Virus record (IMG/VR): IMGVR_UViG_3300029823_000381
Span: 1-55,846 of that record
Strand: one strand, 5' to 3'
DNA from: a virus
Lineage: Duplodnaviria; Caudoviricetes
DNA length: 55,846 bases
Shown: positions 1 through 55,846 of the stretch, piece by piece
Layout: every line of letters starts with the position of its first letter
How positions within the stretch are numbered: position 1 is the stretch's first letter
The notes under the pieces: generated by a model
Told to the model about the DNA's origin: nothing
What the model saw: only the letters and a program-made list of their open reading frames with translations
Databases searched by the model: none
Position numbers and translations under genes: made by a program

Positions 1-1251
1 TTAAATTAATTTTTTATTAAATATATTTGAAAGACCAGTATTTTTAATTCTATTTTGTATTTCTTCTCTGTCTATGGAATATAGACCTTTTTCTTTCATT
101 CTGTTAAAAAATTCTGCACCAGCAAAAGTATACCTATTTTTTCTTCCTTCCTTAGTGTGTATTTTGGAAGTTGCATAGCTTATGATATCTCCAATAGCTG
201 TATTAGTTGGAAGTGTTAGGGTAGGAATATTGAGAGCACATCTTACAGCATTATGACCTGCAAGAGATCCTGTACATATAGCTTCTGTGTGACCTACAAA
301 GAGACCACTTTTTTCTCCACCGCAAAATAAATTGTCTATGCCATTTACTTTTAAGTCTGTAGAAACGGGTGCTATGGAAAGATATCTTATGGAATTCCCT
401 TTCCCTCCAGAATAGGGATCTATAAATTTAACATTTTCTAGTCCTGGTATTTTACGCAGTTTTTCTAAGGGATAATAAGATGTCATTAGCTTTACGTGGC
501 CCGTATCTAGAAGTATTACATTTTGCGCAAATTCCTTTAAAGCATACTGCTGGCATACTTTAGCCTTTAATTTATCCATATTTACATCTTCTTCGGGAAC
601 TTTAAGTACTACTGCGCCTTTTTCCTCAATTTCATGTAAGAGATTTTTGTCTATAGTATCTTTAGCAAGCTTGCAGGAACCACTAAAGGCCCCATAAGTT
701 CCGTCTAATCTCTCTCCGTGAAGATCTTCTACTCCAGCACATTTACTGATACTTATCCTAGGTCCGAAGGAAGGGCATCTAAGTATGCACATGGAACATC
801 CGTTACCGTATTTTATGCAGTTTCCCATAGGACCTGTGGAACCTGTAGTTTCAACAAAGGCATCTGCTTCTTCGTAATCTCCATTTGAGGTGTATATGCC
901 TTTTATTTTAGTTTCTTCCATTTTTACATCTACTACTCTTGATATTAGTTTTAGTTTTATGCCTTTACTTAAAATATATTTTCTAACAGCTGGTTCGATT
1001 TTGTTTACATCATAAAGCCAAGCATGTTTATGACCGGGAAAATCCAAATTTTTGTGTCTGGTAAGACTGTCTGTGATATTTATTAAATCTCCTGCTCCAA
1101 GTGCAGTGATTTCTTCTGCAGCAGTGTATCTGCCGTTATTTCTCATTATACCTCCTACATTTCCTAAGCCAAGTACCATATCGGTTTTTTCATATACGAC
1201 TACATCAGCACCTGCTTTTTTAGCAGACAAAGCTGCCGCACATCCAGACCA
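1..1251 (-). pseudogene. 3' part of host FAD-dependent oxidoreductase (GidA/MnmG-like family), interrupted by the prophage in its N-terminal GxGxxG motif
   Basis: Frame reads WSGCAAALSAKKAGADVVVYEK from 1251, i.e. the second half of a Rossmann GGGWSG motif. Upstream in-frame codons are integrase-end sequence with no start codon and a stop at 1294-1296. Confidence 0.85.
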
Positions 1252-1275
1252 GTTTAAATTACCCCTGTTTTTGAT
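1235..1275. other. Prophage attachment junction; crossover near 1251-1253
   Basis: Host reading frame breaks here; the integrase stop (1254-1256) is 2 nt from the Trp codon at 1249-1251. Confidence 0.7.
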
Positions 1276-2798
1276 ATGGTAATATTTAAAGAATTAGTAT
1301 CATAATCATATACTATTTCTTCTACTATATTTTTTATATAAATTCTTCTTAAGTCATTATCAGAAGTATTAAGTACTTTTTTTATATTATCATATAGTGC
1401 ATCTACATTATTTTTATTTAGGTTGTTTAATAATTTTTCTCTTTGCAATTTCAATAAATTTTCTTTTAATATGTTATTAGCTTGAGTTAGATCTTCAATT
1501 TTTACCATTAATAATTTTGAAGCATCATTTGACATCAAGGCTAATTTGTCAACTAAATTATTAATCGAAGTATCATTTGACTTAATCTTTTTATTTATAA
1601 GTTTAACTTCTTGATCTACACTTTTAGTACTAGTAGATTGACTTAAATAGTCCTTTAAATAATTTTTGTCTAGAAATTTTTCTAAAAACAGTAAGAAGTC
1701 TTCTTCAGCGTAATCAACTCTCAAATGCTTACCAGGGCATCCTATACCATTCCACTTATTTGCACAAATAAAATAATATTTTTGAGAAACTTTTTTCCTT
1801 GGAGCACCTGGTTTTAAAAGCATATGCCCACCACATTTACATTTTATAAGTCCACCAGATAGAAAAGAATAGCTACTTTCGTGTGGATGAGGGGCGACTG
1901 TTTTCTCTTTTAATTTTTCTTGAACCTTTATCCATAAGTCTAAGTCCACGATAGGTTCATGAATTGATATACTAACAAATTTACTTATATCATTCCATGA
2001 CTTCTTGCCATTAGTTTTAGGCCTACGATTATAAGGTAAAAAACCGCAATTATTGGGTTCACCATATACAGTATATCCTTTACTTTCTAGGTATTGAATA
2101 GAATGTTTTGTTGATTTAAGATATGTTGGATTTACTAATATATTTGATATCGTTTTGTTTGGATATTTTTTACCCTTAGCCTTGAAATTTTGACTTATTT
2201 TATACATTGAAAGGCCTAGAGCATATTCTGTAAATATTTCTTTTATATCTTTTGCCTCATCCTCTATAAGTTCTAAATGAGTTATATTTTTACCATTTTC
2301 TTTAACACGTTTTGCTTTATATCCTTTAGGGGGAGTGCCACCACTCCAGTGACCCATTTTGGCAAGTTCTTTCATGTTATCTTTTACTCTTTGCGCTATG
2401 TTCATTCTTTCCATTTCAGCAAAGGACGCTAAAAGCATCATCATCATTTTACCAACTGGGGTAGAAGGGTCAAAACCTTCAGTAATGCTTATTAATTTAA
2501 TGTTTAGTTTGTCTAGTTCGTCATATACGTTCACAAAGTCTACTATATTACGAGCTATACGATCTATTTTGTAAACGGCTATTATATCAAATTGTTTAAT
2601 TTTAGCCAATTCCATCATCCTCTGAAAAGAAGGTCTGTTTATATTACTTCCTGAAAACCCTTCATCTTCAAATATTTCAAACTTACATTCTTCATTTTGT
2701 CGTTTAAAATATTGCTTACATATAGTTATCTGATTCTTTATGCTTTCACCTGTATCTGTTTCTACAGATTTACGACTATATATTGCTATCCTTAACAT
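1254..2798 (-). CDS. Large serine recombinase (integrase)
   Basis: YSRKS catalytic motif, DEGFSG..RP, DRIAR, recombinase domain, C-x-C...C...C zinc ribbon and coiled coil. Confidence 0.95.
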   Translation of the reverse strand: MLRIAIYSRKSVETDTGESIKNQITICKQYFKRQNEECKFEIFEDEGFSGSNINRPSFQRMMELAKIKQFDIIAVYKIDRIARNIVDFVNVYDELDKLNIKLISITEGFDPSTPVGKMMMMLLASFAEMERMNIAQRVKDNMKELAKMGHWSGGTPPKGYKAKRVKENGKNITHLELIEDEAKDIKEIFTEYALGLSMYKISQNFKAKGKKYPNKTISNILVNPTYLKSTKHSIQYLESKGYTVYGEPNNCGFLPYNRRPKTNGKKSWNDISKFVSISIHEPIVDLDLWIKVQEKLKEKTVAPHPHESSYSFLSGGLIKCKCGGHMLLKPGAPRKKVSQKYYFICANKWNGIGCPGKHLRVDYAEEDFLLFLEKFLDKNYLKDYLSQSTSTKSVDQEVKLINKKIKSNDTSINNLVDKLALMSNDASKLLMVKIEDLTQANNILKENLLKLQREKLLNNLNKNNVDALYDNIKKVLNTSDNDLRRIYIKNIVEEIVYDYDTNSLNITISKTGVI

Positions 2799-2933
2799 AA
2801 AACCACCTCTCTATATAATAATAAGAGGTAAAATAAATACCCCTGCTTCTATTTTCCAGCTATATCTTTATAACTTATAATTGCCTGTATTCCCTTGCCT
2901 TTTTTACGATAAGTTATATTATAGTTCATTTAA

Positions 2934-3203
2934 TCATTCCTTTCTTTTATAAAAGCTCTTATACCTATGTGAACAACAGTACCTACATTTAAAGTCACAG
3001 CATTTTATATCATAACAATTTACAAATAAAGCCTTAGTACATACATCTAAATGCATTGCTATTTTAGCCAGTTTTGGTAAATCTACATGTTTAATATTTC
3101 TCTCTATATCATTTAATTGTGTTTTAGAGATTCCGGTAAGAGTAGCAAGTGCTCTTACTGATAATCCCTTTTTTTCTCTATATTTTTTAATTAATAACTG
3201 CAT
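2934..3203 (-). CDS. XRE-family HTH regulator with Cys-rich C-terminal tail
   Basis: IKKYREKKGLSVRALATLTGISKTQLNDIERN HTH; tail CYDIKCCDFKCRYCCSH; ATG at 3203 after a GGGGTG RBS. Confidence 0.8.
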   Translation of the reverse strand: MQLLIKKYREKKGLSVRALATLTGISKTQLNDIERNIKHVDLPKLAKIAMHLDVCTKALFVNCYDIKCCDFKCRYCCSHRYKSFYKRKE

Positions 3204-3325
3204 AATACACCCCAATTTGACATATTTTTTACAATTATTATTTTACTTTAAAACTTTAAATTAAAATAGTGGTAAATGTTTACAAGTATATATACATGGA
3301 AGAATATAGTCGAACGAATTATTTA

Positions 3326-3348
3326 CTTGTCCGCAAATAGCGGACAAG
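3326..3348. promoter_or_regulatory. Palindromic operator CTTGTCCGC-N5-GCGGACAAG
   Basis: Perfect 9-bp GC-rich inverted repeat in AT-rich DNA between divergent small genes. Confidence 0.65.
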
Positions 3349-3387
3349 AGTGGCATTATAATATACTTAAAGGAAAGGGGTACTGTA

Positions 3388-3537
3388 ATGCAAGACATAA
3401 AATCTAACATAATAAAAAATATTGAATTTATAGAAAGTGTTATGAGAAAATACGGTTTAGAAACTCTTAATTTAGATTTATTTATTTCAGAGATCATAAA
3501 GAAAGTAGACAAACTTAACCATCTTTCTTCTTTATGA
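3388..3537 (+). CDS. Small hypothetical protein (49 aa, MQDIKSNIIKNIEFIESVMRKYG...)
   Basis: AAGGGG RBS then ATG; below the ORF-track size cutoff; convergent with the repressor. Confidence 0.5.
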   Translation: MQDIKSNIIKNIEFIESVMRKYGLETLNLDLFISEIIKKVDKLNHLSSL

Positions 3538-3931
3538 TATTCTCTAGTTTTGACTGTAAAGCTATTGATTCCATTACTAATTTCTGTACTTGAGAAGACA
3601 TACCACCATTCTTATCAATTAGTCCTTTTTCTATTAGTAACTTTACAGCCAATGCAGAAATTGGTATTTCTGTTTTAGGGGCATTTCTATATACCTCCTC
3701 TATTGCCTCTTGGGGCGTAGTTTCTTTATTACTAGGTTCATATAATCTATTTACAGGTACGCTCAAGGCAGTAGCTATTTTTTCCATCATTTTTGCAGAC
3801 GGATTCTTTCTTAATCCTCGTTCTAATTTAGATATATAGTCATTTGTGGACCCTATCATTTCTGAAAGTTGTATTTGAGTTAAACCTTTTTCTATACGCA
3901 AATTACGAATGTTTTTACTAATAGAACTCAT
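3515..3931 (-). CDS. CI-like immunity repressor (XRE HTH, no peptidase domain)
   Basis: IRNLRIEKGLTQIQLSEMIG..YISKLERG..NPS; divergent from the early operon. Confidence 0.85.
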   Translation of the reverse strand: MSSISKNIRNLRIEKGLTQIQLSEMIGSTNDYISKLERGLRKNPSAKMMEKIATALSVPVNRLYEPSNKETTPQEAIEEVYRNAPKTEIPISALAVKLLIEKGLIDKNGGMSSQVQKLVMESIALQSKLENIIKKKDG

Positions 3932-4044
3932 CCAACCAACTCCTTTTTATGTCTATTAGTCATAAAATATGATATCACAATTTAAATGAATTTAAAAGGC
4001 AATTGAAGATAAAAAGAGAAAATAGAAGCATTATCTATTTATTT

Positions 4045-4097
4045 TAATACATTAGTCTTAAAAATAGTTTTACTATTTAAGACTAATGTATTATTAT
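4045..4097 (+). promoter_or_regulatory. Early lytic promoter (TTTACT-17-TATTAT) overlapped by an 18-bp perfect inverted repeat (probable repressor operators)
   Basis: TAATACATTAGTCTTAAA (4045-4062) / TTTAAGACTAATGTATTA (4076-4093); related site ATTAGTCATAAA near 3955-3966. Confidence 0.7.
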
Positions 4098-4246
4098 ATA
4101 AATGTACTAAGGAGATATACAAAATGATAAAAAAGAGGAATGATACAAGCTGATATTTATTAAGAACTTAACTTACAAAAGGAGGTATACACAAATGATT
4201 ATTTTAAAAGGAGTGAAAATAGAAACATGATAGGAGGGTTGAGATT

Positions 4247-4447
4247 GTGAGAATTTTTTTCAAATGCCCATATTGTGGTAGGAAATTAGCTATCATAGAT
4301 AGTACTAAAAAAATTCAAGGTGTATTTCTTAAGTGTGGGAAATGCAAACGAGAAGTTGAAATAAAAAATATCGAGAGCCAGAATCCAGAGGCCAGAGTTC
4401 AAGAAACCAGAGCCCAGAGATCAGAGCCATTAGCCGATACAGGTTGA
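4247..4447 (+). CDS. Com-like zinc-ribbon protein (first gene of the early operon)
   Basis: CPYCGRKL...IQGVFLKCGKCKREVEI pattern; GGAGGG RBS, GTG start. Confidence 0.75.
   Translation: MRIFFKCPYCGRKLAIIDSTKKIQGVFLKCGKCKREVEIKNIESQNPEARVQETRAQRSEPLADTG
4373..4429 (+). repeat. About 7-nt tandem repeats, consensus CAGAGNC
   Basis: CAGAG at 4386, 4393, 4408, 4415 and 4422; variants at 4379 and 4400. Confidence 0.85.
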
Positions 4448-4476
4448 TTGTATCGAGCCAATGGCTCTTTTATTTT
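4423..4476 (+). terminator. Intrinsic terminator/attenuator inside the early operon
   Basis: AGAGCCATT..CGATACA / TGTATCG..AATGGCTCT stem followed by a T-rich tract. Confidence 0.8.
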
Positions 4477-4498
4477 GCTGGAAAGGAGATACGGTTAT

Positions 4499-4702
4499 AT
4501 GAGTTTTAAAGAACTATGTAGAAAGAATGGATTTACCCTTACTGAAGTAGCACAAAAAGCTAATACTACAGTAGATTATTTATCAAAGCTAAATAGAGGA
4601 AAAAGAAAAAACCCTACTTGGCAGTTTGTAAATAAAGTTGCGTCTATTCTAGGGGTATCAGAAAGTGAAGTTGGAAAAGCGATAACAAAGGAGGATAAGT
4701 AA
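4499..4702 (+). CDS. Cro-like HTH regulator
   Basis: GFTLTEVAQKANTTVDYLSKLNRGKRKNPT; AAGGAG RBS before ATG 4499. Confidence 0.8.
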   Translation: MSFKELCRKNGFTLTEVAQKANTTVDYLSKLNRGKRKNPTWQFVNKVASILGVSESEVGKAITKEDK

Positions 4703-4704
4703 TA

Positions 4705-4877
4705 ATGAATAATTTAATAACAATCAAGATTTACAAGTAAAAGAGTTCAATGGACAAAGAGTAGTAAATTTCAAAGATATTGATATATTATATGAAAGAC
4801 CAGCAGGAACGGCTAAGAGGAATTTCAATGAAAATAAATATAATTCTGACAGAACAGGCAAGCTAATTTATCTGTAA
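4705..4877 (+). pseudogene. Frameshifted, truncated ORF6N-type antirepressor remnant
   Basis: ATG frame stops after 11 codons; the adjacent frame reads NNQDLQVKEFNGQRVVNFKDIDILYERPAGTAKRNFNENK. Confidence 0.7.
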
Positions 4878-4931
4878 CCAAAATTACTTTTTTGAATAAT
4901 ATGATAGTAGCACTTTAAATGGAGGTTATCC

Positions 4932-5093
4932 ATGAAAAAAGAAAGAGAAAGATTAAAAATTGTAGTTACAAACCCAGAAGAAATTCCAGCAGCAAAAAAA
5001 AGATTTACAAAACTATTTTGTGAGTTAAATAGGGACAAGATACTTAAATGTATTGAAGATTTAAAAAACAGTGAAATTAAAGAGACAGAATAA
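4932..5093 (+). CDS. Small hypothetical protein (53 aa)
   Basis: GGAGG RBS; MKKERERLKIVVTNPEEIPAAKKRF... Confidence 0.65.
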   Translation: MKKERERLKIVVTNPEEIPAAKKRFTKLFCELNRDKILKCIEDLKNSEIKETE

Positions 5094-5143
5094 TTAGTAG
5101 CACTGAAAAACCTATAAAAAATTAGAACAAAGGAGATGAGAAA

Positions 5144-5950
5144 GTGAGCAACTTAATGATTATTTCAAATCCATCAAAAATTAAATCCACAGAGCTTGTT
5201 GATATTATTAATGAGTTCAGAAAAGCAGAAGGTAATAACGCAGAATTACAACATAATGATTTTATGAAGAAAATCAGAAAAGAAGTTGAAATACTGAAAA
5301 ATCTAGGCTTAGAAGGACAGGGAAATTTTTCGCAGTCGTCATATGTTAATTCACAGAACAAAGAACAGCCGTGTTTTGAGCTTAACCGTGATGGAATGCT
5401 TCAAATGTTAAATAGTGAATCAGCTTATGTAAGATATAAAACTATTGAGTATATTAATAAGCTAGAAGAAAAGCTTAAATGTCCTAAAGATAGCTACATG
5501 ATAGAAGATCCAATAGAAAGGGCTAAAGTCTGGATAAAAGAGCAGGAAGAAAAGAAACAATTGGAACTTGCTAACAGACAAAAAGATCAGTTGATAGGAG
5601 AACTTAAACCAAAGGCAGATTACACAGATTCAATTCTTAAAAACCCAGGATTAGTTACTATAACTCAAATAGCCGCAGATTATGGATTGAGTGGTGTAGC
5701 AATGAATAAATTGTTACATGATTTAAAAGTACAGTACAAGCAAAGTGGACAATGGCTTTTATATTCACAGCATAAGGGCAAAGGATATACTCATTCACAA
5801 ACCACTGATATTGTCCATAAGGATGGTAGACCAGATGTAAAAATGAACACCAAATGGACACAGAAAGGCAGATTGTTTCTTTATGACTTGTTAAAAGAAA
5901 ATGGGATATTACCAGTTATAGAACAGGATGTTAAGGAGAAAACAGTTTAA
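5144..5950 (+). CDS. Phage antirepressor (Rha-like N-terminus + KilAC/ANT C-terminus)
   Basis: SSYVNSQNKEQPCFEL; LKPKADYTDSIL..TITQIAADYG..TKWTQKGRLFLY. Confidence 0.9.
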   Translation: MSNLMIISNPSKIKSTELVDIINEFRKAEGNNAELQHNDFMKKIRKEVEILKNLGLEGQGNFSQSSYVNSQNKEQPCFELNRDGMLQMLNSESAYVRYKTIEYINKLEEKLKCPKDSYMIEDPIERAKVWIKEQEEKKQLELANRQKDQLIGELKPKADYTDSILKNPGLVTITQIAADYGLSGVAMNKLLHDLKVQYKQSGQWLLYSQHKGKGYTHSQTTDIVHKDGRPDVKMNTKWTQKGRLFLYDLLKENGILPVIEQDVKEKTV

Positions 5951-5990
5951 TGCATTTAGTGTACAAGCTATATGAAAGAAGGTGAAATGA

Positions 5991-6347
5991 ATGGATAGCT
6001 CAAATTGGAGCAACTATACAAAAGTTTATACTTTTAGAGATTGCTTTGATATATTCCAAGTTGAAGGTGAAGTTAAGCAGATTAATAACCTTATAAAAAA
6101 TGGTTGCTTGCTTACTACAGATGCATTAAGTGTATCAACCTTAGTAGATCATTTAAATGCATGTAAAAACCCTGATACGGGAGAAATGGTTCTATGCTTT
6201 TACAAAGGGAAAACAGAGATAGCTACGATAGATACTTATGATTTCAAGGAAGTACAATTGCAATTTGAAATTGAAGAAAATATTGAAACTAAGGAATTTA
6301 AATTACACTATTGCTATATTAAACCATTCAAAGAATATCAAATTTAG
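5991..6347 (+). CDS. Hypothetical phage protein
   Basis: ORF with RBS in operon. Confidence 0.65.
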   Translation: MDSSNWSNYTKVYTFRDCFDIFQVEGEVKQINNLIKNGCLLTTDALSVSTLVDHLNACKNPDTGEMVLCFYKGKTEIATIDTYDFKEVQLQFEIEENIETKEFKLHYCYIKPFKEYQI

Positions 6348-6359
6348 GAGGTGAAATAG

Positions 6360-6566
6360 ATGGATGATAAAAAAAGAGTTGCTCCAGAAGTATCAGTTCA
6401 AGAGCAACCTAGAGAAAAAGTAGAATACGTTGAAAAACGTGAAATCAAGCAAAAGATAATTCATCTTTTTGCTATGAAAAATCTTACAATAGGTCAATGT
6501 AAAGAAATTCTTACAGAAATATCTTTTGATTTTGAAAATTGTATACCCTGGAAACAACAGAATTAA
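6360..6566 (+). CDS. Hypothetical phage protein
   Basis: GGAGGTG RBS. Confidence 0.65.
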   Translation: MDDKKRVAPEVSVQEQPREKVEYVEKREIKQKIIHLFAMKNLTIGQCKEILTEISFDFENCIPWKQQN

Positions 6567-6796
6567 TCTGTGAATGAAAATTTCCAAGTAGTAATATCCT
6601 CTCCTAACTCATTAAAACCTGTAACTGATTTATTTGCTTTATCAAGTGATTCTATAGCTATTTTTAAATTACTTAAAGCTTCATCAGGAAACTCGGTATC
6701 ACAGTTAGGACAAACAACTTTTGATTTTTGAGAAATATTTTTATCTGTTACAAAAAAAGTTTCTCTACAGTTGTTACAAGTAAAATTGATTTTCAT
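6563..6796 (-). CDS. Zinc-ribbon accessory (moron) protein, opposite to operon
   Basis: CNNC...CPNC; own RBS and SigH-like promoter. Confidence 0.7.
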   Translation of the reverse strand: MKINFTCNNCRETFFVTDKNISQKSKVVCPNCDTEFPDEALSNLKIAIESLDKANKSVTGFNELGEDITTWKFSFTD

Positions 6797-6821
6797 ATGT
6801 ATCATCACCTTTCTAGGTGAT

Positions 6822-6849
6822 AATTCTACAAAATAATGTAAAAACCTTT
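6822..6849 (-). promoter_or_regulatory. SigH-like promoter (AGG-N18-GAAT)
   Basis: AAAGGTTTTTACATTATTTTGTAGAATT on the minus strand. Confidence 0.55.
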
Positions 6850-7035
6850 AGGAAAATATGTAAAACTAAGGAGGATTTAGAGTGGAGGGATTAAAAGGCA
6901 TCATAAAAATTTTAAAAGATAGTTTCTATCGTTGTTATAGAGCCTTTGGACTATATGATGAGAGAACACAACATGAATATGATTTATGGAAAGATACTGC
7001 AATAGGAGCTATGGAGGAAAAAGGAGGAATGAAGC

Positions 7036-7458
7036 ATGGATTATAGCTGGTATATAACTCCAGAAGAATATGAGAAGGCAGAAGCAAACGGCATATGTAG
7101 AAGTACATTAGAGAACAGAATACGAAGAAGTGGCTGGAGCAAAAGTAGAGCAATTAATACTCCAGTAAAAGGACACGATACATGGTCACCAGAACTTATG
7201 GAACTTTTAATTAAAAATCATATTCCATTAGGAACTTTCACAAGTAGAATTTATAGACTAGGTTGGGATAAAGTTAGAGCGGCTACTACTCCCCCTAAAG
7301 TTAAAAGAAAAGCAACTCCACATAAGTATGATGGGTATTTAAGAATTGCACAAGAAAATGGGATTCGTTTAAATACTTTTAAAAATCGAATTAATAACTT
7401 AGGGTGGGATGCAGAAAAAGCAGCAACAACTCCAATTAGAAGCAGGGTAAAAGTATGA
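7036..7458 (+). CDS. Repeat-domain phage protein (PVL ORF50-like), paralog of 13148..13630
   Basis: YITPEEYEKAEANGI; three NxI...RI..GW...A..TP units. Confidence 0.75.
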   Translation: MDYSWYITPEEYEKAEANGICRSTLENRIRRSGWSKSRAINTPVKGHDTWSPELMELLIKNHIPLGTFTSRIYRLGWDKVRAATTPPKVKRKATPHKYDGYLRIAQENGIRLNTFKNRINNLGWDAEKAATTPIRSRVKV

Positions 7459-7613
7459 CGCCAACAGGAGCAATGATACTTGGTATATATAGCTTGATAG
7501 TTACTATTGCATTAGTGGTAAAAGACTTTATAGAAATGGTTAAAGGGGAATCTAATGGCTGGACACTTATATTGTTGATTTTAGTTGTTATTTATCTGGT
7601 AAATGTAATTTGA
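7455..7613 (+). CDS. Small two-TM membrane protein (52 aa)
   Basis: ATGA overlap with upstream stop; two hydrophobic stretches. Confidence 0.55.
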   Translation: MTPTGAMILGIYSLIVTIALVVKDFIEMVKGESNGWTLILLILVVIYLVNVI

Positions 7614-7624
7614 AAGGAGAGAAA

Positions 7625-7849
7625 ATGAGTAAAAGATTTACACCTGGATTGAAATATACATTTACTAAGAAAAAATATATCCAGGACATGGGAAGAAAGG
7701 ATTATAAAAAGCATAAAGAATGGGTTAATAGCTTAAATGGTGGACAAGTTAAACCGATAGTTGCAAGTTACTTTCTTGGATCTGTTAGAGGACATTCTGT
7801 AGTTGCTACTTGGTGTAAATGTATAGGGAGGTTGAATGATGAAAACTAA
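7625..7849 (+). CDS. Hypothetical phage protein
   Basis: AAGGAG RBS. Confidence 0.6.
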   Translation: MSKRFTPGLKYTFTKKKYIQDMGRKDYKKHKEWVNSLNGGQVKPIVASYFLGSVRGHSVVATWCKCIGRLNDEN

Positions 7850-7947
7850 GAAAATGGTTGAATTAGAGAAAGAGAATAAATTGCTTAAGGAGTTGTTACA
7901 AGAAGGATTGGAACTTTTAGAGGTTGCTTGCAAAAGGAGTGTGAAGG

Positions 7948-8421
7948 ATGCAAAGAGAGACTAAATTTAGAGCGTGGGATAAGTTAGAGAAAAGAATGGG
8001 TGAAGTAAATTATATTAAATATAGCAATGTACAGTATACGTATGTTTCTGCCAGATTCAAGCAAAAAGAAAAGGTTGTTGATGAAGGATTTAATTACGGA
8101 GATAAAAATGGTTGCGATAATGTAATTTTAATGCAATATACAGGCATCAGAGATAAGAATGGTGTAGAGATATACGAAGGAGACATTATACATTGGAAAA
8201 CTGATATAAATAATAAATATCTTGGAAATTTTAAAGTAGAAGAAGATGAAATAGTAGAGTGGAGCAAAGAAGAATTAAAGTGGATTGTTAGAGAAAAAGG
8301 AGCAAGTGCATTTGATGAATTGAAAGATTTAACCGACTATGATTTTGAGGTTATAGGAAATATATATGAAAATCCAGAGCTTTTGAAAGAAGCAAATAAG
8401 CTTAGAAATGAAGACTTTTAG
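7948..8421 (+). CDS. YopX-family protein
   Basis: KFRAWDK, LMQYTGIRDKNGVEIYEGDII, EVIGNIYENPELL. Confidence 0.9.
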   Translation: MQRETKFRAWDKLEKRMGEVNYIKYSNVQYTYVSARFKQKEKVVDEGFNYGDKNGCDNVILMQYTGIRDKNGVEIYEGDIIHWKTDINNKYLGNFKVEEDEIVEWSKEELKWIVREKGASAFDELKDLTDYDFEVIGNIYENPELLKEANKLRNEDF

Positions 8422-8435
8422 AAAGGGGAAATTAA

Positions 8436-8663
8436 ATGAAAGAATCTGTAAAAATAAAGAGAAGTAGAAAGTGTAGCAAGTGTTCAATATGTGATAATAA
8501 TAAAAATGTTAAGATACTTAGCGTTGCAACTAAAAAGGGAATTATTTCAATTACATTATGTAGAGATTGTAGAGAAGAAATGATGCTTAAATTTGAAGAT
8601 GAAGTTATAGAAGAATTTGAACGAAGTTCATTGAAAGAAGAATTTGACTTAATGGGAAGGTGA
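8436..8663 (+). CDS. Small Cys-containing hypothetical protein
   Basis: CSIC...LCRDC. Confidence 0.6.
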   Translation: MKESVKIKRSRKCSKCSICDNNKNVKILSVATKKGIISITLCRDCREEMMLKFEDEVIEEFERSSLKEEFDLMGR

Positions 8664-8667
8664 TTAA

Positions 8668-8856
8668 ATGAGCAATGAAGGTTTTACTATTAAATGCAAT
8701 AAATGTGGCAAAGTTATTCAGCTAGCAAATAAAAAGAACAAGAAATGGAAATTTAGAGAGCTTGTTATTAATAAAAAAGGAATTGAATTTAAAACAGATA
8801 ATTGTAATGAAGATGCTTCTATAAAATGTGAATGCGGGAATATCTTAATATTTTAA
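8668..8856 (+). CDS. Small zinc-ribbon protein
   Basis: CNKCG...CECGN. Confidence 0.65.
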   Translation: MSNEGFTIKCNKCGKVIQLANKKNKKWKFRELVINKKGIEFKTDNCNEDASIKCECGNILIF

Positions 8857-8871
8857 AGAAGGTGATAAAAA

Positions 8872-9096
8872 ATGCTTTGTCCTTTAAGTGATTGTCCATT
8901 AGGACTAAAAGGTGATTTATGTTGTATCTACTGTAAAGAAAAAGAAAGAGGTTGTCCTGAAGCTTGTGAAAAGAGAAATAAAAGTTGCGCAGGTATTGAT
9001 AGAGATGAGGTTTACTGCAAGATAACAGGGGAGACGGTAACGCAGGATATTGCCACTATTACAAGATCACAAGTTAGAAATTTATTGGAGGGATAG
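8872..9096 (+). CDS. Cys-rich hypothetical protein
   Basis: Multiple Cys; RBS. Confidence 0.6.
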   Translation: MLCPLSDCPLGLKGDLCCIYCKEKERGCPEACEKRNKSCAGIDRDEVYCKITGETVTQDIATITRSQVRNLLEG

Positions 9097-9099
9097 GAT

Positions 9100-9396
9100 A
9101 TGGCTAAATGTAAAGCATGTGGAGCTGAAATTATATGGATAAAAACTCAATCAGGTAAGAACATGCCATGTGATAAGAAACCAGTAATGTATTGGAAAAA
9201 GCAAGGAACAAAAGGGAAAGTCGTTACAAAGAATGGAGAAGTAGTGACATGTGAATTTGAGGGTAATCCTAGTGAATCAACAGGAATAGGATATATGCCA
9301 CATTGGAGTACATGCCCTAGTGCTAATAAGTTTAGAAATAAAAAAGAAAGCCCTTATAGTAACCACCACGAAATTATAAGGACTAGAGAAATTTAA
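9100..9396 (+). CDS. Zinc-binding hypothetical phage protein
   Basis: CKACGAEIIWIKT..GK.MPCD...HWSTCP. Confidence 0.7.
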   Translation: MAKCKACGAEIIWIKTQSGKNMPCDKKPVMYWKKQGTKGKVVTKNGEVVTCEFEGNPSESTGIGYMPHWSTCPSANKFRNKKESPYSNHHEIIRTREI

Positions 9397-9402
9397 AAAT
9401 CT
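9338..9402 (-). ncRNA. Putative antisense small RNA (about 60 nt)
   Basis: Minus-strand TTGATT(9437-9432)-17-TAGAAT(9414-9409) promoter, then AGTCCTTATA/TATAAGGGCT hairpin and a U-tract. Confidence 0.45.
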
Positions 9403-9439
9403 ATCCCTATTCTACTATAGGATAGGGAGAAAATCAAAT

Positions 9440-10399
9440 ATGGAGGGATGGAGATTGTATAAAGTATTAGCAAAAACTAAAAATATGACGGAATTAGAAT
9501 GGTTAAGAAGCAGGCAGCAGGGTATTGGTGGATCTGATGCTGGAGCAATCCTTGGAGTAAACAGATGGAGAACACCATTTCAAGTATATATGGATAAAAC
9601 TCAAGAAATAAATGAACCTAGTGAGCAGAGTGAAGCTGCTTACTGGGGAACTGAACTGGAAGACCTTGTTGCAAGGGAATTTTCAAAGAGAGCAGGTAAA
9701 AAGGTCAGGAGAAGAAATGCAATACTTCAAAGTATCGAATATCCTTTTATGACAGCTAATTTAGACAGAGAGATAGTAGGGGAAAAGTCATTACTTGAAT
9801 GCAAAACAGTAAACGCCTTTGGAGCCAAAGAGTGGGACTCTGAAGAGGTACCAGCAAGCTATTTAGTACAAGTCATGCATTATTTAGCAGTGACAGGATA
9901 TGAAAAAGCATTTATAGCTGTTTTAATAGGTGGGCAAAAGTTCCTTTATAAAGAGGTAGATAGGGATGAAGAACTTATAGAAATGATTGTAAATGCGGAA
10001 AAAGATTTTTGGGAAAACTCCATAGTTAAAAAGGTGCCGCCCCCACTTGATGGGTCTGCTGCAGCAGAAAAATATGTGAAGGAAAAATATAAGGATTCTA
10101 ATCCAGAAATTAGTGTAAATCTAAAATCTGAATACAAGAATAAAATTAAGAATTATTTTGAACTTAAAAACACGATTAAGGAGTTGGAGGTACAGGCTAA
10201 AGAAATTGAAAATAACGTAAAGCTGGAGTTAGGTGAGGCAGAGATAGGATATACGCCTGATTATGAAATTGATTGGAAGAGCATAACTTCAAATAAATTT
10301 GACAGTAAGAAATTTAAGAATGACCATCCAGAACTTTTTAAACAATACCTAAATATGAGCTCCTATAGAAAATTTAGCATAAAGGAGGTAAAAGCATAA
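9440..10399 (+). CDS. YqaJ-like viral recombinase exonuclease
   Basis: EWLRSRQQGIGGSD, ANLDR, LECKT, QVMHY motifs. Confidence 0.92.
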   Translation: MEGWRLYKVLAKTKNMTELEWLRSRQQGIGGSDAGAILGVNRWRTPFQVYMDKTQEINEPSEQSEAAYWGTELEDLVAREFSKRAGKKVRRRNAILQSIEYPFMTANLDREIVGEKSLLECKTVNAFGAKEWDSEEVPASYLVQVMHYLAVTGYEKAFIAVLIGGQKFLYKEVDRDEELIEMIVNAEKDFWENSIVKKVPPPLDGSAAAEKYVKEKYKDSNPEISVNLKSEYKNKIKNYFELKNTIKELEVQAKEIENNVKLELGEAEIGYTPDYEIDWKSITSNKFDSKKFKNDHPELFKQYLNMSSYRKFSIKEVKA

Positions 10400-10572
10400 T
10401 GGCTAATCCAGCATTTACAACACTTATGGACAGCCTAAATGCACAGATACAGGCTTTAAATAAAACTGGCTTTAAACTTTATGATGGTGAGAACAGAGAG
10501 TATTTTATAGGAAAATTAAGATATGACAGCAATGATGACAAAATAGTATGTGATTTTGAGGAGGAGAAGTAA
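10399..10572 (+). CDS. Small hypothetical protein (57 aa)
   Basis: TAATG overlap with the YqaJ stop; AGGAGG RBS. Confidence 0.65.
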   Translation: MANPAFTTLMDSLNAQIQALNKTGFKLYDGENREYFIGKLRYDSNDDKIVCDFEEEK

Positions 10573-10573
10573 T

Positions 10574-11461
10574 ATGGCCACAAGTAAGAGTTTAAAAAAT
10601 GAACTTACGAAGAAGGAGACTAAGCCACCTAAAGATCCGTTTAAAGCACTAGTTTATTCTCCAGGAATAAAGAAAAGATTTGAAGATATGCTTGATAAAC
10701 AGGCAAATGGATTTATAACAAGCTTACTTAACTTAAAGCAGGATAAATTGAAGGGTTGTGATGATATGACAGTTTTAGGGAGTGCCTTAAAGGCTGCTTC
10801 CTTAAAACTACCAATAGACCCGAACCTTGGTTTTGCATGGATAATACCTTTTAAAAATCACGGCAAATTAGAAGCACAGTTTCAAATAGGATATAGAGGA
10901 TTTATACAGATGGCCCAAAGATCTGGTCAATATAAAAAACTAAATGTTACGGAGATTTATGAAGGCCAACTTAAGAGTTTTAATTCACTTACTGAAGAGA
11001 TAGAACTTGATCTTGATAATAAACAATCTGATGCAGTTATTGGGTATGCAGCATACTTTAGATTATTAAATGGATTTGAAAAAATGGTTTACTGGAGTAA
11101 AGAAAAAGTAACAGTACATGCTAGAAGGTTTAGTAAAAGTTTTGGTAACGGACCATGGAAGACAGATTTTGATGCAATGGCAAGAAAAACAGTGCTTAAA
11201 AATATGCTTTCAACTTGGGGAATCTTAAGTATTGATATGCAGGAAGCAATTACAAGTGACAATAAAATAATTAAGACTACTGATGATGATTATGAGTTAC
11301 TTGAAGAGGGTACAGAAAATGAAACGAAAATAAATGTTACTGACGTTGAGTACACAGAATCAGATGAAACTGAAAAAGAAGAGAATGGTAAAGATCCATA
11401 TGAGGGTACTCCTTTTTCCGAGAGTGCGGAAAATGAAGAAAATAATAGTAAAGAGAATTAA
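10574..11461 (+). CDS. recT: RecT-family single-strand annealing recombinase
   Basis: DPNLGFAWIIPF, AQFQIGYRGFIQMAQRSG, W..DFDAMARKTV; acidic tail; follows YqaJ. Confidence 0.9.
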   Translation: MATSKSLKNELTKKETKPPKDPFKALVYSPGIKKRFEDMLDKQANGFITSLLNLKQDKLKGCDDMTVLGSALKAASLKLPIDPNLGFAWIIPFKNHGKLEAQFQIGYRGFIQMAQRSGQYKKLNVTEIYEGQLKSFNSLTEEIELDLDNKQSDAVIGYAAYFRLLNGFEKMVYWSKEKVTVHARRFSKSFGNGPWKTDFDAMARKTVLKNMLSTWGILSIDMQEAITSDNKIIKTTDDDYELLEEGTENETKINVTDVEYTESDETEKEENGKDPYEGTPFSESAENEENNSKEN

Positions 11462-11611
11462 CAAGTATTAGGAAATTTGGAAGTTTTAAAGTAGGTATGT
11501 TAATACCGATCTAGTAGCCTGTTTTAACACCCCGGAGGGTGTTCACATGAGATATATATTGCAGATAAAGGACTAGAGATTGAATTGTTTAACTAGATAA
11601 GAGGTGAGATT

Positions 11612-12442
11612 ATGGCAAAACGTTATTATTGGTTGAAATTGAATGAAAACTTCTTTGAAAGAGATGAAATAAAAATTATTGAAAATAGTCCTAATGGTAA
11701 GGATTATATAATCTTCTACTTAAAGCTTTTACTTAAGTCAATTTCAAGTGAAGGAAAACTAAAGTTTAGAAACGTAATTCCATATACACCGGAAATGCTA
11801 TCAAGTATAACTGGAACAAATATAGATACTGTAATGGTTGCAACAAAAATGTTTGTAGATTTAGGACTTATGGAAAAATGGGATGATGGAACTATGTTTA
11901 TGGCTGAAACTCAAAATATGATAGGTTCAGAGACAGGATGGGCAAAGAAAAAAAGAGAATATAGAAAACAAATTGAAGGAGAAAAACGAGGACAATGTCC
12001 TCAACTTGTCCCTGAGAAAAAAGACGAAGTCCGACAAGAGAAAGAGATAGAGAAAGATATAGATATAGAGTTAGATAAAGAGAGAGAGACTAAAGAGAAA
12101 AATCTCTCTCTTGGGACAACAGAAGTATTAAATTTCATAGAAGAAAAAGCCTGTATTAGTTTATCAGGTCAATATCAAAATATATCTGAGTTAGTTGAAA
12201 AGTATGAGATTCAGGATATAAAAGAAGCAATAAGTAAGTCTCTTTCTAAAGGTAAAAAAGGAGTGGCAATATTAAACTATGCCAATGGAATACTTAAAAA
12301 CTGGGCTGTAGAAGGAAAGGAGGAAAGCCATGGAGGAAATACCGGAAGCATTAAGCAGGATTTTACAGAAGGTAAATACAAGGGATTTAAGCCAAAACCG
12401 CCAGACGTCTCAGGAGAAATCGACGAAACAGGACTTATCTAA
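11612..12442 (+). CDS. Phage replisome organizer / replication initiator
   Basis: YYWLKLNENFF..IIFYLKLLL N-terminus; DnaD-like NYANGILKNW C-terminus; internal purine-rich repeats. Confidence 0.88.
   Translation: MAKRYYWLKLNENFFERDEIKIIENSPNGKDYIIFYLKLLLKSISSEGKLKFRNVIPYTPEMLSSITGTNIDTVMVATKMFVDLGLMEKWDDGTMFMAETQNMIGSETGWAKKKREYRKQIEGEKRGQCPQLVPEKKDEVRQEKEIEKDIDIELDKERETKEKNLSLGTTEVLNFIEEKACISLSGQYQNISELVEKYEIQDIKEAISKSLSKGKKGVAILNYANGILKNWAVEGKEESHGGNTGSIKQDFTEGKYKGFKPKPPDVSGEIDETGLI
11985..12115. other. Candidate replication origin inside the initiator gene
   Basis: GGACA/TGTCC repeats and palindrome followed by an (AG)-rich tract, as in lambdoid-style initiator genes. Confidence 0.4.
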
Positions 12443-13109
12443 ATGTCCTCTATGTCAAGGCATGGGGTTTATCTACAACAAAGAGACTGATTCATATAGG
12501 CAATGTAAATGTGTAGCGCTAGAAGTAACTAAAAGCAAATGGAGAAAGTTAGGTATAGATCCAGAGAAGAGCAACCAAACATTTTCAAATTTTAAAGTTT
12601 GGAATGAAACTTCAAAAATTTCTAAAGCTGCAGCAATAAAATATTATAACGAATTTGAGAGCATAAAAAATGCGAAACAAAATTCAATAATGTTTTGTGG
12701 ACAAGTAGGTAGTGGGAAAACACATTTAAGCATAGCTCTAGCACTTAATTTCATAAAGAAAGGTATCAATGTAGTGTATATGCCCTATAGGGATGTAGTA
12801 ACCCGTATAAAGCAGAATATGTTAGATAAAGAGTATTATAAAAAGCAACTTAGTAAGTTTCAGTTAGCAGATATATTGCTTATAGATGATTTATTCAAAG
12901 GGAAAGTGAATGAGACAGACATAAATATAATGTTTGAGGTTGTTAATTATAGATATTTGAATTACTTACCTTTGATAGTTTCAAGCGAGTTTACACTTGA
13001 TAAAATGCTGAATTTTGATGAGGGCGTAGGAAGCCGTATATACGAAATGTGCAAAGGGCACATAGTCCAGATTGAAGGAAAAGAAAATAATTATAGACTT
13101 AAAGAATAG
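12330..13109 (+). CDS. DnaC/IstB-like ATPase (helicase loader)
   Basis: CPLC..CKC, Walker A GQVGSGKT, Walker B ILLIDDL. Confidence 0.9.
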   Translation: MEEIPEALSRILQKVNTRDLSQNRQTSQEKSTKQDLSKCPLCQGMGFIYNKETDSYRQCKCVALEVTKSKWRKLGIDPEKSNQTFSNFKVWNETSKISKAAAIKYYNEFESIKNAKQNSIMFCGQVGSGKTHLSIALALNFIKKGINVVYMPYRDVVTRIKQNMLDKEYYKKQLSKFQLADILLIDDLFKGKVNETDINIMFEVVNYRYLNYLPLIVSSEFTLDKMLNFDEGVGSRIYEMCKGHIVQIEGKENNYRLKE

Positions 13110-13147
13110 TACGCAAAATGAAATTTTTATGTCCAGGAGGTGAAAAG

Positions 13148-13630
13148 ATGTATAAGGCCGGTGATGAATTTTATATAAGTCCAAATGAATATACAACAGC
13201 TGAAAAGAATGGTATTGATAAACGTACATTGGAACAAAGAATAAGAGAATATGGATGGGATAATGATAGAGCAGTTACAGAGCCTAAAAGAGCTAGAAAA
13301 AATAGAAAATACTGGACTGAGATAGCACTAGAGAATGGAATAAGTAAACAACTATTCTACCAAAGAATTGATACTTTAAAATGGGATGCAGAAAAGGCGT
13401 CAACAACTCCAATACTGAAGCCTAGTGGACCTAAATCTAAATTTGCTGAAGGAACATTAACGAAAGTACAAGCCAACGGTATTCAAATGCAATGCTTTAG
13501 AAGAAGAATAAGAGAAGGTTGGAACGAAGAAATTGCAGCTACTTTAAAGCCAATTAGTAAAAAAGAAGTAATAGATCTTATGCATTTAGCTAGAAAAAGC
13601 AAAGGAAAAGTACAGGCTTGGTATTTATAA
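13148..13630 (+). CDS. Repeat-domain phage protein, paralog of 7036..7458
   Basis: YISPNEYTTAEKNGI; three repeat units. Confidence 0.75.
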   Translation: MYKAGDEFYISPNEYTTAEKNGIDKRTLEQRIREYGWDNDRAVTEPKRARKNRKYWTEIALENGISKQLFYQRIDTLKWDAEKASTTPILKPSGPKSKFAEGTLTKVQANGIQMQCFRRRIREGWNEEIAATLKPISKKEVIDLMHLARKSKGKVQAWYL

Positions 13631-13649
13631 AAATTAGGAAGGTGAAAAT

Positions 13650-13874
13650 ATGAGACGTATGTTGGAATATACGAATTATGAAGTTGAGAAGAATGGACAC
13701 TTAAAAAATCCCTTGGCTGGTAATAAAAAAATTAAAGCACTTGTTGGAAAAGACATACTTGTTAGAAATAAACATAATGCAGAACTATATCTTATACAAA
13801 ATGCGGAGTTGAAAGAGCTAGAAGAGGTTAAAGAAGGATTGTTATTAGTTGTTGTAAAAGATGAAGGATTTTAA
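13650..13874 (+). CDS. Hypothetical phage protein
   Basis: RBS; operon context. Confidence 0.6.
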   Translation: MRRMLEYTNYEVEKNGHLKNPLAGNKKIKALVGKDILVRNKHNAELYLIQNAELKELEEVKEGLLLVVVKDEGF

Positions 13875-14073
13875 TAGATTGAAATTAATGCGGCCGACAT
13901 TAATGTCGTTACCAAAGGAGGATATGAGGATGCCAAAAGAAGCTGATATTTTAGAAATAAAATGTTGCCCATTTTGTGGAGAAGAGGAAGACTTAGAACT
14001 TTGGACAGATGATGGAATTGTTATCTGTAATAATTGCGGAAGAAATTTTAAGGTTATAGAAGACAATCTTTAA
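13861..14073 (+). CDS. Small zinc-finger protein
   Basis: CPFCG...CNNCG. Confidence 0.6.
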   Translation: MKDFNRLKLMRPTLMSLPKEDMRMPKEADILEIKCCPFCGEEEDLELWTDDGIVICNNCGRNFKVIEDNL

Positions 14074-14117
14074 TGAAATTATTATGAATTAATCATAAAA
14101 AAGGAGGCATATCAAAA

Positions 14118-14474
14118 ATGAAAAGTTATGCTTGTGAGAAATGTGGTAGTGTGGATGTTTTTGTAGATGATAGAGGAAACCAAAAAGCTTTAGTTTGTGG
14201 AGATTGTGGAAGTTGGCTGAAATGGATAGGAAAGAAGGAATTACCTTTAGTTAAGCGATTTATAGAAAGTAATAAAGTATCAGTTACTGAAAATATTAAA
14301 GAGGATGATGTAAAAAGTTATACAGTGAGAATACCATTCACAGGAGCTGTTGAAATGACAGTAGATGCCAGTGACAAAAAGAAAGCTATCGAAATAGTTC
14401 AAGAAAATGCAAGATTAAATGATGCTGTCGAATGGAATTTAGAAGATAACGGAATAGAAGTGTATAAAGATTGA
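14118..14474 (+). CDS. Zinc-ribbon hypothetical protein
   Basis: CEKCGS...CGDCGSWLKW. Confidence 0.7.
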   Translation: MKSYACEKCGSVDVFVDDRGNQKALVCGDCGSWLKWIGKKELPLVKRFIESNKVSVTENIKEDDVKSYTVRIPFTGAVEMTVDASDKKKAIEIVQENARLNDAVEWNLEDNGIEVYKD

Positions 14475-14513
14475 TGACGCATAACAAAAATTTTGAGAAG
14501 GAAGTGAGGATAA

Positions 14514-14780
14514 ATGAACTTAGATAAATTTAAAGGAGTATGTCAACAAGCAGTACAGCACTATGGAGAAGAATCCAGAAAACAGTTAGCCCAGGAAGAA
14601 TGTGCAGAACTAATCCAAGCTATCAGTAAAGACTTAAGAGGTCAAAAACACAATGCAGAGGAAGAAATAGCAGATGTGCTTATCATGATTGAGCAACTTA
14701 CACACATCTATAACAATGACAAAATAGAAAAATACAGAGAAGAAAAGATTAATAGGCTAACAAGAATGATGGAAACATAA
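14514..14780 (+). CDS. MazG-like nucleotide pyrophosphohydrolase
   Basis: EECAELIQAISK...EEIADV motif. Confidence 0.8.
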   Translation: MNLDKFKGVCQQAVQHYGEESRKQLAQEECAELIQAISKDLRGQKHNAEEEIADVLIMIEQLTHIYNNDKIEKYREEKINRLTRMMET

Positions 14781-14921
14781 AAAATTAAAACAAGGACAAG
14801 CCTTAAACGAAAGATAAACATAAAAAGGTATAATTACACCTTTTGAAATAGGATAGCTTTAAAATTAATGTATGAGTGTTTTAGAATACTAACAAAGTAG
14901 AAAGATTAGGAGGCAAATTTT

Positions 14922-15464
14922 TTGACGAGAAACTTAGGAAAAATATTCGAAGAAGATATAATGAGCAGCGTTCCAGAAAATTTATTTAAGTACAAGCTTA
15001 GAGATAGTGCTTCTGGATGGAGTGGAGGAAACAAAGCAAGATTTACAACTAATAACATATGTGACCTCATAGTACATGATGGCATATGGTTGCATTTGCT
15101 AGAATGTAAGAGTCATAAAGGAAATAGCATACCTACTACACCTAAGATAAATACTAAAGGCAAAATTACTCATTACGGTGTTATAAAAATAAATCAGCTA
15201 GAAGGGTTGATGGAAGAATATCCAAAGAAAAATGTATCAACAGGTTTTTTATTTAATCTAAGTGATAAATGTAAAACGTATTTTGTAGAAGCTCCAGAAG
15301 TATGTGAAGCATTGGTTGAAGAACATAAAAAATCTTTAAACTTAGAATGGATAGAGCAACATGGAATGTTAATACCACAGATACGGAAAGGCAGAAGTCA
15401 AATTCATTGGAAATATAAATTATCTAGTCTATTGGATAATGATTGGAGGGTTAAAAAAGCATGA
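14922..15464 (+). CDS. RecU-like Holliday junction resolvase
   Basis: GKIFEEDI, CD, LECKS PD-(D/E)xK motif. Confidence 0.75.
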   Translation: MTRNLGKIFEEDIMSSVPENLFKYKLRDSASGWSGGNKARFTTNNICDLIVHDGIWLHLLECKSHKGNSIPTTPKINTKGKITHYGVIKINQLEGLMEEYPKKNVSTGFLFNLSDKCKTYFVEAPEVCEALVEEHKKSLNLEWIEQHGMLIPQIRKGRSQIHWKYKLSSLLDNDWRVKKA

Positions 15465-15868
15465 AGGAAATAAGTGAAAATGTTGATTTATCAAAAGAAG
15501 TTTTAAACGTAAATATAGATAGTCCAGTATTTAAACCTATGTTGGGTAGCCTTAATGAAAAAATAATAGAGGTTATAAAAAAGGTATATAATGAAGAATT
15601 TGCAAGTGGAGATATATCTTTAAAATTAACTTTAACAGTACCTATTGAAACCAAAAGATTTCCTGTAGAAACTTTACCAGGTGAGCATCCTACTGTAAAG
15701 ACTTATGAGTATAAGGCTCTACAGTTTGAACATGATATTACAACTACATTTAAAAAAGTAGATAAAGAAAAAGGAAAATACTGGGGGGACAAAGAGCTTA
15801 AAGAAGATGATGGCAAATTTATTGAAGTACCAATAGAAGATCCACAAGTAAGTATGTTTGATAAATAG
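15461..15868 (+). CDS. Hypothetical phage protein
   Basis: Coupled ORF; C-terminal QVSMF clamp-binding-like motif. Confidence 0.7.
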   Translation: MKEISENVDLSKEVLNVNIDSPVFKPMLGSLNEKIIEVIKKVYNEEFASGDISLKLTLTVPIETKRFPVETLPGEHPTVKTYEYKALQFEHDITTTFKKVDKEKGKYWGDKELKEDDGKFIEVPIEDPQVSMFDK

Positions 15869-15950
15869 TTAAAATAAGCACTAATACAGTGGAGTTGTGG
15901 CATAGACATAATCTTACTGTATTAGTGTATTAGAAAAGTAAGGTGATTAT

Positions 15951-16133
15951 ATGACTGACTTTGAAAGAAAGATACTGATTTTCTTAGGATTGTGGCTTTT
16001 ACTTAGTGTTATTTGCACAATTATAATTTGTGTAGTTATAGAGCATAGGGAAAAGAAAATGGAGAAAAAACGTGCTGAATTTGAAAAGGAATGGAATAAG
16101 TACGGGAGGAATCAACATGGCTTGTTCTTGTAA
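15951..16133 (+). CDS. Small single-TM protein
   Basis: Hydrophobic N-terminal half; RBS. Confidence 0.6.
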   Translation: MTDFERKILIFLGLWLLLSVICTIIICVVIEHREKKMEKKRAEFEKEWNKYGRNQHGLFL

Positions 16134-16317
16134 TGAATGTGCAAATTTAAGCAGAACAATAAGAATAAATTCAAAAGGTTGCTATAGATATGGATGTAAG
16201 AAATGCAAAGGCGGATATATATGTGGATGGATAGCTAAAGATACGGAATTAAAAACAATGGGATGCTCCAATTTTATAGAAAATAATAAGGGAGCTGAAC
16301 AAATTAGTTTATTTTAG
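16117..16317 (+). CDS. Cys-rich small protein
   Basis: GGAGG RBS; ends in QISLF. Confidence 0.6.
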   Translation: MACSCNECANLSRTIRINSKGCYRYGCKKCKGGYICGWIAKDTELKTMGCSNFIENNKGAEQISLF

Positions 16318-16328
16318 AAGGTGATTAA

Positions 16329-16562
16329 ATGTTTATTGATATAGGACATAAGCAATATGCAAATGTAGGTAAGATAACACTTATAGCATCTTTCGGATCT
16401 ACACCTGCAAAGAGGGATGTTCAAAATGCAAGGCAAAAAGGAACTTTGATAGATGCAACTAAAGGTAAAAGGACATTAAGTGTTATATATACAGGTGAAT
16501 ATATTATTTTATCTGCAGTAATGCCCGAAACACTTTCAAAAAGGACGGAGAAGGTGAAATAA
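16329..16562 (+). CDS. RemA/DUF370-family regulator homolog
   Basis: FIDIG...STPAKR...LIDATKGKRTLSVI...IILSAVMPETL matches the RemA pattern LIDATYGRRTRAVI..ILSAVQPET. Confidence 0.8.
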   Translation: MFIDIGHKQYANVGKITLIASFGSTPAKRDVQNARQKGTLIDATKGKRTLSVIYTGEYIILSAVMPETLSKRTEKVK

Positions 16563-16915
16563 TGCCTATAAAACCAGTAGAAACGATAGAAGTTACTCAA
16601 GCTATACGGAGAACTGCTGAAAGGTTGGAAAATGGTGTAGATACTATAACTAAAAAAGCTAAAGAATATGCAGTTGCTGAGAGAGAATATAGAATTGCAC
16701 TAAGAAAAGAGATAGTAAAACTTAGAACTGAAAAAATGCCGGTTACTCTTATAGCAGATGTGGCACGTGGTAGTGATGATGTTGCTGATTTGAAATTTAA
16801 AAGAGATTTAGCACAGGAAACATATAAGGCTAGTAGAGATATGCTAAATGCATTAAGCACAGAAGTAAGTTCTCTACAAAGTATTTTGAAGGTACAAGCT
16901 AATATAGAAAAATAG
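16562..16915 (+). CDS. Coiled-coil hypothetical phage protein
   Basis: Translationally coupled ORF. Confidence 0.7.
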   Translation: MPIKPVETIEVTQAIRRTAERLENGVDTITKKAKEYAVAEREYRIALRKEIVKLRTEKMPVTLIADVARGSDDVADLKFKRDLAQETYKASRDMLNALSTEVSSLQSILKVQANIEK

Positions 16916-17018
16916 GAAGAAAGCAAAAATAATAACGTATATATCAAGTAGAATGTGGGTCAGTTTTAAACTTTATGTTCTACTTGATATAAAACACATA
17001 TAATAAAGGGGTGGTTAA

Positions 17019-17438
17019 GTGAATAGGGCATTAAGAGATAAGATCAGAGAAGAAGCTGACAATTGCTGTATGTTATGTGGATATAATTGCGGTAAAACTG
17101 GAAGCCCACATCATATAGTTAAAATAAGTGAAGAGCCTCTATTAATCAACTGTAAGAAAAACATTATGTGGGTGTGTTTAGGCTGTCACCACAAAACAGA
17201 AAATGATGGTAAATTCCAAGCAAGGTTACAGAAACAGCTTCAAGAAAGATATTTTAGAATATTCAATAAGCATAAGAACTATACGGTTAAAGAAATAGCT
17301 GGGATAGTCCAAGCTCCTGTAAAAGATATCGAAAAAGCTATACAAAAGGGATTTTTGAAATGCAAGTTTATAAATGGAATTCACAAGGCTTTAGGAATAG
17401 ACACTATAAGGTTTTTGATGGGTGGAAAATTAAAATAA
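17019..17438 (+). CDS. HNH-like zinc-binding nuclease
   Basis: CMLCG..HHI...N...CLGCH. Confidence 0.65.
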   Translation: MNRALRDKIREEADNCCMLCGYNCGKTGSPHHIVKISEEPLLINCKKNIMWVCLGCHHKTENDGKFQARLQKQLQERYFRIFNKHKNYTVKEIAGIVQAPVKDIEKAIQKGFLKCKFINGIHKALGIDTIRFLMGGKLK

Positions 17439-17481
17439 AGTATGCAAATAGACATAAATAATGCATAAGGGAGGGCGGTTT

Positions 17482-18033
17482 ATGCTAGATAGAGAAACAT
17501 TTAAAAAGACAGAAGGGCAGTTATATGGTTATTTTAGAGACTTAGACGAAATAGAAACATTAAAGCAAGAATACAAAGAATTCAAGGAACAGGAAGAAAG
17601 CATTGAATATGATATAAAAAGTTGCAATGTTACTGTTGAACCAGATATGCATATGAGCCCAAGTTTTGATGAAAGGGTACAAATAAGTCCTACAGGAGAG
17701 AGTGTAGCAGAAAAAGGAATAATAAGAGAAATTGAAAACCTTGAAAATGAGCTTGACTATGTTAAAAGAAAAATCCGCAAAATTAGAGCTAGAATAAGAG
17801 AACTAAATAGGAGAATGGCTAAATTTAAAAAGGTTTTAACAGTTCCGCCACTATCTCAGGAAAGCATGAATTTTATAACTTATAAATATAAGGAAAGTGA
17901 AGATGGCAGGTGTAAAAGCGTAGACTGGATAGCTGATAAAATGTATAGTGGTGTAAGAAGTACTACCTATAGAAAAAGAGAGGAAATTGTAGAGAATATA
18001 GCTCAATGGGCAAATATACACAACTATAGTTAA
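17482..18033 (+). CDS. Late transcriptional activator (RinA/ArpU-like)
   Basis: Last gene of the early operon; C-terminal HTH SVDWIADKMY..RSTTYRKREEIV. Confidence 0.7.
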   Translation: MLDRETFKKTEGQLYGYFRDLDEIETLKQEYKEFKEQEESIEYDIKSCNVTVEPDMHMSPSFDERVQISPTGESVAEKGIIREIENLENELDYVKRKIRKIRARIRELNRRMAKFKKVLTVPPLSQESMNFITYKYKESEDGRCKSVDWIADKMYSGVRSTTYRKREEIVENIAQWANIHNYS

Positions 18034-18136
18034 GCCTAAAGTGTTAAAGTAAGCATGGTTATCAAAATTTATAAAAATAAATTTAAGGCAATTAGAATTA
18101 TTTAGACTTTATTTTTAATTTTCTATAAGTTTAAGC

Positions 18137-18162
18137 AGGAATATAAAAAATCATGAAGAAAT
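18137..18162 (+). promoter_or_regulatory. SigH-like promoter (AGG-N18-GAAAT)
   Basis: AGGAATATAAAAAATCATGAAGAAAT upstream of the Abi-like gene. Confidence 0.55.
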
Positions 18163-18189
18163 ATTTACTTATGTTAGGAGGCTTTTTAT

Positions 18190-19020
18190 ATGGAATTAAG
18201 GAACATTACAACTAAGAAGATGGCATTAACTATAACAGGTGATGATAAGAGATCGTCTTATATGGGAGGCTCAGAGTTAGTCGATTTTTTTTATGAATTT
18301 GGGTTCAATGACATTTATGATAAAAACTTTGGTACAAGATGGATTTATACAGAAAATAAGTTGAAAAATATATTAAAATCAAATAAATTTATAGAATTTA
18401 TAAATTATTATTTAGATGAAGAAAGATATATAGATATAAATAGTACAAAATATGAAACACAAGATAAGATAATAAAATATTGGAATAAATATTTGAACCT
18501 TGATAATTATAAAATTGTGCGGAATAATGATAAATATAACCTTGAAGACTTTACTGGTGCAAAAGTAGAACTTAATATGGCACAAATTAATGTGCTGTCA
18601 ACTGATTTTATGAATGAACAAATTGACAAATGTAATTCAAAAATAATTAAAGGGGATTATGACGGGGCAATAACAAATGCCAGAAGTTTAGTAGAAGAAG
18701 TTTTATTATCTGTAGAAGAAAAAGCAACTGGTAATAGAGGAGAAAACCCTGGCAAGATTATTAAATTGTACAATAGAGTAAAGAAAGTAATAAATTTTGA
18801 TCCTTCTCAGAAGGGATTAGATGATACATTAAAGTCAATTTTAAGTGGGCTAAGCAGTATTATTAATGGACTGGGCAACTTGAGAAATGAAGCTAGTGAT
18901 TCACATGCTTCACAATATAAGCCTGCAAAACATCATGCTGAATTAGCGGTAAATGTGGCAAAAACATTTACTGCATTTATTATCGAGTCATATATTTATC
19001 AAAAAGGCAAAAAATCGTGA
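18190..19020 (+). CDS. Abortive-infection family protein (AbiJ-like N-terminus + Abi_C/HEPN-like C-terminus)
   Basis: GDYDGAITNARSLVE and LRNEASDSH (RN..H); N-terminal GSELVDFF..FG..D.Y. Confidence 0.8.
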   Translation: MELRNITTKKMALTITGDDKRSSYMGGSELVDFFYEFGFNDIYDKNFGTRWIYTENKLKNILKSNKFIEFINYYLDEERYIDINSTKYETQDKIIKYWNKYLNLDNYKIVRNNDKYNLEDFTGAKVELNMAQINVLSTDFMNEQIDKCNSKIIKGDYDGAITNARSLVEEVLLSVEEKATGNRGENPGKIIKLYNRVKKVINFDPSQKGLDDTLKSILSGLSSIINGLGNLRNEASDSHASQYKPAKHHAELAVNVAKTFTAFIIESYIYQKGKKS

Positions 19021-19072
19021 GACAAAAATGAGACAAATCTGGGACAAAAATGTAATCAATCTGTTATATAAT
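19018..19072 (+). promoter_or_regulatory. Probable late promoter with three activator-binding direct repeats
   Basis: TGRGACAAA at 19018, 19029 and 19040 (11-bp period); TATAAT at 19067-19072; no consensus -35. Confidence 0.65.
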
Positions 19073-19121
19073 ATATATAGGCGATAAGCCAAAATAAAAA
19101 TTCAATATATTGTATAAACGA

Positions 19122-19157
19122 AAAATAAGCACTGGTGAAAACTGGTGCTTATTTTTG
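19122..19157 (+). terminator. Intrinsic terminator
   Basis: AAATAAGCACTGGT / ACTGGTGCTTATTT stem plus T-tract. Confidence 0.7.
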
Positions 19158-19275
19158 TACCCATTTTTACAACTTAATTGAAATAACCATAAAATATGGA
19201 CTTATTACCATTAGATTAATATTTATTGGAACTCCTGACCTTATTTATACTAAATCGAGGGAAGGAGGGATAATA

Positions 19276-19446
19276 ATGTCTGAAATAGAAGAAATTTTAG
19301 CACAAATAGAAGACTTGCGAAAAAATCTCAATACGCTAATAAAAGAAAAAGATACGTTATTAGACCCAAAGGTAATTGTAGCAAGTCAAATGCTAGATTC
19401 AATGCTAAACGAATATGACAAAATAGTTAAAAAGTCGGACAAGTAA
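19276..19446 (+). CDS. Spo0E-family aspartyl-phosphate phosphatase-like protein
   Basis: 56 aa, two helices, IEDLRKNL...VIVASQMLDSMLNEY (SQxLD signature); strong RBS. Confidence 0.85.
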   Translation: MSEIEEILAQIEDLRKNLNTLIKEKDTLLDPKVIVASQMLDSMLNEYDKIVKKSDK

Positions 19447-19557
19447 AAGAGGGAGAGGCAAACGCTTCTCCTTTTATATATGGAGGTAAATATATGAGTA
19501 GACTACATAATATGTATGTTGATACATGGGTAACTAAAAACTCAAAGGAGAATAGCC

Positions 19558-19755
19558 ATGAGTAATTCAACTTTATATATAGATGGTAAGCCACAGGGTA
19601 ACCTAACATCTTTTGAACGTGGAGTACATAATCTTCAAATGTATATAAACGGATGCGATAGAGCAGACGACGAGATAATACATTTAGGTCCAAGAGAAAA
19701 GCAGAAAGAACCTTTTAAAAGATATGAAAATCCAGACTATTTTAATAAAGTATAG
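19558..19755 (+). CDS. Hypothetical protein
   Basis: AAGGAG RBS. Confidence 0.5.
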   Translation: MSNSTLYIDGKPQGNLTSFERGVHNLQMYINGCDRADDEIIHLGPREKQKEPFKRYENPDYFNKV

Positions 19756-19781
19756 AGGATATTACTTTCTTTTGTAGAAAT
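19756..19781 (+). promoter_or_regulatory. SigH-like promoter (AGG-N18-GAAAT)
   Basis: AGGATATTACTTTCTTTTGTAGAAAT. Confidence 0.55.
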
Positions 19782-19807
19782 ATTATACAAAAGGAGATGC
19801 ATTATAT

Positions 19808-20800
19808 ATGAGTAGAACAATAAATTTTTATAATATGGCAATATATAAAAATGATAATAAAACCAATATTGATTTAATTGATTTAATTGACTCGATTGAA
19901 CAAATATCATGGGAAAATAGAGTGAGAAAAATTGATAATGATATTACAGCATCATTTCCTCTAATATTGAGAGATAATTACCCAGAAAAGCGAATAATAC
20001 CTTTTGGTAAGTTTAGAGTGAATTATAAACCATTTATTGGTAGTATAACTACTTCAAAATTACAAGCAATAAAGAATGATGTTGTAGAAATGGTAACAAT
20101 GGTTTATGATAAAAATTATAGATGCGCAGTAATTGATTATAATATGCATGGGCTAAAACAAAAGGGAATTGAATTATATCTTTCTTCATTTTTGTGTAAT
20201 AATGATAGAGAAAATTGGGAAGTTAAACTAACACCAATAAATGTAGAGAAGGGTATTAATGATATTAAAAAATCTAATCAAATAAAATGTTTAGAAATTG
20301 TATTAAAATTAGACAAAAATTCTGAAGAGGTATTTAAAGAAGGAGTAAAAACAGATTATAAATATGTTTTAGATTTGTTTAATAATTTACTTAAAACTTC
20401 AAAAGGTACAGAAGCAAATACTGTAAAAATACAGTTAGGCGTTGGAAATGAAAGAAATAGTACAATGAACTTAGAGACTGTGCAATATGTTTTATCTGTT
20501 TTAAATATTGAAAGCGATAAAATTGACAGTATAAAAGTGAGATATAGAGATGATTCTTCAGAAAAGTTAGATACGATTAATCTGAAATACATAGGTAAGC
20601 AATTACAAGATAAAATTTTAAACGAAAATTCAGATGCCAATCCTTCACCGGAGTTTATAGGAGATTCTATTTTAGAGGCTTATAAAAATTATGATCAATC
20701 TTTAACTCAACAGTATATTAAATTTATTGAAGGAATGGCATCCGAAGAATTACCTAAAATTCAATCAATACCTAAGCCTGAAAATCAAGTTGATAATTAG
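19808..20800 (+). CDS. Soluble accessory protein (DUF6731/DUF4747-like), gene 1 of a two-gene unit
   Basis: AT-rich 330-aa ORF with own promoter; family call by resemblance only. Confidence 0.65.
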   Translation: MSRTINFYNMAIYKNDNKTNIDLIDLIDSIEQISWENRVRKIDNDITASFPLILRDNYPEKRIIPFGKFRVNYKPFIGSITTSKLQAIKNDVVEMVTMVYDKNYRCAVIDYNMHGLKQKGIELYLSSFLCNNDRENWEVKLTPINVEKGINDIKKSNQIKCLEIVLKLDKNSEEVFKEGVKTDYKYVLDLFNNLLKTSKGTEANTVKIQLGVGNERNSTMNLETVQYVLSVLNIESDKIDSIKVRYRDDSSEKLDTINLKYIGKQLQDKILNENSDANPSPEFIGDSILEAYKNYDQSLTQQYIKFIEGMASEELPKIQSIPKPENQVDN

Positions 20801-20814
20801 TTAGGAGAATAGAA

Positions 20815-21483
20815 ATGATAAAAGATTTGATTAATAAAATAAAATGGGGAATAATTATAGAAAAATGGATAATGAAAATACCAATAATATTTGCAGCTCT
20901 TTTATTTTTTATATACCTTTTATCATATAAAATTCTATTTTTTAATAAAAGTTATCTAATACTTAGTAATTTTCTAAACAGGTTATTTGCTAAAGATAGA
21001 ATGTCAACTTTAATAAATATTTCAGTAGTTCTTATAGGATTTTATGTTACTATTATGTCAATATTTGGCTCAAATGTTTCTGCGGCTATTGTTAAATTAT
21101 CAGAGAACGAATTAAGTGAAAATTTTATAAAATATATCAAAAGTGGTTTATTTTTTGCTTTTTCATATTTTTTCTTGACTATATTTTTTGATGTTTTTAA
21201 ATCTAATCTTTTTATTATAATTTATACTACAGTTTTTTTACTTGTCTTAAGTAGTTGTATTAGAATTTGCTTGATTAGTATAAAACTATATCAATATAAT
21301 ATAGAAAATGCATCTGAATTATCTAAAGAAGCAGAAAAAAATCAAGAACAAATTTTAACTTTATTACAAGAAATAAAAGATTCTAATCAAAAAGGTAAGA
21401 AGGAAAAGTATGATAAAATTAAGATGATAACAGAGAAAGAAAAGAGGAATAGAAAAGATTTACCATATAAAGAAAATTTATAA
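20815..21483 (+). CDS. Four-TM membrane protein with charged C-terminal tail, gene 2 of the two-gene unit
   Basis: Four hydrophobic segments; 14 nt after gene 1; followed by a terminator at 21482-21506. Confidence 0.7.
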   Translation: MIKDLINKIKWGIIIEKWIMKIPIIFAALLFFIYLLSYKILFFNKSYLILSNFLNRLFAKDRMSTLINISVVLIGFYVTIMSIFGSNVSAAIVKLSENELSENFIKYIKSGLFFAFSYFFLTIFFDVFKSNLFIIIYTTVFLLVLSSCIRICLISIKLYQYNIENASELSKEAEKNQEQILTLLQEIKDSNQKGKKEKYDKIKMITEKEKRNRKDLPYKENL

Positions 21484-21601
21484 GAGTTTCTAACAGAGCT
21501 CTTTTTAAATTCAATACAAAGCATCTAAGAAAGCCATATATTATAGATTAAATCTGTAGTATGTGGCTTTTTCTATATAAAAAATAGATAGGAGTGAGCA
21601 A

Positions 21602-21895
21602 ATGCCACCAGAAGAGTTCAAAAGAGCAAAGCTTTATTTTGATGGTAAAGAAATAGGAGAAGTAGGAAGTTTAGAAGTTACGGAAGCCATGGCGACAGAA
21701 AATGACGAATATAAGGATTTTGAAAAATTGCTAAATAGTAAAGGCTCTCTAACATTTACAGGAAAAATACTTGGATTTGATAAGGCTATAAGGTTATATA
21801 AGATATTGGAGCATACTAAAAAGAAGCTATTTAATAGGATATTTGGAGAACCGGCAGGACGATTATATTTAATAGGTATAGGAGGAACAAATTAA
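21602..21895 (+). CDS. Hypothetical phage protein
   Basis: RBS; ORF. Confidence 0.6.
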   Translation: MPPEEFKRAKLYFDGKEIGEVGSLEVTEAMATENDEYKDFEKLLNSKGSLTFTGKILGFDKAIRLYKILEHTKKKLFNRIFGEPAGRLYLIGIGGTN

Positions 21896-21896
21896 A

Positions 21897-22124
21897 ATGA
21901 ATGATAAAAGTAAGAAAGACAATGCTAATGATTTTATAGACCAGGTGTGCAATAGTGTATTCAATGATGCAAATTTTAAAATGGCCTTAGTAGCGATACC
22001 ACAAATAGTAGGAATGGTAAAGGCTACATATGATGAAATGAAAAAGCAAGGATTTACTGAGGTACAAGCATATGATTTCGCTAAGTCTATGATGCTAAGT
22101 TCAATTAATGCTGGAGGTAAATAA
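21897..22124 (+). CDS. Hypothetical phage protein
   Basis: RBS; ORF. Confidence 0.65.
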   Translation: MNDKSKKDNANDFIDQVCNSVFNDANFKMALVAIPQIVGMVKATYDEMKKQGFTEVQAYDFAKSMMLSSINAGGK

Positions 22125-22126
22125 AT

Positions 22127-22744
22127 ATGAAATATAGAGATAATTGGAATGGTGAAATAGTTGATATTGTAAAAGTACGTGATTTAATAAAGGAACCTAA
22201 AAAGATAGGGTATTATACAAATGGTGAATTTGATTCTATAGCATTATGTGATGGCTTGCCCAATATTAAAGCCCCAAATAATGCTATATTATATGGTAGC
22301 AATAATAGCATGAAGTATAAAAAAGTAAAATTAAATGAATACATTGCAAGGCATAAGGACAGATATATAATCTTATCTTGTATACCTTATTCATATGAGC
22401 AAATAGAAGATAAAGAAAAAGAAGAAATTACAATTAATCTAAATTTAAATATGGATGAATATATAAAGCTACTAGATGAAGGTAAGAAGAAGGCACAGGA
22501 GTTACAGGGTATAGTTAGTAAGTTGAAAAATGCAAAAGTTGAGGTAAAAGATGAAACTGGCGAAGGCGTTCTCATAGTTATAGATGGCAAATATCTATTA
22601 AACAATGAAGAACCTGAGACAAAAGATAATTCTAATAGAGGTATTAATGTAACTATAAATTGTAATATTGATCTTGAAGCTATTTCTAAGGAAATTGGAG
22701 AATATGTAGTAAGCAAAGTAAAAGAAGCAATGAAGAATATGTAA
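22127..22744 (+). CDS. Hypothetical phage protein
   Basis: RBS; ORF. Confidence 0.6.
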   Translation: MKYRDNWNGEIVDIVKVRDLIKEPKKIGYYTNGEFDSIALCDGLPNIKAPNNAILYGSNNSMKYKKVKLNEYIARHKDRYIILSCIPYSYEQIEDKEKEEITINLNLNMDEYIKLLDEGKKKAQELQGIVSKLKNAKVEVKDETGEGVLIVIDGKYLLNNEEPETKDNSNRGINVTINCNIDLEAISKEIGEYVVSKVKEAMKNM

Positions 22745-22768
22745 AGATAATGCAATTAGGAGTATATT

Positions 22769-23002
22769 ATGGATAATACTAAAATACAAAAGCCATGTAA
22801 ATATTGTAGTTTTGAAACAAAAGAGGATGAAGAATATTCACGAGGAAAATCACTAATAGATGATTGCGATATTGATACTTACCTTGAAAAAGAATCTATC
22901 AAAGGTGTAACAACATATTATTTAGTTTCAAAATCTTATTATGCCGGAGAACCTTCTGAAAAAGTTGATTATTGCCCTAAGTGTGGAAGAAAATTAATTT
23001 AA
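22769..23002 (+). CDS. Zinc-finger hypothetical protein
   Basis: CKYC...YCPKCGRKL. Confidence 0.7.
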   Translation: MDNTKIQKPCKYCSFETKEDEEYSRGKSLIDDCDIDTYLEKESIKGVTTYYLVSKSYYAGEPSEKVDYCPKCGRKLI

Positions 23003-23057
23003 ATAAAGTTTAACCAATATTAATAAAGTAGTATAATATTGCCAAAGGGGTGATATT

Positions 23058-23651
23058 ATGGGATTTAGAATTAAAAAGTCAGTTAAAATAGCACCAGGAG
23101 TAAAATTAAACATTGGAAAGAAAGGTATAAACAGTGTCTCTATAGGAGGACATGGATATACTAAAAATATAAGTAAACATGGAACTAGAACTACTGTAGG
23201 AATACCAGGAACGGGGGTAAGCTATACAAATTATAAGCGAAACAATAATAAACATAAATCTATACCTAAAGAAAGTAAAGTTGAGAGAGCAACCAATAGA
23301 ATTACAGAGTTAGCCGGGAAATATAGAGATTGCCCTATAGATAATAAAGAAGATAAAATAAAGCTGCCTAAAATAATATGGAGAGAAATTATTATAACTG
23401 GATTGCTCATTTTGGCTACTGTAATTTTTATTCCAATGTTTGTATTTGCAATGATATCTACAATAGTGCTATTATTTACTTCACTGTTTAATAAGCAGTG
23501 CTGGGCACAGACGTTTCAATACAAAGCTATAAAGGCATACCATTTTAGAGATAGTAAAAGTTGTATATATTGGTGTGAAAGAAGTCTTAGCAATAAGGAA
23601 TATGAAAGTACTAGAAGATTAATGGAATTAGCACAGCAGGAAATTAATTAG
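23058..23651 (+). CDS. DUF4236-domain membrane protein
   Basis: MGFRIKKSVKIAPGVKLNIGKKG...TVGIPGTGVSY; TM hairpin; own TATAAT -10 and terminator. Confidence 0.85.
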   Translation: MGFRIKKSVKIAPGVKLNIGKKGINSVSIGGHGYTKNISKHGTRTTVGIPGTGVSYTNYKRNNNKHKSIPKESKVERATNRITELAGKYRDCPIDNKEDKIKLPKIIWREIIITGLLILATVIFIPMFVFAMISTIVLLFTSLFNKQCWAQTFQYKAIKAYHFRDSKSCIYWCERSLSNKEYESTRRLMELAQQEIN

Positions 23652-23780
23652 GATCTATTTATATAGGTCTTATTTTTTATTTAGGAAATTTCTAAGACAA
23701 ATAAAAAATTTGAAATTAACCTTTCTATTTTATATACTAAAATTAGGATATGTTGATAATAAATAGGGAGGGAGATTTTA

Positions 23781-24098
23781 TTGGATAATAAATGTCACCA
23801 ACAAATTAATACAAAAACGTCAACTCGTACGAAAGCATACTTTATTGCAAAATATATTTTTTGTGGTGTTTTGTTTGGGGAATACTGGAGCATAGGGTAT
23901 ACAGTTGTAAGAAAAAGTAAAGTGGGATTAGTTTTAGGATTAGTTATGTTACTAATGTTTATTTTTTATAAGGATATTATGATACCTGTTAGGTCAAATA
24001 AAAATGAATTCGGTAAGTATACAAATATCATTTCAGAAATTATTGTTATCGTAGTAGCATTGCTATTTGGCCTTTATATTGAGAGCTTTTTACGATAA
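23781..24098 (+). CDS. Three-TM membrane protein
   Basis: GGGAGG RBS, TTG start, hydrophobic segments. Confidence 0.6.
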   Translation: MDNKCHQQINTKTSTRTKAYFIAKYIFCGVLFGEYWSIGYTVVRKSKVGLVLGLVMLLMFIFYKDIMIPVRSNKNEFGKYTNIISEIIVIVVALLFGLYIESFLR

Positions 24099-24123
24099 TT
24101 TAATATGTGGTGAGGTAGACAAT

Positions 24124-24261
24124 ATGCAAACATTAAAATGCAAGATATGTGGTAGAACACTTATGGAAGTAGAAGGACAGGCACATATAAGAAAGAAGTG
24201 TCCTAAGTGTAAGACCATGAATGAATTCTACATAAAAGAAAAGCCAAAAGTAAATAAATAG
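24124..24261 (+). CDS. Com-like zinc-ribbon protein (45 aa)
   Basis: LKCKICGRTL...IRKKCPKCKTMN, Mu Com-like pattern; GAGGT RBS. Confidence 0.8.
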   Translation: MQTLKCKICGRTLMEVEGQAHIRKKCPKCKTMNEFYIKEKPKVNK

Positions 24262-24264
24262 ATT

Positions 24265-24327
24265 AGCGTACCTATTAAGCGTACCATTATGAGGATAAAA
24301 CCTTGTAGTGGTACGCTTTTTTATTTT
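24265..24327 (+). terminator. AGCGTACC direct repeats plus intrinsic terminator upstream of the packaging genes
   Basis: Repeats at 24265 and 24278; 18-bp stem 24277-24294 / 24301-24318 with three G-U pairs; then TTTTATTTT. Confidence 0.85.
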
Positions 24328-24352
24328 GCTTAAAATGTTGGGAGAGATAAAT

Positions 24353-24583
24353 ATGAGTTATACTCCACATGAACCGCCAGTACCGCTTTCAACTAGAATT
24401 GTTAAAGATGGTGGAAATAAAAGAAAATTAATGACCGCAGGAAAGCTTTGTATGTTTTTATCAGGAGTATTATTTGATAGTGCAGTGAATGATATTATAG
24501 TCCATTCACCACATATAGCATTTATATTATTAGTCATTATTGTAGCTTTAATTGACTTATATTATGGATTAAAACATGAATGA
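24353..24583 (+). CDS. Small membrane protein
   Basis: RBS; two hydrophobic segments. Confidence 0.55.
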   Translation: MSYTPHEPPVPLSTRIVKDGGNKRKLMTAGKLCMFLSGVLFDSAVNDIIVHSPHIAFILLVIIVALIDLYYGLKHE

Positions 24584-24597
24584 TAGGAGGAATCTAT

Positions 24598-24996
24598 ATG
24601 ATAGAGATACATTTAGGTATGCATCCAAAGGATAACAAGATAGTTGTAGACGGTGTTGATATATCTAATAGAGTAACAGCAATTAAAGTAAGTAAGACTG
24701 CACCAGAGTTGCCAACTGTAGAATTAAAACTAATGCCAGATAAAGTTAAGATAACAGGTGATGCAAAGCTTATAAGAGATAAAGGATTAAAGGAATATGA
24801 TACAGAGGAATTGAGAAAAGAATTAGATAAGAGAGATGGAATATTAAATAAGGATGGAGTATTAAGTGAAGATACTAAGAACTTTGTAAATAAGATTTGT
24901 TCTGGCTATAACAAGATTATGAACACATCTTGCGTTGGGTTTGCTGTACCTGCAACAGATGAACCAAATCCAGGCAAACCACCAAGGCAATATTAG
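24598..24996 (+). CDS. Hypothetical phage protein
   Basis: AGGAGG RBS. Confidence 0.6.
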   Translation: MIEIHLGMHPKDNKIVVDGVDISNRVTAIKVSKTAPELPTVELKLMPDKVKITGDAKLIRDKGLKEYDTEELRKELDKRDGILNKDGVLSEDTKNFVNKICSGYNKIMNTSCVGFAVPATDEPNPGKPPRQY

Positions 24997-25092
24997 ATAG
25001 GGTAATATAATATTGCTAGAAAAAGAGATGAAATAGATAAGACATATAAGTCAATATTAAATAATGAGTAGGCAGGTGGTGACAATGTAAGT

Positions 25093-25944
25093 ATGACAGA
25101 CAAAATAAAAAAAGCTGAAAAAGATTACATAAATGGGGCAAAGTATAAAGACATAGCCAGTAAATATAGTGTATCTATAAACACTGTTAAGTCATGGAAA
25201 CAAAGGTACAAATGGTGCAGAAATGGTGTGCATACAACAGAGAAAAAAGCATACACAAAGAAGAAAAAAGAACGCATACAAAAAAGTAATGCACCACCTA
25301 AAAAGGAAGAACCAATACAACAGAAAAATAATGAAGCATTAGAAGAGTATGAACTTACTGAAAGGCAAAGGCTATTTGCTGAAATATATGTAAGAACACC
25401 TATTGCATATAAGGCAGCAATTAAAGCAGGATATTCATCTAATAGTGCATTTGTAGAAAGCTCAAACTTATTAAGAAATCCTAAGGTAAAAGCATATATA
25501 GATTATTTAAAGGAGCTTAAAAGACAAGCTATTAATTTAGAAATAGAGGATTTAGTAGATTTAAATATGAGAATAGCCTTTGGAGATATAAAGGACTATG
25601 TAAGCTTTGGCCAAAGAAGAATACCTATTATGAATAAAGGCGAGCCAGTAGTTATGGAAAACCCTGTAACTGGCAAGAAAGAGGTACTTACAAAGATAAT
25701 AAATACCATACAGCTTAAGGAAGATTATGAGGTTGACGGTGAAATAATATCTGAGATAAAGACAAGTAGACAAGGTACAAGCGTAAAGTTAGAGGATAAG
25801 CAGAAAGCTATACAATGGTTAACTGATTACTTTGGATGGAATCCAGAGAGTAAGCATAAGAAAGAATTTGACAGCAAGAAGATGGAGCTTGAGAAGGAAA
25901 AACTTGAACACCAGAAAGATATAGATGATAAAAAATATTGGTAG
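25093..25944 (+). CDS. Terminase small subunit-like protein (HTH + SPP1/PBSX-type TerS domain)
   Basis: YKDIASKYSVSINTVKSWKQRYKW; LTERQRLFAEIY..AAIKAGYS..LLRNPKV; KLEDKQKA. Confidence 0.8.
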   Translation: MTDKIKKAEKDYINGAKYKDIASKYSVSINTVKSWKQRYKWCRNGVHTTEKKAYTKKKKERIQKSNAPPKKEEPIQQKNNEALEEYELTERQRLFAEIYVRTPIAYKAAIKAGYSSNSAFVESSNLLRNPKVKAYIDYLKELKRQAINLEIEDLVDLNMRIAFGDIKDYVSFGQRRIPIMNKGEPVVMENPVTGKKEVLTKIINTIQLKEDYEVDGEIISEIKTSRQGTSVKLEDKQKAIQWLTDYFGWNPESKHKKEFDSKKMELEKEKLEHQKDIDDKKYW

Positions 25945-25955
25945 GAGGTAAGACT

Positions 25956-26132
25956 ATGACACTGGATGAAGCAATACAACATTGCTATGAAGATGCTAAA
26001 AAAGAAAGTAGTTGCAGTACAGAGGATAAAACTCCATGTGCAAATGAACATTTACAACTCGCATATTGGTTAGAAGAATTAAAGGGGAGAAGAAGTAATG
26101 GCAAGGGATGCAAAGCTAAAAGCCTTTTATAA
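25956..26132 (+). CDS. Small hypothetical phage protein
   Basis: MTLDEAIQHC...CANEHLQLAYWLEELK. Confidence 0.65.
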   Translation: MTLDEAIQHCYEDAKKESSCSTEDKTPCANEHLQLAYWLEELKGRRSNGKGCKAKSLL

Positions 26133-26784
26133 TAGCCAGACATGGATAAACTTTAGACAAGTAATCATAGCAGAACGTGGACTTGTATGTGAGTATTGCC
26201 ATAAACCTATAACCAATGTAACAGATGCAATACTACATCATAAGAAAGAGCTTACTATAGAGAATGTAGATGATGTAATGGTGTCTCTTAATCCAAATAA
26301 CATCACGATAGTACACAGTGGATGTCACAATAAGATGCATCATAGGTGGGGCAATATAATAGAACATAATGTGTACTTAGTATATGGACCACCTCTAAGT
26401 GGCAAGAAGACATATGTTAAGCAAAGGATGCAGCGTGGTGACTTAGTAGTTGATATGGATGAGATATATAAAGCCATATCATTAATGCCAATGTATGATA
26501 AGCCTAATGGACTACTTGGCAATGTGTTCGCTATCCATAACCTACTACTGGATAACATCAAGACAAGGTATGGCAAATGGAATAGCGCATGGATCATAGG
26601 AGGATATGAAGATAAGTATAAGAGAGAACACATCATAAAGGAACTAGGAGCAACACCAATCTTTGTACAGGTTAGTAAAGAAGAATGTAAGAGAAGGCTA
26701 GAAAAAGACTTAATGGGTAGGCAATACAGAAAAGCTGAGTGGTTAGGTTATATTGACAAATGGTTCGATAGATATACAACATAG
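26098..26784 (+). CDS. Packaging-associated HNH endonuclease fused to a P-loop domain
   Basis: FYNS..W, CEYC, HHK, CHNKMH; YGPPLSGK. Confidence 0.85.
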   Translation: MARDAKLKAFYNSQTWINFRQVIIAERGLVCEYCHKPITNVTDAILHHKKELTIENVDDVMVSLNPNNITIVHSGCHNKMHHRWGNIIEHNVYLVYGPPLSGKKTYVKQRMQRGDLVVDMDEIYKAISLMPMYDKPNGLLGNVFAIHNLLLDNIKTRYGKWNSAWIIGGYEDKYKREHIIKELGATPIFVQVSKEECKRRLEKDLMGRQYRKAEWLGYIDKWFDRYTT

Positions 26785-26905
26785 ACAGACACCCCCCATT
26801 TGGAAAAACGGACGCCCTCGCAAAGACCGCACCCACAATCACAATTTCAACGCACGCCCCAAAATTTGAAAATTAGTTCGAATAAATTTGAAAATCTGAA
26901 AACAA
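26785..26905. other. Probable cos/packaging site
   Basis: Abrupt C/GC-rich non-coding patch between HNH and TerS; AAATYTGAAAA repeats at about 26862-26902. Confidence 0.6.
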
Positions 26906-26962
26906 ATTCGTGCATACAAAATAATCTTAGAAAATACTCAAGATATTTGAGAAGGTGAGCAT

Positions 26963-27310
26963 TTGAATAAACAAGAAATATATAATAATGAGTTAAAAAA
27001 GCTAAATGATATATTTGCAGACGTTGAAGAATCAAAGCGCAAATTAGTTGAGGGGTTAATATTAGACGCTGCATTTTTAAAAGCAGAGAATTATACATTA
27101 AAAGAAACTCTTAAAGCCACAGGAATGATTAAAATAAATCCTAAAGATAGAACATTACAAAAGAAAGTTCTTGCTGCAGATCAATATTTAAAGAATGTAA
27201 ATACTTATGCCACTGTAATAAAATCCTTAAATTCCGTATTGTCTAAAAATATTATTGAGGAAGATGATGGGTTTGACGACTGGATAAAAGAGCAAAATGG
27301 AAGTGATTAA
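26963..27310 (+). CDS. Terminase small subunit (P27/HK97-type)
   Basis: Size, position after cos, helical core and acidic C-terminus EEDDGFDDW. Confidence 0.7.
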   Translation: MNKQEIYNNELKKLNDIFADVEESKRKLVEGLILDAAFLKAENYTLKETLKATGMIKINPKDRTLQKKVLAADQYLKNVNTYATVIKSLNSVLSKNIIEEDDGFDDWIKEQNGSD

Positions 27311-27886
27311 ATGAGATTTGAAAGAGTAGCTCAAATTAAAACAGCTAACCAAGTATTACATGAATTACAGAGAGTACCTAAGAAAGCCTTAAAGGTAGTA
27401 AATGATTTTGGCATAAAAATATATTGTTTTGATAAAGACTTTAAACCTTCACGTATTGGACTTTGTAATAAAAATGATATATCAGATGATGGTAGGCTTT
27501 GGGATGATACAGCATGTTATGGACTAAAATATAAAGCTATATTTATACACCAACATGATTTTGAAGAAGAAAAAAACGAAAAAGATTTTTCAGGAATTAT
27601 ACATGAAATTGGACATGCATTAGATCATGCATTAGGAAATAAACTTGGTAAAAATAATTACTTATCACATATAGAATCTAAAATCTATACTGGATGGCAA
27701 AACGATAAGGGTTTAGATTGCTATGCCAATTCAGATTTAGCAGAATATTTTGCTCAAGCATTTATGGCATATTGTTACACCGGATTAGAAAATTATAAGC
27801 CATGGTCATATAGAGAACATACAAAAGAAGAATTGAGAATAAAAGACAATGATATGTTTTGTTTTTTTAAGTCATTGTTGGATTAG
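27311..27886 (+). CDS. Zinc metallopeptidase (anthrax lethal factor / Pro-Pro endopeptidase-like zincin)
   Basis: IHEIGHALDH (HExxH) and downstream YA...AEYFAQAF. Confidence 0.75.
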   Translation: MRFERVAQIKTANQVLHELQRVPKKALKVVNDFGIKIYCFDKDFKPSRIGLCNKNDISDDGRLWDDTACYGLKYKAIFIHQHDFEEEKNEKDFSGIIHEIGHALDHALGNKLGKNNYLSHIESKIYTGWQNDKGLDCYANSDLAEYFAQAFMAYCYTGLENYKPWSYREHTKEELRIKDNDMFCFFKSLLD

Positions 27887-27897
27887 GGCTGATATAA

Positions 27898-29583
27898 ATG
27901 TATAACTTAAATGACTGTACTATAAATAGCAAACATTCCTATCTACTTGAATATTATAGCAAAATAAAATCAGGAGAAATTATTGTAGGCCATGAGCTAA
28001 TACAGCAGTTGAAAAATTTAATTGAAGATCTCGATAACCCAATATATATTTTTGATAATCATAGCGCAGAGTTTAGAATAAGCTTCATTGAAAAGTTTTG
28101 CAAACATACAAAGTCGCCTTTCTTTGGGAAACCTTTTAAATTAGACCTGTGGGAAAAAGCTTTTATTGAAAGCTTTTATTCTTTTAAATGGGCTGAAACA
28201 AAGTTAAGAAGATTTAAAAAAGCTATATTATTAATAGCTAGAAAAAATGGTAAGTCAACACTATGTGCAGCTATTTCATTGGCTGAGTTTTTTTGTGGCA
28301 CTGGTGGAAATGATATAGTATGCTCAAGCAATGATGATGCACAAGCAGGAATAATTTTTGACGAAATTGCAAACATGAGGGAATGGTCAAAAGCACTTGC
28401 TAAAAGAAGCCATAAAAATAATAAGGGAATATTCAATCTTAGAAATAAATCAACTATAAAAAAGATGTCAGAAAAAACGCAAAAAAAAGAAGGCAGAAAT
28501 ATTGACGTTGGTGTAGTAGATGAAGTACATGAAATGAAAGACAATACAGCAGTAAAACCTATTGAACAATCTCAATCTACAAAGGATGAGCCAATATTGT
28601 TTTTGATTACGACAGAAGGGTTTGTGAATAATGGATTTTTGGATGGTGAACTTAAATATGCAAGAAAGGTTTTAGACAAAGAGCTTGAAGATCCAACATT
28701 ATTGATATGGTTGTATACACAAGACAGTGAGGCTGAAATATGGCAAGATAGAGAATCTTGGTATAAATCAAATCCAAGTTTAGGAATTGTGAAGAAATTT
28801 GCATATCTTGAAGATCAAATAAGAAAAGCACAGCAAAGTAAATCTGACAGAGCCTTTACATTAGCCAAGGATTTTAATATTAAGCAAAACAATTCTGAAG
28901 CATGGCTAATGCCTGAGGATTACGAAAACGTAGAGACTTTTGATATATCTGAATTTCAAGGCGGTTTTGCAATAGGAGGATCAGACTTATCAAGGGTAGG
29001 TGACTTATGTAGTGCAAGAGCATTATTAATGAGGAAAGATGATCCTAAAAAGTACTTTTATCAACAATATTTTATTCCAGAGGCTAAATTAAGCTTTCTC
29101 AAAGGCGCTGAATTAGAAAAATATAAAAAATGGATAGATGATGGATTTATAACTATTTCACCTGGGGCAGAAAATGATTTCCGACTTGTTTCAAAATGGT
29201 ATTATGATTTATGGAAAAACTATGGAATAAGATTTTTTAATATAGGCTACGATAGATGGTCAGCAACATACTTTATACAGGATTTAAATGAACTTGGGTT
29301 TGATACAACAAAAGTAAAACAAGATCATGGTACACTATCTGAACCATATAAAATGCTTGAACGTGATTTTAAAGCAAAGTATGTAGTCTATAGTAATAAT
29401 CCTATAGACAAATTTTGTTTAGGTAATGCATCAGTTGATTTAAATAAAAATAGAGAAATATTAATTGTAAAGCCAGAGGGCGAGAAGGATAAAAAGATTG
29501 ATGGTGCCGTAACAATGGGAATTTGTTATAGGGTATATATGGATAACAGACCAATATTCCTTGACCTTGTAAATAATAATTAG
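27898..29583 (+). CDS. terL: Terminase large subunit
   Basis: IARKNGKS, VVDEVH, GSDLS, YDRW, KIDGAV. Confidence 0.95.
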   Translation: MYNLNDCTINSKHSYLLEYYSKIKSGEIIVGHELIQQLKNLIEDLDNPIYIFDNHSAEFRISFIEKFCKHTKSPFFGKPFKLDLWEKAFIESFYSFKWAETKLRRFKKAILLIARKNGKSTLCAAISLAEFFCGTGGNDIVCSSNDDAQAGIIFDEIANMREWSKALAKRSHKNNKGIFNLRNKSTIKKMSEKTQKKEGRNIDVGVVDEVHEMKDNTAVKPIEQSQSTKDEPILFLITTEGFVNNGFLDGELKYARKVLDKELEDPTLLIWLYTQDSEAEIWQDRESWYKSNPSLGIVKKFAYLEDQIRKAQQSKSDRAFTLAKDFNIKQNNSEAWLMPEDYENVETFDISEFQGGFAIGGSDLSRVGDLCSARALLMRKDDPKKYFYQQYFIPEAKLSFLKGAELEKYKKWIDDGFITISPGAENDFRLVSKWYYDLWKNYGIRFFNIGYDRWSATYFIQDLNELGFDTTKVKQDHGTLSEPYKMLERDFKAKYVVYSNNPIDKFCLGNASVDLNKNREILIVKPEGEKDKKIDGAVTMGICYRVYMDNRPIFLDLVNNN

Positions 29584-29594
29584 GTGGTGGTGAT

Positions 29595-29816
29595 GTGAAA
29601 GAAAAGATTAAACTAAAAGATAAAATTAAGAGAAAGGTAAATGAATTTGTTTTGAAATTCTTAGATGATATTTTACTTATAATAGGAGCTGGATTTATTT
29701 CATATGGAATATCTAAAATATATTATCCATTAGGATTTATAACAATAGGTATAGCATGTTTGGGCTATGCTTTTTTATTTGCAAAGAAAATGGCAATTAT
29801 GACTGGAAGAAGGTGA
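29595..29816 (+). CDS. Small two-TM protein between terminase and portal
   Basis: Typical position in HK97-like Firmicute phages; hydrophobic. Confidence 0.7.
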   Translation: MKEKIKLKDKIKRKVNEFVLKFLDDILLIIGAGFISYGISKIYYPLGFITIGIACLGYAFLFAKKMAIMTGRR

Positions 29817-29820
29817 ATAA

Positions 29821-31296
29821 ATGCTACTACAAAGTTTAATGAGTAATGACCAAGATGATAGAAATATGCAGTACGCTAAAATGTTAAATGGTACATTACC
29901 ACTATTTAGTCAGTTTGGCCAAAATATATATGCTTCAGATATAGTTCAAATGTGCATAGACACTATAGCACAGGAGATGTCAAAGCTACAGCCACGACAT
30001 ATATTCACTGGAACTTCTGGTGTACAGCAGGTGCCAAATAGTACTATCAATGCGTTATTTAAATTTGCCCCAAATGAGTTAATGACCACAAGTGAGTTTA
30101 TTGAAAAGTTCACATGGCTATTGCTTATGAATTACAATACATTCATTTATCCAGTATATTCTACTTACACAGCACCAAACGGAAATACTTCACGAATATA
30201 CAGTGCTCTATACCCTATAAATCCAACACGAGTAGAATTCCTACAAGATCCTACAGGAACACTTTATGTAAAATTTACATTTAGAAACGGACAACATTAT
30301 ACATTACCTTATTCAGACATTATCCATATCAGGAAAAAATATAGTGTTAATGATTTTATGGGTGGTGGAGAAAATGGCCAGCCAGATAATCAAGCATTGC
30401 TTGACACCTTACAGGTAAATGACACTGTGATGCAAGGGATAGCAAAAGCAGTAAAAACAACCCTTACAATAAGGGGAATATTAAAGATAAATACAATGTT
30501 GGATACTGACAAAAAGAAAGCCGAAAGAGACAATTTTGAAAAAGATTTATTAGATGGTACAAGTGGTATAATCCCTATGGATTTTAAAGAGGACTATGTA
30601 CCTCTAACAGTAGATCCAAAACTTATAGACAAGGATACGATGCAATTCATACAAGATAAAATATTGAATTGGTATGGCGTAAGCATCCCAATACTTACAG
30701 GTGACTATAATGACGATCAATATCAAAGCTTTTATGAAAAAACATTAGAGCCTATTTTGGTTAGAGCAGCACAAGCATTTTCTAAGACTATGTTTACTGC
30801 AAGAGAATTACAAGTAGGGAATGAGATAGTGTTCTATCAAAAAGATATGCAATACCTAAGCACACAATCAAAGTTAAACCTATTGCAAATTGCAGGAGCA
30901 CAAGGAATTTTATCAGATAATCAAAAGCTTCAATTATTAGGATATGGACCTATACCAGGTGGAGAAAGATATACTCAAAGTCTGAATTATGTTGATAAGA
31001 ATTTAATAAATGATTACCAAATGAAAAAAGCGGGTTCCGGAAGCACTAATAATACAGACGATACTCAGCAGGGACAATTACAAGATACGGTTGAACAGAC
31101 AACAGGTCAAAAGTTAAATGGTGCACAGATACAAAGCTTATTAAGTATAATACAATCTTACAAATCTGGTGCAATAACTAAGAATTCAGCCATTACTATA
31201 ATGACGTCTACACTTGGCATAGGAAAAGATGAAGCAGAACAAATACTTGATGATGGAACTGACATTGTAGATGATACTATAAATAAGGACGAATAG
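29821..31296 (+). CDS. Portal protein (HK97 family) with C-terminal extension
   Basis: PNELMT..EF, DIIHIR, YGV..PIL; position. Confidence 0.9.
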   Translation: MLLQSLMSNDQDDRNMQYAKMLNGTLPLFSQFGQNIYASDIVQMCIDTIAQEMSKLQPRHIFTGTSGVQQVPNSTINALFKFAPNELMTTSEFIEKFTWLLLMNYNTFIYPVYSTYTAPNGNTSRIYSALYPINPTRVEFLQDPTGTLYVKFTFRNGQHYTLPYSDIIHIRKKYSVNDFMGGGENGQPDNQALLDTLQVNDTVMQGIAKAVKTTLTIRGILKINTMLDTDKKKAERDNFEKDLLDGTSGIIPMDFKEDYVPLTVDPKLIDKDTMQFIQDKILNWYGVSIPILTGDYNDDQYQSFYEKTLEPILVRAAQAFSKTMFTARELQVGNEIVFYQKDMQYLSTQSKLNLLQIAGAQGILSDNQKLQLLGYGPIPGGERYTQSLNYVDKNLINDYQMKKAGSGSTNNTDDTQQGQLQDTVEQTTGQKLNGAQIQSLLSIIQSYKSGAITKNSAITIMTSTLGIGKDEAEQILDDGTDIVDDTINKDE

Positions 31297-31308
31297 GAGG
31301 TAATATCA

Positions 31309-32052
31309 ATGGCTAAAAGAAATTTGCCACATAAGGGTACAAAAGAAAAAAGAAATTTTGTTTCGGCGGACTTAAGAGCTATGACAGACGGAAACACAGT
31401 CGAAGGCCATGCTGCAGTTTATAATCAAGTTGCAAATATTGCTGGATGGTTTAATGAAGTAATAGAACGTGGAGCCTTTGACAATACAGATTTTACAGAC
31501 GTTCTGCTTAGCGTAAATCATGATTTAGATAAAATTCCATTAGCGAGAAGTAGAAACAATAATGCAAATTCTACTTTACAGCTTAGCGTAGATGATGCAG
31601 GTCTTGCGGCAAAAGCTAGTCTTGATGTTGTTAATAACGCAGATGCAAAAAGTTTATACAGTGCAATATCCAGAGGAGACATGAATGGTATGTCTTTTAT
31701 TTTTTGGGTAGGAGATGAAGAGTGGGAGGGACTTGATACAGATATGCCAACTCGACATATAAGGGCAATATCTAAAGTCCAAGAGGTTAGTGTAGTTAGT
31801 TTCCCAGCTTATGCTGGAACTGATATAAATGCAAGAGACAAGTTTACACTGGATAGTGCTAAACAGGCATTGGAAAATGCTAGGTCTCAAGCCAAGGAAT
31901 TGGATAATTCCAACAAAGGACTGGATAGTTCTGAACAGCAGGAGGAAAAGACAAATAAAAAATGCCAAATAGACAATAAAGAAAAAAGGCAGCGGCAGGA
32001 AGAACTTGAATTTGAAAAATTGAAATATGAAATTTTAGCAGATTTAAAATAA
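31309..32052 (+). CDS. HK97-family prohead protease
   Basis: EGHAAVYN, EVIERGAF, NHD, GMSF, EVSVVSFPAY. Confidence 0.93.
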   Translation: MAKRNLPHKGTKEKRNFVSADLRAMTDGNTVEGHAAVYNQVANIAGWFNEVIERGAFDNTDFTDVLLSVNHDLDKIPLARSRNNNANSTLQLSVDDAGLAAKASLDVVNNADAKSLYSAISRGDMNGMSFIFWVGDEEWEGLDTDMPTRHIRAISKVQEVSVVSFPAYAGTDINARDKFTLDSAKQALENARSQAKELDNSNKGLDSSEQQEEKTNKKCQIDNKEKRQRQEELEFEKLKYEILADLK

Positions 32053-32068
32053 GAAAGGGCATGATCAG

Positions 32069-33385
32069 ATGAAAGATAAATTATTAAAGCTTATAAAAGC
32101 CAAAGAAGACATGAAAGCACAAAGGAAAGTGGAATATGCAAAAGACGTTGAAAATGCTAAGGACTCAACAGAATTAAGAAGCTTATTCAATCAGTACAAT
32201 AAAGATATCGCAACTGTAGATGGAGAAATAAAAGAATATAGAGATATGCTTGCAGAAATAGAAGCAGCAGAAAAAAGAGATAACGATAATATTGCAGGTA
32301 TGCCACCAGAAGGAGGAACTCCAGATGGTGGAAAGCCAGAAGGAAAAGAACCAGAGGGACAGCCAGAGGATAGAGGCGCAGGAACACCAGAGGGAAATTT
32401 TAATCCTTTAGGAACATATGGCGTTGGAAATGGCACTGCTGGAGCACAAGGCAAAGAAGATAGAAGCATAAAATTAAAGGAAGAATCAGAAAAAAGAGGC
32501 AAGCAGCTTATGGAAGGTAGAAGTGTAACAATAGCTTCAAATGTTTTACTTGCACAATACACTGATACAACCTTAAGTAAAGCGTTCAACCAAGTCTCAA
32601 GCCTTATTGATAGAGTTACAACTAAACCTCTTATTGGTGGAGAATCTTATAAGAAAGGTTATGTCAAAGGCTATGGGACAGCAGACTATACAGATGAGGG
32701 GAATGATTATAATACTACTGAACCTACATTCGGATATGCAGATATTAATAAGACAAAAGTTACTTCTTACGCAGAGGATACAGAGGAACTTTTAAAATTG
32801 TCAGCAGCCGATTATGATGCAGAGGTAGTAAATGGTGTTACCATAGCTTCAAGAAAGAAAATTTCAAGAGAAATACTTGTAGGTGATGGGACAGCTGGAC
32901 ATCTTATTGGAATATTTTCTTCAAATGCTACCGCAATAGACAGTACTACTGATATATCTATAGATGAAATTAACGAGGATACATTAGATGATATCATTTA
33001 CGGATTTGGTGGAGACGAAGATGTCGAGGCTGCATCAACATTGATATTAAATAAGAGAGATTTAAAAGCATTCTCTAAATTAAGAGATGCTAACGGGAAA
33101 AAAATATACACAATTGTTAATAATGGAAACACAGGAACTATCGATACAATACCATTTATAATTAATAGTGCTTGTAATGCTATATCAAACGGTGCGACTT
33201 CTGGACAATATTGTATGGCATATGGACCACTTACAAATTATTTGTTAACTATATTCTCACAGATGGATGTGCAGAGGTCTACAGATTATAAATTTAAACA
33301 AGGTATGATTGCAAATAGATCTTCAGTATTTGTTGGTGGAAATGTTGTTTCATACAACGGTTTCTTAAGAATAAAGAAAAAATAA
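32069..33385 (+). CDS. Major capsid protein with N-terminal delta (scaffold) domain
   Basis: Coiled-coil N-terminus, Pro/Gly linker, HK97-fold motifs; position. Confidence 0.9.
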   Translation: MKDKLLKLIKAKEDMKAQRKVEYAKDVENAKDSTELRSLFNQYNKDIATVDGEIKEYRDMLAEIEAAEKRDNDNIAGMPPEGGTPDGGKPEGKEPEGQPEDRGAGTPEGNFNPLGTYGVGNGTAGAQGKEDRSIKLKEESEKRGKQLMEGRSVTIASNVLLAQYTDTTLSKAFNQVSSLIDRVTTKPLIGGESYKKGYVKGYGTADYTDEGNDYNTTEPTFGYADINKTKVTSYAEDTEELLKLSAADYDAEVVNGVTIASRKKISREILVGDGTAGHLIGIFSSNATAIDSTTDISIDEINEDTLDDIIYGFGGDEDVEAASTLILNKRDLKAFSKLRDANGKKIYTIVNNGNTGTIDTIPFIINSACNAISNGATSGQYCMAYGPLTNYLLTIFSQMDVQRSTDYKFKQGMIANRSSVFVGGNVVSYNGFLRIKKK

Positions 33386-33412
33386 GGTAGGATAAAACTT
33401 GCCTTATTTTTA
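33383..33412 (+). terminator. Intrinsic terminator after capsid gene
   Basis: TAAGGTAGG / CTTGCCTTA plus T-tract. Confidence 0.6.
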
Positions 33413-33428
33413 TGGAAAGGATGATTAG

Positions 33429-34019
33429 ATGATTATAGGATTTGAAAAAAAAACAAGGCCAAACCTAAAAACAGATGTAGATAGTTTGGAAATAGATAGA
33501 GCATTTATAGCACATTTTCAAATTAGTGCAACAGATGCAGTGGTAGCAAGTAATACAGCTATATTGGCAGCAACAGCATTAACTACAGCAGTACAAACTA
33601 TTACAGCTAATATTACTAATCCAGCAGTACCAAGGAACATAAAAGTTATAGGTAATGTGGCAGGAATAGCAGGAAATGTAGTTATTAAAGGAACTAATTA
33701 TAATGGCGATAGCATCAGTGAAACATTAGCTTTAAATGGGACTACAGCAGTAGAAGGAAATAAAGCTTTTAGAACTATAACTGAAATAGATTTGCCTATT
33801 CAAACTGCAGATGGAAATACTGTAAGTGTAGGTTTTGGAGAAAAGCTCGGATTACCATTTAAACTAGCACATAATACTATACTTATGGCTTTCTTAGATA
33901 ATACAAAGGAAGCTACAGCACCTACATTAACTACAAGCTTTACGGTATTAGAAAACAACACTATAAAGCTTAATAGCTCCCTTAGTGGTAAAATAGTAGA
34001 TGCTTATTTACTAATATAA
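33429..34019 (+). CDS. Probable virion (head decoration) protein
   Basis: Beta-rich, Ala/Thr-rich; directly after the capsid gene. Confidence 0.55.
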   Translation: MIIGFEKKTRPNLKTDVDSLEIDRAFIAHFQISATDAVVASNTAILAATALTTAVQTITANITNPAVPRNIKVIGNVAGIAGNVVIKGTNYNGDSISETLALNGTTAVEGNKAFRTITEIDLPIQTADGNTVSVGFGEKLGLPFKLAHNTILMAFLDNTKEATAPTLTTSFTVLENNTIKLNSSLSGKIVDAYLLI

Positions 34020-34028
34020 GGTGATTTT

Positions 34029-34322
34029 ATGAGTACAGAATTACCAGAATTAAAATTATGGTTAAGCATAGATTATGATGATGATGACAATAATTTAAAT
34101 TCATTAATTTCTACTAGTGAATTACTGATAAAACAGTCTACAGGAGTAGAATTTAGTGACGTAGAAAGTGATGCCAATGCTAAAGAGCTGTATAAAACCT
34201 TACAAAAGTTTATTATAGGCGATTTATATAAAAATAGAACCAATGCAGGGAAAATTAGTCCCGCACTTTTAAATTTATACGCACAATTAGAAGCGTATAA
34301 GCTGCAAGACACACAGACATAA
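34029..34322 (+). CDS. Head-tail connector (gp6-like)
   Basis: ELKLWLSIDYDDDD..L..LI...LYKNR. Confidence 0.85.
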   Translation: MSTELPELKLWLSIDYDDDDNNLNSLISTSELLIKQSTGVEFSDVESDANAKELYKTLQKFIIGDLYKNRTNAGKISPALLNLYAQLEAYKLQDTQT

Positions 34323-34352
34323 TGTAAGAATATTTGTTTTAAAGGTGATTTT

Positions 34353-34691
34353 ATGGATGATGCAAGTTTAACAAATAGATTAGATGTATATGAGAAAATA
34401 AAAGTTGATGATGAAGAACTTGGAACAACTAAAAATGTGTATGCAAAAACAAAAACTTTAAGATGTAATATAATTCCTGCAGGATTATCTGGCAGTATAA
34501 AAAATACAGTGGCTAATACTCAATATTCAGAAACTACACACCGAATGAGATGCAGAAAATTAAGCTTAAAACCTACTTCAGATATGTATTTTATGGACAA
34601 AGATGGTCTGAGATATGATATTCAATATTTTCAACCAGATTATAAATATGATGACTTTTGGGAAATTATGCTTAAAGTAAAAATGGAATAA
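34353..34691 (+). CDS. Head closure / head-tail adaptor
   Basis: Synteny and size. Confidence 0.75.
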   Translation: MDDASLTNRLDVYEKIKVDDEELGTTKNVYAKTKTLRCNIIPAGLSGSIKNTVANTQYSETTHRMRCRKLSLKPTSDMYFMDKDGLRYDIQYFQPDYKYDDFWEIMLKVKME

Positions 34692-34700
34692 GGTGATATT

Positions 34701-35132
34701 ATGGCAGATGGTTTCGATATACATGAATTAGATGATTTTACAAAGGACTTGCTTGCATTAGCTGAAAAAGAACTGCCAAAAGAAACATCAAAATTCATAA
34801 AAAAGAACGCAAATCAGCTAAAAACAGCTACTAAAAATAAAGCTAAAGAAGTTGGAATTTTAGAAGAGACAGGAAATTACTATAAAGGCTTTAGCAGTGG
34901 AAAAGTATATGAGTATCAAGGAACTTTAAGTTGCAGAGCTTATAATGGTTCACCTCATGCTCATTTACTGGAATATGGACATTTACAAACAGCTAAAGGC
35001 GGTAGAAGTGTGGGCAAAGGATTTGTACCAGGCTTTCATCCATTTGAAAAAGCATATCAAGATTTCATGGGTAAATACTATGGAAATTGTGAGGACTTTA
35101 TTGACACAATGCTAAAGGAAAAAGGCTTGTAG
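34701..35132 (+). CDS. HK97 gp10-like tail completion protein
   Basis: HAHLLEYGH..GFVPGFH. Confidence 0.8.
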   Translation: MADGFDIHELDDFTKDLLALAEKELPKETSKFIKKNANQLKTATKNKAKEVGILEETGNYYKGFSSGKVYEYQGTLSCRAYNGSPHAHLLEYGHLQTAKGGRSVGKGFVPGFHPFEKAYQDFMGKYYGNCEDFIDTMLKEKGL

Positions 35133-35140
35133 GTGATCAT

Positions 35141-35581
35141 ATGAAATTAAAAATTATAGTTAAAACAGTAAATCTAATACTAAAATCAAAATTTCCAAAT
35201 ATAGATAGGCAAAGTACAGATATACAAGAAGGTTTTTCAAGGCCTTCTTTTTTTGTTACCACAGATAGTAATAAATCCGGCCAACAGAATGACAGAATTA
35301 CTAATAAAAAAGTAGGAATAAGGATTTATTATTTTCCTTCAAATGAACATAACTGCCAAGTCGAATTACTGGAAATGCAAGACTCACTAGATGAACTATT
35401 TTCAGATGGCTTTATGATTCAAGATGGCTCAGACAATACTTATATAAATCTTGATGAAGATGGAATTGACTACAACATTACAGATGGTGTTTTACAGGCT
35501 CTCTTCTACGTGAATTACATGAATGAAAGTGACCCTGATGCAGATTATGATTACATGGAAGAACTAAATTTAAATTTATAG
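35141..35581 (+). CDS. Tail terminator protein
   Basis: EGFSRPSFFV, IYYFP; precedes the sheath gene. Confidence 0.75.
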   Translation: MKLKIIVKTVNLILKSKFPNIDRQSTDIQEGFSRPSFFVTTDSNKSGQQNDRITNKKVGIRIYYFPSNEHNCQVELLEMQDSLDELFSDGFMIQDGSDNTYINLDEDGIDYNITDGVLQALFYVNYMNESDPDADYDYMEELNLNL

Positions 35582-35596
35582 AAAGGATATGATTAA

Positions 35597-36682
35597 ATGA
35601 CACTTCATAAGCCTAATATAGATGTCGTTTTTAAAACTTTGGCCACTAGCTTTAATGCTAGAAATGCCAATAAGAACGTCATTTTGATTATAAAAGACGA
35701 TACTGTTAAGACATTTACGAAGAAAGTATATACAAGACTTACGGATGTAACAGACAGCGCGAATTATACAGCAGCTAATTTCCAAGCCATAAAAGATTGC
35801 TTTGTATCTAATATAAGACAATGTACCGTTGTGAGAATGGATGAAACAGATGGTGTTATTGCAGATGCACTTGCAATAGTTGGTGGCTTGGAAGCTGGAT
35901 ATGTTGGAATATTTAGTACTACCCCAGCAGATCAGGCAGCATTAGTAGTATGGATAAAAACCCAGGAAGAAGCTAAAAAATCCTTCAAGGCGATAGTGTG
36001 GAACCCTACTACTCCACCAGACAGCAGAGAGGTACTAAACTTTACAAATACTAAAGTAACATTTTCGGATAGTACGAGGGGCGAAGTAGATGGATGGCAG
36101 TATATACCTAGTCTTTTAGGATATATAGCAGGACGAGATACGGACGAGGGAGCAACTTATATTGTTATGGAGAACTTGGAATCTGTATTAGAACCAACAG
36201 ATTTAGACGCAGCCATAAATTCAGGGCAATTAGTTCTGCTTAACGATAGTGGAACAGTAAGAATTGTATTTGGCATAAACAGTAAAACCACTTTAGCAAC
36301 TGATGAAATTGAAGATATGAAGCTTATAGAAGTAAGTGAAGCCATGGACATAATCAGGGATGATATAACTAATACCTTCAAAAACTATTACATTGGGAAA
36401 TATAAAAATACCAACAACAATAGGGAGATATTTGTAAGTGCCATAAAAGATTATTTTGCAGACTTAGCAGGGCAGGAGATATTATCGTCTGATTTTAAAA
36501 ACACAGTACAGCAGGATGTAGATGCTATGAGACAGTATTTAGTTAGTCAGGGTATTGATGCACAGGATATGAAAGATAGTGAGGTAAAGCAGCGAAAGTT
36601 TGGCAGAAATGTATTTATAAAAGGGAATATAGAAATAGCTGAGGCAATGACAGACCTTGCGTTTACAAATGTAATGAACTAG
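35597..36682 (+). CDS. Tail sheath protein
   Basis: C-terminal EAMDIIRDDI..F...YIGKY.N; position. Confidence 0.88.
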   Translation: MTLHKPNIDVVFKTLATSFNARNANKNVILIIKDDTVKTFTKKVYTRLTDVTDSANYTAANFQAIKDCFVSNIRQCTVVRMDETDGVIADALAIVGGLEAGYVGIFSTTPADQAALVVWIKTQEEAKKSFKAIVWNPTTPPDSREVLNFTNTKVTFSDSTRGEVDGWQYIPSLLGYIAGRDTDEGATYIVMENLESVLEPTDLDAAINSGQLVLLNDSGTVRIVFGINSKTTLATDEIEDMKLIEVSEAMDIIRDDITNTFKNYYIGKYKNTNNNREIFVSAIKDYFADLAGQEILSSDFKNTVQQDVDAMRQYLVSQGIDAQDMKDSEVKQRKFGRNVFIKGNIEIAEAMTDLAFTNVMN

Positions 36683-36743
36683 GAGGACAAGTTATCGTGT
36701 CCCTTTTTTATTGCCTAAAAACTAAAAGAAAGGAGCAATACAG

Positions 36744-37178
36744 ATGGCAAAAGCTAAATATATGAACGGCACTAACGGCAAGACATGGTACAATGGAAAT
36801 TTAATTTCCAATGTAACAAGTATGGAATTAAAATTGACTGCGAAGACAGATGATATTAATACATGTGGAGAAATGGAAACAGGTACAGCAATATTGGGTT
36901 ATTCAGTTTCTGGTACACTTAAGTTAAATAAATGGGCGGATGATGTCAGTGCAGAAATGATGAAGAACGTATTTAAATGTATTACTACAGGAGTTCCAGA
37001 TGATGCAAAGGTAATAATTGCATTAGAAGATCCTTCAACAGGCAAGGCTGAGAGATATTCGGTAAGTGATATTGTGTTTACCGAAATTGACATCAAGTGC
37101 GAACCAAAGAAAATTATAGAGCAGGAATTCCCTTTCAAGGCTGGAAAATGTGATTTGCTTGAAACTATGGAAGATTAG
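36744..37178 (+). CDS. Tail tube protein (XkdM-like)
   Basis: NGTNG, GTLKLNK, LEDP, EFPF. Confidence 0.85.
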   Translation: MAKAKYMNGTNGKTWYNGNLISNVTSMELKLTAKTDDINTCGEMETGTAILGYSVSGTLKLNKWADDVSAEMMKNVFKCITTGVPDDAKVIIALEDPSTGKAERYSVSDIVFTEIDIKCEPKKIIEQEFPFKAGKCDLLETMED

Positions 37179-37191
37179 GAGGAATTAGTAT

Positions 37192-37692
37192 ATGAGCAAA
37201 AAAGAATATAGAAAAAAGCTTTTAGAAGAGAAAAAACAAAAATTAGAGCAGAAAAAGAAAGAACTAGAAGAAAAGAAGAAAAATGCAAAGGAATTTAGTA
37301 TAGAAGATCTAATAGCAAAAAAGCTGAGAAAAGATGAAAGAAAAAATAAGGTTATTGAGGTTTACAGTGAAGAAGCTGACAGAAAATTAAAGGTTAAAAT
37401 GCCTTCCGATAAAGCTGTATTAAAAGTAATTAATGCAATAGCAAATACCGCAGATGAAGATGGCAATGTTGACCTTGAAGCTTTTACAGAAGCAGTAACA
37501 CCACTTATATATAATTGTTGCCCTAAACTGCATGATAAGGAATTGCAAAAGGCTTGTGAAATCGAAGGCGATTGTTGGGATGTTGTGGAAGTAATATTTA
37601 ACTGGGACGAAAGAGTAGGAATAGCTCAGGAAATATTGAATAATAGTTCGGTTAACCCTCAGGAACTTGACGAAGACATAAAAAACTTATAG
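37192..37692 (+). CDS. Tail assembly chaperone (XkdN-like)
   Basis: Position after tube gene; ends at slippery site A AAA AAC. Confidence 0.8.
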   Translation: MSKKEYRKKLLEEKKQKLEQKKKELEEKKKNAKEFSIEDLIAKKLRKDERKNKVIEVYSEEADRKLKVKMPSDKAVLKVINAIANTADEDGNVDLEAFTEAVTPLIYNCCPKLHDKELQKACEIEGDCWDVVEVIFNWDERVGIAQEILNNSSVNPQELDEDIKNL

Positions 37693-37865
37693 AGCAGGAC
37701 AGATGGTGGAATACTGTGGCCTTCTTTACTGCAAGAGGGAAAAATGAAAAAGAATTATTAAATGCGTCTCCTATAGAAAAGATATTTTATAATAATGTAA
37801 AGGAAAATTACTGGAGGGAAAAAGCTGAATTCCTTTCAGTAATGTTCGACGGAAAGGAAAAATAA
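37680..37865 (+). CDS. -1 frameshift extension of the tail chaperone (gpGT-like)
   Basis: The -1 frame is open: LIEQDRWWNTVAFFTARGKNEKELLNASPIEKIFY...FDGKEK*. Confidence 0.75.
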   Translation, partial: KKLIEQDRWWNTVAFFTARGKNEKELLNASPIEKIFYNNVKENYWREKAEFLSVMFDGKEK

Positions 37866-37877
37866 GGAGGAACCTAT

Positions 37878-38132
37878 ATGGACAATCAAAGCAATGAGTT
37901 AATATCTGCATTATCAAGGATTACAAATGTATGTGAATATAAAAATAAACCTGACAAAATTATAAACAAAAATTTTGAGAAGACTGCAATTTTAGGAGGA
38001 GGAAAAGTTAATGTAAAAATAGATATTTGCAGCCTTCCCTCAAAAGAATTACTTAATGCATTAGATAAACTACAAGAATTTTCAAATAAGTTGATGTTTG
38101 AAGAAATCCCAGATAGTATTACTAAATCATAA
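37878..38132 (+). CDS. Hypothetical protein
   Basis: AAGGAGG RBS. Confidence 0.6.
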   Translation: MDNQSNELISALSRITNVCEYKNKPDKIINKNFEKTAILGGGKVNVKIDICSLPSKELLNALDKLQEFSNKLMFEEIPDSITKS

Positions 38133-38133
38133 T

Positions 38134-39123
38134 TTAAACAATAAAGTATTTAATTAATGCACTACCAATAAGGCTAGGAACCCATGAATGTTTGGAGACA
38201 ATATCACTGAATTTAGAAAGCAATCCTTTATTCATAGGAGTATTATTTTCAGCTAACTTCTTAACATACTTAGTAAGCTCAATTAATTGTTCCTTATCAG
38301 ATGAATCGATATTTTTAGACTGAATAATTTTGGTAATTTCATCAAAAGAAAGTCCATTATTTATGGTTGCATTTTGGCTATTGCCTATTATAGAGTTAGA
38401 AGCATTTTGAATGGTATAATTTATTTGATTAGGTACAACATTTGCAATAGGTTTTTCTAAATTATCAATTTTTTCTGATAGTTTTAAATTAATATATTTA
38501 ATAAAACTGCTGAATAGTTCGCTTTTGCCAATTTCAAATAGTTCACTAATATTATCATTCTCTAAATGATTAGATTTAGCATGTACCCATATAGTATTAT
38601 AATCTGTTTTATTATTTAAAATAACGTCATATGATTCTTTAAGTGATTCATTATGATTCTTAGGCATATAATTTTCACTATTATTGTCGGGACTTTCTAA
38701 GATTATTTTTGATATTGGCTCAAGTATATCTATCAATATTTTTTCAGAAGCACAAAATTTTTTAAAATCACACAAATTAGCATTGAAATTTCTTTCTGTT
38801 GATTTTAATAGTTCATCTGATAAGAAGTTAAATTTTTTTTGAATATTAGTTAAATCTTTAAGATTCATATGAAAATCTTCTATAAATTTTAGTCCCTTAT
38901 CGGACAATCTAGGAATACCTTGTTGACTTGGCATAGGAATATTATCTGCTGAAATTTGTAAAGTTATTCCTAATGTATATTTCTTGTCAATACATGATTG
39001 TAAAGCAAAGAGAATATCTTCATTATTAGTTTCTGGAATAATATTTGAAATTTTCTCCCCTTTATTAATTTTTACAAGAATATTACACATCATAGATTCA
39101 AGTTCTTCAGAATTTTTTAGCAT
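38134..39123 (-). CDS. Accessory (moron) protein with winged-helix-like N-terminus, opposite strand
   Basis: AT-rich 329-aa ORF; PRLSDKGLKFIE; RBS and SigH-like promoter. Confidence 0.7.
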   Translation of the reverse strand: MLKNSEELESMMCNILVKINKGEKISNIIPETNNEDILFALQSCIDKKYTLGITLQISADNIPMPSQQGIPRLSDKGLKFIEDFHMNLKDLTNIQKKFNFLSDELLKSTERNFNANLCDFKKFCASEKILIDILEPISKIILESPDNNSENYMPKNHNESLKESYDVILNNKTDYNTIWVHAKSNHLENDNISELFEIGKSELFSSFIKYINLKLSEKIDNLEKPIANVVPNQINYTIQNASNSIIGNSQNATINNGLSFDEITKIIQSKNIDSSDKEQLIELTKYVKKLAENNTPMNKGLLSKFSDIVSKHSWVPSLIGSALIKYFIV

Positions 39124-39146
39124 AATATCATCTCCTTTTAAGAGAT

Positions 39147-39174
39147 AATTCTACATATTTAGTTAAATACCTTT
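39147..39174 (-). promoter_or_regulatory. SigH-like promoter (AGG-N18-GAAT)
   Basis: AAAGGTATTTAACTAAATATGTAGAATT on the minus strand. Confidence 0.55.
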
Positions 39175-39240
39175 ATATGTGGAATATTATCTCTATTTTT
39201 GTTATTATAAGTATATATATAACAAAAGGGGGAACTTTGA

Positions 39241-39897
39241 ATGGGTTTTATAATGTTAATTGGACTAATAGCATTTATAGTTTTTACTATTTTATTAATA
39301 ATAGGAGCTATAAAGAAGGACACTTCAAAGAGAAAACGTAATTGGATAGGTTTTATTGTAGCATTTATATTATTTGCTGTTGGGGTTAGCAATTTGCCGA
39401 GCAGTACTCCAACAAGCAACAAGACAAGTTCAACTAAGCAACAATCCACAAGTACAGTAAAGAAAGCAGCGAAGCAGAGTGCCTTGCAGTCCTTAATTAC
39501 AGATAATTTTAAAAAAGGTAAATTAATAGAGAATGGTGAAGATTTAACTATTCAATATCAGCCTGATACTGTAAGTGAAAATAATTTTATAACGGTTACT
39601 TTAAATTCTACAGCTTTAGGATTAAATAAAGTATATAAGAATGATGAGTTTAAAAAATTTAAAGTAATTCATATAAAATCTATGGCACCTTTTACAGATA
39701 AGTACGGTAATAGCACAACGGATTTAGGAATGGAATTGACATTTGACCAGAGTGAAATACAAAAAGTAAAAGACTTTGAAAGCATAACACCAGAACAATT
39801 AATTTTACTAGAAGGAAGCTATAGGACGGGCTTAAATGCAAACATAAAGTCTAAAATATCACCAGAAAATTATAAAATTTTATATCCAAATCAATAA
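39241..39897 (+). CDS. Membrane-anchored accessory protein (superinfection-exclusion candidate)
   Basis: Two N-terminal TM helices, Ser/Thr linker, globular domain; terminator at 39907-39941. Confidence 0.7.
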   Translation: MGFIMLIGLIAFIVFTILLIIGAIKKDTSKRKRNWIGFIVAFILFAVGVSNLPSSTPTSNKTSSTKQQSTSTVKKAAKQSALQSLITDNFKKGKLIENGEDLTIQYQPDTVSENNFITVTLNSTALGLNKVYKNDEFKKFKVIHIKSMAPFTDKYGNSTTDLGMELTFDQSEIQKVKDFESITPEQLILLEGSYRTGLNANIKSKISPENYKILYPNQ

Positions 39898-39967
39898 ATA
39901 TTTGTTAAAAGCTTAAGTGTAATTACTTAGGCTTTTTCTTTTGCAATAAAAAAGAAAGGAGGTAAAA

Positions 39968-42900
39968 ATGTCAAGGACAATAGCAACTATACTAAATTTA
40001 AAAGATCTATTTAGCCCTACATTACGAGAAACAGTTAGCAATACTAAGGAATTCCAGAGGCAAATACAGCATACTCAAAATGAAATTACGAAATTGAAAG
40101 ACAATGTTTCTAATAATTTTGGGAATATTAAGACAAAGGTAGCTGGAGTAGTAGCAGGACTCGGAGTTGCTGAGTTTACAAAACAATCAGTTGAACTCGC
40201 TAGTAATCTTGTTGAAGTCCAGAATGTAGTAGACCAGACTTTTGGAAGTGGCGCAACGCAAATAAATAATTGGAGTAAAACTGCCCTAAACGCTTTTGGA
40301 TTAAATCAATTGCAAGCAAAGCAATTTACTGGGTATTTAGGCGCTATGATGAAAAGTTCTGGAATAACTGGAGATGCACTTACAAAAATGAGTGAAAATC
40401 TAGTCGGACTTGCTGGAGATATGGCATCATTTGATAATCTTGATCCGGAAATAGCATTTGAAAAAATTAGGTCAGGAATTTCAGGTGAGACGGAACCTTT
40501 GAAGGAAATTGGCATAAATATGGATGTTGCTAGCTTGAAGGCTTATGCATTAAAAGAGGGCATCACTAAGAGCTATGAAAGCATGAACCAAGCTGAACAA
40601 ACAACATTAAGATATAACTATTTAATGAGTGTTACGGCCGATAAACATGGAGATTTTGCTAAAACACAACAAACTTTCGCTAACCAAATGAGAATTGCTA
40701 AAGCAAATATAGAACAGGCAGGAGCTAGTATTGCGACAGGTTTTCTTCCATATTTAAATAATCTTTTATTAATGTTCAATAATGGTGGATTAAAATCAAT
40801 TGGAAGTATTTTTAGTGGCATAGGTAATACGATAATAAGCATTGCTAATAGTGCTAAAACTCCAGTGCAGAGCTTAGTTAATAGTATTAAAGGACTAGCA
40901 CAAGCAACAGGTTTGAAAAATCTTTTCAGTGGCATAGATACAAAATCATTAAACGATATAAAATATATTGTAAATAGCATAATATACGGAATTCGAGATA
41001 TGGTTAGTTTTACAACAAATCATATTGAATTATTAAAAGTTTCCTTAGTTGGATTGGGGACTTCACTTATAACGATAAGGACAATATCAACAGGGCTTAA
41101 ACTTTTTGATGATTTTAAAAAAGGTACTGAATTAGTAACAGGCGCAACAAGTATGGTAAGCCGATTTGGAAGAGCATATATGGAATTAAGGACAGCACCA
41201 AGTATATTGGTTGGCATTAAAGGCGCCCTTTCTTCTATATTCACATTTAATCCTATGATTTTAGGGATAGTTGCAGGAGTAGCTTTATTTGCAGCACTAG
41301 CGTATGAAGTAATTACACATTGGTCACAATTAAAAACATTTTTTGCTGGATTGTGGGCAGGAATATCCCAAGGCTTCACTGGATTTGTAAATGGCGTTAA
41401 AAATATATTTGGTGGTATATGTGACACTGTTAAATCTGGAGCAAATACTCTTGGTTTAGGAGTAATCAGCGCATGGAATACTATAAAAAATGGTACTATA
41501 ACAGCATTTAATGCTATAAAAAATGTAATAGTGACAGTGTGGGGTGGAATAAAAACAGTAATTACGGCAGTAGTAATGCCTATAGTTCAAGGAGTTTTAA
41601 ATACGTGGAATTCTATGAAAAGTGGAATATCAACTATATTTACAGGTATTAAGAATGTAATTCAAGGGGCATGGACTGTTATAAAAAGTATTGTACTAGG
41701 TCCGGTGCTTTTAATATTGGATTTAGTAACGGGTAATTGGAATAAATTAGGCTCTGATACAAAAGGCATATTTAATAATCTTGCAAATGGGCTTAGGACT
41801 ATATGGGGTGGAATTAAACAAATATTCAGTGGCAGTTTAAGTGCTATAGGTGGATTATTAATAAGCATATGGGGTGGGGCAGTAACGGTTACAAAAACAA
41901 TTTGGAATGGACTAGGGAGCTTTTTTACTGGATTGTGGAGTGGTATAAAAAATGGTGCTATTGCTGGATGGAATGCGCTTAAATTAGGTGTAGTATCAAT
42001 ATTTACTGGTATTGGCACTTGGATAGTAAACACTTTTAATGCTGTGGTTAACTGGTTCGCAACACTGCCAAGTAGGTTATATCAGGCAGCAGTAAGTATG
42101 TTTACTTCTTTTAAAACTGGAGTTTCTAACACAGTAGCAGGAATAGGAACATGGATATCTAACGCATTTACTGGATTCATTAATTTCTTTACAAGCTTAC
42201 CCGGTAAGGCTTTAACATGGGCTAAAGATATGATAGACGGATTTATACAAGGAATTAAAAACAAAATAGCAGATGTTAAAAAAGGTGCTGAAAGTATAGC
42301 AGATACAATTAGGAAAATACTTCATTTTAGTACACCAGATGAAGGACCCTTGAAACCTTATGAAACTTGGATGCCTGATTTTATTAACGGAATGAACCAA
42401 GGTGTAGTTGCAACAACTCCTAACATTGTAAAGGGTGTAACAGATATGACAACAGGAATGACAGTGCCCATAAACGGTTTTGTAACTTCAAGTAATACTC
42501 TAGGTGTCAATGCGGTACAAGAACTAAGTGCAGGCATAGCAAGTCAGGAAAGCAATGCAGTTACTACAGCGCAAAACCTAGCTACTAAAATATTACAAGG
42601 TGTTAAAGATATCTTTGGAATACATTCCCCTGCTAGAGCCACTTTTGGTATAGGCATAAACTTCATAAAAGGTTTTGTTAATGCTCTTAAGAGTAGCAAT
42701 GTTGGAGATGTAGTTAAGAAAGTATTTGGAGATATAGCAAGTTTAGCAAATGGAACTTTAGGTGGGGCATTAAGTGGTATAGTATCTAATTTTATTAATA
42801 CTGGAGACCTAAAAGGATTAGGCGGTATGCTTCAAGGTGTAATGCAAAATGGATTAAGTTTTCTTGGTAGTGGAAGCGTTAGTGGCAATGTAAGTGAATG

Positions 42901-43486
42901 GTTAGCTGCTGCATTGGCTGCAACAGGAACATCTATGGATTGGTTACCTGGATTACTTAAGCTAGTAAGCTATGAATCTGGAGATCCCGGAACACTAGGA
43001 AGTGGAGATGCTTCTTTAGTTAACAGTGTCCCTGTAGGAAATGAATATGCAACAGGGCTTTTACAGATGTTGCCTTCCACTTTTAGAGAGTTTACAGCGG
43101 GCATTGGAGATATAACAAACCCTGTAGCAAATGCAGCGGCAGCAATAAGATATATAAAGTCTAGGTATGGCAGTGTATACAATACCCCATTATTTACAAG
43201 TGGCGGCAGGTATAATGGATATGCAACTGGTACAAATAGTGCTAACAAAGGCATAGCAGAACTAGCAGAGGATGGGGCGGAACTTGTTACAGGCAAACAA
43301 TTTAGAAACTTGCATGGTGGAGAACATGTTTATACAGCACAAGAAACAAAAGGTTTGCTAGGTGGTAAATCTATAAAAATGACAAATAACTTTTACTTTA
43401 AAGGTAATATTGGAAATGAAGAATTTTTTGAAGAAGCAGGTAGTTATATTACTACTAAGTTCAGAACAGCATTAGCTAATATGTAG
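39968..43486 (+). CDS. Tape measure protein with C-terminal lytic transglycosylase-like domain
   Basis: Aromatic 11-residue periodicity; YESG..ATGLLQMLPSTF..NAAAAIRYIKSRYG. Confidence 0.93.
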   Translation: MSRTIATILNLKDLFSPTLRETVSNTKEFQRQIQHTQNEITKLKDNVSNNFGNIKTKVAGVVAGLGVAEFTKQSVELASNLVEVQNVVDQTFGSGATQINNWSKTALNAFGLNQLQAKQFTGYLGAMMKSSGITGDALTKMSENLVGLAGDMASFDNLDPEIAFEKIRSGISGETEPLKEIGINMDVASLKAYALKEGITKSYESMNQAEQTTLRYNYLMSVTADKHGDFAKTQQTFANQMRIAKANIEQAGASIATGFLPYLNNLLLMFNNGGLKSIGSIFSGIGNTIISIANSAKTPVQSLVNSIKGLAQATGLKNLFSGIDTKSLNDIKYIVNSIIYGIRDMVSFTTNHIELLKVSLVGLGTSLITIRTISTGLKLFDDFKKGTELVTGATSMVSRFGRAYMELRTAPSILVGIKGALSSIFTFNPMILGIVAGVALFAALAYEVITHWSQLKTFFAGLWAGISQGFTGFVNGVKNIFGGICDTVKSGANTLGLGVISAWNTIKNGTITAFNAIKNVIVTVWGGIKTVITAVVMPIVQGVLNTWNSMKSGISTIFTGIKNVIQGAWTVIKSIVLGPVLLILDLVTGNWNKLGSDTKGIFNNLANGLRTIWGGIKQIFSGSLSAIGGLLISIWGGAVTVTKTIWNGLGSFFTGLWSGIKNGAIAGWNALKLGVVSIFTGIGTWIVNTFNAVVNWFATLPSRLYQAAVSMFTSFKTGVSNTVAGIGTWISNAFTGFINFFTSLPGKALTWAKDMIDGFIQGIKNKIADVKKGAESIADTIRKILHFSTPDEGPLKPYETWMPDFINGMNQGVVATTPNIVKGVTDMTTGMTVPINGFVTSSNTLGVNAVQELSAGIASQESNAVTTAQNLATKILQGVKDIFGIHSPARATFGIGINFIKGFVNALKSSNVGDVVKKVFGDIASLANGTLGGALSGIVSNFINTGDLKGLGGMLQGVMQNGLSFLGSGSVSGNVSEWLAAALAATGTSMDWLPGLLKLVSYESGDPGTLGSGDASLVNSVPVGNEYATGLLQMLPSTFREFTAGIGDITNPVANAAAAIRYIKSRYGSVYNTPLFTSGGRYNGYATGTNSANKGIAELAEDGAELVTGKQFRNLHGGEHVYTAQETKGLLGGKSIKMTNNFYFKGNIGNEEFFEEAGSYITTKFRTALANM

Positions 43487-43497
43487 GAGGTGTGCTT

Positions 43498-43998
43498 ATG
43501 GATATATTTTTTAGTAGTTTAGACAGGTCACAAGTGTATAAGCTTCCTATCATTCCGGAGAATATGCCAGAACTGAGTAAATCATCTAAGAATGAAGAAT
43601 TTGAGGGGGATGGACAAACATATAACATTCTTGGGAATGTAGGGCTAGCAACTTTTACTATTGATTCATGGATGCCTGAGTATGCAGGAAAATGTACACA
43701 GAGTTTTTGTAAAAGCCAAATTAATCCTTATTTGATAATAAACTTGTGGAGTCAAGCTATGATAGATAAAAAGCCAATAAGGTGTGTTCAAACTAGAAAT
43801 GATGGTTCTGAAATATTGAATTGGCTTGTAAGTGTAGAAAATATGAGTTGGTACCCAAGGCAAAATAAGGATATAAAGTATAAAACAGAATTTAAGGAGT
43901 ATATAAGTCCAGAAGAAATATTTATTGATCCAGTTAAAAAGCCTATAAATGATGCTTTAAATAATTTAACAAACGTTATAAAGAGTGTATTTAAGTGA
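43498..43998 (+). CDS. Baseplate/tube initiator (XkdP-like, no LysM)
   Basis: LPIIPE, DIKY..FKEY; follows the tape measure gene. Confidence 0.7.
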   Translation: MDIFFSSLDRSQVYKLPIIPENMPELSKSSKNEEFEGDGQTYNILGNVGLATFTIDSWMPEYAGKCTQSFCKSQINPYLIINLWSQAMIDKKPIRCVQTRNDGSEILNWLVSVENMSWYPRQNKDIKYKTEFKEYISPEEIFIDPVKKPINDALNNLTNVIKSVFK

Positions 43999-44008
43999 AG
44001 GTGATGTA

Positions 44009-45424
44009 ATGTCTAATGGATGGGGATTTTTTACGAATTATCTAGTTGGACATAGCTATAAAGATTATATAGACGTAACAAAATACTGCAGTAATTGGGC
44101 TTGGACAGATGATAAGGACACTATAGCACAAACTCTTACTTTTGACAGCATATTAGATTTTGCAGAGGGTAGGAGCCATATTATATTAAAAAAAGGTGAT
44201 AAAACAATAATTGCAGGAGTAGTTACACAGAAACCGCAAAAAAAGAATAGTTGCAATTACACAGCACAGGACTACAGTTTTTACCTAAATAAAGACCAAA
44301 TAAAAGTGTATCAATTTAATGGAGAGGATGCTAAAAGCTGTATTTATAGAATATTAGAAGATAATAATGTAGGTGGTGCTTGTATGACTTTAAATACTAA
44401 AATATCCAAGCTATATTGGGGCAAAACCTATATAGATATAATCAAAGACATTTTAGAACAGTGCAAGGCAGAGACAGGGGAAGACATTTTCCTTGAAATG
44501 CGTGGTACTGTAATGTGGATTGATAAAATTTCTAACATAAAGAAGCTGGATAGTTGTAAATATATTATGGGCAATGATTACACAGTAACCAGAAACATGG
44601 AGAATATGTGTAACTACGTAATAGTATCTAATAGTTCAACAGGCTCTAGTTCTGAAAGTACAGAAAGTACAACAGCACCAACTATATTAGCTACATTAAG
44701 GGATGATAAAAACATAGAGATATTTGGGCGTATGAGTAAAATACTTCAAGTTGAAGGGCAAAATGAAGCTCAGGCAAGAACAACAGGACAGAATTATCTA
44801 AATAATTTTGATGCAACCAACAGAGAGGTTACAGTAACATTGCTTGATGTAGTAAATGGCGAAAATATAAGGGCAAACAGACAAATGCCTTTGGATATAA
44901 GTAAATATGGAGTAAAAGGATATTATAAGATAAAAAATGCTCAGCATACTTTAAAAGGAGGCACACATAAAGTGCAAGTTACAATAGATTTTTCTGGTGC
45001 AAGTTTTGAGGACAACACAGTTTATAAAACACCTACAGGTAGCAGTATTAAAGCTTCTAATGGTAATAGTAAAGCAGATGAAATTATTAGCTACGCAAAG
45101 CAATTCTTAGGCAGGCCGTACGAACATGGCGGCGGCAATCCTCCTAATTCATTCGACTGTAGTAGTTTTGTAAGCTATGTGTTTTCACATTTTGGCATAA
45201 ATTTAACTGCTTATACCTATGACATGATAAATCAAGGCACAAGGATAAGCATAAGCAACATACAACCGGGTGATGTCCTATTTTTCTATAATACTGGCCA
45301 TTGCGGTATTTATATTGGAAATGACCAATTCATTCATGCTCCGCATACAGGAGATGTGGTTAAAATTAGTACATTTAGTGGAAGTTATTCGAGTGTGTGC
45401 AATGCTGCAATAAGGGTAATTTAG
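44009..45424 (+). CDS. Baseplate hub (XkdQ-like) fused to NlpC/P60 peptidase
   Basis: C-terminal LGRPY..GG..FDCSSF..PGDVLFF..HCGIYIG..FIHAP. Confidence 0.88.
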   Translation: MSNGWGFFTNYLVGHSYKDYIDVTKYCSNWAWTDDKDTIAQTLTFDSILDFAEGRSHIILKKGDKTIIAGVVTQKPQKKNSCNYTAQDYSFYLNKDQIKVYQFNGEDAKSCIYRILEDNNVGGACMTLNTKISKLYWGKTYIDIIKDILEQCKAETGEDIFLEMRGTVMWIDKISNIKKLDSCKYIMGNDYTVTRNMENMCNYVIVSNSSTGSSSESTESTTAPTILATLRDDKNIEIFGRMSKILQVEGQNEAQARTTGQNYLNNFDATNREVTVTLLDVVNGENIRANRQMPLDISKYGVKGYYKIKNAQHTLKGGTHKVQVTIDFSGASFEDNTVYKTPTGSSIKASNGNSKADEIISYAKQFLGRPYEHGGGNPPNSFDCSSFVSYVFSHFGINLTAYTYDMINQGTRISISNIQPGDVLFFYNTGHCGIYIGNDQFIHAPHTGDVVKISTFSGSYSSVCNAAIRVI

Positions 45425-45434
45425 AGGTGATTTA

Positions 45435-45803
45435 ATGAATTATGATGCACGTTGGGCTGAAAAAGGAGCTATGGAAATTAAAAATAGAAATAATCCACAA
45501 ATGCTCGGGCATAAAATAGCAACGGTAGTACAAATAAATCCAATAAAGGTAAGCGTGCTTGATGGGCAGGCTTTTTTTAGTGAAGATAATGAAAAGCAAA
45601 AAATAATTATAGGCAATGCTTTAAAAGAATATAAACTCCCTGTAACTGTTAGCGTAACAACTGACAGAGGTACTTATACAGGAACAGGCACAGCCTTACA
45701 TGAAGGAATAAAAATAGGGGATAAACTTATATGTGAGTTTACACAGAGTAACCAAGAACTGATAGCTATAGACAAGGTAGGTGGTGATAATGGCAGCAAC
45801 TAA
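45435..45803 (+). CDS. Baseplate spike-like protein (XkdR/DUF2577-like)
   Basis: Synteny. Confidence 0.65.
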   Translation: MNYDARWAEKGAMEIKNRNNPQMLGHKIATVVQINPIKVSVLDGQAFFSEDNEKQKIIIGNALKEYKLPVTVSVTTDRGTYTGTGTALHEGIKIGDKLICEFTQSNQELIAIDKVGGDNGSN

Positions 45804-46260
45804 TATGTTACCTTTAATACCAGATTTACAACAGCAAATAGATAATATACAAGCTGCAAATACAAATATTGAACTATTAGGGCGTGTAATTAAATTTGAT
45901 TTTGTTAATAAATGTTTTGCATTACAGGATGGTAGACCAGTTGAATTGAGTACAGATGAAGAAAAGATACAACAATGGATACATCTTGTTATATTAACTT
46001 ACAAAGACGCTTACGACATTTATAAAGATACTGACTTTTATTGCAACGTTAAAGACTTAATAGGTAAAAAGATGATAGGATACATTGCTTTTTACCAGTC
46101 TGAAATTCAAAGAGAAGTTACAGAAGCCCTATTAAAACATAGATATATAGCAAGCGTAGATAATTTTTCCCTTACTAAAACTGATAAAAGAGCATGGAAT
46201 GTGCAATATGTAGTTACCCTTATCACAGGACAGGTAGTTTCTAATGAGGAGGTGGTTTAG
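45790..46260 (+). CDS. Baseplate wedge protein (XkdS/DUF2634-like)
   Basis: FDF..G, IQQWI, SEIQREVTEALL. Confidence 0.78.
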   Translation: MAATNMLPLIPDLQQQIDNIQAANTNIELLGRVIKFDFVNKCFALQDGRPVELSTDEEKIQQWIHLVILTYKDAYDIYKDTDFYCNVKDLIGKKMIGYIAFYQSEIQREVTEALLKHRYIASVDNFSLTKTDKRAWNVQYVVTLITGQVVSNEEVV

Positions 46261-47384
46261 TGGGCTATTATGATGATAAAACAACAGATAATATTCAAGC
46301 TGAATTATTAGGCAATGTAAGTGATAATTACGATAAAACTATGGGTTACCCTACTTACGATTTTTTAAAAGCTGTAGCTATTGAAATTGCTAATATCTAT
46401 ACAGAATTATCGGACACTAGAGCCAGTATAGAGAGTCCTAACAATTTAAGTGGTGCAGATCGAGAGAAATTTGTAGTACAAAGGACAGGACAGACAAAGA
46501 AAATAGGAGCTTTCGCAAGTACAAACTTGAAAGTAAATGGAATTGGAACAGTAAAATCAGGGGATAAATTCGAGACAAAGGGCGGTATCTCACATGCTTG
46601 TACAGCTGATACTACAATAAATGGGACTGGTCTTGTGCCTATACAAGCTACAGAAATAGGAACATATGGAAATACTCCAGCAAATACTATAACGCAAATA
46701 CCAGTAACAATTCCAGGAATAACGAGTTGCACAAACGAAAATGCAATAACAAATGGCATTGATGATGAAAGTGACGATTCTTTACTAGAAAGATATTATG
46801 GACACTTGAAAAATCCAGTTGTAAGTAATAACGAAAATGCATTTGTAGCATGGGCTGAAAGTATAACAGGTGTTGGCAGAGCAAAAGCATTTGGTACTTG
46901 GCAAGGAAAAAATACAGTATTGGTTGTGATATGTAATGATGATATGCAAGTGGCAAGTACTGATTTAATAGAATTTGTACAAAATGCTATAGATCCTAAA
47001 GGCGTACAAGACAGCCAGGGAAATTGGTCAACTTGGGGCATGGGAAAAGGACTTGCTAGTGGTGGAAGCTATACGACAATACAAAGTGCCACAGCTAAAA
47101 ATATAGGCATAACTGCTAATGTAGTTTTAGCCACAAATTATACGCTTGACCAAGTTAAAGCAAACTTTTCTAATTCTGTAGCAAACTATCTAAAAGATGT
47201 AGCACTTAAAGATGATACGCCAACAGTTTCATACGCAAAATTAGGAAACCTGCTGTATGAAACAGAAGGAATTACCGATTATTCTAATTTACAAGTTAAT
47301 TCTGGTATTGCAAATATTCCTTTATCCTTGACAAGCACCTTATGTGAAATTCCTATTTTGGGGGCGGTGACATTAAATGTCTAG
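46260..47384 (+). CDS. Baseplate J-like protein (XkdT-like)
   Basis: G.DDESDDSLLERY, WAESITGVGRA. Confidence 0.9.
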   Translation: MGYYDDKTTDNIQAELLGNVSDNYDKTMGYPTYDFLKAVAIEIANIYTELSDTRASIESPNNLSGADREKFVVQRTGQTKKIGAFASTNLKVNGIGTVKSGDKFETKGGISHACTADTTINGTGLVPIQATEIGTYGNTPANTITQIPVTIPGITSCTNENAITNGIDDESDDSLLERYYGHLKNPVVSNNENAFVAWAESITGVGRAKAFGTWQGKNTVLVVICNDDMQVASTDLIEFVQNAIDPKGVQDSQGNWSTWGMGKGLASGGSYTTIQSATAKNIGITANVVLATNYTLDQVKANFSNSVANYLKDVALKDDTPTVSYAKLGNLLYETEGITDYSNLQVNSGIANIPLSLTSTLCEIPILGAVTLNV

Positions 47385-47913
47385 CAGAGATGATTTAATA
47401 CAACATTTACACGAATTATATAGAAATGATCCTTATATAAATCAACTATACAATTCAATCGGACTTCAATTTGACAAGATAAAAGAAATAATAGATATTT
47501 TAAGTGGACAAATTTTCTTTGATGAATTAACGGAAGATATTGGAATTCCATTGATGGAGAAATTGTTAAATTTTAAAACCGACCCTAATTCTAGTTTAGA
47601 AGATAAACAAAGCCAACTTGAAGCAAGGTATAAGAGTTATGGTAAATTCAGCATAGATTTATTGCAATCTGTGTGTAATAGCTGGAAAAACGGAGATGTT
47701 GAAGCACAGCTTATAAATGGAGATATAAGTATTAAATTTGTAGGAGAGTTAGGAATACCTACGGATTTAGACAATTTAAAAAAGGCTATACAGGTAATCA
47801 AACCAGCTCAATTGATGGTTTTATATAGTTTTAAATATTTATTAATTAGTGAAGTAGAAAGTATGACATTAGACCAATTACAACAACAACCATTAAGCAG
47901 ATTTGCATTTTAA
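47377..47913 (+). CDS. Baseplate protein (XkdU/DUF2313-like)
   Basis: GIP..DNLKKAIQVIKPA.L. Confidence 0.78.
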   Translation: MSSRDDLIQHLHELYRNDPYINQLYNSIGLQFDKIKEIIDILSGQIFFDELTEDIGIPLMEKLLNFKTDPNSSLEDKQSQLEARYKSYGKFSIDLLQSVCNSWKNGDVEAQLINGDISIKFVGELGIPTDLDNLKKAIQVIKPAQLMVLYSFKYLLISEVESMTLDQLQQQPLSRFAF

Positions 47914-47933
47914 TTAAGATAGGAGGAGATTAA

Positions 47934-50327
47934 ATGGCAAAAACAACAACAAATTTAGGATTGTATGAAGCTGAAAGCACAGATGGTTCAAACACATATA
48001 ATATAACTACAATGTTAAATAATAACTGGGATAAGATAGATGCAGACAGCAAGACAAAAAGCGATGGCATAACTTCAATAAATTCTGCAATAGGAACAGC
48101 AATTTTAAGCACTACAGATAAGACATTAAAAGGTGCAATAAATGAGGTCAAAACCGAAAATGAAAATTCTATAGCTAATATACAAATAGGTGGAAGAAAT
48201 TTAATTACTGGTACAGACTTTAAAAGTACCAGTGGGTATTCTCCGTGGCAATATAATCAGTTAAGCGTTTCTAATAATCATTTAGTTATATCAAGCACAA
48301 GCATTATTGGTGTACAAACTCCAAACTTTAACTTAAAAGCAAATCAAGAATACATTTTAAGTTTCAAAACTAACTCCACTAATGCTTTCGATTATATGTA
48401 TTTAAGGCAAGAAATTGCAACTATAAAGAAACTTAATACTGTTTTAAATCCAACTAATGGAGTAGTTACTCTTATATTTTCTAACACATCAGATGTAAGC
48501 AGCGCAAGTATATTAATTGGATCAACTACACCTGGAACTATAGAGATATGGGAATTAAAATTAGAAAAAGGGAATAAACCTACAGACTGGACACTATCAC
48601 CAGAAGACCAGCAGGCATATGTAGATTCACAAATTCCAACCTCGCTTCCTGCTAATGGTGGTAATTCAACTACAGTTAATAACAAGACAGCAGCAGCTAC
48701 ACCAGTAACAAATGAAAAAAATGATTTGATAGGTATGGTCAATGAAATTAAAAATGAAACTTATACAAAGTCTGAAGCAAACACAGCTATATCTACAGGT
48801 GTGGATAATGCAGTAACAGGAGTTACAATTTCAGATTTTACTGGAAAAGTAACAGGAAGTGTTGTAGCAAATCCTAATATAGCAAAACGTACAGCTGGAA
48901 ATGATAATCAAACAAGATTACTTTTACCTAATGAATTTGTAATAGAAATAGGTACAAACGATGCAGGTATTGCAACTATAGAAAAATTAGATGGCAGTAC
49001 TTTAGGCACTTCTACTAGTATAAGTAGTGCTATCTCTCAACATCTATTTGAGTTTGATTTAATTTCTATAGTAGAAAGAAAATATGGAACTATACCAGGT
49101 TCTACTACAGCAGATAAAGTAGATTGGCTAAAAAATAATTTAGCTAGTATTATTTGTAATTGGTATGGGTATGGCAGTTGTCCTTCTGGTAATAAAGCTT
49201 ATGCTAATATTTTTCAACAAAATTCATGGACTAATATTCCTACTTGGTCACATACGTTAAATATACCTAATTTAATTTCACCAAATGCTATAAATAGCAC
49301 AGCTATAAGTCAAAGTATTGATTCTAATGGATTTATATATTTCTTAGCTTATACAGATGCTTCAGATGGAACAACACCAAGTACAATTTATACAGATTAT
49401 ATAGATATACAACTAACATTTAAAAATATATTTAGTGCTTTAATGCTAGGAGAAGCTTCACTTGATTCACATAAGGCAGATTATTTATATCAAACAGCAG
49501 GAGGAACAGCAACAGCAATAACATTAACTATTAATGAAACTTTAATTAATGGGCTTCCTGTTAATTTTATAGCTAGTGCTTCTAATAGTGGGAGTGCGAC
49601 AACAATAAATAGTAAACATTTTTATAAACCCAACACAACTACTGCACCTAATTTAATTGCAGGGAAACCTTATACAGCAATATATAATTCAAGTGGTGAT
49701 TGTTTTTTTATCAAAGCTAGTGCAGAGGGAAATGCTATTGCATCCCATGTACTAGCAGGAGATACATTTAGTAATGATAATGATACAGGATTAGTTGGTA
49801 CTGCACCTCTAAAATCTGGTATAGCATATACACCTACTACAAGTGACCAAGTTATTACAGCAGGATTTGAAGATGGAACATGTAAAGTTAAGGGTGATTC
49901 CAATTTAGTTTCTGATAATATAGTTATTGGAAAAAGTATTTTTGAAGTAACTGGTAGTTATAGTTCAATCACACCAGGAGATAAAATTTTAATTGCTGGA
50001 ACATCTGGCGGTGTTACAGATACTACTTGGAAAAAAGTAAGTTCAATACAATTAAACATTACAGGCACTTATAGAATTCGTTTTGGGTTATATTGTGGAA
50101 CCACTGGTGTAACTTATACATCTTATGGAAGAATATATAAAAATGGTGTTGCTTTTGGAATACAACGGTCAATAGGTAGTACAACTCCGGCTTATTATAT
50201 AGAAGATTTATTTTTTACAGCAGGGGATACTTGCGAATTTTGGGCAATGAGTACTTCTTCCGATCGTGCGGCAGTAATATTTGAGCCAGATATAAGATAC
50301 AATCAAGCTCCAGTATTAATATTATAA
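47934..50327 (+). CDS. Tail fiber / receptor-binding protein (multi-domain)
   Basis: N-terminal TTNLGL..LNNNWDKID; IGGRNL..KLEKGNKPTDW domain; VLAGDTFSND unit. Confidence 0.85.
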   Translation: MAKTTTNLGLYEAESTDGSNTYNITTMLNNNWDKIDADSKTKSDGITSINSAIGTAILSTTDKTLKGAINEVKTENENSIANIQIGGRNLITGTDFKSTSGYSPWQYNQLSVSNNHLVISSTSIIGVQTPNFNLKANQEYILSFKTNSTNAFDYMYLRQEIATIKKLNTVLNPTNGVVTLIFSNTSDVSSASILIGSTTPGTIEIWELKLEKGNKPTDWTLSPEDQQAYVDSQIPTSLPANGGNSTTVNNKTAAATPVTNEKNDLIGMVNEIKNETYTKSEANTAISTGVDNAVTGVTISDFTGKVTGSVVANPNIAKRTAGNDNQTRLLLPNEFVIEIGTNDAGIATIEKLDGSTLGTSTSISSAISQHLFEFDLISIVERKYGTIPGSTTADKVDWLKNNLASIICNWYGYGSCPSGNKAYANIFQQNSWTNIPTWSHTLNIPNLISPNAINSTAISQSIDSNGFIYFLAYTDASDGTTPSTIYTDYIDIQLTFKNIFSALMLGEASLDSHKADYLYQTAGGTATAITLTINETLINGLPVNFIASASNSGSATTINSKHFYKPNTTTAPNLIAGKPYTAIYNSSGDCFFIKASAEGNAIASHVLAGDTFSNDNDTGLVGTAPLKSGIAYTPTTSDQVITAGFEDGTCKVKGDSNLVSDNIVIGKSIFEVTGSYSSITPGDKILIAGTSGGVTDTTWKKVSSIQLNITGTYRIRFGLYCGTTGVTYTSYGRIYKNGVAFGIQRSIGSTTPAYYIEDLFFTAGDTCEFWAMSTSSDRAAVIFEPDIRYNQAPVLIL

Positions 50328-50502
50328 TTATAGGAAGATGATAAATTGATTGTAAAAATAGGATATATAATGGTAGAAGAAAGGCATTACAATAGAATAT
50401 TTTTGCGTACACATTTATACTTATAAATATATATTAATATGTATGAGTGAGTACAAAAATGACAGATAAAATATAAAGAGATATAATCATTTCTAAAGGG
50501 AG

Positions 50503-50688
50503 ATGGTTATAGTGGGAGAGAAGGCGGTGCGTATAAATATCACACTTCCACCAGATGTACTGGCAGAGTTTAAAAAATATGGAGCTAGAAAAGGAATTAT
50601 GATTTCGCCTTTTGTTGCTGCTAAAATGAAAGAATTTATCCAGGAGGAAAAGGCTATAGAAAAATTAAAAAATGAAGGTAAACTATAA
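50503..50688 (+). CDS. Ribbon-helix-helix (CopG-like) protein
   Basis: VRINITLP beta strand followed by two helices. Confidence 0.7.
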   Translation: MVIVGEKAVRINITLPPDVLAEFKKYGARKGIMISPFVAAKMKEFIQEEKAIEKLKNEGKL

Positions 50689-50739
50689 GACACTCGATTA
50701 AGAGTGCCTTTTAAATTTAAATTAAATGGAGGAATATAA

Positions 50740-51009
50740 ATGAAGTTAGCAATTGAAAATTTAGAAAAATGTTTTAATGTTGCAAGCCATAAGGATGCTA
50801 AATATGTAGGTGTAAAAATTCAAATGCAGGGATTTCCTAAACCTGAGATTATAATAAATGAAAATAAGAATTTTGATAGTAAATTTGCTTATTATAAAAG
50901 AGCTTATAATAAAGATCTAACACTTAAAACATTTAATGGTATTAAAATAGTAGGCTTTACTTATGGAAACAGTTTTGCAGATATAGAACACAATTTAATA
51001 AATAATTAG
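50740..51009 (+). CDS. Conserved hypothetical phage protein
   Basis: GGAGG RBS; PEIIIN..NFDSKFAYYKRAY. Confidence 0.7.
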   Translation: MKLAIENLEKCFNVASHKDAKYVGVKIQMQGFPKPEIIINENKNFDSKFAYYKRAYNKDLTLKTFNGIKIVGFTYGNSFADIEHNLINN

Positions 51010-51162
51010 TTCGTAATATTTAGTATGAGTATTTACTTATATCTATAAAGCCTTATAAATCAATACTTATAGAGATTTATGGATATTTTTGGCAATAGAA
51101 TATTTTTGCGAACTTAAAGACTTATTGATTTAAGTCTTTTTATTTTGAAGGGAGATAATAAC

Positions 51163-51528
51163 ATGAATATAGGAAGAAGAATAGTCTATGATAGTGTAAC
51201 AGGGGCTATTATACTAGATACAGGAGAAGACACAAATGCTACAGCAGAACGTCCAGTATGGAATGGGACAACTTATATAGATATACCATACGGACAAGAT
51301 AGTGATAAATATAGTAGAGTGCTAAAATATCATGTGGATATTGCAACAAAAACTGTGGTATTTGATGAATTAGGAAAAGTAGTAGTTACAGATGATGCAA
51401 AGCTTGCAGCTGTATACCAAAATATATTTACATTTAATAAAACTTTAAATAGTAATAATAAATTAGCAGGGTTAAGCCAAGAAGTAATAAATGCTTTAAA
51501 AACTATAGTGATTGGGGGTAGCAACTAA
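51163..51528 (+). CDS. Tail fiber assembly-associated protein
   Basis: IGRRIVYD..TGAIILDTGE; precedes the XkdX-like gene. Confidence 0.65.
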   Translation: MNIGRRIVYDSVTGAIILDTGEDTNATAERPVWNGTTYIDIPYGQDSDKYSRVLKYHVDIATKTVVFDELGKVVVTDDAKLAAVYQNIFTFNKTLNSNNKLAGLSQEVINALKTIVIGGSN

Positions 51529-51659
51529 TGTTAAGCTATGACTTTTATTATATAGGATATGTTTGTGGCTATTTAACTTTAGACCAAATTAAGCAGGGTG
51601 TTATTGATGGAGACTTAACAAAAGATCAATATAAACAAATAACTGGTTTAGACTATTAA
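51528..51659 (+). CDS. XkdX-family small protein (43 aa)
   Basis: TAATG coupling; G.LTKDQYKQITGLDY. Confidence 0.75.
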   Translation: MLSYDFYYIGYVCGYLTLDQIKQGVIDGDLTKDQYKQITGLDY

Positions 51660-51739
51660 ATTAAAATTTAAATAAGCAATAATTTTAGACTATATAAATA
51701 AGTAGTCTTTTTTTATTGCTTTTTCTTAGGAGGCGAGAC

Positions 51740-52030
51740 ATGAGTGCCAACATTAGTATTGGAATTGCATTTACATCTTTACTATTAACAGCCATAAGTA
51801 TATTTAGACTATTTAGTAAAGATGGGAAAGAAACAGTTAAAAATTTTAGCAGAGTTGAAACAAAATTAGATGTAATAGGTGGTGATATAAAAGAAACACG
51901 TGATGATGTTAAAGCACTTAGAGTGAGACAGGAGGATATGGCAGAAAGGCTTGTAAAAGTCGAAGAGTCTACTAAATCTGCACATCATAGAATTGATGGA
52001 ATAGAAGAAAAAATGAATAAGGAGGGATAA
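51740..52030 (+). CDS. Holin-associated membrane/coiled-coil protein (XhlA-like)
   Basis: N-terminal TM; VEESTKSAHHRID. Confidence 0.7.
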   Translation: MSANISIGIAFTSLLLTAISIFRLFSKDGKETVKNFSRVETKLDVIGGDIKETRDDVKALRVRQEDMAERLVKVEESTKSAHHRIDGIEEKMNKEG

Positions 52031-52032
52031 GT

Positions 52033-53043
52033 TTGAAATTCAAAAAGAAAATAATGTTTTTGATTATGGCACTAGCCTTTGTGGTTGGTGCTTTTTTCAT
52101 GCCACAAAATGTACGAGCTGCAACGATTTACAAAGGCATTGATGTATATGAGTGCAGTGATATTTCAGACTATCAAGCATTAAAAGATTCTAATGTATCT
52201 GTGGTTATTCAGAAAGCATCAGAAGGAAATAACTATAACGATAAATTATTAAGTTATAGAGCTTCTATGTTACCTCAGTATGGTTTTAAAGTAGGATATT
52301 ATCACTTTGCCACAAATAATGGTCAGCCAGTAGCCCAAGCTCAACATTTTCTTAACCAGATTCAAGGATTACATTCTGATACTGTTTTATGGCTTGATTT
52401 GGAAAACCAACCAAACTGGAGTAAGTCTGAAGCTATAAATTTTGCAAATAAGTTTATTGGTTATGTTCAAAATAGAGGTTATAAGATAGGTATCTATACA
52501 GGACTATCATTTTATGAAGAATATCTCTCAGGTAATATCGGTAATGTACCTTTATGGATAGCAAAATACTCATCTACGCCACCAGCACAATATCCAAGTG
52601 TTATGAGTTGGCAAAATTCAGAGACAGGACAAGTCAGCGGTGTAAGTGGATATTGTGATACAGACTATTTTAATGATTCTATTTTTAGTGGACAAGTAGC
52701 TACTCGGGAGCTTACTACTATGGAAAAACAAATACAATCACTTCAATATGATCTAAACATAGATTATAATTCAAAATTGGAGTGTGATGGAATTGTAGGA
52801 AGGCATACGCAAGCAGAATTACAAGGTGTACAGCCATTACTAATTAGAGGGCATAAATCTAATGTAGTTGAATGGCTACAGCAGAAACTTGTCATGTATG
52901 GTTATTTGAAAGCAGGAACTTACAAGAGTATGACCTATGATGAAGCTACTTTCCAAGCTGTAACGAATCTCCAGAAGAACTGGGGACGTGTTACAAGTGG
53001 ACAACTTGATTTAAGTACTTGGGACGTATTCTTAACTAATTAG
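52033..53043 (+). CDS. GH25 muramidase endolysin with N-terminal signal peptide and C-terminal peptidoglycan-binding domains
   Basis: GIDV, KASEG, GYYHF, LDLE, LWIAKY; basic-hydrophobic leader ending VRA. Confidence 0.9.
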   Translation: MKFKKKIMFLIMALAFVVGAFFMPQNVRAATIYKGIDVYECSDISDYQALKDSNVSVVIQKASEGNNYNDKLLSYRASMLPQYGFKVGYYHFATNNGQPVAQAQHFLNQIQGLHSDTVLWLDLENQPNWSKSEAINFANKFIGYVQNRGYKIGIYTGLSFYEEYLSGNIGNVPLWIAKYSSTPPAQYPSVMSWQNSETGQVSGVSGYCDTDYFNDSIFSGQVATRELTTMEKQIQSLQYDLNIDYNSKLECDGIVGRHTQAELQGVQPLLIRGHKSNVVEWLQQKLVMYGYLKAGTYKSMTYDEATFQAVTNLQKNWGRVTSGQLDLSTWDVFLTN

Positions 53044-53094
53044 AGAGCTGTAAAAGGCTCTTTTTATTAAATAAAAAATGGAGGAAATAAAATT

Positions 53095-53877
53095 ATGGAA
53101 AAATTATTAATATTATTAGGAGTTTGTATAGGAGCCGTTGCTACACTTTTCTTGTTTAGATATTTAGAGAAGAAAGGCATAAATACAGAGACTATAATAA
53201 AAGATACAGAGACAAGCCTTAAAACAGCAGAAGGATATACAAAGGCAGCAGTAGGCCTTACCACAGGAAAAGCTAAAAAAGGACTTAGCATTATAGCAAC
53301 TATAGAAGGACTTGCAGAAAAGGCTTGCGGATATGCATGGCAATTATATATTAGTCAGCAGATAAAAGATGATGCTGACGGTTCTAAGAGAAGAAAAACT
53401 GCACTTGACTGGATCTATATTGCACTTGAAAAGATAGGCATTACCGTAGATAACAGTGTAAAAACTATAGCAACTGGGATAGTTGAAAATACTGTACTTA
53501 GTGATAAAACTATTGGCCAAATTAATAAGCAATTAGATAAACTTATTGAAGATAGGGTTGCTACTCTGCAGAAAGAAAAAGAAGAGATACAGTCTAAATT
53601 AAATTCTACTACAAATGAACTTACAACTGTAAAAACTCAACTTCTTACAGCACAAAATAAGCTTGCTACAGCCCGAAACATTTTTAGCCCTATACAAAAT
53701 ACAGCTGAAGCAGTTAAAAGTACAACAGATGCAAATACTTCAAATGTAGTGGATACAAATCAACAGGAAGAAAATACTTCTCCTACACAGAGTGAAAGTG
53801 CGAGTTCTACAGTACAAGACACTCAACCAAAAGAAAATAATACCGCAGTTGAAAGCAATACAACCCCTCAAGCATAA
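53095..53877 (+). CDS. Holin-like protein with coiled coil and low-complexity tail
   Basis: N-terminal TM, QLY..G.KR motif; follows the endolysin. Confidence 0.6.
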   Translation: MEKLLILLGVCIGAVATLFLFRYLEKKGINTETIIKDTETSLKTAEGYTKAAVGLTTGKAKKGLSIIATIEGLAEKACGYAWQLYISQQIKDDADGSKRRKTALDWIYIALEKIGITVDNSVKTIATGIVENTVLSDKTIGQINKQLDKLIEDRVATLQKEKEEIQSKLNSTTNELTTVKTQLLTAQNKLATARNIFSPIQNTAEAVKSTTDANTSNVVDTNQQEENTSPTQSESASSTVQDTQPKENNTAVESNTTPQA

Positions 53878-53912
53878 AAAATGCCCTAGGTCAAAAGCCT
53901 AGGGCATTTTTT
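53877..53912. terminator. Bidirectional terminator
   Basis: AAAAATGCCCTAGG / CCTAGGGCATTTTT. Confidence 0.85.
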
Positions 53913-54153
53913 ATTTTCTTATACATAAGGATTTATAAAATTTATCTAGTTTTTCATGTAATTTAAAAAACTTTTCACTGTATTCGGAGTTACTTTCGCA
54001 GGAATTCCAAATTATCAAAATAGAAGTGCTAAGTTTGCTTACAGTATCCTTATAGCCAAGCTTATCGTCAAAAGAAGAATTATGTGAATTTTTCTCTTTA
54101 ATAGTGTCAGTTATAAGTCTAACAAAATTTAGATATAGCTTTTCTTCATTCAT
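53911..54153 (-). CDS. Hypothetical protein (80 aa), last gene of the reverse operon
   Basis: GAAGGAG RBS before ATG 54153. Confidence 0.65.
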   Translation of the reverse strand: MNEEKLYLNFVRLITDTIKEKNSHNSSFDDKLGYKDTVSKLSTSILIIWNSCESNSEYSEKFFKLHEKLDKFYKSLCIRK

Positions 54154-54179
54154 ATTGATTGCTCCTTCCAAAATCTAAT

Positions 54180-54344
54180 CTAAAATACGGTTCTTATTTC
54201 ATTGAAATCATCATCTAGTAAGAAGACATTGAATAATGACCCATGTTCACTTTCAAATTTCCAAGCCTGTTCCATTGCATCCACATCATTGCCAGCATCA
54301 AATACTACCATTTCATTGTCTTCAAATTCAGCTTGATATGTCAT
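54180..54344 (-). CDS. Highly acidic 54-aa protein
   Basis: AAAGGAG RBS; MTYQAEFEDNEMVVFDAGNDVDAMEQAWKFESEHGSLFNVFLLDDDFNEIRTVF; 14 D/E vs 2 K/R. Confidence 0.75.
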   Translation of the reverse strand: MTYQAEFEDNEMVVFDAGNDVDAMEQAWKFESEHGSLFNVFLLDDDFNEIRTVF

Positions 54345-54392
54345 ATTTAAAAACTCCTTTATATTTTATTTGGAGTATGCTATTATATTTTT

Positions 54393-54468
54393 AGCGGCTC
54401 CAGTGTTTTACTGGTGTTGTTCAGAAGTTCATTCGGTTTGCGAGACGGGGTGAACTTCTTTATTTTTG
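54393..54468 (+). ncRNA. Putative antisense small RNA
   Basis: TGcTATTAT extended -10 at 54378-54386; CCAGT/ACTGG hairpin, then AGAAGTTCA/TGAACTTCT hairpin with G-U pairs, GCGA loop and U-tract. Confidence 0.45.
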
Positions 54469-54894
54469 TTTTCCATAGACTCTTTCCATACCTTCTCTAG
54501 TTATAAGCCATACACTTCCGGATTGCCTGTATTCTCCTTCTTTGAATCGGCCTTGTCTTACTGCATTTCTAAGCACAGAGCCATCACATAAACCCCATTT
54601 TTGAGCTGCTTCACTGAAAGTATAAACATTATCTAAAAGCTGGCTTCTTACGTTATCATGATTTTTCTTTTCATATCCATCCGTAGTAGATGAATTCCAT
54701 TTTCCACTGAAATTGTCATACATGATGCTTCCATATTCAGTATCATTATTAATAACTTGTAATGCTACATTGTCACCTATAGTTAGGATTGAACTATCTT
54801 CTAATTTAACCATTCTTTTACCGATATATTTACCACTAAGTCCTGTAATTTCTTTTGCCAGAGTTTCAAAATCTTTTGCTAGCACATCAAACAT
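54460..54894 (-). CDS. Protein with C-terminal HTH domain (first gene of reverse operon; start ATG 54894 or GTG 54885)
   Basis: VYTFSEAAQKWGL..SVLRNAV..GRF...RQSGSVWLITREGMERVYG. Confidence 0.8.
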   Translation of the reverse strand: MFDVLAKDFETLAKEITGLSGKYIGKRMVKLEDSSILTIGDNVALQVINNDTEYGSIMYDNFSGKWNSSTTDGYEKKNHDNVRSQLLDNVYTFSEAAQKWGLCDGSVLRNAVRQGRFKEGEYRQSGSVWLITREGMERVYGKQK

Positions 54895-54907
54895 CCCCTT
54901 CTTATTC

Positions 54908-54960
54908 AACACGCTATCGTGTCTATATTTATATCATAACACGTTATCGTGTCATGTCAA
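54908..54960 (-). promoter_or_regulatory. Strong sigma-A promoter with two palindromic operators
   Basis: TTGACA(54960-54955)-16-TATGAT(54938-54933); ACACG-N4-CGTGT within near-identical 16-mers at 54908-54923 and 54938-54953. Confidence 0.85.
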
Positions 54961-55014
54961 TAAGTTTTTAGAAAATATTTTAGAAATTTTGTTATAATTT
55001 ATTTGGGTGATAGC

Positions 55015-55602
55015 ATGAATAATTATATTTTAGGAATTATATTTGGAATAGGCTCCATATCAGAGGGCAGGCTAATTTTTAGACATAAAAATAGATATTT
55101 TCTCGAACAAATTCAAATTTTATGCAAGAATGAAATATACGAGCAAAAGAACAAATCTAATATACAATACGTTCTTAAAACAAGATATTTTGATATAGAA
55201 GAATTAAAGACTATAGGATGGACTGACAGAAATGCTAGTGTAAGGTATTTGCCTAAACTAGATAACTATAGGAACTTTATGAGGGCGTACATAGAATTAC
55301 ATAGCAGCTTGGATTATTCGACACGTTATAGATCTAAAAATAAAAAAGAAAAATACAAAGCCTTAAGGCTAAGAATTTATGGAAACAAAGAATTAATTAA
55401 TAGTATAAATAGTGCATTTCATACAGATGCAGGAGTTAAACTTAAATCGCCACAAATTATACATAATAATAAGACTGCATATATTGCATACACTTCTTTA
55501 GGAGAGATTGAAACCATATTTACATATATAAAGGGCTGCCCTTGTTCCAAAGAATTTTGGGAAGATATTTATAATAAGCTAGATAAGCCTGTTATAATAT
55601 AA
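55015..55602 (+). CDS. Degenerate double-LAGLIDADG-fold protein
   Basis: YILGIIFGIGSI and FMRAYIELHSSL helices with LAGLIDADG-like spacing; the catalytic D-G is not conserved. Confidence 0.6.
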   Translation: MNNYILGIIFGIGSISEGRLIFRHKNRYFLEQIQILCKNEIYEQKNKSNIQYVLKTRYFDIEELKTIGWTDRNASVRYLPKLDNYRNFMRAYIELHSSLDYSTRYRSKNKKEKYKALRLRIYGNKELINSINSAFHTDAGVKLKSPQIIHNNKTAYIAYTSLGEIETIFTYIKGCPCSKEFWEDIYNKLDKPVII

Positions 55603-55664
55603 ATGAAATAGAAAAAATTTAAATTTATAAGTTCTAAGCCATGGATTACTAAAGCCTATTTTTT

Positions 55665-55698
55665 AGCCCTAGGCATAAAAACCTAGGGCTTTATTTTT
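55665..55698. terminator. Terminator between convergent genes
   Basis: AGCCCTAGG / CCTAGGGCT plus T-tract. Confidence 0.7.
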
Positions 55699-55846
55699 GT
55701 TCATATTCTTTTATAAACTTCTCTAGTATAACTTCTACCTGTTTACTAGGGGTTCTTTTTTCCTGTTCACATATTTTTAAAAATTTTGATTTCAATTCTT
55801 TAGGTAGAGTAAGAGTTATTCTTTCTTTTCCTTCTGGAACAGCCAT
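55691..55846 (-). CDS. Ribbon-helix-helix protein (51 aa)
   Basis: MAVPEGKERITLTLPKELKSKFLKICEQEKRTPSKQVEVILEKFIKEYEQK*. Confidence 0.75.
   Translation of the reverse strand: MAVPEGKERITLTLPKELKSKFLKICEQEKRTPSKQVEVILEKFIKEYEQK

Follow-up and report, generated by a model that had tools for sequence, protein, structure and literature searches.

How temperate phages of Clostridia control their early lytic transcription is poorly known, and the locus described here raises the question of whether a small phage zinc-ribbon protein might bind repeats in its own transcript and thereby decide whether RNA polymerase passes the terminator lying between its gene and cro, as a sequence-only reading of this DNA had proposed. 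The DNA analysed is a 55.8-kb provirus from IMG/VR (IMGVR_UViG_3300029823_000381, positions 1-55,846; 31.7% G+C), referred to over its whole length as the window. A Clostridium MAG carries a copy of the window at 98% identity (L003), and serine recombinase genes are found at the left end of the window.

The Com-like gene, its repeat array and the terminator

The early lytic operon of this provirus lies on the plus strand. A control region precedes its Com-like ORF, behind which follow a Cro-type gene and genes for an ANT/Rha antirepressor, YopX, YqaJ exonuclease, RecT and the replisome organiser. Divergent from the operon is a CI-type HTH repressor gene (3515..3931, minus strand; 138-aa ORF; Pfam HTH_3, E = 4.1e-15), with the control region of 315 nt on its right. 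This region holds operator-like repeats and a promoter-like site, TTTACT-17-TATTAT (4069-4097, plus strand), which overlaps an operator-like inverted repeat with 23-nt arms (4040..4098, no strand assigned); the roles of both are suggested by their position. A third copy of the operator-like repeat ATTAGTCWTAAA is found at 3955-3966. Two micro-ORFs with strong Shine-Dalgarno sequences (SDs) lie upstream of the Com-like ORF at 4247-4447, so that the latter, which had been taken for the first early gene, comes first among the sizeable genes of the rightward operon but is not strictly its first ORF. The Cro-type HTH gene (4499..4702, plus strand; 67 aa; HTH_31, 7.8e-9) is the first gene behind the terminator. 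A candidate internal promoter, TTGAAA-17-CAGAAT (4356-4384), was rejected, given that relatives carry a 3-nt insertion in its spacer and that the site is in any case upstream of the terminator. A search of 3900-4800 against Rfam gave no meaningful match at E ≤ 10, and in the window as a whole no Rfam family reached its gathering score. Mosaicism is seen near the element, the window and L005 being 85-90% identical at 5369-5468.

The Com-like gene (4247..4447, plus strand) starts with GTG behind the SD GGAGGG (4233-4238) and encodes a protein of 66 aa, consisting of a zinc ribbon (residues 1-41) and a tail (residues 42-66). The motif CPYC...CGKC lies in residues 7-33, and its four cysteines are invariant in alignments A1, A4 and A5; in L048/L049 the second knuckle reads CxxH. 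Comparison of Mu Com (AF083977 Mu_52) with the family profile A4 by hhalign gave a probability of 93.5% and E = 2.4e-7 over 37 columns. The protein itself matched phrog_6417, annotated as 'translational regulator', at 1.4e-5, and phrog_13819 gpCom only at 0.055; among the family members, 9/9 matched phrog_5602 and 5/9 phrog_6417. The closest ESM Atlas clusters carry the name 'Mu-like prophage protein Com', and the protein cluster bears a precomputed PF26783 label. For the same protein, Pfam gave no family above cut-off (PF10122 being absent from the best 25 of 38 matches listed), NCBIfam gave no match above threshold, and neither of the two gave a match to the HutP family. Matches from a PDB sequence search were discarded as spurious C2H2 hits to 'YKCPECGK', and this search found no Com structure. 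The relationship to Mu Com that had been proposed from the cysteine pattern is thus borne out by profile comparison.

Within the last 75 nt of the ORF sits an array of eight units of 7-8 nt with the core CC-A-GAG (4373..4429, plus strand), one of the eight being 8 nt long. The units read GAGAGCC (4373-4379), AGAATCC (4380-4386), AGAGGCC (4387-4393), AGAGTTC (4394-4400), AAGAAACC (4401-4408), AGAGCCC (4409-4415), AGAGATC (4416-4422) and AGAGCC(A) (4423-4429), all on the plus strand. Exact GAGCC occurs in the array at 4375, 4410 and 4424, and once more at 4455 in the 3' arm of the hairpin described below. The sequence-only reading had counted seven to eight units of about 7 nt with the consensus CAGAGNC; number and length hold, while the literal consensus is exact in only three units and is not enriched window-wide (15 occurrences against 9.6 +/- 3.3 expected, a number reached by 9 of 100 shuffles). 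Tandem Repeats Finder reported 7.4 copies for period 7 (66% matches, score 34, below the default threshold of 50) and 2.3 copies for period 22 (79% matches, score 67). Among the complex 5-mers of the window, CAGAG and CCAGA reach the highest density, with five copies in 45 nt; one of 30 shuffles reached five. The array is also the sole place on either strand of the 55.8-kb window with at least three GAG-N0-2-CC per 40 nt.

SELEX with the Com zinc finger yielded a bipartite tandem motif, 5'-GAG(N)2CC-3' (Nowacka et al. 2019, PMC6483171). Recognition is described there as 5'-CC(N)2-3GAG-3' with an accessible GA, with a preference for the motif in a hairpin loop and weak binding to duplex. The units of the array resemble this motif: both of its elements recur in tandem and in unchanged order, and the spacers are 1-2 nt shorter. 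GAG and CC are separated by 0-1 nt within a unit and by 1 nt between units, compared with 2 and 2-3 nt, respectively, in the SELEX motif. From this comparison with PMC6483171, together with conservation at the nucleotide level, the units are candidate Com-type RNA sites.

The array runs into two adjacent hairpins that are not mutually exclusive. P1 (4383..4421, plus strand), formed by units 2-7, is an imperfect hairpin of 13 pairs with bulged or mismatched A residues, a CAAGA loop (4400-4404) and a free energy of -3.5 kcal/mol; its outer pairs have a probability of 0.01-0.02 in the full-length ensemble. P2 (4423..4468, plus strand) is a stem-loop of 46 nt at -26.0 kcal/mol, in which AGAGCC of unit 8 pairs with GGCUCU as the base of the stem and the UGA stop codon (4445-4447) lies inside the loop. 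Directly 3' of P2 follows the 8-nt U-tract UUUAUUUU (4469..4476, plus strand), and P2 with UUUAUUUU provides the stable, G+C-containing stem-loop and the U-tract that characterise an intrinsic terminator. The 141-nt region folds with z = -4.0, and none of 200 shuffles folded as well. The AUG of the cro-like gene is 22 nt beyond the end of the U-tract, and the MFE fold leaves both this AUG and the SD of the gene (about 4483-4489) unpaired; Mu-type freeing of the next gene's ribosome site therefore does not apply to this hairpin. All of the features that the sequence-only reading had described in 4247-4480 (Com-like ORF, repeats, hairpin and U-tract, with cro next) were recovered there, including the last unit as 5' arm of the hairpin, which corresponds to unit 8 as the 5' base of P2. 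We consider it very probable that the gene encodes a Com-family protein and that the array is its cognate RNA element, overlapping a terminator.

Selection at the RNA level and recurrence in relatives

Close relatives of the protein form only five protein clusters, and DNA was available from three sublineages (window/L003, L004/L010/L011 and L005/L012). Third codon positions differ between the window and L004 at 20/41 sites of the zinc ribbon and at 1/26 of the tail; for the window and L005 the corresponding values are 18/41 and 6/26. Sliding identity profiles peak at 4369-4448 in all three pairwise comparisons, with lower identity on either side. P2 is kept in 7/7 close homolog loci, with changes on its 3' arm. 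In the alignment of P1, 100% of cells in the 13 pairs are paired and two pairs are altered on both sides, i.e. compensatory; the covariation control for the close family alone is modest, with 19 of 500 shuffles reaching the observed score. A covariance model built from the close family matches L026 (47% aa identity) at 56 bits, and 12/13 P1 pairs in L026 are standard through about seven double changes, in an alignment that is fitted to the model and leans towards structure. Substitutions in the array region are compensatory or wobble and fit the two adjacent helices P1 and P2. Since G-U pairs fit only the plus strand, the element works as RNA. Judged from synonymous-site conservation and from compensatory and G-U changes, the repeats are nucleic-acid sites on plus-strand RNA. 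The sequence-only reading had regarded them as nucleic-acid sites from their period.

Relatives were gathered from genomes, viral contigs and metagenomes and, after removal of six identical duplicates, comprised 27 distinct loci. At least two GAGCC within 173 nt around the stop codon were present in 21/27 loci, at a background expectation of 0-0.38. The remaining six are L022, L023, L024, L037 and L038, which are weak zinc-ribbon matches in other proteins, and L026 with its degenerate units. In an independent sample of Clostridiaceae genomes, of which 193 were scored and a further 8 were not, there were seven matches and six new loci. Four of these loci (L046-L049) have GAGCC arrays running into a terminator, L045 is a clade member with neither repeats nor terminator, and L050, a relative of the second Com-like gene of the window, is likewise without both.

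Taken together, a Com-like gene with a GAGCC array and an overlapping intrinsic terminator was found in seven diverged lineages (the window family, L026, L021/L036, L031, L046, L047 and L048/L049), among which those outside the window family are 39-53% identical to the window protein. This is the linkage of repeats and overlapping terminator for which the sequence-only reading had proposed to inspect homologs, and the contrary outcome that it had named, homologs lacking the arrangement, is not the one obtained. In all seven lineages the array is 5' of the hairpin, and its last unit, or at least the CC of that unit, is the 5' base of the terminator. The lineages vary in other respects. The window family, L026 and L021/L036 have their stop codon inside the loop of the terminator. 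In L031 four UGAGCC all follow the stop codon and precede the terminator, L046 has eight AGAGCC units with period 6, and L046-L049 have a second array with a terminator beyond the stop codon. The unit lies between a divergent HTH repressor gene and a Cro-type gene in four lineages (the window family, L026, L046 and L048/L049).

Further relatives are of a translational type, in which a long hairpin, with two GAGCC as its 5' arms, hides the SD and AUG of the gene that follows. These relatives belong to gut phages, are located before tape-measure-like genes and include an unannotated ORF of Ruminococcus phage RG-TP1, the only relative, and a weak one, in the phage GenBank collection. More distant relatives that bear a tail have EP/ES-rich tails, an indirect hint from sequence that GAGCC may be encoded there too. 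A scan of viral contigs with a DNA pattern of three exact units returned the known relative as well as L007 and L009, which are chance matches in unrelated higher-GC coding or low-complexity DNA. The family comprises 362 clusters at 50% identity, and Clostridium luticellarii DSM 29923, a cultured strain, carries the homologous element L004.

The window itself encodes a second, more Mu-like Com-type protein of 45 aa (24124-24261, plus strand), in a unit (24124..24328) placed 830 nt upstream of the small terminase gene. Two direct AGCGTACC repeats follow this gene on the plus strand (24265-24272 and 24278-24285), and the second of them is the 5' base of an 18-bp terminator hairpin that extends to 24317 and is followed by a T-run. 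The repeat motif is AGCGUACC, compared with GAGCC at the first gene. The arrangement is confined to its own prophage lineage (L043) and is not seen in the relative L050; homologs of this second gene form two protein clusters, too few for a test of conservation.

A proposed antitermination switch and competing readings

In the mechanism that we propose, transcripts from the early rightward promoter would have to cross P2 to reach cro, the antirepressor gene and the replication genes. Because P2 has a stability of -26 kcal/mol and is followed by an 8-nt U-tract, termination is the expected default, and an activator is logically needed. Most transcripts would initially end at 4469-4476 and yield only Com-like mRNA. 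As the Com-like protein accumulates, it would bind the array on nascent RNA, probably in several copies, and would occupy or melt the AGAGCC base of P2 ahead of synthesis of the 3' arm, so that RNA polymerase reads through. The hairpin-opening logic of Mu Com and mom would thus be transferred to a terminator, in the operon layout of B. subtilis HutP. Invasion of the P2 stem (-26 kcal/mol) is hard to envisage unless it is co-transcriptional, since Com is weak on duplex (PMC6483171).

The protein is read as preventing P2, and not as promoting it, because the sites are always 5' and include the base of the stem, because the same sites are the inhibitory arm in translational-type relatives, and because Mu Com is an activator. 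By analogy, two GAGCC forming the 5' arms of the hairpin in the translational-type relatives imply that binding there would have to open the hairpin. That the protein binds, in what stoichiometry, and in which direction it shifts termination are deduced from the anatomy of the element and from what Mu Com does, and cooperativity is hinted at only by the number of sites. The sequence-only reading had further seen a positive-feedback switch. This does not fit, because the regulator gene is upstream of the terminator and its own synthesis is independent of read-through; the circuit would instead gate early lytic transcription in a feed-forward manner, as a delay or a threshold. On these grounds we regard it as fairly probable that the Com-like protein attaches to the nascent transcript of its own gene and keeps RNA polymerase from terminating, the layout being HutP-like.

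A stop codon inside the loop of the terminator, as found in the window family, L026 and L021/L036, and an array that lies wholly within the ORF, as in the window, would also suit translation-coupled attenuation without RNA binding. A ribosome reaching the UGA in the P2 loop would then cover P1 and the 5' arm of P2 and cause read-through, untranslated transcripts would terminate, and the zinc-finger protein would act elsewhere or be incidental. Such coupling would be weak in Firmicutes if RNA polymerase outruns ribosomes, as it does in B. subtilis. Moreover, the stop codon of L031 precedes all four GAGCC units and the terminator, L046-L049 carry a second array and terminator beyond the stop, and neither the recurrence of GAGCC nor its match to the Com motif would be explained, which makes this account unlikely. 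We find it decidedly unlikely that the protein binds the array with another outcome, be it stabilisation of P1 and P2 with more termination, and hence negative control of cro and the lytic genes, or protection of the 3' end of its own mRNA. In favour of such an outcome, Com prefers hairpin-borne motifs whose CC is paired (PMC6483171), P1 is marginal enough for a protein to stabilise it, and P1 and P2 are adjacent without excluding each other. However, P2 at -26 kcal/mol with a good U-tract needs no help, Mu Com is an activator that melts adjacent structure (PMC6483171), and the sites in translational-type relatives are the 5' arm of an inhibitory hairpin; a repressing factor would also leave no evident route to expression of cro and the replication genes.

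Two further accounts dispense with the Com-like protein as reader of the array. If an ordinary terminator merely followed a small gene, the conserved tail could stem from constraint on the protein or from recent exchange of a mosaic segment, with the heptads arising as a by-product of a low-complexity tail of E, P, R, Q, A and S. Phage mosaicism nearby (window versus L005, 85-90% identity at 5369-5468), the period-7 score below the Tandem Repeats Finder threshold and the lack of window-wide enrichment of the literal consensus are in line with this account. It is nevertheless very unlikely, considering that synonymous sites are conserved in the tail only, that three pairwise comparisons place the identity peak within identical bounds, that substitutions are compensatory or wobble, that arrays also occur outside ORFs (L031, L046-L049), and that the same motif lies behind relatives of 39-53% identity. 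The repeats might otherwise have a different reader, either a protein binding DNA heptad iterons, of which the omega protein of inc18 plasmids is an example, or a host HutP-type hexamer binding RNA NAG triplets. The 7-nt period and the 22-nt super-period would agree with such a reader, and GAG triplets spaced by 4 nt also obey the HutP rule, under which NAG motifs stand 2-4 nt apart (PMC12591593). We consider both versions extremely improbable. The strand specificity of the G-U and compensatory changes, which match RNA helices, speaks against DNA iterons; a HutP-type reader would explain neither the CC conserved in each unit nor why the repeats are so strictly tied to Com-like genes, and the window's protein has no HutP-family match.

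Relation to known systems and meaning for the Com family

Binding of the array by the Com-like protein, with read-through as its result, would combine elements of several known systems. In Mu, several Com motifs adjoin and partly overlap the structure that inhibits translation of mom, and Com binding is thought to melt this structure (PMC6483171); in the Mu sequence, Com motifs lie within the 3' third of com itself. The Mu Com family is characterised by an N-terminal zinc finger of about 35-40 residues and an intrinsically disordered tail. Both Mu Com (Pfam Zn_ribbon_Com, PF10122) and the protein described here are small CCCC zinc-finger proteins with a C-terminal tail and are related by profile homology. 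Both have tandem GAG...CC in the 3' part of the regulator ORF, adjoining or overlapping an inhibitory hairpin by which the gene behind it is controlled in Mu and would be controlled here. Among the relatives, those of the translational type repeat the Mu arrangement. At the early operon, in contrast, the inhibitory hairpin is an intrinsic terminator and the SD of the next gene is free, whereas Mu has a ribosome-site hairpin. The number of sites is eight instead of two to three, with shorter spacing within and between motifs, and the target is the lytic early operon at the immunity switch instead of a late DNA-modification gene. The host, finally, is Clostridium and not a proteobacterium, and the protein is without a Pfam match above threshold. 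Homologs of Com in Pseudomonas precede cargo genes (llpA, tailocin cargo) and have been described as portable upstream regulators with variable tail length (PMC6240691); they differ from the present genes in that no link to a terminator is reported for them in that study.

HutP of B. subtilis binds NAG triplets 2-4 nt apart in terminator RNA and destabilises the hairpin (PMC12591593; PMC2425495). Its operon resembles the present one in that the regulator comes first and the terminator next, with triplet repeats (here GAG/GAA every 7-8 nt) within or before the 5' arm of the terminator, and passive action at a single terminator would be common to both. HutP differs in being a hexamer activated by histidine and Mg2+, and not a zinc ribbon, to which it is unrelated, and the sites here carry a conserved CC. 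TRAP of the trp system reads many (G/U)AG repeats in leader RNA and decides the fate of an intrinsic terminator (PMC3064811), and a many-repeat leader read by a protein to set the outcome at a terminator would be shared by the proposed switch. TRAP, however, promotes termination by blocking an antiterminator, and it is a host metabolic regulator forming an 11-mer ring of unrelated fold.

Lambda N is the product of the first early gene and enables passage of a terminator before the delayed-early genes. Through boxA/boxB and Nus factors it alters RNA polymerase, and its action extends to many terminators. The sequence-only reading had drawn an analogy in role to N; it is apt for position in the operon, and the role in the timing of lytic development would be similar, but it probably does not extend to processive action, as one site cluster physically overlaps one terminator here. 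Such a cluster at one terminator points to a passive, HutP-like rather than a processive mechanism. Few further terminator-like sites were found on the plus strand of 3900-23800.

Translational control by Com-type proteins and passive antitermination mediated by proteins are already known. A literature search, mainly of open-access papers, found none in which a Com-type protein controls a terminator, so that an earlier description is possible. CAT, ANTAR and HutP are the only RNA-binding antiterminators treated in a 2025 review, and searching its text for zinc or phage gave no match. The present data suggest that the Com family may gate transcription termination besides translation. If this is true, a zinc finger would be a fourth protein class of RNA-binding antiterminators beside CAT, ANTAR and HutP, and the element would be a compact example of a C-terminal peptide dictated by the RNA binding sites of the protein itself. 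A GAGCC code reused with different hairpins would also aid the annotation of hundreds of small unannotated phage zinc-ribbon genes. The element may serve as a small orthogonal RNA switch, and experiments are feasible because the homologous element L004 is present in the cultured Clostridium luticellarii DSM 29923.

For the phages themselves, a protein of 66 aa and about 110 nt of RNA would form a simple two-part switch at the decision point between lysis and lysogeny, and the function of the Com family would be extended from translation to transcription termination. Whether Com-family zinc fingers are, more broadly, a portable 'hairpin-opener' module of Firmicutes phages is in our view evenly balanced. 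Such a module would act on ribosome-site hairpins as well as on intrinsic terminators, and in a set of Clostridium prophages, with a multi-site GAGCC array inside the regulator's coding tail, it would gate the passage from the immunity region to cro and set the timing and threshold of lytic development.

A second Com-type unit in the prophage

The window carries a second Com-type gene, which encodes a protein of 45 aa and is followed by repeats and a terminator hairpin (24124-24328). This protein is nearer to Mu Com than is the protein of copy 1, the 66-aa Com-family zinc ribbon encoded ahead of the Cro-type gene. Downstream of the second gene AGCGTACC occurs twice in direct orientation, and the second of these copies forms the 5' base of the terminator hairpin, which has 18 bp and is followed by a T-run. 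A scan of the whole window revealed no AGCGTACC on the plus strand outside this unit. The small terminase gene lies 830 nt downstream. The unit is a putative counterpart of copy 1 that shares its logic, with another RNA word.

The MAG carrying this prophage (G002) contains a third Com-type ORF, L044, which is Mu-like, 41 aa long and located on the minus strand of contig 34 (18027-18134). It ends within an ATGA in which its stop codon and the start codon (ATG) of the gene that follows overlap; neither GAGCC nor a terminator was seen at this locus.

Control region of copy 1 and left prophage end

Between a promoter-like site and the Com-like gene of copy 1 are two micro-ORFs of 9 aa (4124-4153) and 11 aa (4195-4230), both preceded by strong Shine-Dalgarno sequences. 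At the position of the second, the related loci L004 and L005 have a K-rich micro-ORF of 11-15 aa, as judged by eye from an alignment. The promoter-like site is overlapped by a 23-nt inverted repeat (4040-4098), and ATTAGTCWTAAA is present in three copies, two direct and one inverted (3955-3966, 4051-4062 and 4076-4087). These copies and the inverted repeat may serve as operators for the divergent repressor. Two large tandem ORFs on the minus strand occupy the prophage end (1-2798): an open-ended ORF (1-1230) and an ORF (1254-2798) that encodes a large serine recombinase, whose domains include Resolvase, Recombinase and Zn_ribbon_recom.

Variation among Com-like proteins

In the Com-like proteins of two related loci, L048 and L049 (about 1495-1638, reverse strand), the second knuckle reads C-K-K-H instead of CxxC, and they therefore represent a CCCH variant; the GAGCC array and terminator are retained. 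The wider family comprises 362 clusters at 50% identity (E <= 1e-3). Among 150 listed members (P0008-P0157), 131 were kept as proteins of at most 140 aa with two CxxC motifs, and 51 of these 131 have a tail of at least 8 residues. In twenty of the 51, picked for EP/ES-rich-looking tails and compared as protein sequences only, the second knuckle is followed at an almost constant distance by E-P or E-S, as would be expected if GAGCC or GAGAGCC were encoded there.

A Com-like ORF ahead of tail genes in gut phages

Ruminococcus phage RG-TP1 (locus L006) contains an unannotated Com-like ORF (L006 2501-2626; PQ571303.1 about 16998-17123), flanked by gp33 on one side and the tape-measure gene on the other. 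The ORF is followed by two GAGCC repeats, which pair with the sequence around the start of the adjacent downstream gene; the product of that gene begins M-A/G-D-G-S. Loci L013-L020 and L027-L035 were grouped with this arrangement, which in gut phages looks like a Mu-type translational switch acting on a tail gene.

Follow-up and report, generated by a model that had tools for sequence, protein, structure and literature searches.

A conserved phage unit of a small Com-like zinc-ribbon gene, tandem RNA words and an intrinsic terminator is a candidate timed gate for late genes

Judged by sequence comparison, a gene for a very small Com-like zinc-ribbon protein, a short tandem repeat and an intrinsic terminator whose stem is built on the second copy of that repeat form a conserved unit in many phages. 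The layout of this unit, hereafter the module, is probably that of a timed gate for late genes. As to how such a gate would work, we lean slightly towards a mechanism in which the protein, once bound to the repeats of the nascent RNA, would stop the terminator stem from forming and so allow read-through into the late genes. The new element is the placing of a known RNA-binding family in a new regulatory role; a literature search covering sources outside subscription journals found nothing linking Com-like proteins to terminators or antitermination.

The window, by which we mean the whole stretch of DNA that was analysed, is a complete provirus record of 55,846 bp. The gene and module considered first (gene 2 and module 2) occur in identical form on a contig of a Clostridium sp. 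MAG (L030), and the host of the provirus is therefore probably a Clostridium. The region around module 2 contains the following features.

23710–23738, plus strand: promoter-like site TTGAAA-17-TATACT (consensus scan, 10/12 positions)
23781–24098, plus strand: 105-aa ORF immediately 5′ of Com-like gene 2 (ORF list)
24124–24261, plus strand: Com-family zinc-ribbon gene 2, 45 aa, with ATG at 24124 and TAG at 24259–24261
24265–24272, plus strand: repeat R1, AGCGTACC, starting 3 nt past the stop codon
24277–24318, plus strand: terminator hairpin, 18 pairs of which three are G-U, with a 6-nt loop at 24295–24300
24278–24285, plus strand: repeat R2, AGCGTACC, the basal 8 nt of the terminator 5′ arm
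24319–24330, plus strand: T-rich tail TTTTATTTTGCT, the U tract of the terminator
24353–24583, plus strand: 76-aa ORF, the first past the module 2 terminator, starting 34 nt after the stem
24598–24996, plus strand: 132-aa ORF of no known family
25093–25944, plus strand: small terminase subunit gene (terS; Pfam Terminase_2, 1.6e-33), the first recognisable late or packaging gene downstream
from 27898: probable large terminase ORF, followed by long plus-strand ORFs

The anatomy on which the original prediction was based, namely a 45-aa gene, two repeats, an 18-bp stem with three G-U pairs and a T-rich tail, was recovered in full. Gene 2 is preceded by the ribosome-binding site GTGAGGT at 24110–24116, and the 105-aa ORF upstream of it gave no Pfam or PHROG match. 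The promoter-like site at 23710–23738, which lies ahead of both ORFs, may drive a short unit that ends at the terminator; the evidence is weak, because such sites are no commoner in the region than in shuffled sequence (52 against 47.4 ± 5.9). The consensus scan placed a single match within 24330–25093 (24474–24501, 10/12 positions), and a promoter could lie in this interval of the window.

The gene 2 product carries a CxxC...CPxC pattern, and C6, C9, C26 and C29 are invariant or nearly so in alignments A2–A4, giving two CxxC knuckles and a predicted zinc ribbon. Compared on its own with Pfam Zn_ribbon_Com (PF10122), the protein scored 21.6 bits, just below the cutoff of 22.9, and in PHROG it matched the families annotated 'translational regulator' (1.4e-5) and 'gpCom' (2.3e-5); PF10122 was matched by 11 of 14 aligned relatives at E ≤ 0.01, with a best E of 2.9e-12. 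The label 'Com-like' given in the original prediction is thus borderline for the 45-aa protein alone and holds for its predicted family. This family is small in sequence space: a word-index search returned two close proteins (P0001 and P0002), and an exhaustive search of 1.84 billion representatives found 12 relatives at E ≤ 0.001. Neither the protein nor the family matched the HutP or LicT-kind (CAT/PRD) antiterminator families in Pfam or NCBIfam, lambda N or Q families were absent from the Pfam matches of the ORFs scanned, and comparison of the family profile with PDB chains gave generic zinc-finger matches only, with no Com structure. Among cultured phages, the only blastn matches to positions 23000–26000 were fragments of terS and of DUF4236, a tblastn search with the 45-aa protein gave nothing at E ≤ 0.01, and a relative of the GAG type described below matched only four Aeromonas phages (9e-4); no phage with a published transcript map was found among these cultured-phage matches.

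The repeats and the hairpin of module 2 both stand out from the background of the window. The 8-mer AGCGTACC occurs four times against 0.18 expected, a number reached in 0/100 shuffles, and three of the four copies lie in module 2, where its reverse complement occupies 24310–24317. The hairpin folds at −30.4 kcal/mol, compared with −11.9 ± 2.6 for shuffled sequences (z = −7.05; 0/200 shuffles as good). With 18 pairs (7 G-C) followed by the U tract TTTTTTATTTT, on the sense strand of gene 2, it has the form of an intrinsic terminator and is the sole terminator-like site across 20000–28000; its G-U pairs are possible on the plus strand only. R2 makes up the basal 8 pairs of the stem in the window and in all 11 aligned modules (see below), a position at which stem formation and the binding of the word by the protein, which we infer, would be mutually exclusive.

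R1 is unpaired in the minimum-energy fold apart from four weak outer pairs, and it is kept as AGCRYRYC in L002, L005, L006, L019, L020, L024, L028 and L047. It had been suggested that this upstream copy competes for the 3′ arm. Such pairing is possible in the window and is not conserved, with two mismatches in both L002 and L024 and one in L028; moreover, the resulting pairing would still be a terminator. We therefore rejected R1 as an alternative 5′ arm, and it is better read as a second putative binding word. The shared T-rich tail had likewise been noted: TTTTATTTTGCT at 24319–24330 is identical to 4468–4479 in the first module of the window, and a third exact copy is present on the minus strand at 27958. 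At up to one mismatch, however, four tail matches were counted against 3.67 expected, and four or more arose in 52/100 shuffles, so the shared 12-nt tail was discarded as a chance-level resemblance. An exact match to the 20-nt top of the hairpin was found once, in an RNA-virus fragment (L004, RdRP_3) whose fold was no better than shuffles, and was also put down to chance. No Rfam family reached its gathering score in the window, and the matches seen around module 2 were all at chance level.

The form of the repeat recalls the known target of Com. According to the available text of Nowacka et al. (2019, PMC6483171), 868 of 999 sequences selected by SELEX with a Com zinc finger carried a bipartite motif, GAG(N)2CC twice over, and this motif is written NGAGNNCC(N)2-3GAGNNCCNN; Com is described there as preferring motifs outside a duplex and binding a duplex-embedded motif weakly, and in the model put forward its binding melts a neighbouring translation-inhibition hairpin. 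The site in the window reads GCG(N)2CC, a 6-nt gap and GCG(N)2CC, with a gap of 2 nt in most relatives. It mirrors the SELEX form with GCG in place of GAG, and we regard it as a candidate binding site. As a positive control, tandem GAGCGTC / GAACGCC was present in the 3′ end of com in 8 of the 9 Mu-type loci examined.

Searches with the family alignments returned 37 loci, one of which (L038) was dropped as a match inside a long unrelated ORF. The remaining 36 Com-like loci were sorted by what follows the gene.

Clear module, with a tandem 7–8-mer whose second copy is the hairpin base, then a T tract: 14 distinct loci (L002, L005, L006, L019, L020, L022, L023, L024, L028, L029, L032, L033, L035, L037)
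Module with imperfect stem or repeats: L027, L031
Duplicates of other loci or of the window: L025, L030, L039, L040
Downstream sequence too short to tell: L034, L036
Mu-type, from contigs of higher GC content, lacking a terminator in the 130 nt read past the stop: 14 loci

The 14 distinct clear loci, together with the motif-first matches described below, show that gene, repeat and terminator recur as a conserved unit in many phages. The module is found in three placements relative to the gene: a few nucleotides past its stop (window, L002, L024, L033), overlapping the 3′ end of the ORF (L047, L019, L020, where AGCGTACC-N-AGCGTACC encodes SVPSVP, a peptide also present in L205), or 281–497 nt downstream behind one further ORF (L005, L006, L028). 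In L002, L024 and the window the repeats lie outside coding sequence. Since the words are unchanged in all three placements, the constraint acts on the nucleic acid and not on the protein.

The pairing of the hairpin is conserved as well. We aligned 11 modules, from ten Com-linked loci and the Com-less locus L041, over ten basal pairs. In this alignment 98.1% of cells were paired and five pairs were changed on both sides (15 cells); the covariation score was reached by 0/500 column shuffles, and registers slid along the alignment gave 21–54% pairing. The 3′ arm keeps its pairing rather than its sequence, with U-G at one pair in 3 of the 11 sequences and switches between A-U and G-C, and the distance between the arms ranges from 18 to 37 nt across modules. 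The compensatory changes and the G-U pairs place the pairing at the RNA level. Duplication of the arm base upstream was seen, at ≤1 mismatch, in 5/13 Com-associated terminators against 0/17 other terminators of the same loci and, at ≤2 mismatches, in 9/13 against 3/17, figures that are descriptive and not independent trials because the sets share ancestry.

Motif-first scans were designed around a tandem word, a complementary arm and TTTT. The GCR-form scan of IMG/VR identified 8 loci, with a Com-like gene upstream in four (L003, L045, L043, L047); three of the eight lay inside ORFs and folded poorly, and one with a good hairpin (L041) had no Com-like ORF within 11.8 kb. The GAG-form scan identified at least 119 loci with at least 122 modules, and among the matches listed the arm was exactly complementary in 69/122, where chance would give about 1 in 16. 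Com linkage was defined as a Com-HMM match at E ≤ 0.01 that ended within 900 nt upstream on the same strand. Among the GAG matches listed it applied to 34/122 modules (16/69 with a complementary arm and 18/53 of the others), and under a relaxed limit of E ≤ 10 to 26/69 of the complementary ones listed. A broad GCG-pattern scan gave 4/122, which serves as a rough base rate with little power, its hits being mostly random and dominated by high-GC contigs. The modules without a Com gene nearby, in the GAG set and at L041, imply that the RNA element can stand apart from the gene, acting with a factor in trans or independently.

A second gene of the same kind lies at the start of the early region of the window, where the following features are found.

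1–1230, minus strand: 409-aa ORF at the left end (ORF list)
1254–2798, minus strand: serine recombinase, at the left end
left end, minus strand: two HTH repressor-type genes
from near 4100, plus strand: start of the early genes
4247–4447, plus strand: Com-like gene 1, 66 aa, GTG start, stop codon at 4445–4447
4373–4429, plus strand: about eight AGAGNNC heptads in an array, within the 3′ end of gene 1 (TRF: period 7, 7.4 copies, 66% matches)
4423–4479, plus strand: module 1 terminator hairpin with T-rich tail
4499–4702, plus strand: Cro/C1-type HTH gene, the first after module 1 (Pfam HTH_31 7.8e-9, HTH_3 3.2e-7)

The gene 1 protein matched PHROG 5602 (6.2e-9), PHROG 6417 'translational regulator' (1.4e-5) and the family HMM (E 0.0023), and a relative with 78% identity is named 'Mu-like prophage protein Com' in its source. 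The last heptad of the array (4423–4429) forms the base of the terminator 5′ arm, the stop codon of gene 1 sits in the loop of its own terminator hairpin, and the heptad array is conserved in L048. The two modules had been described as carrying unrelated repeat codes. Both in fact fit G-x-G-N-N-Y-C, with about eight AGAGNNC heptads in one and two AGCGTACC octamers in the other, and on this reading the two 'codes' are one-base variants of a single motif type, module 1 (4247–4479) representing the GAG flavour. The assignment of the modules to early and late gate positions agrees with the map: module 1 directly follows the divergent repressor region and precedes the Cro-like HTH gene, and module 2 lies ahead of terS.

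Covariation of protein residues with the repeat had been put forward as a check, and one position partly shows it. In counts that are all confounded by shared descent, the position two residues ahead of the third Cys holds K in 15/15 GCR-type proteins of alignment A4 and V, V, L and L in its four GAG-type proteins, gene 1 of the window included; among the GAG-scan matches listed, many of them near-identical, it is I, V or L in 34/35 and Q in one, and never K. The K versus I/V/L distinction therefore tracks the repeat type, with exceptions: two of the four Com-linked loci of the GCG scan break the rule (L205, VKIKC; L278, IEVHC), and no single alignment column cleanly separates the two motif classes. 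A recognition code based on this one residue (K versus I/V at −2) is weakened by L205 and L278 and was set aside. Within the window, K in the gene 2 protein and L in the gene 1 protein fit orthogonality of the two systems, a split that falls short of establishing a residue code.

The genes that follow the modules are late genes throughout. Downstream of the terminator we found terS (window, L006, L029), prohead protease (L002, L005, L063), portal (L085, L106), or scaffold and capsid genes after an SPP1-type portal or Mu F-like gene (L045, L047, L019, L164, L076, L099, L137). In 13 of 25 modules the next ORF with a ribosome-binding site starts 22–38 nt after the stem, with nothing in that span but the T tract, the ribosome-binding site and the start codon; this is so for the prohead protease in L002, the portal gene in L106 and a 562-aa ORF in L032, among others. 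Because these gaps leave no room for a promoter, the downstream genes depend on transcription through the terminator, although the short gaps would likewise be accounted for if the terminator were leaky and did no more than set expression ratios. In L033 the 76-aa ORF of the window (24353..24583) is missing, and the homologue of the 132-aa ORF begins 35 nt beyond this same terminator.

In eight further modules a leader of 97–132 nt comes next, ahead of a scaffold-type gene, and seven of the eight leaders contain arrays of 2–3 small hairpins (L019, L020, L023, L047, L164, L076, L099). Each of these hairpins is closed by a C-G pair and carries an AGAGAA hexaloop, as in the hairpin form published for a Com target. 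One of the leaders, in L024, matches Rfam GP20-b, directly behind the module terminator. An AS-pc01 match in L023 was below the Rfam threshold, and no Rfam family covers the tandem-word terminator element itself.

We propose that the 45-aa protein would act as a Com-family RNA-binding zinc finger, for which the two AGCGUACC words past the stop codon are the putative cognate site. Bound to R1 and R2 on the nascent RNA, it would keep the lowest 8 pairs of the stem from forming. The leftover upper part of the stem, which in the window has 9 pairs including three G-U, would then end 8 nt short of the U tract, too far from it to release RNA polymerase, and the downstream ORFs, terS and the morphogenesis genes would be transcribed. 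Since gene 2 is located 5′ of the terminator that it would control, the protein would first accumulate from transcripts that stop there and read-through would come with a delay, an arrangement equivalent to a feed-forward timer. Module 1 (4247–4479) may act in the same manner at the start of the early operon, with the AGAG flavour of the motif.

Alternative readings of the same arrangement were weighed against this proposal. The protein might bind the repeats and, in the manner of Mu Com, act after transcription, changing how stable its own or the downstream message is or how well it is translated; it could, for instance, open the 3′ hairpin of transcripts that have terminated or assist ribosome loading at the next gene, with termination constitutive or leaky. 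All characterised Com proteins are translational activators in the available text of the source cited above (PMC6483171), which also counts against an effect on termination, and the scaffold-gene leaders of about 100 nt, with their hairpins of Com-target form and the GP20-b element at one locus, would suit such a role. Against it, the hairpin leaves free the ribosome-binding site and start codon of the gene that follows, both in the 13 short-gap loci and in the window, where it ends at 24318 and the two elements, at 24340–24346 and 24353, both lie outside it; in the finished RNA, moreover, R2 would be held inside a duplex of −30 kcal/mol, and Com is weak on duplex-embedded motifs in the same text. 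With R2 buried once the RNA is made, co-transcriptional capture is the simplest way for the protein to reach it, and such capture would itself prevent termination. We thus consider action after transcription unlikely. It is more doubtful still, and in our view improbable, that the repeats are DNA sites through which the zinc protein or another factor on double-stranded DNA controls a late promoter overlapping or following the terminator. Some small phage zinc-finger proteins, those of the P2 Ogr family, are DNA-binding late activators, and the 8-mer is present twice in direct and once in inverted orientation, three copies within 53 bp, both of which speak for this reading. The behaviour of the 3′ arm, which preserves pairing and not sequence, the variable spacing of the arms, the lack of space for a promoter before the next gene in 13/25 loci and the nature of the family's known ligand, which is RNA, all count against it.

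Two further readings give the protein no part in the switch. In ribosome-mediated attenuation, translation of the small ORF would decide whether the terminator forms, and the protein product would have no role. The stop codon is indeed close to the structure, 3 nt before R1 in module 2, in the hairpin loop in module 1, and within or adjacent to the 5′ arm at L047, L019, L020 and many loci of the GAG type, where the module starts 20 or 32 nt before the ORF end. Attenuation of this kind does not account for the retention of repeats and hairpin in L005, L006 and L028 despite an intervening ORF, and it offers no reason for the ORF to encode a Com-type zinc ribbon in every case or for the repeat to take the form of a Com target; we judge it very improbable. 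The least probable reading of all, and one already disfavoured, is that an ordinary end-of-operon terminator happens to follow an unrelated zinc-ribbon gene and that the 8-mer was duplicated by chance or slippage. Small operon-end genes followed by terminators are common, the shared tail is at chance level and some modules have no Com gene nearby, all of which speaks for this reading. It is opposed by the preservation of the tandem word across proteins only 35–70% identical, in coding and non-coding settings alike, by the enrichment of the duplication at Com-associated over other terminators, and by the presence of a Com-like gene just upstream in 34 of 122 motif-first modules among the matches listed. 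Relief of the terminator by a protein bound to the nascent repeats is thus the reading that we prefer.

The proposed switch resembles several known systems in part. It shares with phage Mu Com and mom a small four-Cys zinc ribbon with the signature xRCxxCxKxL...CPxCK, paired short G-x-G-N-N-C-C RNA words adjoining a hairpin, and a target positioned at the 3′ end of the gene for the regulator itself or just beyond it. Unlike the Mu hairpin, which hides the mom start so that the outcome is translation of a DNA-modification gene, the hairpin in the window is a canonical intrinsic terminator with a U tract and leaves the start of the next gene uncovered; what lies downstream is two ORFs without a family, then Terminase_2 and packaging and capsid genes, with no mom or methyltransferase, and the middle base of the word's first triplet is C and not A.

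In HutP of Bacillus subtilis, LicT/SacY and GlpP, the regulator gene comes first, then a terminator, then the regulated genes, and the protein, on short repeated words that overlap the 5′ side of the terminator, blocks the stem. Systems of this kind, together with Com's own hairpin melting, come closest in logic, and the module shares their layout; the analogy would be one of working principle only, as the proteins have unrelated folds, there is no sign of ligand control, and the timing would be that of a phage and not of metabolism. With lambda N/nut and Q the provirus has in common two gates in one temperate phage, at early and pre-late map positions. Lambda N and Q modify RNA polymerase to ignore many downstream terminators, whereas the proposed system would block one hairpin by occupying the hairpin RNA.

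GP20-a and GP20-b (Rfam RF02991 and RF03003) are orphan structured RNAs upstream of phage scaffold (GP20) genes, for which the available text of the source names no factor and makes no mention of zinc or Com (PMC10690425). In some of the relatives they are found at the corresponding genomic position, as in L024, where GP20-b comes after the terminator. None is present in the window, and the tandem-word terminator is a separate element upstream of the GP20 RNAs.

Taken more broadly, it is quite possible, and we offer this tentatively, that a large branch of Com in phages of Firmicutes and other hosts comprises self-contained antitermination cassettes that gate packaging and capsid genes, that the GAG and GCG specificity classes, which in part track one residue beside the third cysteine, would provide two orthogonal gates per phage at the positions of lambda N and Q, and that GP20-type leader RNAs may be further targets. 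If true, synthetic biology in Gram-positive hosts would gain compact protein/RNA terminator switches that are possibly orthogonal, and the orphan structured RNAs ahead of scaffold genes would have a candidate factor. Such cassettes would also add a new class of very small regulators (45 aa) to the few known means of timing phage late transcription, one that blocks a single hairpin via a short RNA word instead of reprogramming RNA polymerase, and would give a function to the widespread 'hypothetical' zinc-ribbon genes in phage head modules.

The published SELEX target of Com, two GAG(N)2CC words, has a natural counterpart in the tandem words GAGCGTC and GAACGCC, which lie inside the 3′ ends of Mu-type com genes themselves, in 8 of the 9 loci examined. 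In these Mu-type loci (L007-L018 and L026) the words fall within the 3′-terminal ~100 nt of the com reading frame, and when translated they give repeated ERP-like peptides.

Tandem words and a terminator were also found apart from a Com-like gene. On the minus strand of a high-GC phage contig (L041:10720-10787), AGCGTGCC-TTG-AGCGTGCC is accompanied by a good hairpin and a T tract, with a long 668-aa ORF downstream, and no Com-like ORF is present within 11.8 kb of contig sequence. The tandem-word RNA element can thus be separable from the Com-like gene. On another contig, of 63% GC (L278, minus strand), a single terminator hairpin has four (A)GCGRNCC words packed in and around it. This module, at about position 1332 as oriented, lies 341 nt 3′ of a Com-like ORF with an IEVHC signature, and is an exception to the pairing of GCG-type words with a Lys two residues before the third Cys.

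In the window, two further genes lie just 5′ of the module:
22769-23002, small-protein gene
23058-23651, DUF4236 protein gene
They encode a 77-aa protein with two CxxC pairs and no family, and a DUF4236 protein whose C-terminal half is membrane-like. A second terminator-like hairpin of 18 pairs, without the duplicated arm base, is located towards the prophage's right-hand end (53874-53914). In another locus (L002:2855-2969), a tRNA match (RF00005, 34.6 bits), spread over 115 nt and possibly carrying an insertion, directly precedes the Com-like gene. The top of the window hairpin also shares 21 nt with an RNA-virus fragment (L004:686-705; RdRP_3, 5.8e-47), in which they lie just 3′ of a TAG stop, where the polymerase frame begins; this segment folds no better than its shuffles (z -0.46), and the likeness was judged to be chance.

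The published hairpin form of the Com target is matched by small hairpins, two or three in each ~100-nt leader, that precede scaffold-type genes in seven loci:
L047:4165-4250, small-hairpin leader
L019:3165-3245, small-hairpin leader
L020:3146-3240, small-hairpin leader
L023:3170-3260, small-hairpin leader
L164, L076 and L099, small-hairpin leaders after their terminators
In every such hairpin a C-G pair closes a hexaloop of the AGAGAA type, and AAAA(C)GCA comes after the hairpin; none of this type occurs in the window. In a further locus, the Rfam GP20-b RNA (RF03003; L024:3199-3261), which scores 36.9 bits where the gathering score is 36.2, is placed immediately 3′ of the Com-module terminator and 5′ of a Phage_scaffold gene. 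GP20-b, an orphan cis-regulatory RNA, may be part of the same circuit as the Com module.
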